A stretch of DNA of 60,825 nucleotides, filler included, from Sphacelaria rigidula (lineage: Eukaryota): the NCBI GenBank assembly GCA_964200075.2. It is 4 parts of 4 records of this genome, joined end to end, with 100 filler letters (N's around TTAATTAATTAA, not from the genome) between each part and the next. Parts side by side here need not be neighbours in the genome. Positions count along the whole stretch, not along the records: positions 1 to 15,133 come from CAXNAA020001892.1; 3 more parts are not named here. One strand, given 5' to 3'. Below are positions 1-60,825 of the stretch, one piece after another. The notes under the pieces were generated by a model. It was not told where the DNA came from. It saw only the letters and a list, made by a program, of their open reading frames with translations, and did not search any database. The translations under genes were made by a program, and so were the position numbers. Within the stretch, counting starts at the first letter, position 1, and every line of letters begins with the position of its first letter.

Positions 1-244
1 AAAACACTGTTTGCTGCCGTTGGCATCGGCGCAGGCGCTCGCGGCCACGAGAAGACACAACGAACCATACGACTTGTGAGAATGAACCGTCACGGGGGGA
101 ACCACGTGGTGCACCCGTCGTAATACCCACCGACGATCTGTCGGGAGGTTTCGGACAGAGTGCCCTCCCCCGCCGCTTTTCCGAATTGCAATTTCTCGAA
201 AATCAACAATCTTCTTGTCATTTTTGTTGACGATGTCATGTGTA

Positions 245-495
245 GACACCTGTTACGATACCCCCCCTTCAAAACCAGCCCAAAAGTGTCACGAAAAAAT
301 TGGCCATACAGCGCCTGATGTTTGAGTTCAGGCTGCATGAAGCGCCTCGTATTGGCAACATTGGCGAGAACGAACCCAAGCGTGGGAATCCCCAGCTGCT
401 CGTTGCGGTCGGCGTTTCCCATTTCGATTCACGTGAAGATTTTGCCTTCCGACACCATACACTTTTGGGGGGGGGGGGCTGTCGTAGAAAGTGTC
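245..495. mobile_element. MITE with GACAC...GTGTC terminal inverted repeats and 4-bp TSD (TGTA)
   Basis: Left GACACCTGTTACGATACCCCCC pairs with right GGGGGGCTGTCGTAGAAAGTGTC. TGTA occurs at 241-244 and 496-499. Homologous copies start at 30213 and 33891. Confidence 0.85.
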
Positions 496-1815
496 TGTAC
501 TCGACACTATGTAACATGTTTATGAAGAGACACCGACAAGAAGTAAGAGGCTGGTGAGATTCGCGAGGTTTGTGTATTTGCTTTCGCTCCTTGCCCGCTA
601 CTCCGTCCCGATGGCCTTGGATGCCGGCCACCCTCACGCGCATCAGTGCACATCAGCGCACGGTAGCAGCCTGCAGCCCTGGTAACCACTATAGTTCACG
701 CCTTGCAAATCATGCTCCATCTCAAGGTGGATACTCCAGGCCCACGACGCTCAACACAATAGGTCATCATGATAAGTCATGAGTGTGCGGTCGCCATGCC
801 AACGATCCCCGTAGAGGGTAGCTGACTGCAACCGCTAACGCGTGAGAAATCAACTAGGGGACAGGGGGAGGAATGCGCCTACCGCCCCCCTCAACGACTC
901 GAACCTTCGACCTTGGGTCCAAAAACATTTTCGTAGCAGATTCCTCTATCCACGCACATGATTCGTGGCTCAATCATACACGAGTGCCAGCCTCCTCATG
1001 TCAGGGCATGCACAACTCATCGAGCATCGTCCGTGTTGGACATGCGTTTGTAACACCACCATCAACACCTCATGCACAAGTCGTACAATCGCTCGTCAAG
1101 CTTAATGTCTTTGACAACAATTCAGCCGACGTCACAATGTAGCACATACAAACAACGTGGAACAATAGAAATGAGAAGATCGCACTCGCTGCAGTCAACA
1201 CTATACACAATGCAGTGACGTATTTAGAACGAGGGGGGCGATGCCGTCAATTCGGCGGTGCTGCGGGAATCAAATCACCACCCTTTCTCAGAACACCATG
1301 ATACACTACAAGGGTCAATGCCCGAAAAAAAGCACCAGCATGCGGACGTGATGGTCACCGCCGACCGCACCATCGCAGCCCACCCTACACCTATAAGACA
1401 TAATACAGTCACCCTCCCGACTCCTGCACACCCCTCGTCTACTGTACGACTCTTGGCCTTCGTCCAACGAAAGTCCTCCAGCGCGATTCTTCCTTCTGCT
1501 TGCAGCATACCGTGATGAGGCGAGAGTGTAAGGGCCAACAGCACACGGGGTGTTTTGTGAGTTTTCGATACTCGATGGCGGAAGATTGTCGGCAACAGTG
1601 GAGGCACGTGAATAGGAATTTTGCTGATCCGTAGCAAGGAGCACGCGAGAATCGTGGGCCGACGGCGACGTGCATCGTCTGCCGTCTTACTCATGTCATC
1701 AGCACCTGTCACCCCGTGGAAGAGTGGCCGCACACCATGCAACAAATTAAACAAAAAGTGCAACTCGCCTCCACACACCATCGAAATGCCCCATGCACAA
1801 CAGAATGAAACTTAC

Positions 1816-4800
1816 AGTCGTCGCGCTTCTCGCTGTTTTTCTTGTCTTCCTTCTTGTCCTTGCCCCTCTTGCCGCCCCTCCTCTTGCCATTCCTCCCCTT
1901 CTTGCAGCAGTCGCGCCTGTCGCAGTCACCGTTGCATGTGATGTCTCCACCGACAGACTTGAACCCCTTGGGACAGCGGTAGTCGCGGCACTTCTCATTT
2001 TCTGCCACAGCCAGAGGGAACCACAAGTACGCCCAGTGTGAGACATCAATAGCTAGTGGTGTCCCCATCGCAGCAGTTGTCGATTGCAATGTTCAAAATT
2101 GACTTTTGCGACGCCGTATGCGGCGGGTGGTTCGCTCTGACGGGGTAGCAGTTTCCTCGTGCCCTCATTCGAAGTTGATCCCGTGATTTCCTCGCAACGC
2201 CTCCGCACTGTAAACACTTCCGATGGCAGACAGCCTTCTCTGAGTTCAACGCATGGTGAAGCCAACCCCGGCGAAGCGTGATGTGAGTTCTAGAAGGGTG
2301 ACGACAGCATGAATGCCTCACTCGCTGTGCCAGTACAGCGGCACCTTGCAACAAATTTACGGCACAGACTGGTTCTCGATAGCGTTTCAGTTTGCACGTT
2401 CGACCTGCGGTTCAAACTAAGGCATGGGCCACAACTGCAGGTGTTGGCTCACCAGGATTGCCCGAGCGACGAGTCTCACAAATGCCTCGACTTCTCATCG
2501 TCAAACAGTGTATCATGGCGCTCTTGAAACAATCAGGTTGGTGCACCAACATATTCGAACATGTTTGACCACACTCCGGAGTTACACAAGCTTCGAACAT
2601 TCGCTTATTTTGAGCGCTCACCTTTTTTGCAGCATTCGCGCTGGTCGCACTTGCCGCGGCATTCCTTGTTACCGAGGCTAGAGAAGCCACGGGGGCAGGT
2701 GAAGTCGTCCTTGCACGTTTTCTTCTCTGTAAAGCAGGTGACGAGCAAGAGCGCCGTCACGCGCATCTATCTACGCCGGGTAACATTTTCAATATCGTGT
2801 GCTAGCTCGTGTTTGATTGTACCGGCAAGACCATCTTGAATTTTTTTCATGTTCGGCCTGAAGAAAATCCAAAGACGTTCACTCACGTAACCCGACTTCG
2901 ATCCGTCTCGCGATTGAACGATGTGCTTGCACTGATGTGAGGGATGTACGAGCTGCGATACCCCTCCCACATCAGCGGACGACGTCCCAATTGTGCCAGT
3001 CATATCCTTCAGCCGCCATCAAATCTACTGTAGATCGTGATCGTACGTGTGGCTTCCTCCATAAAACTCACCCTTCTCGCAACATTCGCGCTGGTCGCAC
3101 TTGCCGCGGCACTCTCTGTTACCGTGATTAAGGAAGCCGTCAGGGCACCTGAAGTCATCCTTGCACGTCTTCACCTCTGCAACGAACACGTCAACCAACG
3201 CAAGGTCTCGTCCCCACGTTCCAGCAACACTGACATGCCATGTGATACTTGCAGTGGGTGCCTCGAACTCAGTTTCATCAAGTAAGCCACAGACGTGGTA
3301 TTGTTGACGGGACTTCTGGTCATGGTTTTTTGCCTTCAACTTTTTCAAAAACAAAAGGCCGAAGAGTTCCGGCCCCAGACTTAGTTTCGCGTAGACAGAC
3401 TTCAGTCAATCTGTTGCCTGACCTGGTTGGAGAATCTACCATCGAGTAAAGATTGCGTCCCAAGAAGACTCCAGGTGCCCCACACCAGCACATTCGTCAA
3501 CTACTCGAAACAGCTCAATGCCACAACGACCGACTTGGGGGGTACGGGTTCCTCCAGTTGCCTCACCTTTCTCGCAACATTGACGCTTGTCGCACTTGCC
3601 ACGACACTCCTCGTGACCACGGTTAAGAAAGCCGCTGGGGCAGGTGAAGTCGTCCTTGCATGTCTTTTTCTCTGCAATGGGCACGGCAGCTATTGAATGA
3701 GCATCCTCACGGCTGTAGAAATGATATGTTTCCTTGACGGCAAGCGGAAAGTGGTTTGTATAAGCGGGCAGTCTAACCCGTCGTCACAGGGCGCAAGGAC
3801 CTCACCATTCACCGCCCATACCCATAAATCGAACAGCCCGCAGAGGGAGGCAAGAGGCGAAACACATACACGGAAAAGAGTACCTATACTTATCACCATT
3901 ATTCAAGACCGTAATGGTCGTCGTATTGCACTACGCCAAATATAGTGAAACATGCCGACACATCAATCTCTTGGACGGTATCCCAACCGCTGATATTGGT
4001 CCTTTCAGACACCCACCCTTCTCGCAGCATTCGCGCTGGTCGCACTTGCCGCGGCACTCCTTGTTACCGAGGTTGAGGTAGCCATGGGGGCACTTGAAGT
4101 CATCCTTGCATGTCTTTTTCTCTGCGACGGCCATTTGCATTGATAAAGCATCACCCGCGGCGAGTGAGAGTGTCGACAAGTTTTTGCTTGGTCTTGCCGA
4201 TTTGCTCATCATCTAGCGTTGAGGCCGAGTTTAATGAGAATCGTGGTTGACAGCATGGGTGTGACTGATTTGTTGGGCATGTAATGCGCGAGAGGACCGC
4301 GTGTTCAAAGGACCGCACCGCAATTCCAACACCTCTATGGTCAAGGTTGAGGTTAAGGTTGAGGTTTAGGTTGGGGTCAGGGCCGTGCTCCCTGCAGGGA
4401 CTGGCCCGAATGGTATTGAAAAGTCGATACTGAGGTATCAACCGCGGTGCGGTCCTCTCATGCATTACAACGCACATCAGTCGGCTAGATGGGTGTTGCC
4501 TCAACAGCTTGGACCCGATCGGAGACATGGGGAATTGAGGACGTGTGTACTTTCTCCAGACTTCTGCGAGATGCACACCTTTCTCGCAGCATTCGCGCTT
4601 GTCGCACTTGCCACGGCACTTCTTGTCACCGACGTTCAGGAAGCCGCTGGGGCAGGTAAAGTCGTCCTTGCACGTCTTCACCTCTGCGACAAATATGACA
4701 GCCAACGGTTGGGTGGTATCGCGCACAGGCAATATTCACGTGGAAGCCATCACTCGGTACAGGGTACCGGTGCGATCATGGTGGGGGATTTGTATACCAC

Positions 4801-7800
4801 ACTTTTTGCCACAGTTTGTGTGGCCTTCTTTTCCTCAGAATGAACATCAAGTCCCGAGGGATTAACCCATGTTGACCGTGGTGCACGCACGTCATAGAGA
4901 CGTATGTCGCACAAGGTCGGCACCCCCATATCCCCATATCGTGTCCGCTGTCACGTCAAACCCGCCTTGGTGGCACGTCCTCACTTCCGCGGGTGAGGGC
5001 AAAAATCACAGCATTTCCATTCAAAATTCCAAGTACATCTGTCGGGAGCGGAACCCGCAACTCTCCGATGTGTCGGTGTAGTTTGTGCCACCGGACTACC
5101 GGGTCCCGACGGAAAAGCACCAAAACGTTCATGTACTCTCAGGTATACGTCACGATGTTTCACTTGTACTGAGTGTACTGCGCGTATCGGGGGCCAATTC
5201 GCACAGATTTTTTCGCTCACTTCTACCAGCCGAACTCGATAGAACAGCAGTCAGGGGCGTTTATTGCGTAATTCTCTCACCCTTCTCGCAACATTCCCGC
5301 TGGTCGCAAAGACCGCGGCACTCCTTGTCTCCGCGGTTCAGGTAGCCAGGGGGGCACTTGAAGTCTTCCTTGCACGTCTCCTTCTCTGTGATGGTCAAGT
5401 GTACGATAAACGTAATGAGTTCACCACGCGCCGACCAAGTCGTCACTAATTCCACAGCCACCGGGCTTGCACCGCCTCCGTATCCAGTCTGAAAAAACGA
5501 ATGTCATGAGGTGTCGCGAGCTCCACGAAAATTCGTTTTTTCAACTCCATCTTTGAACTTCCACTGTTTACTACGGATCAAACGTCCGCGTGGATTTATG
5601 CTACTCTCAAACCCTCATCGAGTTTGGAAAGAGGAGGGGCATATCCAACACGAGGTAACCGTCTATGGTTCAATCAGTAGGACCAGATTCGACCCCTCCA
5701 ATGTCGCTCACCTTTGTAGCAACACTCGTACTTGTCACACTTCCCGCTGCATTTTTTGCGGTCGTTACCGATTGGCGTCCAGTCGCGTGGGCACGAAAAA
5801 TGCTTGCATTTTTCGCGCTGCCAAGTGGTGGGTGAGCGAAACGGTATAGAAAACGGGCAATTGGCATAAAGTCATTTGATCAGTAAGGTCCTGTGATCAC
5901 CGCAAACGTCATCATGGAAATGTCGAAGGTGAAGTCACACAATGGTGTCGAGTCATCCTCCAGACTCCTGCACTGCACCTAGGCCACGCGCGGCTGCGGT
6001 ACTCCGTGAAGCGTAGGGAGAACTTCCGACGCATGCTTGCTCAATCATGACGAAGGACAGTAGTGAGCGGGATTCACAATATACAGTAGTGCCGGTGTTC
6101 ACGGATAAAAATATTAAATGCCAAGTTCCAGTGCTTTTCAGGAAAAACGTCGATGCAAAGGTTCGTCAAACGTATATTTCGTAGGCCTCAAGATTGAAAA
6201 TTCGAGTTGTTGAGGGGGGAACATCTATCCTGCTGCCCCCTAGGTTCTTGCCGAGGCGTTAGAGGATGCGGTCAGTTGCGGTGTGCCTTGGCGTGCAGAC
6301 TGCTGAGATGACGGAGCACGGCCAGCATGATAACATTCATTGGATCGTGTTCCGTGCTGTGTGCCTTGGCCTTCCTCCACTTGCAGTCCGGGCAGATTTG
6401 GCGAGGCATGAGATGATACACACGCGGCCATTCGGTTACCTCCTTAAAATCCTCCATCACGATTTCCATCCTCTCGGGGGTAAAGTTACCTCGGGAGGAT
6501 CACAATACCCTTTATGAGGGCGTTTCATGCTCGGTTCCGGTCATAAAACGAACCCTCTGGAGGGCATCCGATGCTCAAGTGACTTCTGCGGTCTGAATTC
6601 CTCCGGAGTGCCACAAATATGGTGCTCCAGAGTACGTGGTTTTCGTGAACGTCCCTCAGAGGGAAATATGAACGGCAGAGGGAAATATGCGCATCATTCC
6701 TCTGGCGGAAGGACCGACTGTGGCCTTCAAGGCATTTGTTGCGACTCCGAAAGACACAGCCGTGCAGTATCCTCCAGATTTTACATTTACACTTGTGCAC
6801 TCGTGTCCTGATAGCTGCTTCCAGGCGATCTTCGAGACCATCACGCCAGGAAAAATACAGACATCACCCCCCGTTCACATATCGAATTCACTCGAAAAAT
6901 GCTCCACTTTGGTGTTCGAATGGTGAACACCGGACTACGGGGTTTCCACTTTTCTAAATATCATGCCTGTGTGTACATACACATTCGCAATCGGTGTATG
7001 GGATTTGAAAGCAATCGAGGCTGTCCAAGACCTCAATCCGCTTAGCCCAAGATAAAAATGGGGAGCAAGAGGATGTGTTCTCAACGACTTCCGTTGTCTC
7101 TCGACAATTTCCTCCTCGACAGACCCTTGGTCAGGGGGAGAGTTTATACAGTATTGCACCCCCTCGGTATTAGATGCCCCCCACATACATCTGTTCTTGT
7201 GCTTTGTTTCCTCGAAGTTTACAAATTTCTGTCTCCTGCGACCAATTCCAATGGACCCGGAATGATCACCCTGAAACAGCGTCCCAGAAGTGTCGTGCAG
7301 TCGTTTGCCAATGACCTACTTTTTCAAGCATGTGAAGGCTTTGGCGGCCCGTAAAGTCTCACAGCTTCTGAATTTGAAACAAGCGTACGAATCTGGCGCA
7401 TGGTCATGGGCAAGAGCAGAGCCCACCCGAAAGTACGAAAATGAGCTGCCATGAAAGTGACAGCACGACTTTTGACCTACAGTCTTTGTTGGACTGTGTG
7501 TGCTTGTTATACCATCTATTTTGAACGCTAGTTTGCGGTACCTGCCGATAGCACACAGGATCAAAGCCAACGTGGCAGTTCTTGTACCAACGACATACAG
7601 CACTTTACGCCGTTGGTCAAGTGTGAAAAAATTCGAAGTCATCAGAACGTCAGGAGGCGAAATCACACAACTAAGCCACCGAAGCAACCAACGGTTGTTG
7701 GACTGCTCAACGAAGTCAAGGCCGAATCAGCCTAACAGTCAAAATTGAGGATGGGGCTTTTCATGGAGAATGGAACCCCACCAGAACATGCAAATCCAGA

Positions 7801-10800
7801 ACCAAACCAAATCTTTGCAATATGGTTCCATGCCTCCATCTACCGGTAGCTTTTGACGACCGCTACGCGCCGTACATATATATTCGGATTTCACACCCCG
7901 AGATGCTGAGGTCACCGAAATGAAGGAACAAGTTCGGGGAATTTTGGAGACCCGATCGGATCGTCGAATTATCTCGAAACTGATTCCTTATTCAGGACCT
8001 CAGCGTTTCGGTTGTTCAAATCTTCATGTGTATGATATGGAGTACTTCTCAAGCTACCAGTAGGTTAAGAAGTGCAACAACATTTCGAAGATTTGGTGTC
8101 GATAAGAAGTTTTTCATGTTCCGGGTTCTCGTCCTCGCAAAAAGTTCATCCTCAATTTCGATGTTTGCTGTTGAGTCATGCTACAATGAGGGGGGGGCGG
8201 AATTTTCGCCGTCTTCGACGAAATTCCTCCTCGATCACTGTTGTAAGCAGCCAATAGTCGTTCGAATGCCATTTCATAAGCTCCACACCGCCTTTACCCA
8301 AATACCCAAATACAAGCGCACCGCGAGTGATTCAGGTCGTTTGAGGCATTTACGAACACATTTTTGCGTGAAATTCAACAACTCCCCCCCCCCCCCCCCC
8401 TCAGCCTACACCCCCCCCCCCCCCCCCCCCCCCCCCAGTCNNNNNNNNNNCCAAACACCAGCGCACCCGGAGTGCGTCAGGTCGTTTGGGGCATTTCCGA
8501 ACACATTTTTGCGGGAAATTCAACAACCCCCCCCCCCCCCATTGCAGCACACACGCGGCCATTCGGCCAACCCCCGAAGAGTCCGTTCCGGTCAACGTTT
8601 TGATTTCAACGCCTTTTGAAGGTGCGCTAGCCTCCAGAGGGGTGGGATCGAACGCCTCCAGAGGCTTATTTTGCCTCTGCAGGGCCGCGCACCCTCTGGA
8701 GGAACTTGGAGGATGCGCATCTCTCCAGATCATGTGTGCTACTCTCGGGGGATTCAGACCTCACTGGAGCATCATATTTCCACCAGATGATTCGACACCA
8801 TCCTCCGGGTCATTTCACCCTCGAGAGGATGAATCGCGATGAAGGATGTTCATGGGGGTAGTCGACTAGCCACGTGTGTGTGGCTTTCGTTATCAACTGC
8901 ATGACCATCAGTTTGAAAAAGCAACCGAGCGGGGGCTCCATCCTCCTCGAGCGACACAAGTTCGTGTATGCTAGACCTGATATCATTGCTTTTTGTTCGC
9001 TGTCTCCCCTCATCATGTGTTTCTGCCTGGGGAGGCGCCACTGATTGAATTTGGTGCGGACTATTTCCCCCCAGTTTCGGACTCCTCCCATTTTCCCCTC
9101 ACGATTTTGCCACCAACACATGAATCAGAATACTGTTTGTTTTCGCCAATCCGTATGGTTTACCGGGGCAACATGGGCTGGGAGCATGCACACGGTGTCG
9201 TGGGCAACGTGTACGCAAAAGCTCACATTGGTACCCTAGGCGCCGGTTCGAGCTCACAAACCCGTCCTGCACACGCTCGAGAACACCGAGGACCATCAAT
9301 CCCCAAAATATCCGAAAGTGAAGCAGAAATAGCAGAATTCTCATACAGGCTAGACTTTTGATCAATTTCAAGAGGGATCACAGATATCTCCACAGCTGTG
9401 GCCCTGAAATTTATTTTCGGCACTCAGTGCAGCACTGCAAAATCGGAATTCGGTAGAAATACCAAAAAAGACCTCGTCGACAACACTCGGAGAAATCTTT
9501 TCCACGTTTTTGTGAGGCCAGACCTCATCACGGATCGAAAAACGCGATTGTAAGGCTCTAGTGCAATGAACACGTCAAAATGACCACAGACTGTCGTTGT
9601 TCAACCTAAAACGATTGAAATTGATGTGATCGAGTAAAAATGCCGAAGAGTCACAACCTGGGAATAAGGTCACGGGACTCTACTTCACCGATACGCTCGT
9701 GAGCCGCCCGTCATTGATTGCCGGTGAGATTTTTGTTCAATGTGTGGCGATTACAAAAATCTCCTCACCATAAAACTTGGGATCAAACGTTCCCTGTGAT
9801 GATGCTATCGAAAACTGGGAAAACTACTCGTACGAAGATTACGAAATCGCTTAGCACAACAGGTCAGGACTATTACATCACATCAAAAATATCTGTGAAC
9901 TCATTTTCACATTCACCACTTAGACAGCCCAAGCCGCCATGACGAAACGCATTCTCGCATCGTTTGCGGATTGGAGTATGATTGTGGGTGAGAATTATAC
10001 TGCACGGTACCTTGCGGCCACGAGAGCCTAGGCGGCGATGCGTAAATGCCGGGTCAAATTCCTCCCCATTGGTGATGCCATGCTCCCCGCCTGAAAGCAC
10101 GAGGGGGCGAGAGGACACGAGAAATAAAGACGGCCAGAAGTTGGGTAGACGGATGATCGAACGAGCGTGAAACGCGGTGGGGATGAGGCACTCGATGAAG
10201 CCTTTCCAACAGACACATGATGCATCGCTTTATCATTAGCATGTTCCACTGTATTCGAGTAGTGTTCGCTTTCCCCCCCAAGGTGTGCTGACTGTGTGGT
10301 CTGATCCCATAAAACCCTGGCGCCAAATAAGTCTGTGTCTGTTGTATCCTTCGTGTGGGACACATACCCCGTTTTTTCACGTAAAAATATCCAAGATTTT
10401 CGGCATCGCCAGGTGAGGCGGGGTCTCATGAGAAGTGGTTACCACCTTCCAAGAAATCACTTTTGTGATGAGCGATCGATGACTGATTGCTGAGATACCC
10501 CCCCCCAGAGAAGAGCAAAATTTGATTTGTACAAAAGTGATTTCAGGGCGTGGAAAAAAAACTTCCTCAAATCACGTGTGTACAAATTATTTTTGGGACC
10601 CTTCGAAGGGTAACATAAAAACATCTCCTTGACAGGGGCCTAACCGAGGTCAAGACAGACACCTCGACACGATCATACGTGAACCGGAGGATCGTATTAC
10701 CCTCCTAAACAATATGCACCACTCCATTCATTGCTGCTCATCGGCTGAGCACGCTGTGCGTGACCTTGCTCAGATCGGTTCAGAATTCAGTGAAAAATGA

Positions 10801-11362
10801 TTGCGTGAGACGCGCGCACAGCACACGCTTAAAAACAGTCAGCAACAACAGCACGTTTTCGGTTGCTACCTGACCCGCACACGGCCACCTTTTCATCCAC
10901 TACTGGATGGCTTTCCGTCGAACATGGGCTGTCGAGCGTAGATGATCAGGGTGTCTCATTTCGAGATTCCCGGTGTTTTTCATAGTAGTACAGCCAGCTC
11001 AGACTTAATTCCGCGTATCCTTGACTGGAGGTGTTTGACTGTACGCTACTGTGAAACATGGTGGGAATCTTGAGTTTGAGATGCCTTGAGTGAGGAAAGT
11101 CATTCATTGTGCAGCTCAGTAGCGAAACGCACAAGAATGATGGATGACAACAGCTAGCGAGGAGGTTCCGTTCGTACTAGCCCACGTGGAGTATCGTAAT
11201 TACTCGTGGAGAGACTCGTATACATGTTAAGCGGTCACTACCGCTCAGAATAAATCCCGCTCGACACTATTCGCACTACCAACCTTCCGGTCCAACAGCA
11301 ACGGCGGGTGGCGATGCCAGCATCAGCAGAAAAAAAGTCGCTGCCTCCCCTATGATCTTCAT
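1816..11362 (-). CDS. Spliced gene for a predicted secreted protein with 8 tandem 6-cysteine modules (one per exon) and a Lys/Arg-rich tail; terminal exon not resolved
   Basis: Phase-compatible GT-AG exons on the minus strand: 11362-11284 (MKIIGEAATFFLLMLASPPAVAVGPE, signal-peptide-like, ends phase 1); 10090-10011 (GGEHGITNGEEFDPAFTHRRLGSRGRK, phase 1->0); 5817-5712 (REKCKHFSCPRDWTPIGNDRKKCSGKCDKYECCYK, 0->1); 5385-5281, 4683-4579, 4121-4017, 3671-3567, 3176-3072, 2726-2622 (105 bp each, 1->1); 2001-1816 (ENEKCRDYRCPKGFKSVGGDITCNGDCDRRDCCKKGRNGKRRGGKRGKDKKEDKKNSEKRDD, ends at GTAAGT). Repeat exons are certain; linking the two 5' exons is inferred from phase and content. Confidence 0.75.
2622..5385 (-). 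repeat. Array of six near-identical 105-bp symmetric (phase 1-1) exons encoding E-x-K-T-C-K-D-D-F-x-C-P-x-G-F/Y-L-N-x-G-x-K-E-C-R-G-K-C-D-x-R-E-C-C-E-K
   Basis: Each copy is bounded by CAG and GTG splice sites and is exactly 105 bp. Spacing is about 450-700 bp, and the intervening introns show no similarity by eye. Confidence 0.92.
4280..4469. mobile_element. Short TIR element (TGTAATGC...GCATTACA) with internal degenerate telomere-like hexamers, inside an intron of the Cys-repeat gene
   Basis: TGTAATGCGCGAGAGGACCGC pairs with GCGGTCCTCTCATGCATTACA. The interior contains GGTTGAGGTTAAGGTTGAGGTTTAGG. A second copy lies at about 25097-25292. Confidence 0.75.
6419..7110. mobile_element. Truncated copy of CACAC-terminal DNA transposon family (opposite orientation to 20981-23268)
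   Basis: Starts CACACGCGGCCATTCGG. 6419-6900 aligns with the reverse complement of 22330-23268 (minus an insertion), and 6900-7110 with the reverse complement of about 21420-21700. The right boundary is approximate. Confidence 0.75.
8550..8878. mobile_element. 329-bp non-autonomous derivative of the CACAC-terminal family
   Basis: TIRs CACACGCGGCCATTCGG / TCGACTAGCCACGTGTG. Subterminal sequences resemble the two ends of 20981-23268. Confidence 0.7.
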
Positions 11363-12389
11363 TATCGCCCTTGCTCTCGAGGAGTAGCACTGTTGTAGCA
11401 AGTAGGAGGGGTATAACCTCTGTGGTACACTGGGCTGCGAGGAGAATCAATAGTCTAATGGAAAGAGAGGATGGGTTGTCGTGTGAGAGGGATGGGTGCG
11501 GTACAAGACTGAGGCAGACCTGACCTGAAATAACTCAGCCGGCACAGTGCGGAAATATACATCTTGCATGTCTCTCCGCTTCTTCCCACATGTACATGTC
11601 GAGGTATATTAGTGTATAGTTTAGTGCAGGTCTGATACCCGCACTGGGGCATGCAGGGGCAATAGCAAAAGATATCGTTCATGTGCACATATTCTTTGGG
11701 GTCGAAAAGCGAGGCGTCTGAAAATTTTGTTGGTCGTATATTGGTTGATGTTTTGGAACAAACTAACGATCATGCTGACCCTAACCCTAACCCCGACCCA
11801 AGGGGTACGAGGACCTCTGGCAACGGGGGTACATACGCTTTCCTAAACAGGTGGGCACTGGGGTGCCTGCAATCTCACATTTGGACTTTACAGACGTTGC
11901 ACAGGGTCCGTAACATCCAAATTTGAACCAAATTTGAGGTTACAGGCACCCCAGTGGCCACCCGTGCAGGTATAGTGTGCGTTGGCAGACCTGAACTCGA
12001 CGCCGCAGTTTTGGACGAGCTGGGTCCTCTGCTGTCCTGCCCCAAACCATAAATTTCCTCAGAACTTCTTCAAGTCTAAAATGATGCAAGTAGTCATGAT
12101 GCCAACCATACATATACGACCAAAGTTTTATTAGGTGTACTGGACACTCGGTATCAGCAACGGTGCTGGTCTGTGGGGCTGCCCTTTTTCTGCGAATGTT
12201 CAGTGGAAGGGGTTTTGGCGTGGTACGTTTCGGGGTAACCCCACGGTGCTGAACAACTTTTGCACATGATATACGCGCGGACATTCGTCTTGAAACAGTG
12301 GTATTCCTTTTCGATCATATGGAGGCGGTATTTTGGCAGCTTGGGCGTGAAGAGCATCCGCACCCCGTGTCAGATTACGCCGTAACTCA

Positions 12390-13620
12390 GAAGATGTATA
12401 GATTGGTATTTGAGGAAGGTGCCACTGTCACAGCTACAGCAGGGGAAGTCGGTGATGGCCCGGTCTACATTCATAATCATTAGGTACGCAATCACGTATT
12501 TCAACACCCTGCTGTCTGATGACGATTATAATGGGTACAGTCACAGTTGAGACGCTGACTCTGCAATGGATCCCGCTGTCCTCGCATCAGCCTTTGTCCG
12601 GTCAGGGATGAACGCTCGAAGAAAGCATCAAACGAGCATCGTTTATGATCCGCTATATATATGAGGGTTGGTAGGTGAATGTTTCCGCTCCTGTCGCACG
12701 ACCAGTGGGTTGCGCAACGAACCCTTGTCGGCGTACCTGGTACTGGAGGCGACATCCCGGTACAGACAGTTCCACCACTACCGACCCGGCCGTGCAAACA
12801 GGCTGGCAGCCGGAGTGGGCGTTGCACTGGTATTCTTCTAGCCATATCAACGTGAATCATCTCCGCAACGGCTTTGTACGTGAATATTCCAAAGATTTCC
12901 TCATTTCCACTTCGGCCATAGTTTGACGACAACGCCACGGTCCCACTCCCCAACTTTATATGTGAAAATGTACAACGATGGACGAGATATTCATGTTCAG
13001 GTTAAAGAAAAGTGTACTGCGCACAGTACTGAAATCTGTTGTCGAGTACAGCTGCATGACGGTCGGGTTACGAAAATCTGGACCTGCGACGGGTGGTACT
13101 ACCCGTACACATGAACGGCAGCAAAAGTGGCTGGGTACATGCTGTGGTGAACTGCGGAAGACAGGTGGAACTCACTGCAGGGCAGAGATATGCGAAGGAT
13201 GTTACGTTCTGCAGTGTGCCATATCACCTTGCACGTTGCTGCTGTGCATCGAGCACGTTGTGCAGCTACAGGCGTCACTGATGCGGGTGGTGCGCATCCT
13301 CCAATGCAGGCGGCCCGCAGTATATGACATGCTGTACTGACTGTACAACTTGTGTTCAGACCAGTGCAAACGGGGTGGGGCCCGCATGCACATGACCCTT
13401 CATGAACTTCGTCGTGCACTACCGAGCCGGCACGTCTTTCCAGTAGAAATCGCTTGCAATATAGGCTGTTACATAACTCGTAAGCGATGCAGCTTTCTTC
13501 ACGTCCGCACACCGCACGTGAGGCGAGCTCTCTATGGTGGAAGTGCCCGCCCCTCTTCCCGTGATCTCCTGCCTTGGTCTCAGACAACTGAAACCTTCGG
13601 AACATGACAGTAACTACTGG
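12390..13620 (-). pseudogene. Degenerate coding-like repeat, possibly a MULE-type transposase relic; inverted homologue at 18805-20108
   Basis: Clear inverted homology to 18805-20108. The minus strand gives the SWIM-like fragment FPCCSCDSGTFLKYQSIH and TSTIESSPH, with many stops and frameshifts. Family assignment is tentative. Confidence 0.4.
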
Positions 13621-13803
13621 AAGTTACACATGTCGCCCCCTACCGCCTCCATATTACCGAAAAAGAATAACACTTGAAATGGATAATGAACTAGGCAGTA
13701 TTTAATAATGCTGTTGACAACGACAAATAACCGCGAATCCTAGAAAATGGGGTTGATACAAATATGGGGTTAAAGTGTTACAAACAGGATAGTGTTGTTC
13801 ATA

Positions 13804-14684
13804 CGAGCTGGGCCAGCCTAGAGGCGGATTTGAAGTTTGCAGGCCCATGCTCTTTCATACATTTAGAGTTGGGCTCTGAAATTTGGGCCCTGAAATTTGG
13901 TATGGACAATGCATTGGGCATTAAAAAAAAATTACTTCGGTACCAAAATATTTTTTTTCTTTATGAGTTAGGGGTATTTTACTGATACCTGAAAACCGAT
14001 TATTGCCCTCAACTCATGAAAAAAAAAAACTTTTGGTACCGAGGTAATTTTTTTTTCATGCCCTATGCACTTTCCATACCAAATTTCAGGGTCCAACTCT
14101 GAAGGTGTAAAAAAGCATGGGCCTATCAAAAACCGGGTCGGTAGAAATTCGGAACAGTATTTCGCAGGCCACTCACCGGCCCAGGTTTGGTTTTCGTGTA
14201 TTGAAATTTGGTATGGGCGCTCTCTAAGGCATATTCAACAAAAAAGAGTGGGTCAGGTTGATTTTTTTCATTTTTTTTTCACTGGTTTAGGGCGTTCTAC
14301 TATGGTGAGACCATTTTTTCACGAAAACGCCCTAACCTCTATTGAAATAAAATAAAATAAAATAAAGGCCCATTTTTTTTTTTTATTCGGCACTCTTTTG
14401 TGGTTCTCCACACCAAAATTCGTCGCCATCCGCTAAATGCATCGATCGGGAGTTTCATAGAGATTCTAGTATTGGCAAGGTATTGTCGCTATCTCCCTCA
14501 GGTATAGGAATTTCTAGACATTGGATTTAATCAACGAGAAAATATGGGCCCAAAATTTTGAGCAGATGGGCACCTTCCCCTTGATTGGACAATTAATACG
14601 ATATGCGGATCACGGCCCAACTCGTCTGCGTCGATGAGATTTTGCTTTTAGAGCTTGGATCCGTTTTTAGGCTGGCCCAGCTCG
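13804..14684. mobile_element. Tc1/mariner-type non-autonomous element (TA TSD, TIR CGAGCTGGGCCAGCC) with internal ~235-bp hairpin
   Basis: TA|CGAGCTGGGCCAGCCTA ... TAGGCTGGCCCAGCTCG|TA. Internal inverted arms span about 13865-14100. Confidence 0.85.
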
Positions 14685-17600
14685 TATTTTTCGGAGTTGG
14701 ATCCATTTCATTGAATTTCCAGAAGGACGGATCTTCTCTCATGACCGCCATGGACAACACATGAAAAATCTCCGGATCATGGCTTTTACATCATCGTTTC
14801 GCACCTTTCACCCGAGTTGCAGGCCCAACAGGCTGGGCCGCCCAAGACGCGGACAGGGATGTGAACACGCGATTTTACAGCTGAGTTTCAGGTTGTTTTC
14901 TATGAAATTTTGACACAATGTACAGGGCGTATGTGCCAAGACGCCACCTTTTCCCTCGTATACATATTTTTTGTGAAGTTATTCACGATTCTGTTCCGAA
15001 AAACACTGTTCCGAAATGTTTGGTCGCCGATAACTCACGGAGAAAAAACGAAAAATGTAGAGGGGAAAAAGTGGCGTCTTCGCTCTTACATCATGTACAT
15101 CGTGTCAAAAAATCATAAAAAAACGACCTGCAANNNNNNNNNNNNNNNNNNNNNNNNNNNNNNNNNNNNNNNNNNNNTTAATTAATTAANNNNNNNNNNN
15201 NNNNNNNNNNNNNNNNNNNNNNNNNNNNNNNNNTCACACCATGCTCAACAGTGGAGAGCGACTATGTCGTGGGTACACAAGGTTCGACTTAACGGTTGAC
15301 GAGGGAAAGGGACTGCTGGACCCCTCTCGCGATAAAAAATAGAGGCAAGCACCGCAGGAGGAAGGTGGGATATTGGAAAAAAAGAAAAAATCTCCGGGGT
15401 TGACCCTCCTCCTGTGTGACCCCGGCTGATGCGCCGACATGTACCGAAAGGTGTAGACTGGTGCCCAGAATAGAGGGGACGAAAACACAACACATACAGA
15501 CTTACCCAAGAAAAACAAAACTGAAACACTGACTGAAGAAAATAAGGAACAGAAAAAAAAAAGAGTCGAACAGAACGACATCGTAGACTGAGACGTAATA
15601 AAAAATAATAATAATAAAAAGAAAACAAAAGCGAAGCACAGATATAAATGACCGACCTAAAACAAAAAAAAGGAAAAGAAGAGGAAGGTGAAGAGCAATT
15701 AAAATAGAATAAAATAATAAGATGGAAAAAAGGAAAAAACCCAAGGGATTCAGGGCGGCAGAGTAGATACAGATACACATCAGTGGGCACCGCAGAGCCA
15801 CCGACTAAGGACGTAATCAACAACCGATATGAGCAGACAGAACATTGACAGCTCCCTATTTTAGTCGGTTCTAATTTGCAGCCGAGGGGTGGAGTAGGTC
15901 CGTGCGTACATTGTGTGTAGAACGAACGCCATGTGGCTATGATAGGAGCACACGGGGACAAACACATGCCATCTACATATGTGTAAATAAACACAGGGCT
16001 CAGCAGTATCTTGTCTGATCGAACGCTCTCTTACAATGCCGACAGTTGACAGTACGCAAACCTATTCGAAGCATTAGCTCTATGAAAAAAAAAAAACGCG
16101 GGCGTTTAACACCGCTTCTCGAAGCATTAGACCTACTCAGTATAGGGGCCGGGTCGCCTCTGAACGAAGAATAATGACCTATACACAAAAGAAATGTTCT
16201 CTTTCTGGACACAACCATACCTTCTATACGCCCACCTGCTGTACCCCGAAAAAACAACCACGATCCGAATACTGTACTATTTCGGCGTTGTTAGGTGTAT
16301 AGGGAGAGCAACCCCCCCCCCCCCAGGAAACACACGATGCAGTACCACCCAACACCCATATGATACGCCATAAGCGGTGACTGCGCCCTGTGGTACGCTT
16401 CTGAGAGTGGAATCATATCGAGTGAGAAAGTCGAAGAGGGGGTTAGCGGTTCAAGGCTTCGAGGAAATATCCTGAACCGTTCCGATTGCAACACTGATAC
16501 GATAATCTCACCACCTTCTCCCTTCGAGGACACGTTTCTCTCGCTTTCTTTCAAGTCGAAGATCGACGCTCTGGGAGAATCAACTGAGCGTTTTCGAAGG
16601 CCAATGATCAGTCATTCCATAATGGTTTCATGGCTTGCATCCTATATATTGAACACATGATCCGACAACCGGGCCACACAGCCAAGTACTCATGTATGCT
16701 TTTTAGAGCAATGTCTAGGGAACGGCGTACCTTGTCGTTTTCGGCCACCTTCGGGTTCGGTGGTCAGCGAGTATTTTTCGCGGCGTAAGGAAGACGCGAA
16801 CTTGGCGCACTGGATGGCACTAGTGTATAATGCTGACTGCTGTAGTAGTGTACTGCTCTGCCATAGTAGTGTACTGTTCACTGCTACACTGTCTGTGCGC
16901 TGGACTGTTTGGTGTGTGAGGTTGTGGCGGGAGCTGCCGTCTGATGTGAAACATGACACATGTTTTTTTTTCATCAGTTTAACATTGACATAAAATGGTT
17001 TACATACAGAACAATGCCCGATATCAGACCCGCAACAGAGTAAATAAAAAAAATCGCGGGCACATACGCCACGACACCACAAGCCACACCACATGGAGCA
17101 CCTGTGGGCAGCTACTAGCTGCTGGGCAGGGGGTGCACAATCCTGTTGGAGTACTATGTGTGCCAAGTTGTGTGTCAAACTTAGCTTCTATGCCTTTGTT
17201 ATTCTGAAATCTCGAAAACATATGCTTTCCAAAAAATGCATAAGGTTATGCGCAAAACCCTTTTTGAAGCCGAATCGCATGCGTGCATAAGAAACTGAAG
17301 ACTAAACTTGGCCCGACTTGGGTTGTGTTGGTGGAGGGCACGCAGTGCAGCTTCCGTTCTATTAATTTGCTGAAGGGCAAACTTGAAAAAAAGAAAAAGC
17401 AGGCTGATACCTGCCATAGGTGAAAATTTTGCGGCCCGTCAACCAGAGCTGTCTTGTACCCTCACGTGGCCTAAAGCGATAAGGTATCCGCCACTACTTC
17501 TCTCTGGCGTCAGGGCATTAGAGCCACAATTTGCTACTTCGGGCAACATGTGCACCCATGTTTTCGCCACTTTCATGCTCGTTGGTGGATGGGAAGAGGG

Positions 17601-17708
17601 TATGTTTTGACTTCATTAGAATGTGTGCATGTGAACCCTCAGTAGCAATACGGTACCCTCAACTGTAAAAAGAAATAAAAACGATAAGATACATTATTTT
17701 TCTGTTCA

Positions 17709-18200
17709 GGCCGGATGTTATGGCACACAGATTTTGGCCCACGGATTGTTCACTCTCATGGCGTTTGAGCCACTTTTTGACCCCCAAACAGGGAAAATCG
17801 CCAACACACGTCTCGGACACTTTGCATCACCCAACAGAGAGGAGCCTAGCCCACTTTTCAGAAGCCCACTTTTCAGACTCGCGTGGCTCCAAGGTTTCGA
17901 GAGCGGCCGCTGAACAATAATCCGTGTGCAACAAAATCTGCGGCGATCTCCACAGGTTATTGGGCAAACTGGCGGGGGTCGGCAAGCACAGATTTTTGCA
18001 CACGTTTGTTCAGCGGCCGATCTCGAAACCTCGGAGCCTCGCGAATCTGAAAAGCAGACTAGGCGCCTCTCAGTGGGGTGATGCACAGTGTCCGAGACGT
18101 CTGTTGGCGATTTCTCCTGTTTGGGAGTCAAAAAGTGGGTCAAACGTCCCACAAGTGAGCAATCCGTTGGCCAAACATCTGTTTGCCATAACATCCGGCC
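17709..18200. mobile_element. Foldback MITE with GGCCGGATGTTATGGCA termini (PIF/Harbinger-like)
   Basis: Long inverted arms over most of its length. A second, left-truncated copy lies at about 23931-24364. The TSD is not clean (TCA vs TTG). Confidence 0.75.
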
Positions 18201-18804
18201 TTGGGAGCGGTCTCAAAAAAAAATGCTGAAGAGAACTCCAGTGCAAATTTTCCTCATGAATAATATGTATCCAGTCTTATATTGCTCTATTCCTTGGCCT
18301 AGTGGCGAAATCTGCTGTCACAATTTCCGGCAAGTTTTTAGGGTTTTGTTTTCCGATACGGCCGAAAAAGTCTGGGAAACAGCCCCGTTAAAGACGACCC
18401 TAAGCACGATTCTCGCTGAGCAAAGAAGGTATAAAAGACTAGAAACAGGGAACAGGCATGTATTTAGGCTTCATTAGTTCACAAAGAAATACGAACACCG
18501 GCATGCTATGGGTTTGAGAAAATAAATGCAACTGGCGCATACCCTCAGAATATGTGGGAAATTAGCTCAAGAACCCAGATCGCCGAAGGATTTCAGTGTT
18601 GGAAAAGCCAATAACCACTGAGCAACTCAGTCAGCTCAGTGGTTGTTGGCTTTATCAACAATGTAATATAATATACAAGGTTCCCCTTCGGAAGGTTGAT
18701 ACTGGCCTCCCGGGGGTGACGCAAGTCGAAAATATACCAGTGTTACTCCTTTTTCATATTATGGAGGCGATTGTGTGGAAGAATATGTACCGTCCAGTAG
18801 ATAC

Positions 18805-20108
18805 TCGTACTACTGTCACATTTCGCAGTTTCGAATGTCTCGGACCAAGAGTAGCGGGAAGAGCGGTGTACAATTCCAGCATGAAGAGCTCGCTTCACGG
18901 GCGGTGTGCGGAGGTGGAAAAAATACCATCACGCACGAGACCCGTCACAGCACACATCGCAAGTGATTGCTACTGAAATAGGGTCGCGTCCCGGTAGTAC
19001 ATGGCGAACTTGTGCATGGTTCTCTAAATGCCGGCCCGACCCCGCGCGCACGGATTTCAAATCACACTTGTATACAGTATATATGTATGATATTGCTTGC
19101 TGTCTGCGTGTACGTGGTGGACCACCTCTCGCTCTGCCACATTTTGTACAGCGGTCGGTGTTGCAGCTATGTGTGCATTTGCCCTAGGTGGCGCACGCAA
19201 GATTAATAGGCCGCCTCTGCCGCTATAATTCCTGCCTGTATATTGAGCGGATAGTAACACAGCCGCTATGGCGCGCAAGCCGGCTGTAACAATTCATACC
19301 GCGTGGAGATTTCTACACTGTCTTGAAGTCATACTGCGCGCGGTTCCCACTCCTGTGCGAGTTTTGTGCACGTCGCAGAAGGCAACAGCTTCTATACTGT
19401 GCACAGTGCATGTTTATTAGTTGTATACTGACTGTAGAAAGCTCTTGTCTAGGGTGTCATACATTTCCATGCATATCAGGCGATGAGATAGTGAAATAAT
19501 CAAATAACCCGCAGCACATGGCCGAAGTGGAAGGGAGGCAGTCACCGAAATATTCGCGTTATAAGCCTGTGTGGCTGTACTCCAAGTACTCCAAGTTGGT
19601 AACGCTAGAAGAACACCAGTGCAACGGCCATTCCGGCTGCCGGCCTGTGCACGGCCGTCCCGGCAGTGTTGGGACTGTCTGTACCGGGATGTCGCCCCCA
19701 GTGCCAGGTACGCCGGCAAGGGTCCGCAGCACTACCCACTGGTCGCGCGACAGGAGCTCAATCTTCGACTGTCGAGAGTTTTGAAGCGGAAATGTTCAGC
19801 TCCCAACCCTCACATGGACATATATAGCGGACCATAAACGATGCTTATTTGCTGGGTTTCTTCGAGCGTTCGTCCATAACTGGGCGAAGATCAATGATGA
19901 GGCGGGCAGGATCCGTCGCAGCCTGCGTGATCAACCATCACTGTACCCACTCTATCTAGCCGTCATCAGACAGCAGGGTGTTGAAAAAACCAAATGCCAC
20001 GCACCGTGGGTATCCACCGCATCAATGCACACCGGGCCATCAGCGACTTCCCCTGCTGCAGCTGTGACTGTGACACCTTCCTGTAATACCAATCTACACA
20101 TTCTTCAG
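18805..20108 (+). pseudogene. Second degenerate copy of the 12390-13620 repeat (possible transposase relic)
   Basis: Contains the fragments FPCCSCDCDTFL*YQSTH and CWDCLYRDVAPSARYAGKG. It aligns in inverted orientation with 12390-13620. Confidence 0.4.
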
Positions 20109-20980
20109 TGTTCTTCACGAGGCTTTTTGTTTGTGGATAGTTACGTTCGCACAAGTGGGGCACATATTACGAAGATATGACCGTGTTAGAGGCTTCACGT
20201 CAAAACTAAATGAGAAGGCATCTCAGATTATTCCGCTTGTGTTTGATGCTGACTAAGTCAAGGCAATGTCCAGCTGTTTTTTTAACTGCTTTGCTCTCAT
20301 GTTCTCGTGACATTCGCTGCATAAGCACTGTCTTCGTGTTCCTAAATCATCGAGAACGCAAAGAAAATCACAGTGAAAAAATACCCCGCCATGTGAGCGG
20401 GCTTTTGTGGCTCTTGTTTAAAGTTTTCGACGATCTTGGAAAGGCTTTTGTGGTTCGGGATCGACACCCCGCGGAAAAAAGCCAGCGTGGACGACTTTCG
20501 ATGGCAAGAACACGCGCCACAGGTATCAGATGACACCCAAACCTGAACTGTAATGTACCGCTGACCCTCCATCGTGCACTGCAAAAGAAAGCGCGGGCTA
20601 AGATGCCTTGCAGCCAGAGAACACACGGCAAAAGTGGTGAAAAATACGAAATGATGCATATACACATGACTAATGATATCAGCTAATTTCATCACGGGTG
20701 ATCTGACCAGATAGATCATCACCTCGCCCCAAAAATTGGTCAGACTCTCTGACCTCTGGAGATCACGCTGTATTGTACAGCGTACTTTTTACTTTTTCGA
20801 CCCAGCTTACCACGCACCAAAGTTGATATCACCGTTCCGGGAAGTATGCGTGACTTGTGTCCGTGCACTCGAGCCTGGACCACGAGCAAAGCATGTCTGT
20901 CCTATTGCACGATATCAACGTAAGTAAGCCACAGGCGCTGTCCCGAAAAATCACCTTTGGGACCGCATGTCTGTACATGC

Positions 20981-23268
20981 CACACGCGGCCATTCGGCTA
21001 CCTCGTAGAGGAATTTCCAAACGTCATCCTCGGTTCCGTCCGTTTTGAAATCCCCCCTAGGGGATCTTGGGTATTCGTTATCCTCTAGAGGATTTTCAAT
21101 GTCAGGGTGTGTCGATATTAGAATTCCCTGGATTGTTTTTCAAGGCACAAGTGCGATGGAAATCTGGAATTTTCACAGCCTCTGCTGTTCGAAGTAAATC
21201 CTGATTCCAAATTATTGGAATCAGGCAAAAAGGATTTGTTTCGAACAGCAGAGGCTGTGCAAATCCCATAATATACTCTCGCAAATGGAATTTGTACACC
21301 AGAAACTGTTCGAAACAAATCCTCATTTTGCCTGCCAGTACCTGAAATCGGGCAAAAGAAGGACTCGTTCGCGAGCCGCTTCTGCGGTTCAAGTCCCACA
21401 TACTGCACTGTATCAGTGGATGAGAATCGAGAAACAACAGAAGTGGTTGAAATCTCATCCTCTCGCCCCCCATTTCATATATCAATTAGGCAAGCGGACC
21501 GAAGTCTTCGACAGCCTTGGCTGTTTTCAAATCCCATACACTGATTGTGAGTGTATGTACACACAGCCATGCTATGTAGCTTTAGCTTGTGGTTAGGGTT
21601 CAACGCCTTCGATAACCTCACATATATAAACATACAGGTTTTCAAAACCCCGTATTCCTGTGTTCACCAATCGAACACCAAAGTGAAGGATTTTTCTTTT
21701 TTCCACACGCGAAAAATTATGATCGCCGTTTTTTTCTGTACGTTGATGACGATATGACCATCACAACAAAAAGCATGGTTTGATGCTGTACTGAACTGTA
21801 CGATACCGTTCCAGGACAGTACCATGTCGTGCTTATATACGTGCGGTGCAATATACGGCAGAGTTAGCGCGGAATATGCGCCACGTATGGCTAAACGAAG
21901 TGGATGCCTGTAACTTTGGGTGCATGAGGGTGTTATATACCGTCAGCTACTGAGTATACATCACGATGCCCGTACTTGCAGCATGCTCACGGCTGCAGTC
22001 AGTATGACGTGAAAGGGAAGCAGATAAAGTACAGTACAGACAGCGTAGGACTGTATGTATGTTTTCTGCTTACAGTGCGATGTGAAGAGGACTTGAACAG
22101 TGTGCGCAGCCTTGTCTGCCTGCACTGTCCATGGGTGTGTATGCAGTAAACCGCCGGTTATTGCCCGCACCATACCCCGCTGCTCAAGTTGAAACTTCCA
22201 CCAACAAAACATACATCATGCCCAACTACTGCAGTGTATATCTATACCCCTGTGCCCAATTCGTGCTCTTTGTTGCAGGGTTTTTGTGGTGGTATAATAG
22301 CTGGTAAGAAGTGTTGTCGGGTTTGCAATTCAATTTGTGAACGGCGGGTGATACATATATTATAACTGGCGTGATGGTCCTAAAGGTTCCCTGGAAGCAA
22401 TTAGGCTACTTCTTATGTATCGACGAATAAATCTTGTTGAAAAGTGCATTTTTGACCCTTCTTCATCGTTTTTCGCCCAAAAAGAGGGTCAGGGGGATGT
22501 TGACACCTTGGAATGACTTGCTGTGCTCGTCGAGACCATTCCAGAGCACCATCGCGTTTCCCGCAAGTCACAGTTTTGTTTTTGACCAAACTTGCATTCT
22601 CAATAACAAACGGTCAAATTATCAGAAAAATGGCGGTTTCCCCCTGTTTTCTGATGATAACTTAACCGTCTGTTATTGAAAATGCAAGTTTGGTCAAGAG
22701 CAAAATCGTGACCTACGGAAAACGCAAAGGCGCTCTGGAACGGTCTCAACGAGCACAGCAGGTCATTCCAAGGTGCCAACATCCCCTGGCCCTCTTTTCG
22801 GGCGAAAGACAATGAAGAAGGATAAAAAAATGCGCTTTTCAACAAGATTCATTTTTCGATACATGAGAAGTAGCCTTAGTACACAAGTGCACAAGTGTAA
22901 ATGTACATGCTGGAGGATACTGCACGGCCATGTCCTCCGGAGTCGCAACAAATACCTCAGAGGCCATAGTCGGTCCCTCCTCCACAGGAATGATGCTCAT
23001 ATTTCCCTCTGCTGTTCATATTTCCCTTCAAGGGACGTTAACGAAAACCACGTGCCCCAGAGCACCATATTTTTGGTACCCTGGAAGGATTCAGACCTCG
23101 GAAGTCACTGGAGCATCAGATGCCCTCCAGAGGATTCGTTTCATGACCGGAACCGAGTATGAAATACCCCCTACAGGGTATTTTGATCCTAGGGAGGGTC
23201 ACTTTACCCTCGAGAGAACGAAAATCGCGATAGAGGATTTTAAGGGGGTAGCCGAATGGCCGCGTGTG
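20981..23268. mobile_element. CACAC-terminal TIR element (CMC/CACTA-like termini), non-autonomous, carrying a nested MITE
   Basis: TIR CACACGCGGCCATTCGGCTACC at 20981 and its reverse complement ending at 23268. Internal homology with 6419-7110. No clear TSD. Confidence 0.75.
22404..22875. mobile_element. 472-bp foldback MITE, TTA TSD, GGCTACTTCT termini (PIF/Harbinger/Tourist-like)
   Basis: TTA|GGCTACTTCT ... AGAAGTAGCC|TTA. Inverted arms of about 230 bp meet near 22640. It is absent from the homologous site in the 6419 copy (about 6810). Confidence 0.9.
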
Positions 23269-23930
23269 CGGCCCTTAGACGCCGGACAGGGTGGATCATC
23301 TTGGGTTTGACATCATTGAAAATGATGCCGACTGGTAGAATTGCCCATTTTGGCGATCAGAAGGATAAGGATACTGAGGCCGGATGCGATGACATACAGA
23401 TTTTTGGCCCACGGATTGATCACTCTTGGGACTATGCTCCTCTTGTGAATTGGAACAGTTTTATTACATTTTCCTCGGCAAGCATATGCAAGGAAACGGT
23501 GCGAAATGCTACTAATCCCGAACTAATGATGGAGACGGTATAATGTCTCCCTCTCGAGTAGCACTTCTACATTCTGGTGCCCCTTCTTCACCACACGCCC
23601 ATAAAGCATCCGACACTTGTACGCGTATAACTGCAAGAAAAGCATTCTGCTACCCTACATGATTACCAATATCCTACTTCCCCCGCCGGGTTGGAGGGAT
23701 ACGAAACAAAATCGCCTGCTGCCCTGCTTGATGATATTCCTGAATAAAGGCTGTACTGTACTGTTGTTTTACTCCGTCCTCGTGCACCTGCCTTTTTTCC
23801 TCTCCTTACATGGTACCACTCATTTTCCCGACTACGCTGAATATTCCAGCAGCTTGATCCGTCGCACTATGTAACGATCCGTACCCATACACAAACCGCA
23901 GAAGATCCCGCTACGCTCCAATCCTTCCCG

Positions 23931-24364
23931 TTCGACCCACTTTTTGACCCCCAAACAGGGGAAATCGCAAACACACGTCTTGCACACTTTGCATCACCCC
24001 ACAGAGAGGAGCCTAGCCCACCTTTCAGATTCGCTTGGCTCCAAGGTTTCGAGATATCGGCTGCTGAACAATAATTCGTATGCAAGAAAATCTGCGGCGA
24101 TCACCACAGCCGAATGGGCAAACTGCCGTTTCATAGCAAGCACAGATTATTGCACACGAATTATTGTTCAGCAGCCAATCTCGAAACCTCGGAGCCTAGC
24201 GAATCTGAAAAATATGTTGGTTATTGGGACCTCTCTGTGGGGTGATGCTAGGTGTCCGAGACGTGCGTTGGCCATTTTCCCTGTTTGGGGGTCAAAAAGT
24301 GGGTCAAACATCCTAAAAGTGAACAATCCGTGGGCCAAAAATCTGTTTGCCATAACATCCGGCA
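23931..24364. mobile_element. Left-truncated copy of the 17709-18200 foldback MITE
   Basis: Direct homology from CCACTTTTTGACCCCCAAACAGGG to TTTGCCATAACATCCGGC. Confidence 0.75.
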
Positions 24365-24756
24365 TGAGGCCGTGTCTTCTCAAATTGTTTCCGTGTCGGA
24401 AACGTGCGGTCGAGTCGAACTCGCTGGTTTCTGATTCATCCACACCATTTATTTTGCCAGATGGTCGAGAACATGAGTGCCGTGCACGTATCAGGTGCGA
24501 GCAATTTCGATTCCACCGTACGTTTTCGAGTCGAAAGCAATATGGTAAGACACGACCTGAGTGTGAGGGAAGACCCTTTCTTTTCGTCGAAAAGCTGACA
24601 CACAGCAAGCAGTGGGCAGTCTTATCAATTACGCATCAAGGTCAATGTCGTACGATCTTTTTTGTACTGAGCTCTCTATCACAGCGATTTCTTGAACGCC
24701 CCGTGATGCGTGATTTCGCGTGTTCGCCACATACAAATAAACGTAGCCCGTGCGAT

Positions 24757-24940
24757 CTTCTTTTTTTATTCTTCATTTGTAGCACCTTGAACCCCTTTCC
24801 TTCGTCGGGACTAGCCCGTGACCTCAAGGGATCAACCCATCTCTCCTCGGTACATGTCTTGCATTTTGGTCTCGCAGATCGGGTCATGACTATCAGCACT
24901 CCCGCACCTCGTTAACTCAGTTAAAACAAGCTCAGTCATC

Positions 24941-24971
<31 letters not shown>

Positions 24972-25097
24972 ACTCACGTATTCATGCTTTCGACAGTGGA
25001 AATCAGATACTTCGAAGAAAAAAAACGTAGCAAGGGGAATGGAAGCTACGTTCTCTCAACCCTTATGGCGACGGTTGGACCATTTCACCACCGTGGC
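24757..25097 (-). mobile_element. tRNA-headed SINE-like repeat, copy A (diverged; contains a (TA)n tract at about 24940-24967)
   Basis: Homologous to 44125-44438 and 47702-48010. Confidence 0.7.
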
Positions 25098-25292
25098 GTG
25101 GGGACCGCGTGCTTAGAGGACCGCATCGGAATTCGAGCACCCCTATGGTTAGGGTTAGGGTTAGTGTTGGGGTTAGGGTCAGGGGCGTGGTACCTGCAGG
25201 GACTGACCCGATTGGTTTTGGAAAACGTCGATCCTGAGGTAGTTTGAACTACGGCGCGGTCCGCTAAGCACGCGTTCCTCTCACGCATTACA
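25097..25292. mobile_element. Copy of the TGT...ACA element with internal TTAGGG hexamers
   Basis: Aligns with 4280-4469. It contains GGTTAGGGTTAGGGTTAG and ends CCTCTCACGCATTACA. The left end is degraded. Confidence 0.7.
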
Positions 25293-26455
25293 CGTACTGC
25301 TCCAAGTTGATACTCGTAGGGGGTTTAGGTGGGTCTGACCCCCACTCTGCCTTGAGCAAAGCGTGCGAACGCTCGAGGTGCCTCTCCCACATGACTGTTG
25401 CGAGGCAGTCTAGCCGAGCCTCGAGCCGATTGCCGAAATTTCACACCTTCTCCCATTTTGTTTATTTGTCGATAATGAAGGCGCTAATCGGCACACGAAC
25501 CGGCTTGCGGGGTAAGTGTTGGGTCATAGGTTTCCTCCTTCCACAACGGAAAAGAAAACAGTCCCCGCCAACGATACGAGACCTCGTACTGTGGTTCATA
25601 CGAACGACTGGGCGTGTTGTGCGATGCAAAAATCGAGGAAGGTGATGCCGACGAATGGCCCCAAAACGAACTCCTTGTATGTTAAAGAAGAAGAAATAGA
25701 TGGATGGGTACGGGTGCGTGATGCCGATCACAAAAATAATACAAAAAGACCGAGCAGGGCATGTTACCGGGAGGTACTTTGTAAGCTGTTTTAGCCCCAA
25801 TAGCACAACCGTGACGACGATGAATGCCGATATCTATGTCGCGCGGCGGGAGGGCTCACAGAACTAAAGACGGACTCGCCGAATCCCCGAACCCAGTGAC
25901 TCGCAACCCCCACCCCCTTGTTTTCCGGACATACGCGCACAGGAGGGCAACAACGGTGCCCCGCAGAAAAAAATGTAGTACCGCATGTATGTGTGAGGGC
26001 ACCAGGCTCTCGCGAAATTCCGCTGAAAGCAGACAGTAATGGTGCCCGCACTGGATCCGAGGTATGTAGAGGGCATTTGAGGGTTTTTGTTTGAATACGC
26101 GCGACGACGGGGAGAAAAGATCAGGCTTGAATTCAGGCCTATGATATCCCGGCCGCCTGCTCCCGACACAGTTCTGCCATGAAGATGGAGGCACTAACAC
26201 GTTGTAGAAACGGGCTGGGACGAGATGGATTGAGCTTCCACGCGAAGAAGAGCAGGGTACGACACTATAATAGAACGTTTTCGATCGTGTCCATCATTGC
26301 CATTCCGTTTAGTGGATCTACTATTATATTAAATCCGTATATATATGACAAAGGATGAACGGCAAAAAAAAGCCAGGTAGTTCACATCTATGGCTGAAGT
26401 TGCTTCCGAACCGCCACTCGAACACGGCTGCAACACTCACGTCGGGGTATCTTAA

Positions 26456-26667
26456 CCCTTAGACCGCGAGTTTAGTCTTCTGTTGAATTGGCTGTTGAAT
26501 CGGCATCAATTTCAAGTGAAGAAAAGTATGCATGATCAAGAAAGACTAATCTCGCCGTCCAAGGGTTCACGGTTAGACAGCGAGGGTAGGTCATCTGGTG
26601 AATCGGCATCAATTTCACTTGAAAAAAGTATGCATGATCCAGATAGACTACCCTCGCGGGGTAAGGG
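26456..26667. mobile_element. piggyBac-type MITE (TTAA TSD, CCCTT termini) with an internal direct repeat
   Basis: TTAA|CCCTTAGACCGCGAG ... CTCGCGGGGTAAGGG|TTAA. The internal TGAATCGGCATCAATTTCA...GACTA unit occurs twice. Confidence 0.85.
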
Positions 26668-27989
26668 TTAATCTGGATATATAAGTGCAGTCTGCAGCGC
26701 CAGCCCGTATGGGCGCGACCCCATTGTACTGTTGCTGACACAAGAAGTGAAGTTGTTTTGCTGTATTACAGCCCCATGATGACCTCAATGACACGGCTCC
26801 GCTTCCCACTCTCCTTGCCTTTCAAGGAATAATACGCTACTATCGCAATATCATGCATGCAGTACTGCTGTACAACTAACTCAGTTCAGCCGATACCCGC
26901 TCGGCAAGAGATGCAGGATACTTCGAAAAACAATTCGTGCCGCGGCGAAACACGAATCCAGCAACGACACCTGCCTTGGATGGGAGTCAAGTGGATTATC
27001 GACTAGTTGCAGTCTTCCAGTATCCGAGTGGGGCTACTGCGCTCTCGGCAACACAAGTAGTAATTACATGGCTGCATGTGCTTCTTGTGCGCGTTTACCG
27101 TCTGTACCTGTACCGTTCACTCGGAAGGTACAACAGCATAGCTGACGAATGAGCAGCTCGGTGATTTTGTGACTATACCTGGCGCATTCAGCATGATAAG
27201 ACAAACACCAACCGTGTAAGAACGCGGTTATTGATTGGGTTGCTCAGATTATACGTATCAACAGTTTACGTTCCACGGGAAAGATTTGCTGTGTTCCGGC
27301 ACTTGCTTCCGTTCTCGAAACATAGAGAGCCAGTTACGCGCCTACCCTACTGTTAGTTCTTTCTGTATTTTGCGGTGTTCTTCAACGTATGAAAAGCGAA
27401 AGGATTGGCGCAACAACAACAGTACAGGATAATATAAAGATACTCGTACACGACTGTACAGAACAATAAGTTTACAACAGACTAGGTGAAATGACCGGCG
27501 GGCGGTATTCTAACACCACCAAGATCAAAATTACTCCACCTGAAGCCGCCGTGGGCATGTTTGCCGTCTTGGCTCACCACCGTTCTCTGCTCGCTCGAAC
27601 TGGCCTCTATCGATAGCGATGAGGCGTCGATCGATCGCGCTGACTGATGCTATGACGCCTTTGGAGGGTGTGACTTTGATGCGCGTTCAAAGTGAAGGGC
27701 GGCGACCGAGAGGCCTTTTTGTAGATCTCAGTCAAATCGGAGTTTTTTCGAGGTTTCGTTACAGTATGTACAGGGTATGGATAGTACTGTAAAACCGTGA
27801 TAGTGGTCGATGTCGTTGCTGATGGTGTGACGTGGCCCGACGTTTCTCATCTTTTCGTGTCATGCCGAATATATCCCGCGGCGTAAATCGCGCTTACCGA
27901 CATCGACAGCGGCGAGCGTTGTTCGTTTTTCTGAAGGCTCCCAATTTTTGTGTCTGGGCGATATATACAAATATATAGTCCATGGGTGA

Positions 27990-28578
27990 TGTTATTTCCA
28001 AGTCGCGACTTGGGCAGTCACATATAGTTATCAGGTTATTATGTCCAAGTCCAGCTGCGATTCGACTACCTGCCCGCGTTCGTGCCGTGTGCCTTGTATT
28101 GACACAACAACACCCGGAATACACTCACACACAGTCCATAGCCATCGTCCAAGCCATCGCACGGTGCAAACCAAAGGATGTGACAACAAGCTGATATGAC
28201 AAAAAGCTCCTTTTTTGCCTTTTCGCCATATCCTTTGGTGCAAATGGCCTCGTAGCGGACGAGAAACGCGCCTGCTACATGCTGTAGTAGTGCCAAAAAA
28301 TACTGCCGCCCGACTGGAGGTGGACGTGGGTGGACATGAGTTATATGTCCAAGTCGCGACTTGGACACAGCTTATGTCCACCTCCAGCGAGTGAAATACC
28401 TGTCCGCGCTCGTCCCATGTGCCTTGCATCGACACCACAGCAGCTGCAATACACTCACACCGCCCGTACCCATCGTTCAAGCCGTCGCACGGTGCGATCG
28501 GCCTCGTAGAGGACAAGAAACGCGCCTACCATACACATAGTGCCAAAAAGTATCGACCGACTGGAGTTGGACACATAA
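27990..28578. repeat. Two head-to-tail units of a repeat with subterminal inverted repeats and a junction palindrome
   Basis: Units at about 27990-28340 and 28345-28578. Perfect palindrome TGTCCAAGTCGCGACTTGGACA at 28346-28367. A partial third copy lies at about 32705-32825. Confidence 0.75.
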
Positions 28579-29147
28579 AACTATGTGTTGCAGCAGTTTT
28601 GTAGCCGTCGGAGGTGGGTAACATGAACTTTTATCCCTGCGGTTTTGGAGAGCTTCGTCACATCATGAAAATCTAGAGAAATAGAGTATTATGAGTGAGA
28701 TGGGTGATATATATTGTATGCACTGAGCCAAACATGATACTGTACAGTAGTTGACAATCCCTCAGGGAAGACAGTGCTGTAGTAGTGGATGCCTGTGCAA
28801 AATAAGACGCATTTGGCGTTTCGCACCTCTTCGAGCAATAAGAATTTTGATTCAAGCGTTTCTGCTGTAATCGGAGAGAAAATAAACCCCGAGCCTCGCT
28901 CGAAATAAGAGTTTCTTAACATCTGCCACGCTCTCTATGTAGTGCTGGAATAAGGTAGTACAAGGGGCGTGGTGCGGACGGGGCAGTAGACAGGATGAAT
29001 CGAGGAATCATGGGTGGAAAACTCAAGGTTCCAACAGGTTTCACGTATCATATCATGTATCATGATATGATATATATGACACCCTAGTATTGGCCCGCTC
29101 ACGCATCAAAATATCGGTGAGATCACTGCCTCTTTTCCTGACAGCAA

Positions 29148-30212
29148 TACAATTACATGACGTGGGCCCCGCGCCGCGAACACCAGGACTACTTGCTGAA
29201 AAACGTATACTACGGGCTCCTCCTGCGACTCATCGGGTACCGGCGAGTGCACGGTACATACTGATAGCTTTCGTATGGACAGGCCCTTAAGAAGACCGGA
29301 TGCCAAAGTGCCGAAGCCATCGTCCGACAACGACGACGACTGCTGTTCGCGGGAGCTCTGGCTGGACAATCGGACGGGCGACTACCGAAGCGACTAGCAT
29401 TCGGAACACTAGTCGGGGGGGAGGGTCCAGGACCGCAGGGTGCCTAGAACAAAACTGTCCGAAGTACCTGTGGGATGATCTCCTCCACGCTTTCGGAGCC
29501 ACAGACGGATCTACGGACGACAACCGCCAGACATTTGGAATTGACCGCGTCCTATGGCCCTTAGCGGCGAAAAAGGAGGTGGGGTCGCCGTGGCACGCGG
29601 GAGCGCGGGAGTGCTGCAGGGAGCGGAGAGGTTCATGACCTCAGGGCATAGAAATGAAGAGGAGGTCAGCCGACTGCGTGCGATTGGACGGGACACCAAC
29701 GAAGCCAACACAGCAGTGACGACGGTCCAGAGAAAGGGGGGGGGGGGGTGAACCCCCTCGATGAGGGGTGTCATACAGGGCTTGTCTTGATACACCTGGT
29801 ATGGTTGTACGTATGGCTGTCCCTCGAGAGGTCGAAGGAAAGAACCTTGCGATTCTTAGTTTTTTGCTTGATGGTCTTTAAGCCTTGAGTTTCGCCCGTA
29901 GTCGGATCCTATGTACACTTGGCCTCGCGCGTCGAGTTGGAAGGCCGGGTGCCACCCCCTGAAGTCCGAATGGCCACCTGCGGGACCGCATCTTCTGGGG
30001 GTAGCCATCACATTAATAATATTAATCATTCTCCTTCTTCTTCATTATTCATTCCTGCTTTGCCTGTATCGCGCGCTTTTGTGTTGTTGTTTTTTTTCTT
30101 GTGGGTCATTTTTTGTTTTTGTTTTGTTTTGTATTATTTCATCATACCTTATTATAGTCAGCTAGCCTGTGACTACGGAGGCGTCCGCATTAGATGCCCA
30201 GTACGAATGTAC
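29148..30212 (+). mobile_element. 5'-truncated, degenerate RTE-type LINE (RT C-terminal region plus 3' UTR)
   Basis: Reads MTWAPRREH...LLLRLIGYRRVHGTY**LSYGQALKKTGCQSAEAIVRQRRRLLFAGALAGQSDGRLPKRLAFGTLVGGEGPG, then after frameshifts DDLLHAFGATDGST...WPLAAKK...GAERFMT. RLPK..FG.L is characteristic of RTE-clade C-termini. The following ~500 bp recurs inverted at 46084-46537. Confidence 0.8.
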
Positions 30213-30365
30213 GACACTTTCTACGATACCCCCCCCCAAACCAGCTAAAAGTGTCATGAAAAAAATGGCCATACAGCGCCTGATGTTCGGGTTCAGGCTG
30301 CATGAAGCACCTCATCTTGGCGACATTGTTGGCTAGAACGAACCCAAGCGTGGGAATTCCCTGCT
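30213..30365. mobile_element. GACAC MITE copy, truncated by an assembly gap
   Basis: GACACTTTCTACGATACCCCCC..., homologous to 245-495. Confidence 0.8.
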
Positions 30366-33300
30366 NNNNNNNNNNNNNNNNNNNNNNNNNNNNNNNNNNN
30401 NNNNNNNNNTTAATTAATTAANNNNNNNNNNNNNNNNNNNNNNNNNNNNNNNNNNNNNNNNNNNNGGCTTTGTCGGGGCGGACCCCCGATGGGGATGGCG
30501 TCGCTTGGCGATGACACCATAAAATACGCAACTCACTGCGTAAGCTAGGCAACCAGGTTACCGTTTCTTTTGCGCGCTTTCGTTTTTTTGCGGTAACCAT
30601 GACGGTCGTCGAGCTAGATCATGTTGTGCGGCGTGGGAGAACCTCAACTCCGCACAATGGGGATGATCGCACCACGCAGTGTTTACATGGTGAGACATCG
30701 ATGAGGCAGAGTATAAGCCGTGGCTGTCTTTGGAAGTGGCAATGCCAGAAAATATAGAAACTCATTATAGGCTGTCATCCAAATGCACGGTAACCAGTAG
30801 GCTTCAGGTCGAACAATCTTAGCAGGATGCAGCTCACCCTTCATGCGACTCACCGAACACATCACGGCGCTTCGCTCTTGGTTATTGAGTGCGAGCCTGG
30901 TCCGGCGAAAACTGTACCGTCCTGGCTTTGTGGGGATGCGAGGTCAACGGTCATATGACTACGGCATGCATGATCATGCGTACAACTCCCCCTGCCCCCC
31001 CCCATCCCTTGCCCTGTGACTATTTCATTATCCCATTCAGGCACCAGGGCGCGGCGCGAAGCTGCTCTGTCCCCTACTGAATACCTCTGTTACGGAACGT
31101 GCCTTTTATAGCGAAGTGTGAGGAATTCGCCATGCGGAAAGTGTGCATGAGGCCATGCTCCAGTTCGTGTCTTTCGTAGGCGGCGCGTGGTGAAAACATC
31201 ACAGGCTATTTATTTACCAGTTCTGCTTTGGGTACTGTACCTACTTGTTGATTGTCTGCTGTTGTTTACATCGGCAGAATCAAAAAGAAGGGTATCGCGG
31301 GAATGACCTCACCAGCCACAGTCTTACTGGATATATAGCGTGTGTGGAGAGACTGCCCTTCGCATGTATACATATCTAAATATGTCAAGTGTGCTTCTTG
31401 TCCTGGGATCATGTCAATCGCGCAGATAATGTTGAAGACCAGCACGCGAACTGAACAACATTCAACATTTTCCCTAAGGGCGATATCAATAAGTCGCCAT
31501 CCCCTCATTCCCCCTTCTCGACCACGTCACCGCAATATGTGCGTGCTCACACGCATCGGTATAGGGAACACACGCCAGAAAATCAGCGATGGGGGTCGAA
31601 CGTCTGTAAGACGGTAGATTTCAGTTCCATCCTTACATAATATATATTATAATTCGCACCGAGTTCGTCGGTACAGGTTGTTACAGTATATCATAATGAT
31701 AAGTTGATATCAGCAATTTTCTCGTTGTTTTCCATGGTTCTTACACGATTTTTGTTCCGGAGTTCTGGTGGATACTTTTGTATATATATGATGGTGCACT
31801 ACTTGACCTTTGTCACCACGGAGAGCTCAAGAGAGTGGCATGTTCGAGCGCACTTTATTTCCCTTCGTTAGCTTGCTGCAGCGCAGGACATCAGCTGCAA
31901 TGGAGCTACTGTAGTATTACAACACATACACCCAGCGTCGATCATATTTTCACACGCACCAAGTCAATATGAAGCAGGCGCACGGTATAGTCTACATTCG
32001 AAGGGAAGCGGCACCCTCGCACACGGGGTCGCTTCCGCAAGAGAGAAATACATTCACGTTAGCTGTTGTTCTCTGTAAAGAGTGCTCGGTGGTCACACCC
32101 GTGATTTCTGAGCACGTTACAACTCAACTTTCGTTCGGTTGCGGCACCTACTGTGCCATCTGTGCTATAAGATGAGCCAGCTCTTGCCAGCCCGTAAGCA
32201 CGGTATCCGTACACGAATGTTTTGCCCGACAAGTGTTCGACCCGTAGATACGAACCTACGTTTTTTTCAATCTAAACTGATGAGCTGATCAAGAACGCCC
32301 TTTCAAAACAACATGGATAAATAACCTTAGGCAGCTAGTGGGGGCAGTGGAGCTGTTGTCGCAGACCGGGGGGGAGGGGGGCGTACTAATTTGTTTCTTG
32401 CTGTAGTTGTTTGGCCATTGACTACGCATCCCTTTCGATACGGGTGGTGGGGGGGGGGGGGGGGGGGAGCGCCGTTTGAGGGGGGCGGCGGGGGGGGGGG
32501 GGGGGGAGGACTTTTTTTTTTGGTTTTGTCTAATTACGGCNNNNNNNNNNTGGGGTGGGGTGCGGGCGTGGGGGGGGGGGGGGGGGGGGGGGGGGGCGGC
32601 GTTTGGCGGCGGCGGCGGGGGAGGGGGGCGTGAACTACTTATATTTTTGGGTCTTGCTACTTACGTCAACGTTGACGTAATCTGTTACATCCGTCAATCT
32701 TCAGCATCCGTCCCACAAGCCCCGCATGGACACAGCAACACATGGAAAACACTCACACAGTCTCTAGCATCGTTCAAGCCATCGCACGGAGCAAACGAAC
32801 CCGTAACGGATGAGATACATGCTTATGGCAGAGTGGCACTCCTTGGAACATCCTCCTACCACTACCGCATATCTCGTGTATTCGCGGAGGCTCCCTGTAT
32901 AATCGTCGGCGGTGCCGCGATAGCCCCGCCCAGAGACCTAGCTGGTTTGAGGAGTCAAAATCTACATGTAAATTAATAAACGAATGTAAATAAGTAAACG
33001 AAAATTGAGCACATCGAGCAGCTCGGAGCCCCCACCCCTGGTATCATATTCGCTAATAATTAATGTCGCTCATATGAGGCGCGTCATGTACCCTGGAATC
33101 AGCTGTAATGCACCGTACGGCCATTTTCTTCGTGACAGTAATGCAGTAATGGGGGGGGGTATCACGGCGTCACTCCGCCACGGGGTGTGCGGCAGTAGCA
33201 CGCGTCTCATTTCACGTGCATCGATCGATCGCACACTCATTTGAGTCTCACTTTTCGATCGTGGTGAGCAAATTTTTCACTTTTTCCATGCCACCAAGAC

Positions 33301-33890
33301 TAGTGTAGCGTGTGACCGGAGCTGAGTCACAGGACGCGACATCAAACATGTGGTCTAGGGAAGATTCATTCGCTCTCCATGCATTCATGAGTGGATCACA
33401 GTCTGGAACGTCAAATTAAGTGATGAATGTGCTGGAGTTCGATTGATCGGCCGACAACAACATTTTCGTGAGATTGAGAATGGAGAGTATTATGAACAGA
33501 GAGAAGCGGCCAATTAATAATGAATGAATAGTTTCAGTTCCGAAAAGCCCCTTCACGAGGCCCGATACGCTTTCTGTAGTAGCTTGCCACTGAAATTTTG
33601 ATGTCCCCGAGTAAGATATCGTTGTGTAGCCGTATGCACATAGGTGTTACAGGCAGAAAAAAAAACCGTGAAGAATAGAAACTTAGTTAAGTTCGAGCGA
33701 ATGATAGAACCCACTCGAAATCAACCCTTTACTCCTAATCTCACGAAGATATTGTCATTTGTCCCGCACCACCCAAAATGACAACATTTACTCGTATCGA
33801 AAGCTGCTCTTCCTTTGATTATGACGCGACTCGTTTCTATTTTTGCTGACAAGAGATACAATCTCCTATGGGAGGTTGGAAGAAGAAACG

Positions 33891-34169
33891 GACACTTTTT
33901 ACGATACCCCCCCCCCCCAGAACCAGGCTGAAAGTGTCACGCAAAAAAATGGTCATACAGCACCTACCTGATGTTTGAGTCCACGCTGCATGAAGCGCCT
34001 CATATGGGCGACATTGGCAAGAACGAACCCAAGCGTTGAAATTCCCAGCTGATTCTTGTGCTCGACTTTTTCTATTTCGATTTAGGTGAAGATTTTGCCT
34101 CCCCAAACCAGGCACACTTTTTTTTGTTTGGGGGAGGGGGGGGAAGGCTGTTGTATCGTAAAAAGTGTC
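33891..34169. mobile_element. GACAC MITE copy with AACG TSD
   Basis: AACG|GACACTTTTTACGATAC ... GTATCGTAAAAAGTGTC|AACG. Confidence 0.88.
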
Positions 34170-35437
34170 AACGTTGGAGAAAAACATGCACTTCGGCTGT
34201 GTTTTCACGATCGAGAAGAGTGTCGAGCGGATCTGCGACATCGAAAATGCTATTTCGACTCCTCGAGAGGATTACAGTGTACGCTTCGGATTCTTCGTGC
34301 TCGCTTGTTGACTTTGGGCCAAAATCATCGAGCAATTCGGAGAACTCGAAAGGGCTCCAAGTTTCTCGCGAGATATTTTTACTTTTGTTCCAAGTCAAAA
34401 TGTGCACAAAAGTCGGCTCTCTTTTCAACCACAACTGACTGAAAAACACGGTGAATATTAGCTTGGTGACCAGAGTGTTGGGATTAACGCGACGGGCAGA
34501 TCTGTTTTTCGAATATGATGTTCAATGAAGGTTGTATTTTTGGGCGTCGACAACAAACGAGTTTGACGGGAACTTGGTGCGGGCATCGGCAACATTCTCC
34601 CACCCACATGAAAGCACACACCATCGAAATCCAGGAATTATTAATTATCTCACCCTACAAAAGTGGCAGCCGGCCGTCACAACTAGACTTGGCCCATGCT
34701 CTGTCTTCCCAGACAACCAACACGCTACCTTCAGAGTGAGCGCATCCTGTTGGATGCTAATAGAGCCGATCGCCGGTAGGGAGTAAGGACGGGTTCACAG
34801 CCGCACTGATTTCAACGAGTCCGTTCGCCAACAACACTAATTTGATACCACACCACTCGTTCAACACAATTTGACCACTACAACAAACAACGAGATACAC
34901 CACGAGTTGTACACGCCTAGACTGTCCATGCCACGCGCCAACTTGAGGAACAAGAGTTGGATGCAAGCATCTTGTTTTCACTCCACTCGTTGACAGTGCT
35001 ACTGAGGCATCGAAAAAAAATGAGCTCAGCTTCCATCAAAGACCAGCTTCCATCCAGACCACAGACCATTTAAGACCCAACAGCCGAGAAACGTAAGAAT
35101 TCAGCTCTGGGGAGTACATTAGTGAACATTCCTGTTTTCTCAGCCAGAGAAGCATCGCTATAGCTGCTGATCTCACCGACTGGCCAACAAATCAGCCTAC
35201 CATCAAGGTCCTATTATACCCTCTGGCGTGAACACAATTCCACTCTCCACAGTAAGTTCCGGAGCCACATTCCAGAACCATGCGGTATGTACACACTGCA
35301 GACTGCAATGGTACTTCTCAAGGCTCCGCTAACGAATAAAGTTATCACCCGAGCCCTACCCTGAGTTAGCTTTGCACACGCTGGCACCGAAATACTGCCA
35401 GAGTAGACCTCAACATCGGGGTCTCCTGCTCCTGAGC

Positions 35438-38400
35438 TCAGTCAACCTTGATAGCGCTGTAGATCTTGCGAACGAACCTGACAAAAGAAGAGCACAGGAC
35501 GAAAAGTTCCAGCATAATGTCGCCAGCGATTCTGTCTTTTCTAGCATACTTCGGGGAAGCTACAGAGATTTATCCGGTGACGGGCAGAAGGCAGCAAGCC
35601 AAGCAACGGTACGGAAGACATGCTTTCATCGCTACCAAGCACAAAGTAGATGCAATAAGTGCGTGGAAGCTGCACAGGAGAGGGCAGGTGTCTGGTTCGT
35701 CGCGTGTCCCTCGAAGCTCGACTCTTTGATACACTAATGATGCGCAACGCACAAATTGTTTCACGAAAATACGTAACAGAAAAGCAGACGACCGATCAGC
35801 TGGTACTCGTGATCATCACCACGAGTTTGTACAAAATAGCAAAAGGAAGGACATGGTTAGACAAAACTACGTATATAATCTTGCACGACAGTACGTTCTA
35901 CATCAACTTGCGGTAACGGTAACAGTAACGGTACCACGACCCTTGCCACGTACAAACACCGCAACAGTGACACAAGTTGGACGCCACAACGTCGACTAAT
36001 GCCTCAACACATGATTGACAGCGAGAACTTACCAGAAGCACGCGAAGAATCCACAGCTGCCCGTAAGCAAGAAGAACGTGAGAGCGATCACCAGCATATA
36101 GCCGAAGTACACCATGGTAGGGACGAAGCCGGTTATAGGGAGTTTGGAGTAGAAGAACCAAATGGAGTACACGAAGAGGTACCCCGCACTCGACCCCGCA
36201 GACAAGAACGCGCGCCACCACCTGTACAACAGAGTTATCACATGTAGCACATGTAGCACATGTAGCAGAGGTGGGCATTCCCGTGACAAACGTTTGACTG
36301 ATGAGTTTCATTCTCCGCAAACTTGATTTGCGCGTCATGTCGAAAATTTCACTTGGGCGTTCAACTCGTCGTGATTCGACACGCACGAAAGTCGTCAAAG
36401 TCATGTACAAGGCGCACGTTCTACCCTCAGCGTGCCTGCTATGTGATAGATGCTGACACAGAGGAATGCGCATCATTGCGTACCGATGAGCGGGTGGGAA
36501 GCCTTGAATCGTACGTTCGAGCTCAGCTACTCCACCTTTCCCCGGAGCAAGTTCCACTCCAGTTCGAATGCCAATGATGAAACAAAAGTTCAACGTCGAC
36601 GACTATTGGTTGTTTCAATGGTTTCGTCGGGGAAGGCACGAGATCATGAGCTGGCGAAAAAAAAAAAAGACGATGGGCTACGGGAGCGCTGATGCCTTCG
36701 AACGTACGGACTCTTCTTGAGGAAGGGAGGGGAGGGGGATGAAAATATGACGAAAGCAGAGTAAAAATATCGACACTTTCATGTCAACCGACACAACGAA
36801 CCACAGTGCTTCAGCCTTCCAACAGCTTTTGCCTCCGGACACACAAGAAACGCAGTGCCACCATAGGGACAATCTGTCGCTGCTTGCCACACAAGCCCAA
36901 ACATTTCCATCCGTTGCGCGCATAGCATAGCACTCACCAGCGGTAGTCCTCATTACACAGCTGGAAGTAGCACATTACCATGGTAATTTCCGCGCAAGTG
37001 GCGATCAGGATGAAGAAAACCACGTACAAGAACGAAAATACGTAGTAGATCTACCGACGCGCGGGGGAAGGAAACCGAACACACGCGAGAAGGATAAAAA
37101 GACGGATCAAAACATCGTCACGGTGAACGCATTGCTTGTGCGGGTGGATCTCTAACCAATCTTCAAGCCGGAAATTGCTGAGATACGACGAAGATATCAC
37201 TGGTATCAACTATCGGAAACGCCCAGGCAGTTGAACATGAACACAAAATCCCCCAATGCAACACATGGGAAAGTGAGACAAACCTGATGCATCCAGAGGG
37301 CGCTCATGATGAAGAACAGCTCAATACACACCGCCCCGAACGGCAGGATCCCTCCAAGAGCAATTGCAAAAGCAGGGTGCGTGTACCACATCTGCTCCGG
37401 CACATGCCTGGTACGTCCATACATGCAAATGAACACATTTGGTGAGCACAGGCAGCGCCATCACGCCGACACAGCAGTCCCAGTCCCTGGTGCTGGGGGA
37501 CAAAAAACAACAGACACGTGCTAGCTGGGGACGACAATGATATCCTTCAATTCCAATAACCCCTAGCGTCACACGCAACAGAGGCGTCAGCATCATGTGA
37601 GGACTCGTGGCAAACCATCATTCACGAACTGACCAAATGCCCGCGACGACAAAAATGAGGCCCCCTAGGCATTTATTACTGCGTGTATACAAGGGTTACA
37701 TCAACAGCTCATCACCCCGTGACAACAGACTTCAACGCTCAAAGTCAGCGTGCGCACGCGAGGGGATCACCGCACAGACAGTACAAAACGCCGAGAGCCC
37801 AGCTGCTATACCAGACAGCCCCCCCCCCTCGCAGCCGCAAGTACCACACACGCACCTCGCGATTTGGTTCACCCTTACGGGGATAGTGTAAGTTTCAGCA
37901 CGGAAGCCGAAGTAACTTCCCACGAACACCAGCGGCATGCTTACGAAGAACCACAGGAAGAGCAGCAGCGCGAACATCGGCACGCTTATCGCCGTCGAGG
38001 CCTCTCGAGTCCACACCTGAAAACAAGCAGCACGATCAAGAGCAACATCAGTATCCCCGCACGTGGTCGTGTCACACCCAGCGTGGTGGATTAACTTTTC
38101 GTAGTGACCCCCAGTCGTGTCACGCCAGCACGACTGGCGACTTCACATCATCATCCGGCACGTGAAATAGACAGATCCTACAAGGAGCGACTGTTTGAAT
38201 ACTGTTTGAGGCGGACAAGCCGCCGGGGAACGCCGCTAACAGCGTTTGCAAGGGTGACTGGCGACCCACCAGCACATCGAGAGCCCAGTAGATGGCGAAC
38301 ACTATGGAAGGGAACAGCAGGGCCGTGACGAGCGTGCTGCGCTTCCACTTCTTGCCGTTAAAGAACTTGTAAACGGTCGCAGACCAGTAACCGGCGAACG

Positions 38401-41400
38401 ATCCCATGAGGACGAATAGCACTAGAATCGCCGTCAGCATCCCGCCCCTGCCACGCCAAAACACCGACAAAGGCGCGATCGCAACAGCTATCCGGTGAGT
38501 CCAACTAGACCAAGACTTCATGCATTGTGAGGCAGGTGCCCGCAAGTGTCCGCGTTCACGGTCCGAGGTCGACCACGTGTACACACATGTCCGACTCCCC
38601 ACCCCAGCCCCAGCCGTGACCTCATGAGTTTCTGTTTCAAGAATGGGCGCCATGAGTCGGCTTCCCGACACAGGGAGACTAATTACATGATAATCATGAT
38701 GGCTCATGTAGTACCTGTTGGCCGGGCTTAGGAAGCCCATGAAAGCAAAGGTGATGGTGGATAGTGTCATGGCCAACACCTGCATGCCCGAACCGCACAG
38801 AACCGAGAGTAACATGGGGCTGAACGACGGGGGGCGGAATACGTCTCCATGCACAAGCTTCCACCCGCTCTCGTCCTGGGTGTCCTCTACCGTCTGCATC
38901 TGCACAGCGAAACCAATGAAAACGCCGGCGCGACACGACATGCAGAGGGTGTCAGAATACCCCTAGCACATCTTGCAAGGCAGTCAGGAATGCCAGAGTC
39001 GGTCCGCATGGATGTGCATACGGTGTTTTTTTTTATTTCTGACTTGGAAAATCAATCGATCAACGTGCTCGAAATGACATCTACACGAGGCACGACGTGT
39101 TCACAGTAGTACCTCGCATGAAGCCTTCACTTTATACGCTCCTTGTCGGGCCAAGGAAAGAAAAAAATACAGCTACCCCCTGTACGACTACACTCCTGCC
39201 AACACCGAAGGACTGCGGAACGTGTTGATTAATTGATATGCCATTTGTTGATCCCTTTGACGTTTTCCCCACGTAACTCACAACTCACCTCATTGTAGGT
39301 ACTGATGTCCCTCTTCACTGTCTTGAGCATGATCATGGCCACCACTCCCGTTAGGAAGAGCGTGATCATCAACGAGTTCACGATCGAGAAGTAGTGGATC
39401 TCTCTCTGTACAGACACAGCCCGACACGAACACAGGAAACACGGAAACGGCGTCAACATCAGCGAGTCATTTGACATTGTAGTCTTCCCCGTCAACTGCG
39501 CGCGTGCGCAGCGACGGTGGCGCTCTCACTTCTCGCACGACCTGGTTCAACCAGGCCTTTCGTTCCTACAAACAAAATGACGACCGCCACTGACAGGATA
39601 GCATGTACAGCCCACGGTCCGGCTGTTACTACAAGATTCGCATCACTCGACTATCCGGCGGTGTTGCCTTCTTTTATTTTGGAGCAGGAAATATTCGGGG
39701 GTGACAAACTCATCCCACTGCCGTGTTTCATTAAATCAACCGTACCTCAGGGTTGCCGTTGATGTACTGGTCCCATCTGTCAGCCCACGGTGTGTTCGAG
39801 TACTCCCAGCGCACATCGTAGGTGAACGTCACCTTCCTCGACCAGACAGCAGAACAAACAAGGCGCGATCAAGAAGAGACAGCAATAACAGCTATTCATA
39901 ACCCATGGGTCTCAAAGGCGAACACCAGGCTACAGCAGCAAGCAGCCTAGGGGGGCAAGATCCATCCTAACAGCAAACGCTTATGGTACGACTTCATTGT
40001 ACATGCGGACGTAGACCGGGCCATGATCGAGACACACGAGTTGGAAAAAGCTCTCGACGCATGCCAGACACTGAATATTTGTATACTCACGCCGCATGTG
40101 TTATTGCGAGGAAATAGTACAAGGTGCGATGCCACATTAAGAAGCGTGAATTGCATGGCAGAAACAAGACCACTCGACCTGATATTTCAGAAGGCGTATC
40201 CGACATTGAAACGTAAGCGCATTGATGTTGCACCAGTCGTTGCTACGGGATGATACGTAACGAGAACAACCATATTTCGCACAATATGAATAACTTAGAG
40301 AAGAGAAAGTAACAAAAGAGTGAGCCATGACCAAAACCGGATACACAACACTCGAAGGGTACCCGCAATTCTGAGAGTATCCCACATCAAGTGAATGCCT
40401 TTCAAAAACACAGTCCCGTTCATAATCCACCTTTTGAGGGCTTTCCACCGACTGGCGGCTGAACTCCGTCATGTCCGTGCTCTCACGACAAGCGTTCAGT
40501 ACGCCCTCCTCGTTCTCGGCGAGATGCCTTTCTCGCCTTCGTCCCTGCATATTCCCCGAGCCTGCCTCACCACCGCTTCCCTCGTTTTTTTGGTCGCCTT
40601 GAGGCAACCTTAACCAAGACAATCGTAACAGCCCACGAGATGGGATATGGCAGACCATATGAGCGCTAAGCATAGCGTCATATGCCAATCCAGACCCTAC
40701 CAATAATCCGGAGGTGTGATGGTGAAAATACTTGGAAAAAAAACTGGAAATATAAACTAACAGGCAGGCAAACCGGAAGTGGTCTATGGACTAAGTGTAT
40801 ATTTGTATGCTTTGGCTCCAAAACGGCTGGCCCAGAGAAAACGTTGAGGGGATTCACGGCCACCGTGCACAACAATATACACGACGGCCACTAGTGGGCA
40901 GGCAAATACCACATGACTAGAACGGTCCAGCGCAACCACACAAAACATACGAGCCTCAACTGTATGAGGCGGTCATTGTGAAGAAACTTCGGATGAACGA
41001 CATCGATGCTTGCGCCGGTTGACGTATTTGTATACATGCATATGCATCATACGTGAAGCACTCGTTATCGCTGGTGCTCACGCTAACATCTGCTCACCCT
41101 TCCTGGCGTTGACGGTTGACAGACGGTGCCACCACCTCAAAGCCGACAATGCGACTACCCTCGAACGCGTCCGACTCGTGGTATTTCACCACAAAGCTCA
41201 AGTGCTTGAAGATATAACGTACGCCGTCGTCCCCTCGGTACCCCACAGGAAAGCCGTGACTCGTCAGTCTGCACAAACAACGCCATCGAGAACACGCACA
41301 GCGCGAAGGCTTGGGTTGAATATGCGCTACATGGTGGGCGACACGAAGGAAATGCTCATTTCCGATGCACGTTGTACGGGTATTTAATCATGCCCTGCAC

Positions 41401-43582
41401 GAAGAGAAAGACAAATTGCTATGGACCTGCGCCTAAAACAACCATGTGGAAGGTAGTACGTCGTGCATCGCTCCGGCAAACTACATGCAGAACTCCCTTT
41501 CTCAAAGCTCCGCCATGAATAGACACCGTGATCTAGGACGAGTTGCACATAACGTCGGCCCAAGGGTCACAGCGCACAGCGCCCCCATGTATGAAACATG
41601 CCCCCTTATCCACGTGGATGCCCCACCCACCTACACTGGAAGGGCGATAGACTAGCGAGACTCTACTGTGGACCAATCTTACCGGTTCTCATGGATGGCC
41701 ACAGGGAGGCCATCCAGCTGCATGTGCACCTTGTACTCATTATCGACCAAGTTCTGGAAGTTCTTCATGTCGGCCTGTCAACCAATAAATGCCGTGTATC
41801 GAGTTAGAAATCATCCGCGTGAGTGTTACATAATACATGCTAGTATCATACCTCCACAGCGCATGGTGTAAAATATTTTGCCTAGACAAGACCGGAATAT
41901 ACAACTGCTTCACGAAAAATGATATGCAAGTGCTGCGCGAGGTGTAGACAGCATGACGACAGCAGCAACGAGTCGTTTGGATGCTGTGACAGCACTCCTA
42001 TTGCCGTCTCAGAAGCGACAGTTCACGGTTGCCACTTTTACACCCCTTGGAAGGTACGTTCGCCCTATTTCCACTTCCAACTTTGTCTTCAATTTCACTC
42101 ACTAACGAGCACTTTGATACAATTTCATACAACGCTGGCAATAGCCACTTGCAGTCATTTCCTCGCCTCGCTTAATTCAGGGCTGCATAGTTGTTGACAT
42201 GATACATCTGTCTTCATCCTGAGCTTGTATGGCGACGCCGCAATCTTGTCCCCCATCAACACCTGCATTGTCAACACCGACAAACATTTCCAACAGTCAA
42301 CGCCAGGATAATATTGAAAACATAGTAAGCTTACGAAGGTGCTGAGGTTAGAGTACAATATTCCAGGTACCCTGGCTTTCCAGAATATCTCCAGTGCTCA
42401 ATACTACAACTACCTGCAGTACCGAGCCGGAAGCAAGGAGAATGCCAGAGTGCGTGTGTACCGACTACCGAAGATACTGAGTACACCAGAGGAACTGGAG
42501 TACTCGGCTGCAGCAAATATTTTGAGCAGTGGTACACACGGTATCAGCTGTAAAATAGTGGACCCCGACGTGTACTGGGTACAGTATTGTGGGCGTACCC
42601 CGCACATGAATACACGTCAAAGTGGCCGGCGACAGGGTGATGATGTGTGCGGTGCAAACTACACAGTGTAGTTGGTCTCTTCATCTGTGGGAATTGCGGT
42701 TTAACTGCAGCACGTTGCACACATATCGACGCCAAGACAAAATACTGCCGGCAGTACAGTACAGTACAGTACACACACTCGAAACAATAGGAGCGGTCTA
42801 CCTGAACGGCATCATGTACGAACACAGCGCGCACCATCACAACACAGTGCGTACAAATATTTCCCAACTACAGCGTCACAGCACGCAGATCACACGCGGA
42901 ACAGAGCAGCTCCGTACACATACTTTGACCAACAACGACAATCTTCGGCGTCACAGCACCACGCCTTACAGGCCAACACCGTGTTGTCCTTGTCGGTGAT
43001 GCGGTCAACTTGTGGTAATTTCGGTGACGAAGTAATGGGTGGTCATTTTCGTTCCCTTGTGTTACTGGTTCTGCGTGATGCAGGCTGACACATGGAGTAC
43101 TCGCTTGCCGACAATACGTAGTACTTCATAGTACTCTTGGTCTCGACACCCAAACTACCCGTGCTCGGACTCTCCTCCATCTTGAGCACCTTTGTAATCT
43201 CGCACCGCATCTGTGCCACAAAAAGCTGCTGATTGTACGCAGGCTGCGTTGCTTTCCGTGCACACCGCCTGCGGGAATAGATCCACCCTCAATAGACGCT
43301 ACACGAAACCCGACAATGGATCGTTCAAGCAATTCATGCGCATGTGGCGAGTGAAATCATGTATATCGCTTTACCTGAAACATTGCGCTCACAACCAAGA
43401 GATCACGAAATTTACCAGACGTTCAGGCGAGTGGTGTACTGCAATAGTGACTAAGATACCTCGCCGAGATTCTCCGCCTCCTTAGATCGTGCATGTATCT
43501 CGGGTTTGCAGTAGGGCGCGTGGTAGTAGTCGAACGGGATCTGGGTCTTGACCGAGGTCAGCAGCACCACTTGCAGTTGTAC
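35438..43582 (-). CDS. TM9SF: Transmembrane 9 superfamily (nonaspanin/EMP70) protein, TM9SF2/TM9SF4-like; first coding exon not located
   Basis: Phase-consistent exons: 43582-43460 ([13 protein letters not shown]...ENLGE), 42262-42167 (VLMGDKI...), 41774-41683 ([12 protein letters not shown]), 41268-41098 (GFPVG...RIVGFEV), 40608-40431, 39832-39746 (FTYDVRW...RWDQY), 39405-39289 ([10 protein letters not shown]), 38899-38715 ([13 protein letters not shown]...SPANR), 38447-38270, 38016-37856 (PVRVNQIAR), 37407-37284 ([15 protein letters not shown]), 37050-36938 ([10 protein letters not shown]), 36221-36033 (WWWRAF), 35477-35438 ([12 protein letters not shown]). Confidence 0.95.
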
Positions 43583-44124
43583 CTGAAGGTGACACCAAAG
43601 CAACAGCGAACAATACAGGTTCAGGTAGGTAAAAAAATTGAAGACACCACTGCGCGGGTACACATCCGACCGTCACTCACAATACTTGTACGTAGATACA
43701 TTTACCATGTGACCACGGCTGGATCCCTGGGGGGGGGTCAGCTAAAGTGCGACAATCAATCAAATCAAATCAAATGATATCCGAACTTGCAGAAACGGCC
43801 CATGTCATTTTCCACCCTACTCTGCGACGTTACGCGAATTAAACATAAGTTATCGAGGTTTAGTTGTCCTAGCGTACACTCAGTCGCACAGCTGCACATA
43901 ATGAAACACCGCCAGGGCCGAAGCTCGTAAGAGTAGGGCGGCGCGTGTACTGCGCGAGGTGTACAGGGGTTTTTAGTGAGTTACGACTCCCACACTACCT
44001 TGACCAAAGCTTTCCGAATGCTCGAGGCGCCTACCCCATATGGCTGCTGCGAGGCGGTGTAACCGAGCCTTCAGGTAACGTGCACACGAACCCGTTTGCG
44101 GGTAAATGTTGGGTGAGCTTTACT

Positions 44125-44438
44125 CCTTCCTCCTTTTATCTATTTGCTGCACTCTGAACCCTTCCTTTTTCTCCGGACGAGTCCGTGGCCTCAAGGGATC
44201 AACCCATCTCTTCCCGGTACACGTCTTGCATTTAGGTCTCGCGGATTGATTGGGTCAGCACTTCCGCACCGCGTCAACTTACGCCAAACAAACTTAGTCA
44301 GCGACCTTGTTTTCTAACGCCCTCACACTTCACTCGGTGGGAAATACATACTACGAAGATAACACCCAACGCATCGGGAATCGAACCCTCGTTCCTTCCA
44401 TCCTAACGGCGACAGTCAGACTATTACACCATCGGGGC
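44125..44438 (-). mobile_element. tRNA-headed SINE-like repeat, copy B (plus a short 3' fragment at about 44490-44596)
   Basis: Minus-strand head with A-box-like TGGTGTAATAG and B-box GGTTCGATTCC. The body is homologous to copies A and C. Confidence 0.75.
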
Positions 44439-46083
44439 ACGGCGGCACTTACAGGAAATAAAAAAACACAAAAACACCGTTGTAATTGGGTGTTTTTATT
44501 TTATTTTACTCACGTGTTTGTCGCACTTTAAACCCCTCCCTTCCTCGGCCTGAGTCCGTGGCCTCAAGGTATCAATGTATCTCTCCGAAAGGTACGCTTA
44601 ATATTAATCCTTGTGGGACTGGGCCTCCAGAACGACCAATGAGGCTGGATAGGAATGACGTGTCCTGCATATGCATGAAACAGTGGCTCAACGTTGCTAA
44701 AAATCCACGTACGCATGTAACCGGAGGGTCAGAGGAAGACCGAGAGTTTCATATAATCTTTCTTCAGGTGCAGGTACAAACTTTATTATAATTTGGGTCT
44801 TGTGCGCATCAGGTAATGTACAGATGTATCAAGCGGTATGAGTCGCCGTGGAGATCTTTCAACAGGATGTGGCGACCGCCGCCCGCCACTTGTGGCCTTG
44901 GATATTGTCCCCATCACCTTGCCACAGAGCCCCTGTGGTCAGGACTGGCCGCGACTCCCCTCTTTAATGCAAGCGGCAAATTCTCTTCGAACGGCATGGG
45001 CGTTGCGCCGCAGATACAGTACAGTGCGCCTTCCCGAATGCAGCAGCAGCTGCCGCTGCATATTCCCTCACACGTTCTGGGCAGTTCTCCGCGACGGAGA
45101 TCAGCTGCCTATACACCGCTTGTTTGTTCCCGTCGATTACATACGACTTCACCCCCGCTTGTACCGCCTCGACAGAGGGATACGCAGAACTCATGCCTCT
45201 ACCCCCGTCTCTAGTCCCACAGCGTTGCTAGATTCAGTCGCCTTGTGAACATGACAACATATATAGTAGGGTACATTTATTCCCGAGTTTCCCCCGGGCA
45301 CTACGGGTTGGTGTAATCAACTAGATTTTACTATAGGATGGTGCCCCAAAAACACTCGGGGGAGTGGAGGTCGGAACTACATAAAATGCAAGTAAATGAT
45401 GAAAAAACGGGAAACCGAGCCCCGACAACTTAGGGTTTCTTTCTCGTAGGCTTTTTTGTGGGCCAGGAAAAGGGTACACACACCAACTTGTCAGTGACAT
45501 CACTTCCGGCAACAGCCCCCCCCCCACTGGTCGTTCTGATGTGGTCGATTCAATCTGCCTTGCCGTGATTGGGCAGATCGCTCCCAGACTTGTTTANNNN
45601 NNNNNNNNNNNNNNNNNNNNNNNNNNNNNNNNNNNNNNNNTTAATTAATTAANNNNNNNNNNNNNNNNNNNNNNNNNNNNNNNNNNNNNNNNNNNNATAG
45701 GGCGAGGCGCCGGGGGTTGTTCGGGCCCGGAACGCTGACCGCTCGTTTTTTTTTTTTTTGAGAACTCTCCTGTGTTTTTTGGGTCAAGAAAATGTGTTGA
45801 AAATTTTCAGCTCGTGCTTGAACCATGCAGCCGCGCGGCCGAGAAAAAGTAGGTCGCTTCAAAAACGGCCACTTTTCGCTCGTTTCCCAGGAAAGCAGGA
45901 TAGACCCGGGAACACGAAAACCACGGAAAATGGACCAGAAAATGTGAAAATCGCGAAACCATTGATTGTGGACATGTCGGTGATATTAACCTACGCACCC
46001 CCCATCCAACATTTTGTTAGCATCTAATTGCTAGTTATTGTTGTTGTTGTCTTCACATTAAAAACCGTTCCGATATCTGCGCG

Positions 46084-46537
46084 GTACATTTGTACTGGGC
46101 ATCCGATGCGGACGCCATCCGTGGTCACAGGCTAGCGAACCCCCCCCCCCGAAAAAACTAGACCCAGATTAAAACTCACAAAACGCGATGCAAGCAAAAA
46201 CAGGGATAAATAATAAAGAAGGAAAAACATTTGGCTAACCTCAGAAGATCCGGGCCGCAGGTGGCCACTCGGACTTCAGCGGGTGGCGCCCGGCTTTCCA
46301 ACTCGACGCGCGACGCCAAGTAGAAATGAACACAGGGTCCGACTGCGGGCGAGACTCGAGGCCCCAAATACCGCCAGCCAAAGAACTAAGAATCGCAACG
46401 TTCCATCTTTCGGCCTCTCGAGGGACAGCCATACGTACAAGCATACCGGGTGTACCAAGACAAGCACTGGATGACATAACGACACCCCTCATCGGGGGGG
46501 TTCATCCCCCAACCCCCCCTTCTCTGGACCGTCGTCG
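46084..46537 (-). mobile_element. Severely 5'-truncated copy of the LINE 3' UTR seen at about 29715-30212
   Basis: The reverse complement aligns from GACGACGGTCCAGAG to GATGCCCAGTACAAATGTAC. Confidence 0.75.
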
Positions 46538-47701
46538 CTAGTGCTCGGCGTGAAAGCGTCCAAAATCGGTCAATGATGGGGGGAAAATGGATCAACAAGG
46601 GTCAAAATGGGGTATATTTCGACCAAGTTTTACTGATGAAAACCATTTTTTTTCCGTTTTTTTTCTTTCATCAACTTCGTCTGCGCTTTCGCTATTCCAA
46701 CGAACCCAACCACAACATCGTCGCCACCACTGGCATTCCTAAACAATGTATCGCCGTTAGGTACCTTTACTTATGGGACAGAGTAAGTATGTTTGTGTGC
46801 AACTCGCTCATGCCGCAATCATCGCCGTGCGAGTGCGGGGCAGCATCCTCTTCTCGTTAAAGAGCATCGCTCAATACATGTAGCGGGCACTGCTACAAAT
46901 GGGACGCCGCACAGCGCCTATTCTTCGCGCGCGATACATGCAAGAATTAAGGGCCGGTGTCACTAGAGCACAGGCCGTGCTACAGGTTGTGGCGTCGGGT
47001 TTGCGTCACCTAACCCTATGAGCACAAGCGCATATGCTCCGAGGGAGTGTTCTTCGCGAACACTGTAGACTGTACTGTACTCACCACAGCAGTGTCAGAG
47101 AGCTGTAATGCGCAACATGAGGGAGCCATGTGCACTTCGGGCCGTCTTCGCCTCGCGGCGAATACGCACCGGAAACCACAAGTGCATTGTGGACATAAAT
47201 TGCTGTAGCATGGCGACATGTGCCGTTGCATGGCACAGCGCGCCGCACCGCAGCGAACCCGCTGCACCCTCTGTGTATATGCCTAATCCTTGCCACACTC
47301 ACGGCCTACTTTGCACAGACGGTACGCAGCAAGTACACGCCGACCACACGCGATCGCTTCACGGACTTGTCGTGCCTAACCCCACGTGTACACATATCGG
47401 ACAACCAATGCTTCCCAACTACGCGGCGGCATCCCTTCTTGCCCATCCGTCCGAGATATGCGCGGCCCATCCTCTGTAGCGCCAGTTATCCGTGCTGATG
47501 TGGATCCCTCTCTCCCAAAAACGTTTGCTCCCTTCGCACCATATTTGACGCCTTGGAGCATGACAGTCTCGATGTGTTTCGCCATGGATGATTAATCATA
47601 TGTCCTTAACATGCCTCGATAATATTGAAAAGGAAAAACACTGACGCACAGAATCGGCCTCTTTTTAAAATCTCACCGAGAAGGCTCATCTCACCCCTGC
47701 A

Positions 47702-48010
47702 CTTTTTTTTTCTTTTTTTCCTCACACTCTGAACCCCTCCCCTTTCTCGGGATGAGTCCGTGGTCTCAAGGGATCAAGCCATCTATCCCCCGGTACGTGC
47801 CTTTCATTTTGGTCTCGCGGATTGGATCAGCACTCCCGCACCGCGTCAACTCGCGTCACACAAACTTAGCCGATTACTTTGTTTACTCACGTTCTCACCC
47901 TTTCCACCGTGGAAATAATATATTACGAAGAAAAAAACCAACGCATCGGGAATCGAACCCCCGTTCTCTCCACCCTAATGGCGACAGTCGGACTATTACA
48001 CCACCGGGGC
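47702..48010 (-). mobile_element. tRNA-headed SINE-like repeat, copy C, with A-rich tail
   Basis: The minus strand begins GCCCCGGTGGTGTAATAG...GGGTTCGATTCCCGATGC and ends in an A-rich tract near 47702-47720. Confidence 0.78.
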
Positions 48011-49433
48011 GCGGCACTAGTCGCTCGAAACCATCACCCCAGCTTCGAGCCTCCGGTCAAAGGCCTTCCCATCTTCTGGTGAGGCATGTCCGCTGCTGGG
48101 GTTGCCTCCCGGGTGTCAACACGCAAGAATCTCATCGATTTGAAAGGAGCTGCGGTGATTCGGTACCTTCCCGCTGGCAGCAAGAACGATTTCACCTACC
48201 CGGGGATAATATCAAACCATCCCCTCCCTTTTCGAGCTGTTTTTTTTTTGTCATCCATTTTGATGTTCGATCACACATCAACCTTGCCCGACCTCCCGCA
48301 ATGGCTAAATGGCCTACTTTGGAGAATATAGTAGAAATCGACCATATATTCTGAACATCCTTACCGACGATATATTTATGAACGGAGGAAGGGAGTATAA
48401 ATTAGACTACTGTTTCATGCTGTAAAATTGCACTCCAGCACCCGTGGGGGGAATGTGCATCGGTTCAAACGTCTATTCCGCCCTGCCGCGTGTGCCGCGC
48501 TGACCATCCTGACAAGTGTCTTCGCGCCGAACGCCTGGTGACGGGGTATCGTGAAGGGCCCATTACTTTGGCGAGATGAACATATGCGGATCGTTCCACT
48601 GCGCTCCTCTTGGTTGCATGATCCACAATGCTTTCATCATGCGAAATGATTTTGTGGTCAATCTTGCTTTATGCTGTACGTAGGATTTCCAGTAAGACTC
48701 GAAACTCATCGTTCTGGGAAGGATTGCATTCGTGAGAGGAATGTTGGAATGCGAATGCTGTTGTATCCCGCCCCGATAAGATATGGCCCAACAACCGCAT
48801 CGTGCTACTATATTCGCGACCTAGCTTTTCGGGTATCACCTGTTCGAGTGATGACATGTTCTCATTCAAACAATTCGACGAAGGATGAATATGCTGGCTG
48901 AGCAGGTCGCGATCAAGGGTTGTACACGGTTGTGTCTAGTGCTCTGGCAGGCGTCTCTGGTTCTTGCATCACGAGTCACGAGGCGATATTTTCGTCCTCT
49001 CTTTGAAGTTGAATCTGTGTTCTGCACGGTATGTGCTGGTGCAGTTTGTGTGTCAGTGTACGCCCGTGACAAAACGTAATGCGGCAGGCTGTACCGTATA
49101 TACTAGATATTGATGTAGTATAGGTGCTCAACGCAAGGGACGAGACACTTCAAGTTTGATAAGTCTGATAAGGTAGATAGCTCGAGGCTCTACCGCCGCG
49201 ACCATGTCGAGTTGATATCGCTGTCTCAAAATACAGCAGCAAAAGTGCGGTCAAACGTTGCTCGTTCATCACCCCGAACGCTTCCGTAGTCATCTCTGGA
49301 GGTGAGCAGACGCATTCAAGATCCAAGAAATGGAGGCAACCGTGCCACTGTAGCTAGACGCACTACTGGCCGACACCCACCAGCTCCCCTGGTTGCTAAC
49401 CACGTCAAGTACAAAATCTTGTTGACTCTTCAG

Positions 49434-52400
49434 GGAGCGGACCCTTCCTGGACATCAACCAAGGGATCTACTCCGCTTCATTTCGCCTGCAACACGGGAC
49501 ACTTCGACTGCGCCTCTCGACTGCTGAAGGCCGGGGTTGATGTCAACGCAGGGTGAGAAAAAGAAGGAACTGGCCACACGTGGAACGAGCTTGTTGCATC
49601 TTTCAGCCGATAGAAAGAGACGGAATGTTTTACTGTTCGTGCAGCACTGCAGATGAATTTGTTCCCCACGCTGCTTCTTGTTGGCGTCTTCCAAGAACGC
49701 TCGCGGTTTTGTTCCAGTCACTCAGACCCACGATCACGGCGATGATCGACATGATGATGGCGCTTCAGTGAGTGCCGACATCAGTGTCCACAGACTAACG
49801 GCATGACTCTTTTCTTGCCATATTGCCTCCTGGGTGATGACGGTTCATCCAGACTTACTCACATCATTTATTATCCGTGGATGAATTCGTTCACAATGAT
49901 GATGCTGTCGATGGTACGTGTTGCTTGCAGGAACTCGAACGGTACCACTCCTCTCATCATCTCGGCGTTCGGGGCCCACACGAGCTGTGTTAAACTTCTG
50001 CTGGAGTGAGTCGATTTGCCAACCCAACATCGCGTTGTTTTGTCTCAGTTTCGGAGTTCTAAAGCTACACACGTTACACACGTCACTGGTAAGCTTGATG
50101 CCCTGTCGATGTCTGTGGTGCTTGGACGGAGCGCAGGTTAAGTAAAGCAGCATTACCACCTGTCTATCGAAGGTGTGGTCGGTGTACTGTACATGAAGTA
50201 GTCCAGTCCGTGTTGGTCTGATGCGTGCAGAGAATAGCGCTTTGCGTGCGGTGGGCGGTCTGTGTTCGACGTTGATGGGCTGGTCCTGAGTTGCCATACA
50301 AATACACACCTCCGTACCTATGTGCACGCGTAGGTCTCCCATCACTTGGGAACACATGTTTTCACCAGCTACAAGTTTCGTTGCCTCAATCCGTTCTTGT
50401 TTTTTCTTGACCAACAAGTCATGCTTTTACAACAATTTTACACAAGACGTGGACACAGGATGAGTCAACACGCCAACCCCTGCATTCTTCTTGCGTGGTA
50501 TTGTGTGTATTGTGTGTAGGCACGGCGCAGATCCCGATGTCCGTGACAACCTCGGGCGCAGGGCCGGCGACAGCCTTTGCGGGGTCGGAATAGGAGCCAC
50601 CGGGGTAGCAGGCACATCAGGGCAGCAGCCCTTTCTAGAGACACGTTCGCTTTTGGCCAAGGCGCGTGCTGCGCGGGAGCAACTATTGAAGTGCGAAAAG
50701 CAGCGATCAGAGAGGGAAGGATCAGTAGCCCTGTCGTGTGCGTCTGCGGTTGGGAGGCCACCACCGCCACCTCTCTCGGCAAGAGCAGATACGAGTAGCT
50801 GTAAACCATCCTCGACTGGTGCGTCATGTCCTATAAACGTGACATCTGCTACTACGACGCTTTCACCTACGGGAGCAACGTCGGGTTGTGCTGAAAACGA
50901 AGAGGATGCAGCGGTCGACAGTGCCGGCGCTTGTGGCGGCCGAATCCGTGCCGCTTCGGTGTCAATCACGGGCGTTGGCGACAACAGAGACGGACGTGCG
51001 TTCTCGGATCCAACGGTGCTTTCGACATGGTTGCCATGTGGAGGAGGTCGATCAGGATCAGGTCCGTTAGCCTCGGGCGAGTTTTCGTCTCCTCCACCGC
51101 TGTCGTCGTCATCTTCGTCGGCGCGGCAGTGCGCACTGAACTTGACGTCGCCTTCGGCATCCTCAAGAGGTGCAGGTTCCAGACGAGACCAAGTGGTAGC
51201 GGGGTCATCACCGTTGCCGGGTTCGTCGGCGCCCTCACCATCGTCTTCGTCCTCAGTGCCACCGCCGTTTTTGTCGTCCCCAATGGCTACCGCGACCACG
51301 TCGTCGCCATCGCCGATGACCTCGCCCATGACTTCAAGGAGTACGCCAGCGGCTCCCGAGGTACGATGGGCGCGCGAACCGCCGCTTATTGATATATTCA
51401 CCACTGTGGTTTGGAGAAGAGTCGTTTGTCCGCAGTAGGAATTTTCCCCGGCGTTCGTGCGATATGAAGTTGATTATCAGGCGATGTGATCATCGATGAA
51501 CCAGTCACACCCCGGGCACAGGGCAAACATTGCACCAAACTTATGTAGATGATGAGCGCCCGCGGTCGGCTATTGCACTTGAGGTGGAAGCTGGCTATGG
51601 TGGATGCCGCACATCCCCTGTATGATGTCCAGAGCGGCACGCTCAGTATGACTCCGCTAGACACTGCAGATCCGCTGAGTTACTCCCGCCTCCGTGTGCT
51701 TCAATGTGTGATCGTGATGCACCGTACTGTGCTGCATTGTTGATCTCAGTTGCATGCATGTACATGTATTATACTCGTATGCTCCGTTCAGTTTGACCAC
51801 CCGCGACGGCTCCTGAATCCCAAGACTTACGCCATGGAGCTCAAGGCTGCCCTCGCGGCCAACGCTGCCCACCGTCGGAGTTTAACAAGAGAAGAAGACA
51901 GTTATCTGGAGCAAAGAGATGAGATGGAGAGACAGCGGGGGCAGGCGGGCGGGCGGAGGAGAGGGGCAGAGGAGCAGGTTTGTTGGCGTTGGTCCTGGTG
52001 GTTGACTACTTTTACGTTTCCCCCCTCTTTTTATTTGGAGCAAGATTTCATCCACGTTCTCTTTTTTCCTCGCTTCCTCCATCACGTTTTTTTGCGTCGA
52101 GTATGTGTCGCGTCGGCTGTTCTTGTGCTCCGCTATCGCTGTCGTTTGCTCCTGTCGCCTCCCACTCCCCTCCCACGCCCACACGTGATGGCGTGTTGGT
52201 TGCACATGACTCCGTGGTCGGGAGCCTGTGGGCGGTACTGTAGATGGCTAGTACCAATAAAGGTTTATACGGAATGAGAGTCACTTGAACTAGGTACTGT
52301 AGTAACGCAACGCTGGTACAGTGATGTACCGCTAAAGGTGTGCATGCTGGTGTATAGGGGTGTTTTATTATATGGACAGAAAACACAGCAGCGCCCTTCA

Positions 52401-55037
52401 GTTGCCGCCTCATGCTACAGCAGCAGAAGGGCGAGTCAGTCTTCAACTACTGCCGTGGGGCGGGTTTACCCCACTTCGGCGCCATGAAGCAATGTTTGGA
52501 AACATGCCTTGCATAGTCAAAGCATAATGATAACCCTAATCCTAATTTTAATCCAAGACAGACAGAGAATCTTCGGGTAGGGGAGTGCATACTGGTCCCT
52601 AGATCCCTAGACAAAGTGTGCTTTATTTTTGCTCGAAATCGGCGCCTCGTTTGAGCCAAAACACGTGGTATGCACGGTACGCGCACACTTGGCGGCGCTC
52701 GGGACTGTAAGCCCTGTTGGGATTCGAATATAATGATCTACCCTGAAACCAATTACGCAACTACCACTGCTCAATGGCGCTGAACTGGGATAAACTCCGA
52801 AGACCGTCATTGGTTGTCCCGCTATGGTGAATGTCTCAACACGTCAGGATTCGGAGCTCCGCAATATCAAATACCTTCACCATTACCATTAGCATACGTC
52901 TTTTGGGGCCGCGGGGGTTGATACCTGTTTTTTTGGACTGCCGGTTCTGTGAGATGCGCAGAGTGTTTCTGCGGTGGAAGTTCGGGAACTTGTCGCTGTA
53001 GAGACGGCGAGTCGATACAAGAGCTCCACACTCTCCCCAGTAAGCAAGAAGTTGAAATGTCCTGGAAGGCATGTGCGCAACTATCGCTCCCCCAATTATC
53101 AGCCACGCCTTTTGTTTTTTGGTACCACCGCCGTATTGCACAGCTATAGGCGCGGAAACGTTCTGTATTTCAAGACCTTTTGATTAACTTACTGTCTGCA
53201 CTAATTGTGTTCGCTATTCGCTGTGCCTTGTTCCTACCCCGGCGCGATGTGGCTTCCACCAGGCGGCGTTGCTCCGAGCACAGGCGGATGCACTGGCACG
53301 TGGCGAAGATACTAACATGCGCTCCCATCCATCGAATAACATGGCGGCACCAACGATGCACATCCGACAGGTTTGACCCTCTCCTTCGGCTGGGCTCGAC
53401 CTATGACATATATTTGATATTTCCATCAATACTGCTGCCGGGAGTAAACGCGGTTTGCCAAGCGCGAAAGTGGCACGTAGTGGTTCGCGTGCCAGCGCAC
53501 ATGGCTGCATTCCTTCATCTTTCTTTAATCTTTGTATACTCACAGGTATCGCTCTCAGTTGTATAATTTCCGTCCCGCGGCTTTGCCTCTAGTATAACAC
53601 TACTCTACCCCAACGTGAAGCATTCTGGTCGTCCTTGCCCTTGTGCTGCCTCGCTGACACCTTGCGTTCTGCGTGAAACCAAGCAGGGCTCCCTGGGTCG
53701 ACTGAGCGGCCACCTTTCACACTCACCCCAAGGCTCTGCATCAGGAGCGGAGGGGCTAGGCGTCACCCCGCAGACACTCCAAGGACCTTCCCCGTCTAGC
53801 TCGCACAGCAGCAGTCCACATCTCTTCGCCACTTCTTCCTCTTCCTGTGGTGCATCTTCCTCTGCCATCATGTCACCCGGAACAGCTCTGCCAATTCCCG
53901 CCTTCAGCGCCAACGATGATGATGGCGATGCTACTGTTGCACGTATCGATGGGAGAGAAGTGATGGTCGATGATGCCCAGGACGCAAGAGACATTAGTCC
54001 GTCTCAGGCTCGGTATTTTGGGGATCAATCGCTGTGTTGCGGGGATGATATCAGAGACCCGTGTAACCGTCTCCTTCGGTGCGATCGTCGTGATGACAAC
54101 GATCAGCGTCATCATCATCATCATCGTCGTCATCATGCTCACAATCGGCAGCAGCAGTACCAGCAGCAGCAAGGAGGCCAGGAAGGAGCCCAAGAAGACA
54201 TGGACGGTTATCGGACGACAAGGCACAGAGACATCATCATTACTGCCCCTGCCAGTTTAAACACTACCCGCAACGCAGGCATGCACGATGATGACCCTGC
54301 TACCCGAACAGTACATGGCCGGCTGCTGGATGCCTTCGACGGACAACGAAGGCTGGTGCTACACCCGACAAGCACTGCGACTAGAGGCAACACGGCGAGC
54401 AACAACACGACCAACAAGAGCAATAGTCGGACGACTGCAGCGAGCGATATTTGCGGTGATATGGCGGACGGGGTTAGCAGCATGCTGGACGAAGCTGCGG
54501 CGATGGTGGACGAGGGTGCAGAGGGCGCAGAGGGTGCTACCATGCTTCATGCGGACAGGAGTGAGGGTAGTTTTGCTTCGCGGGAGGCTTGTCGGGGGCT
54601 AGGAGGACGGAGGGCGGAAGGGGGGCAGTCGAGGGATGCAGGGAGAGATGGAGGGAGGGCAAGGAATGTCAGGCTCGTGGAAGCACAGGTGTGGTGCGTT
54701 GGAATACATGGTGCATAGTGCACGGTGCACGATGAATATGTAGTAGATGGCTCCATCGAAGGTATAACCATGCAGTTGCCGGGAAGGCGCATGTCAGGTC
54801 GCGTACTTCGATGCCGGTGAAGTGTTTCAAGGGTGGCGATTTTGTGTAATCGACCTGAAAGTGTTGCACCTTGATATGCATCGCGGCGTGCTCGAGTCAC
54901 ATACTTGATATATTATCTGACTAATGCGGCGCAAATGAACGATATTGGCGTGCTATTCTCCAGTCTAATTCCATTTGATGTTGTCATCATTGAGCATGAC
55001 CGCGGCACTCGCAGGTATGCTTGAGGAGGGAAAGACG
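49434..55037 (+). CDS. Ankyrin-repeat protein with long Ser/Pro- and His/Gln-rich low-complexity regions; 5' end unresolved, probably continues to about 60620 or beyond
   Basis: Phase-consistent exons: 49434-49552 (GADPSWTSTKGSTPLHFACNTGHFDCASRLLKAGVDVNA), 49931-50005 (NSNGTTPLIISAFGAHTSCVKLLLE), 50520-51360 (HGADPDVRDNLGR...), 51792-51977, 53263-53370, 53687-54688, and candidate micro-exon 55015-55037. Further candidate exons lie near 59927-59982 and 60447-60618, with ambiguous frame. Confidence 0.8.
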
Positions 55038-55141
55038 GTAAGTAAACTAATGTAGTCACGCGCGACGAAGACAAACGCACCGCCCTTCACAGCGCACACT
55101 TGCATACGGTGAGAAGACTTCCTGAATTTTCCAGGAGAGTA

Positions 55142-55736
55142 CGAGCTGGGCCAGCTTAAAAGCTGCTAAAACTTGCCCACACCACAGCTTCCCCAGTTTC
55201 CTGAATGCACCCGATGTAAGCATATGACTGTGAAGTGCAGACCAACCTGGTGACACACGACACCGCCGCTGACTGAAAAAAAAAAATGAAAAAAATGTAC
55301 TGCATACTGTATTACCTCAACGACGGACGAAAAAAAAATAGAATCTGTGGGGATTCGAACTCATGACCTCCATAATTGGAGTCTCCCATCACTTGATTTA
55401 TAGGGGTGCAGCAGCGTCACGGAAAATGTTGAACGCACGGCCCGACGAGTCTTGAGCTGAAATTTCAGGAAGATTTTCTGCACCCAAGGAACTGATACTT
55501 CCCATGTCCAGCAGCAGATTCTCCTTTCTTTCCTGGACTTACGGCATTATCTCGTTTTTTCTGGAATTTCAAATGCCCATAACTTTTTCTTTTTTTCTTT
55601 TTTTCTTTGCTGGTCCCGTGATCTTCTGCATTTCAATCATGAAAAGCTGCTGTCGAAATTTCAGCGTCCAACTCCTAATATCGCGCCGTGCGTCGCCTGA
55701 GCGAGATTGACACGTACTCTTGGCTGGCCCAGCTCG
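55142..55736. mobile_element. Tc1/mariner-type non-autonomous element with the same TIR as 13804-14684
   Basis: TA|CGAGCTGGGCCAGC ... GCTGGCCCAGCTCG|TA. Confidence 0.85.
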
Positions 55737-55738
55737 TA

Positions 55739-58530
55739 GATGAAATGGAAATATACCCCCCGTGGTTTCAGGGACACGATGGGGGTAGCTCACTTTTCGT
55801 GGCGGGTCGCAGCGATGCACATCGGCTGTGCAACTCTAGAACACGCTCCAGCGCCTCGGGCCCACGCCCAACGAGCCCCGACAGCATGCCCCCTTTTTTT
55901 ACACTGGAAAGAGGGTTAACTAGGACGTGGAAAGTTGAGCTTGTTCGAGCACCCCCATTTTGTACCCAGACCGGCGCGGCACACCCACCTCTCAGATAGA
56001 AAGTACTTGGTGCCCCCATTTTGCTCACGTGTAACCTCCCTCTTTGTTCAATAGTAAACCTCTTGCGGACTGCGCAGGGGACATCCCGAACAATCGCAAG
56101 CATACCCCCTTCTCGTCAATTCACACATTTTCGAAAGTCAAACGCCAAAAAGCCCAAGAAGCAAGCGATGGTGGTCTGCTACTGGTTGCCCTGCAGACCC
56201 AAACAATCCGACGATATGTGCAGAGTGCAGAGTGCAGGGTGCAGGATGAGAACGGTCATACTGCAGGAAGGTCACAGATCCAAAGATGGGTGAAGAGTCT
56301 TTCTGTCACACGCCTGCACAACGGCAACATGATGCGCCACACGCCACCTGCACAACGACGCGCGTCTTTATATTTGTTGACTGTTGCTGCTGTGCCCATC
56401 CTAAAAAAAAACGGCAATCCGCATGTGCCGACTGTCCCAAGTATATATGGGGAGGAGAGTTCTGATGTGGTGTTCGGGTCCTCCAAGCGTCAACACGCGT
56501 TCACGGAACAACAGTATACATGCACTAGGCTCTCTTCTATTTACGGTAGAGTATAGACCAAACGATACAGGAGAACATACCCGCCGCTCAGCTGCACGCG
56601 TGTATTCTGTTAAGCTGCGGTATTTTCGGGACGTTATTTGCGGAGGGGTTGGCCCAGTTCGGAGCCATTTTAGTGATGGTTGATATTGCTCGATTTTAGT
56701 GTTGAAGTCGAAATTCGCATCTTTAGTGGGGCTGACAGACTCAAGTGCCGCCTAGCTTGCGCAGAAGACGATTTTGTCAAAATAGGCGCTACAGACACCG
56801 ATTTAAGGTCTGCCAACGCACACTTAGCGTAGGGTATCCTTTGCACCCCCGTTGCCGGAGGGTTCTCCGTGTGCCTTGGGTTGGAGTTGGGGTCAAGGAT
56901 ATTTTGTATACCGCTACAGTATTGAACAAATGTGTCAACCATGAATGTTTTGGCGCCGAACTGGGACAAGCCCACACGGGTGGGCGCTGGTGCAGTTTAC
57001 TCCTCATTTTCACGGTTAGGACGACTAAACTCGTGAATCAACTCATTTTCATCATTTCAACAAGTGAATCATACTATTCGTACATCATTTGTAATTCATA
57101 CAGCTTTTCAGCTTGTGTGTCGTACAGTGCATGTCAAAGGTACCTGCTTCGTACCTTCCGTGAATACCGGGGTAAATAATGGGCACATAGTCAACCCCTG
57201 CACTGCAAATTTGAATGCACCGGTTGTACATGCCACGCACTTCTCACCATCATGAGTCGGGAACGTTATGTACAACTTGCTTGGCCGAGTCATTCGAGGT
57301 GACCGCCCGTATATTTTTCCCACTTTCGGGTTAATGCGGGACCAACAATCTGTACCGGTTGAATCTTTACTTCCGATGAGCCCTGAATCACGCGTGATTT
57401 TCTCTCAGCTGTAATGCACGCAAGATGCCTGCGCTTCATATGTGTTATCCACCCTCGACTCAGCGGTACCAACATTCATATAGGTTTCATTTTTTCATTT
57501 CATGAGGAGTCGACTCGTATGAACTCTTATTCGTTCTAACCGTGGTCATTTTGGAGCGTCCCCAAGTTGTCGGCAAGTTGAACAGCACGCGTGCAGCGTG
57601 AAGTTGATTGCCAAAGATATGTGCCAGGGTATATATAGGTGGGATTACGATGGTTACACAACGCGACACCGTGCGCGATCACACCCGATTCATGCTGTAC
57701 CTATGTCTTCATTGAAATCATCCATGACGTACCATAATGTAGAGACGCTCTTGAAAGCGGATAACGTGTAACAACGACCACCCTCGCACCTATTTTTATT
57801 TTTTGTGGGGGATTGGCGCGGGTAAATGATTCATGGTTGACGGAAGACCCAGCGGAGGCGCCGCGCTACTACCGAACATCGTTGGGAAAAAACTCCGACA
57901 TGATTCCGGTCCGCGCGCTGTGCTGTGCCATGTGGTGCATCATGTTGTCATTGTGCAGGCGTGTGGCGGAATTTTTTTTGACACATATTTTGGTTTTCGT
58001 ACTGTTCCCGCAGTATAACCTTTCGCACACGGCACACGGTACACACATCGTCAGATGGTTTGGGTCTGTAGAGCAACCAGTAACAGGCCACATTTTATTG
58101 CTCGTGGGATTTGTTGACGTTTTCAAGATGTAGATTGACAGCATGGGGTTTGTATGGGACTGTTCGGGGTGCCCCCTGCGCAGTCCGCGGGAGGCTCACC
58201 GTTGAGTAAGAAGGGGTGTGCACGTGAACAAAACGGGGGTACCATGTACGAAGTGTATTTTTAGCTGAGGGGGGTCGTACCCCGCGGGTTTGGTAACAAA
58301 ATGGGGTGCTCTAACATGCTCACCTTTTCACACCCTAGTCAACCGTGTTTCCATGTGTGCAAGAATGTAGAGATGCTGCCGAGGCACCTTGGGCGTGGGG
58401 CTGAGGTGCTGGAAGGTCTTCAAGAGATGCCCAGCCGGTGTGCAGCGCTGCGCCCTGCACCGAAAAGTGTGCTACCCCCATTTTGTCTCTGAAACCACGG
58501 GGGTACACCCCGTTTTCTCATTTTACAAAC
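55739..58530. repeat. Pair of ~620-bp diverged inverted repeats (about 55739-56365 and 57910-58530)
   Basis: For example, CCCCCGTGGTTTCAGGGACACGATGGGGGTAGC pairs with GCTACCCCCATTTTGTCTCTGAAACCACGGGGG, and the inner ends CCTGCACAACGGCAACATGATGC pair with GCATCATGTTGTCATTGTGCAGG. Confidence 0.8.
56770..56985. repeat. Dispersed repeat with telomere-like core; relatives at about 11760-12010 and 52450-52670 (both inverted)
   Basis: Shared AGGTCTGCCAACGCACACT and TG(C/T)ACCCCCGTTGCC(A/G)GAGG, followed by GGGTT(A/G)G(G/A)GTT(A/G)GGGTCA. Confidence 0.55.
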
Positions 58531-59034
58531 ACAAGATGAAAACCGGGATGATGCACGGGAAAGACAAACGCACCGCCCAGCATAACGCACACTTGCATAC
58601 GAAGATGAGATGGGTTACGGGAAGGGAATCCCAAAAATATGGTGTGATATGTTTCGATCATCGGTCAAAACTGATCAAGTTGAAGAGGCACATAATTTGG
58701 GAGCATACACTTCCATACAGCGCGTCTTGCTCTTTGAATATACACCCGGTTTTGGTGCAAACTTTCGTGTTCGGATCTTTGGAGGGCCAACAGTCCAAAG
58801 CATTCGACCAGTGCAAGGTGTGTGTAGCGTGCGCACCACTGGTTTCGGCTTAAATCGGCGCTTTCGCTTCTAGCGTCGACTTCAGCAAAAACAGAGTAAT
58901 TGGCCTGTTTTAATTAGGGTGTCACATGCACCTCACCTCCCTTGCCTTGGGAGTGGATTTCGGGCTAGGTTTAGCAGTACGGTTCGACCAAGTGAAGATT
59001 CAAGCAACACTGAATTTGAAGAGGCATATGACGC

Positions 59035-59378
59035 TTGGTGACCTCACCACGACACAGAAAGCTGCACTGCATGTCCACCGCGTAGTCGGTAGTCCGTGTG
59101 TACTGGGTAGGGACGGGCATTGCTCAAACAAGACTCAACAATCTAACAGTCCAACAGTCCCCACCACTAGCCTCCTTCCGTCGAATGTGACAAGTCCGGT
59201 TTGGCCCAGGCCGAGAGTTTGCGTGATGGCTGTCGGTAGTTGTTGCCAGTGTGAAGTTGACGGGGTGTATGATGCCTGGTGACCTCATCACAGCACTAGA
59301 AGCTGTGATGCATATCCACCGTGTTGTCGGTAGCCCGTGTATGCTGGAGGTGGGTGGGGACGTGCACGCTTCAAACAG
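59035..59378. repeat. Two diverged ~95-bp direct repeats about 240 bp apart
   Basis: TGGTGACCTCA...TCCACCG.GT.GTCGGTAG.CCGTGT...TCAAACA at about 59035-59130 and 59277-59378. Confidence 0.7.
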
Positions 59379-60825
59379 CAACCCCCACGATTGGGCTTGT
59401 TCCATCAAATGTGAGAACTCGGCACACATGCCACCCCAGGAGGTTGCATTTGGCCCAACTGGAGTATTTTCGTTATGGCTTTCCTGGTGTTGTAATCGTT
59501 TCCGCACGGTTAGGGTTAGGGTCGTAAGGCTGGCGCTGTTTCTGGCTGTGAGACGGTATTTGGCAGCGTTCACGTTCGAGCTGCAGCTCGTTTGGGGCTT
59601 TGCCGCTCGTCGATGATTCAAGGCCGACAAAACCGTTACCTGCAGTATCATATGTATGAGTGGTATGCTCCTTGCACTCGGTGACCACGGGTTAAAGAGA
59701 TCGAGCTAATGTGACGAACATAATAATAATAGTAATGGTTATAATAATAATCAGGCACTGCCCAACTACCATGATCGTGCCTTTGCAGTTACCGATGACG
59801 AGTTAGTTACAAAAGACGTGTCATTTAACTACTAGGTAAACGAAGGGGTGCCTCTCTCTGATTCTTGAGCTGACGTCATTTGCCTTGTTATGTTGGTGCT
59901 TTTGATATGATTGTTGTTCTGGGCAGTCAAGATGCTTTGGCCACCTGGAAGCGGAGCCTAGGCTGCCTCGGAGAGACAACAGGTGCTGCACTGGGGGTGT
60001 TTTTTCACGTTTTGCTATCACAGCCTCTTGTCTGCGATCCAACAGCCTACGTGATGTTTCTTGGTGAAAATGCCTTACATGCCTTAGACATTACATGCCT
60101 TGGATTGCTGACACTGGCTGAAAATATCCAGCGTCAGCGGAACGCGTGTGTATTCTACTGCGCTTGATGCTTTGATTTCGAGTGTTCCATTCAATGGCGC
60201 CGACAATGGGATCTATCCGGGCCGAACGAGCGGTATCGTAATTGCACAACCTCCCTCCCCCCCGAAATGAAGAAAGCTGCAGTTTACCGAGACCTGTACC
60301 AACAAGTCGTGACGTTTCTGCACTTTGACGTTTCGTTTTGTCATTTTCTTGTGTTGTTATAGCGCTGCTGCAACACATCAATCGGCTGTTGGTCAATGTT
60401 TTGTCGTCGTTGATACTGTCCATGCGCGTATTTCTTGTGACGACAGGGACGGCCGCAGCGAGCGATATCGTAGTCGCACCAACGCTAACAAGCGTCAGAG
60501 AGCCGGTACAGGCACTGGCACAGCTGCCTCGGGAGCAGGTCCACCCTCCCTTGAGCCGGCGTCCTGTTTGAGCGGTGGTAGGGTGTGCAGGAGAAACACG
60601 GCAGCTACCGCAGCGGAGGTGATCGCTGTGTATACACTGATGCTTTGCTGTGTGATGGTCAGATATGAGTAAGTTGATGCTATGATATTCCAAGGCGTGG
60701 CATATGAATCTTCATGGACATCTAGACGTACACTACACCAAACTACACTCGAATCCTTTACATAAACCCAGCTTCGGCTGCGGGGGGGGGGGGGCATTAA
60801 TACTCTGTTAAGGGGGAGGAGCAGG

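Follow-up and report, generated by a model that had tools for sequence, protein, structure and literature searches.

A transcribed brown-algal gene built from tandem exons of a new cysteine-rich module looks like an old and stable repeat-protein gene, not a proven system for exon swapping

Animal extracellular mosaic proteins carry small modules, EGF-like repeats among them, on phase 1-1 exons laid out in tandem arrays. In the brown algae, ROCO-LRR and NB-ARC-TPR genes have been described in which each exon encodes one repeat (PMC3341825, PMC11378527), as well as EsV-1-7, a short cysteine motif proposed to be a zinc finger (10.1101/2024.02.19.579948). The STMC6 proteins, Shisa among them, are defined as single-pass proteins that have six conserved cysteines (PMC6125347). 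Here we describe a gene in a window of Sphacelaria rigidula DNA (the whole stretch analyzed, 60,825 bases) that encodes a tandem array of a cysteine-rich module, one module per exon. The module family is new; the principle by which the array is built, in which a symmetric 1-1 exon is duplicated in tandem, is known.

A regular-expression search of the whole window in six frames recovered eight modules with the pattern C-x4/5-CP-x10/12-C-x3-C-x4-CC, all on the minus strand (cores at 5719-5808, 5288-5374, 4586-4672, 4024-4110, 3574-3660, 3079-3165, 2629-2715, and 1904-1990), while the same expression gave 0 matches in total in 100 shuffled windows. When the eight modules were made into an HMM and the six-frame translation of the window was searched with it, just the same eight were returned (E values of 1e-14 to 2e-20) and no ninth, the next-best match having an E value of 0.32. 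The modules are ~35 residues each and are joined by short, charged linkers (CC-EKE[KV]KT-C, ~6 residues between cysteines). Their 8-row alignment has 11 invariant columns, including the six cysteines plus a proline, two glycines, and an aspartate, and the six cysteines and the proline are still invariant in a 24-row alignment. The six invariant cysteines of each module most likely form three intramodule disulfides. A structure prediction, called for in an earlier sequence-only reading of this DNA, gave a single-module AlphaFold2 model with a mean pLDDT of 82, from which the disulfide pairing is not readable.

Each of the six central modules occupies an exon of exactly 105 nt, flanked at either end by a GT..AG intron in phase 1: the acceptor reads ..cag|AG and the donor G|gtg.. 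in every one, which puts both flanks in phase 1. Contigs from X5 and X11, which are RNA by presumed label and give neither expression level, strand, nor transcript ends, cross these borders. X5 contigs contain the exact joints 2001>2622, 2726>3072, 3671>4017, 4121>4579, 5385>5712, and 1495>1816, all GT..AG on the minus strand, and 3 of these 6 canonical joints are also present in X11 contigs. At least 5 of the 7 predicted intermodule introns are thus bridged by spliced contigs, those of introns 2 and 5 not being among the joints listed. In the DNA-like run X4, 0 of the 6 canonical joints occur, and the contigs read through introns. The gene, most likely nuclear and transcribed, lies on the minus strand and has the following features:

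5712..5817, minus strand: cap-module exon (R-E-K-C...CC-Y-K), 106 nt, phase 0 to 1; found by regular expression, donor confirmed by joint 5385>5712 (X5, X11)
5281..5385, minus strand: central module exon 2, 105 nt, phase 1/1; upstream joint 5385>5712
4579..4683, minus strand: central module exon 3, 105 nt, phase 1/1; joint 4121>4579 in X5 (2 contigs) and X11 (side 79)
4280..4469, no strand assigned: small element with terminal inverted repeats in intron 3; arms at 4280-4300 and 4449-4469
4017..4121, minus strand: central module exon 4, 105 nt, phase 1/1; joints 4121>4579 and 3671>4017
3567..3671, minus strand: central module exon 5, 105 nt, phase 1/1; joint 3671>4017
3072..3176, minus strand: central module exon 6, 105 nt, phase 1/1; joint 2726>3072
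2622..2726, minus strand: central module exon 7, 105 nt, phase 1/1; joints 2726>3072 and 2001>2622
1816..2001, minus strand: terminal-module exon, then a Lys/Arg-rich tail (...KKGRNGKRRGGKRGKDKKEDKKNSEKRDD); found by regular expression, joints 2001>2622 and 1495>1816
1496..1815, minus strand: last intron, 320 nt, GT..AG; joint 1495>1816 in X5 (side 112) and X11 (side 32)
418..1495 (lower end approximate), minus strand: last exon, 3' UTR plus the stop-codon letters AA; X5 contigs

The cap exon is the first that can be placed; its acceptor (..ggcag|CGC) is read from sequence alone, and a cap-like ORF of another assembly (P0029) begins its module at the same residue. At the other end, the spliced reading frame has its stop at nt 922-924, nt 922 being the last base of the terminal-module exon. 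The last intron thus splits the stop codon as T|AA, with the T as that final base, so that the protein C-terminus is ...KRDD. X5 contigs in the last exon cover 1325-1495 (joined to 1816-1927) and 418-1290, the latter with 0 other letters. The intron-3 element, with arms of 21 nt that are 90% complementary, is a passenger outside the protein. The sequence-only reading had described eight modules with this cysteine spacing, six central 105-nt exons with symmetric phase-1 flanks, and distinct cap (phase 0 to 1) and terminal modules as brackets, and the regular-expression counts, the exact exon lengths and splice signals, and the supported gene model agree with it on each. Its span of 1816..5817 holds for the array, but the gene does not stop at 1816, since the 320-nt intron and the last exon lie beyond.

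The central exons are 75 to 86% identical to one another (mean, 81%), with dS of ~0.98, dN of 0.14, and dN/dS of 0.16: the copies are old and under purifying selection. Among the eight introns, none of the 28 pairs has similarity above that of shuffles (highest z, 3.1), and the proposed opposition of similar exons and unrelated introns is upheld. With exon copies at a dS of ~1 and introns that cannot be aligned, the array has not been reshuffled recently.

The earlier reading could not name the module, set it apart from EsV-1-7, and called for a profile search of Pfam. That search, run with the eight modules, put no family above threshold and found no confident match to a described domain family. 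Shisa_N (PF13908) was the only family listed at E<=10, below threshold in 3 of the 8 modules with a best E value of 0.027, and for the top profile match, P0001, it scored 14.2 bits against a 22-bit cut-off. EsV-1-7 was matched neither by the eight modules (Pfam, E<=10) nor by P0001 or P0002 (E<=1), and zinc-finger, metallothionein, and EGF families were likewise unmatched by the eight modules at E<=10, with cEGF appearing just at E values of 0.09 to 0.7 on distant proteins. Against solved structures the module gave no match, with shisa-3 in PDB (5m0w) at an E value of 0.19, and no fold or family match offers a functional precedent.

The module profile matches 47 of 1.84 billion representatives at E<=1e-3. 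The close relatives are 17 short proteins, of which only two are named, both partial and both from Sphacelaria rigidula; these are the top matches, P0001 (CAM9170217.1; E value of 1.7e-28) and P0002 (CAN0019027.1; 2.1e-25), in keeping with a brown-algal origin of the gene. The other 15 are short ORFs from ENA and Logan assemblies. Besides P0001 and P0002, the profile finds 13 short ORFs with E values of 1.4e-14 to 2.3e-4 (P0005-P0015, 1.4e-14 to 2.3e-11; P0029, 2.7e-6; P0040, 2.3e-4). The close relatives share the module with the window gene and include cap-like (..CDKYECCYK) and terminal-like (..CC-basic tail-DD) variants; they are partial or single-exon ORFs without functional annotation, and none is identical to a window module. 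P0001 reads ...CCEK|EKETC..., the junction predicted between exons 1 and 2, and 13 of 14 central-type genomic ORFs in other assemblies continue as CCE[KR]-G, as expected from read-through of a GT donor in the same place. P0002, unlike the window gene, has a cap-like, one central, and one terminal module, three against eight in a partial, predicted model, and so agrees with the earlier suggestion of variable module number, here between family members; it also reads past ..DD (YHY), where the window gene has its split stop. Judged by these matches, the family is small, with few annotated members.

More distant relatives are marine-protist proteins from metatranscriptome and catalogue sources (P0020, P0032, P0052, P0053, P0054, and others), which have 3 to 5 copies of a module C-x4-CP-x-G-[WFY]..C-x3/4-C-x4-CC. 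HMMER matched profile positions 3-32, for P0020 nearly the full length, to P0020 (E value of 5.3e-8) and P0032 (1.8e-5), and hhalign, run with the module alignment on a 4-sequence profile of the distant family, gave a probability of 94.3% and an E value of 1.1e-7 over 33 columns. Shisa_N was not matched by these proteins at E<=1. To judge from the sequences of these proteins, the N-terminus is hydrophobic, the linkers are rich in Thr, and both a transmembrane stretch and a conserved tail are present; they appear to be single-pass membrane proteins with the module outside the cell. Their linkers (TTVTTTPAP) differ from the 6-residue charged linkers of the window gene, which also has neither their transmembrane segment nor their tail (..FLSDDGPVE) and ends in a basic tail instead. 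The extracellular location proposed in the earlier reading gains from these homologues, which bear the module between an apparent signal peptide and the transmembrane segment, but not from the window, where a sequence scan of 5818-16000 upstream of the array located no start-codon/signal-peptide exon and returned weak candidates only, at 9344 and 7452. With the 5' exon not located, the argument for secretion is one of distant homology only.

The protein has at least 307 residues, and its known part contains 48 Cys, 85 K+R (28%), 62 D+E, no Ala, no Met, and a pI of 8.8, and it ends ..NSEKRDD* in a tail resembling a nuclear localization signal. V makes up 1.3% of it, I 0.7%, L 2.6%, and Thr 3.6%, and proline (3.3%) occurs only inside modules. 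The known 307 residues contain no transmembrane segment or hydrophobic stretch and no N-glycosylation sites. Codon bias is strong, with GC3 of 0.78 against an intron GC of 0.51.

With slightly more confidence than doubt, we read the locus as a transcribed brown-algal gene for a bead-string protein of eight modules, made by old tandem exon duplication, secreted, and binding wall polysaccharides. One 105-nt exon, duplicated in tandem long ago, would have given rise to the array; as this exon is in phase 1 at both ends, extra copies leave the frame intact. Purifying selection would then hold the exon copies alike as the introns drift past recognition. The protein would enter the secretory pathway through a 5' exon beyond the part that can be placed and, once outside the cell, could form a rigid rod, strongly charged and cationic overall, that bears a Lys/Arg-rich tail. 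Going by charge and composition alone, such a rod may bind or cross-link the anionic wall polysaccharides of brown algae.

A secreted array could instead be a polyprotein precursor, cut between modules to release small disulfide-rich peptides that act as antimicrobials or as inhibitors of grazer or pathogen enzymes. Plants and animals have multicopy precursors of cysteine-rich defense peptides, and the modules here are small, cationic, cysteine-rich, and near identical in length, with short charged linkers, while the strong codon bias and the many module transcripts would fit such a product as well. However, the ~6-residue linkers have no conserved dibasic or other recognizable cleavage motif, the distinct cap and terminal modules and the long basic tail suggest an intact rod, and the modules match no inhibitor or defensin families; we therefore consider processing of this kind unlikely.

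The sequence-only reading had favored an exon-cassette system, in which symmetric exons are skipped, repeated, or recombined to yield many isoforms for recognition, adhesion, or defense. Any subset of the six central 105-nt, phase 1/1 exons keeps the frame, and the family seemingly varies in module number (the P0002 model). X5 has 3,821 contigs on this stretch, 841 of which fit two places, so many module variants are transcribed. X5 also contains two joints that pass over exons: 2726>3567 leaves out one (depth figure, 1230) and 2726>4579 leaves out three (423), against 266 for the canonical 2726>3072. The sides of the skip-like joints are 20 to 28 nt, however, and 24 to 28 nt for these two, under the 30 to 31 letters required by the joint caller, and the exon ends differ by just 1 to 6 letters in 28. 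Exons 4 and 6 and exons 4 and 7 have exact common runs of 32 to 33 nt, and assembly word size is ~31; since the shared runs exceed the word, contigs can switch exons. Expressed close paralogues also weigh against true skipping: most X5 depth at 1933 carries another letter, which means that close paralogues are transcribed, and at least one skip-like contig (X11 record 15) differs at 13 of 105 letters and is thus a paralogue. Beyond the age of the copies and their unalignable introns, X4 DNA contigs that are ~1% different from the window are colinear with it across introns 7, 5, 3, 2, and 1. An active cassette system is accordingly not borne out, and we think it quite improbable that the 105-nt exons are used combinatorially, through skipping and through gain and loss among transcribed paralogues, to give a repertoire of secreted rods. 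If this were true, it would place an extracellular recognition or adhesion repertoire on an undescribed cysteine module alongside the proposed intracellular LRR/TPR exon-shuffling receptors.

Least probable of all is an intracellular basic protein without a signal peptide, in which the cysteines bind a thiophilic metal such as zinc, or which is itself nuclear or nucleic acid binding. In its favor, the scan of 5818-16000 found no signal-peptide exon, K+R content is high, the tail resembles a nuclear localization signal, and brown algae are already known for the EsV-1-7 motif (10.1101/2024.02.19.579948). Against it, the modules have none of the CxxC or Cys/His pairs by which zinc sites are usually recognized, and a disulfide knot is in keeping with their even count of six cysteines and with the invariance of Pro, Gly, and aromatic positions. 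The protist homologues have the module on the apparently extracellular side, and Pfam zinc-finger, metallothionein, and EsV-1-7 families are all without a match at E<=10.

Taken as the gene for a putatively secreted rod of eight modules, then, the locus looks like that of a long-established, stable repeat protein, with exon swapping unproven, and it can be set beside three described systems. It shares with animal mosaic proteins symmetric 1/1 exons that each carry one small disulfide-rich module in tandem, but those belong to another lineage and, as far as tested, an unrelated fold family, and the window gene mixes in no other module types. The Shisa N-terminal domain, luminal or extracellular, is a small cysteine domain as the window module is, and a 27-column alignment (F-x-CP-x10-C-x-G-x-C-x2-R-x-CC) puts five cysteines in register, yet Shisa has an extra cysteine (CC where the module has C-R) and a single cysteine domain, after which come a transmembrane helix and a Pro-rich tail that contains PY motifs (PMC6125347), whereas the window gene has eight tandem modules and no transmembrane segment. 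The ROCO-LRR and NB-ARC-TPR genes share with it the brown-algal lineage and one repeat per exon, in numbers that exon duplication or shuffling can change; the repeats described there, however, are LRR or TPR units, found in candidate receptors inside the cell for which rapid shuffling and alternative splicing are reported, whereas the window gene is an array of a cysteine module in old duplicates (dS of ~1).

A spliced gene on the minus strand of 1816-5817 was built by ancient tandem duplication of one symmetric exon; its copies each encode a conserved six-cysteine module and are under purifying selection. A six-frame search of the whole window with the regular expression C-x3-6-CP-x8-14-C-x3-C-x4-CC returned 8 matches, all on the minus strand and within 1904-5808, and none in 100 shuffles of the window. 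An HMM built from the eight modules recovered the same 8 only from the six-frame translation (E 1e-14 to 2e-20; next E 0.32), which bears out the eight-module array described in the sequence-only reading. Eleven columns are invariant in the alignment of the eight, including the six cysteines, the proline after Cys2, two glycines and one aspartate. Each of the 6 central modules has an exon that is exactly 105 nt long, flanked by ..cag|AG and G|gtg.., and the introns on either side of it are therefore in phase 1; the distinct cap and terminal modules reported earlier likewise stand.

Distinct end modules of the array
5712-5817, minus strand, cap exon (106 nt, phase 0 to 1)
starts at 2001, minus strand, terminal module

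The seven introns between module exons measure 326 to 620 nt each. The earlier description of similar exons and unrelated introns also held, with identity among the central exons ranging from 75 to 86% (mean 81%) and no similarity above shuffled controls in any of the 28 pairs among eight introns (highest z 3.1). The equal spacing of some exons (450, 495, 450) suggested a duplicated two-exon unit, an idea that we dropped on finding introns 4 and 6, both 345 nt, to be dissimilar (z -0.9).

Splicing was assessed by comparing four sequencing runs as contigs; the RNA nature of runs X5, X6, X8, X9, X10 and X11 is a guess, none of them being recorded as RNA. Contigs of X5 contain the joints 2001>2622, 2726>3072, 3671>4017, 4121>4579, 5385>5712 and 1495>1816, the omitted pieces all reading GT..AG on the minus strand, and X11, labelled as a second coded organism, contains at least three of these six with sides of 32 to 79 letters. 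X4, a DNA-like run about 1% different, contains none of the six, and its contigs run through introns (468-1927, 2017-2656, 3151-3658, 4045-4605 and 4674-5951). Only the presumed-RNA runs thus showed the joined form. At least 5 of the 7 predicted introns between module exons are bridged, with introns 2 and 5 unbridged among the joints listed. X5 has no contig cover at 5818-7900 or over most of intron 2, a blank that we do not count as evidence on the place of the first exon or on the splicing of intron 2, and we do not take contig depth as a ranking of expression.

The joint 1495>1816, which the sequence-only reading did not predict, moves the 3' end of the gene beyond 1816. After the terminal-module exon comes a phase-1 intron of 320 nt; AA are the first letters of the exon beyond it, which makes T|AA the split stop codon and leaves the protein ending in ..NSEKRDD. 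The last exon, of about 1.08 kb and reaching down to about 418, is 3' UTR except for two bases, and is covered without differing letters by X5 contigs at 1325-1495 and 418-1290. Retention of this intron would let the frame continue for about 35 codons, to 1709. Overall, the observation made by the sequence-only reading holds and gains one intron and a split stop codon, and its interpretation is supported in part.

From the cap exon to the stop codon the gene encodes 307 residues with an unusual composition: 48 cysteines (15.6%), 85 Lys+Arg against 62 Asp+Glu (pI 8.8), no alanine, no methionine and very few aliphatic residues. There are no N-x-S/T sites in these known 307 residues. The linker from the last cysteine of one module to the first cysteine of the next consists of six charged residues, and a Lys/Arg-rich tail of 29 residues follows the terminal module. 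Such a string of small cysteine-rich units might also be read as a polyprotein precursor of defence peptides, which we consider unlikely. Our preferred reading is that of a candidate brown-algal wall or matrix protein, in which a rigid, net-cationic rod could bind the anionic wall polymers of brown algae; it is the composition, the short linkers and the basic tail that point this way.

The six central exons differ at synonymous sites by a mean pS of 0.52 (dS ∼0.98) and at nonsynonymous sites by a dN of 0.14, for a dN/dS of 0.16 (Nei-Gojobori). With dS near 0.98 the exon copies are old, and this age explains why the introns can no longer be aligned without any special mechanism being needed. 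The similarity of the exons is high because of purifying selection together with strong codon bias (GC3 0.78 versus an intron GC of 0.51), and is no sign of recent shuffling or conversion.

This age also bears on the exon-cassette system that had been proposed from the symmetry of the exons. An alternatively spliced repertoire would find support in two X5 joints, 2726>3567 and 2726>4579, which would skip one exon and three exons, respectively. However, the sides of these joints are 24 to 28 letters long, below the length required for joint calling, and over their first or last 28 letters the central exons show just 1 to 7 mismatches. Exons 4/6 and 4/7 have exact runs of 32 to 33 letters in common, longer than the word size of about 31 used in contig assembly, so that contigs can cross between exons. 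Paralogous transcripts are also present, with 3821 X5 contigs on a 7.9-kb stretch, 841 of which fit two places; at position 1933 most of the X5 depth has another letter, and one skip-like contig of X11 carries 13 differences in 105 letters. The old exon copies and a colinear second DNA source argue against ongoing reshuffling at the locus. We therefore do not accept the skip-like joints as exon skipping, and regard a spliced repertoire as improbable; the gene looks rather like an old, stable array.

The sequence-only reading could not name the domain and held it not to be EsV-1-7, and both statements survive. We found no match to EsV-1-7, and a Pfam search with the eight modules at E<=10 returned Shisa_N alone, for 3 of the 8 (best E 0.027). 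P0001, one of two partial Sphacelaria rigidula proteins (CAM9170217.1), scored 14.2 bits against Shisa_N, where the cut-off is 22. The best sequence match in the PDB was shisa-3 (5m0w; E 0.19), over 27 columns of the form F-x-CP..C-x-G-x-C-x2-R-x-CC in which five cysteines line up. A Shisa-like (STMC6) protein carries a single domain of this kind together with a transmembrane helix and a tail rich in proline (PMC6125347); in the window gene neither the single-domain layout nor the helix or tail was seen. Given the subthreshold scores, these absent features and the lack of any Shisa_N match among the distant protist relatives, we rejected membership of that family. Rfam gave no family on 1-10000. 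Our literature search on brown-algal cysteine-rich or one-repeat-per-exon genes, Sphacelaria and the Sphacelaria rigidula genome found the module described nowhere, and the only cysteine motif mentioned in the accessible portions of 10.1101/2024.02.19.579948, 10.64898/2026.04.27.720984 and PMC12629598 is EsV-1-7.

A model of a single module (24-row alignment) reached a mean pLDDT of 82, with two short helices and short strands. Foldseek against the PDB returned no rows at E<=10, a blank that at 34 residues says nothing on fold novelty; no chain of 48,161 reached Z>=2 in VIA-align and BFVD gave no match, both uninformative for a model of that size. A three-module model of P0002, the second partial Sphacelaria rigidula protein (CAN0019027.1), had a mean pLDDT of 55.9, too low for a fold search. 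The best ESM Atlas scores were 0.77, for P0002 and the distant relative P0053, and no structural row was above a TM of 0.40; we count these as no more than leads.

Searched against 1.84 billion representative proteins, the module profile gave 47 matches at E<=1e-3, 15 of them at E<=1e-10, and we inspected the sequences of 24 of the 47. The close family comprises P0001, P0002, 11 single-module ORFs (P0005-P0015), a cap-like ORF (P0029) and a terminal-like ORF (P0040); a second search yielded 17 close members, 2 from NCBI, 14 from ENA assemblies and 1 from Logan, both NCBI entries being titled "unnamed protein product, partial [Sphacelaria rigidula]." P0001 reads ...CCEK|EKETC..., the residues predicted at the exon 1/2 junction, where other junctions have EKEKKT or EKEVKT. 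P0002, a partial predicted model, runs from the end of a cap-like module through one central and one terminal-like module into a basic tail that ends in ..DD; with its fewer modules, it suggests that module number seems to differ between family members. The frame of P0040 continues as ..KRDD-C-E-S, which fits a GT donor placed as in the window gene, and CCE[KR]-G.., expected for read-through of a donor at the same position, occurs in 13 of 14 central-type genomic ORFs. Among proteins of 206 to 2000 residues there was no full-length multi-module relative and one unrelated match carrying PF00754, which is weak evidence that full-length models are absent. Scans for related loci confirmed 0 of 63 pattern matches in the metagenome profile scan and 0 of 6 in viral contigs, and a DNA-pattern scan gave no match. 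P0003, P0004, P0016 and others, with long Sushi-like or CP-x-G-Y repeats, match profile positions ∼8-23 only and were set aside.

Four further proteins (P0020, P0032, P0027 and P0044) match almost the whole module profile, and a search from them collected 27 proteins from JGI, MERC and Logan. None of the 27 has a functional name, one being labelled merely "hypothetical protein." Profile-profile comparison relates the two module families with a probability of 94.3% (E 1.1e-7). As read from their sequences, members of this distant family (P0020, P0032 and P0052-P0055) have a hydrophobic N terminus, three to five modules with TTVTTTPAP-like linkers and, in the C-terminal part, a transmembrane stretch followed by a conserved tail ending in ..FLSDDGPVE; they match no Pfam family above the curated cut-off. 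These unnamed marine-protist proteins would thus be single-pass membrane proteins with a putatively cytoplasmic tail. From these distant homologues alone we infer that the module probably works outside the cell, which would place the window protein there too. Each module would hold three disulfides, as suggested by an even number of invariant cysteines, the lack of metal-site spacing and the invariant proline, glycine and aromatic positions; an intracellular metal- or nucleic-acid-binding protein is very unlikely.

The start-codon exon or exons upstream of 5817 were not found; scanning 5818-16000 on the minus strand for an ATG, a hydrophobic stretch and a phase-0 GT donor yielded weak candidates only. 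One, from 9344, is separated from the gene by an assembly gap and its h-region contains His and Arg; neither it nor another from 7452 was adopted. The gap, of 10 N at ∼8441-8450 (region 8380-8530), has long poly-G runs (∼8400-8460 with the gap) and two almost identical copies of a ∼60-nt stretch on its flanks. Since it separates the gene from the best upstream-exon candidate, the 5' part may have been wrongly assembled or may be absent. The motif GAATGGCCGCGTGTGT occurs at ∼6430 and again at ∼8560. At 6260-7130 and 265-528 the summed contig depth of X4 rises to thousands to hundreds of thousands, compared to ∼25-35 in neighbouring DNA, and these stretches are probably repeated elements; a poly-C/poly-A run lies at 480-495.

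Intron 3 contains a small element (4280-4469) whose terminal inverted repeats are 21 nt long and 90% complementary; degenerate GGTTNA hexamers of telomere-like look lie at its centre (∼4340-4385). Because the summed depth of X4, a metagenome run, is very high in the bin containing it, we read it as probably a multi-copy MITE-like element. Elsewhere in the window, an intron-interrupted open frame at 38120-38962 (minus strand) matches Endomembrane protein 70 (PF02990, E 2.5e-38) and is an ordinary TM9SF-type neighbour gene, and the G+C-rich stretch 50427-51473 has long overlapping open frames on the two strands (348 and 324 codons), whose translations are of low complexity and rich in Ala, Ser, Pro and Gly.

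Complex multicellularity and a polyanionic cell wall arose in brown algae separately from plants and animals, and to our knowledge few brown-algal wall or matrix proteins have been described. The module is missing from Pfam and from solved structures in the searches made, and two partial models are its only named entries in annotated proteomes. Gene finders seem to miss genes of this family, and brown-algal proteomes may consequently under-count such families. The presence of the module in marine-protist membrane proteins offers a handle on a wider, probably extracellular, uncharacterised family. Animal matrix proteins carry one disulfide module per symmetric 1-1 exon, and the window gene uses the same device, a 1-1 exon per cysteine-rich module multiplied in tandem, which thus also arose in the brown-algal lineage. 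For one repeat per exon, ROCO-LRR and NB-ARC-TPR genes provide a brown-algal precedent (PMC3341825, PMC11378527). What is new here is the cysteine-module family, and what is familiar is the architecture of its gene.
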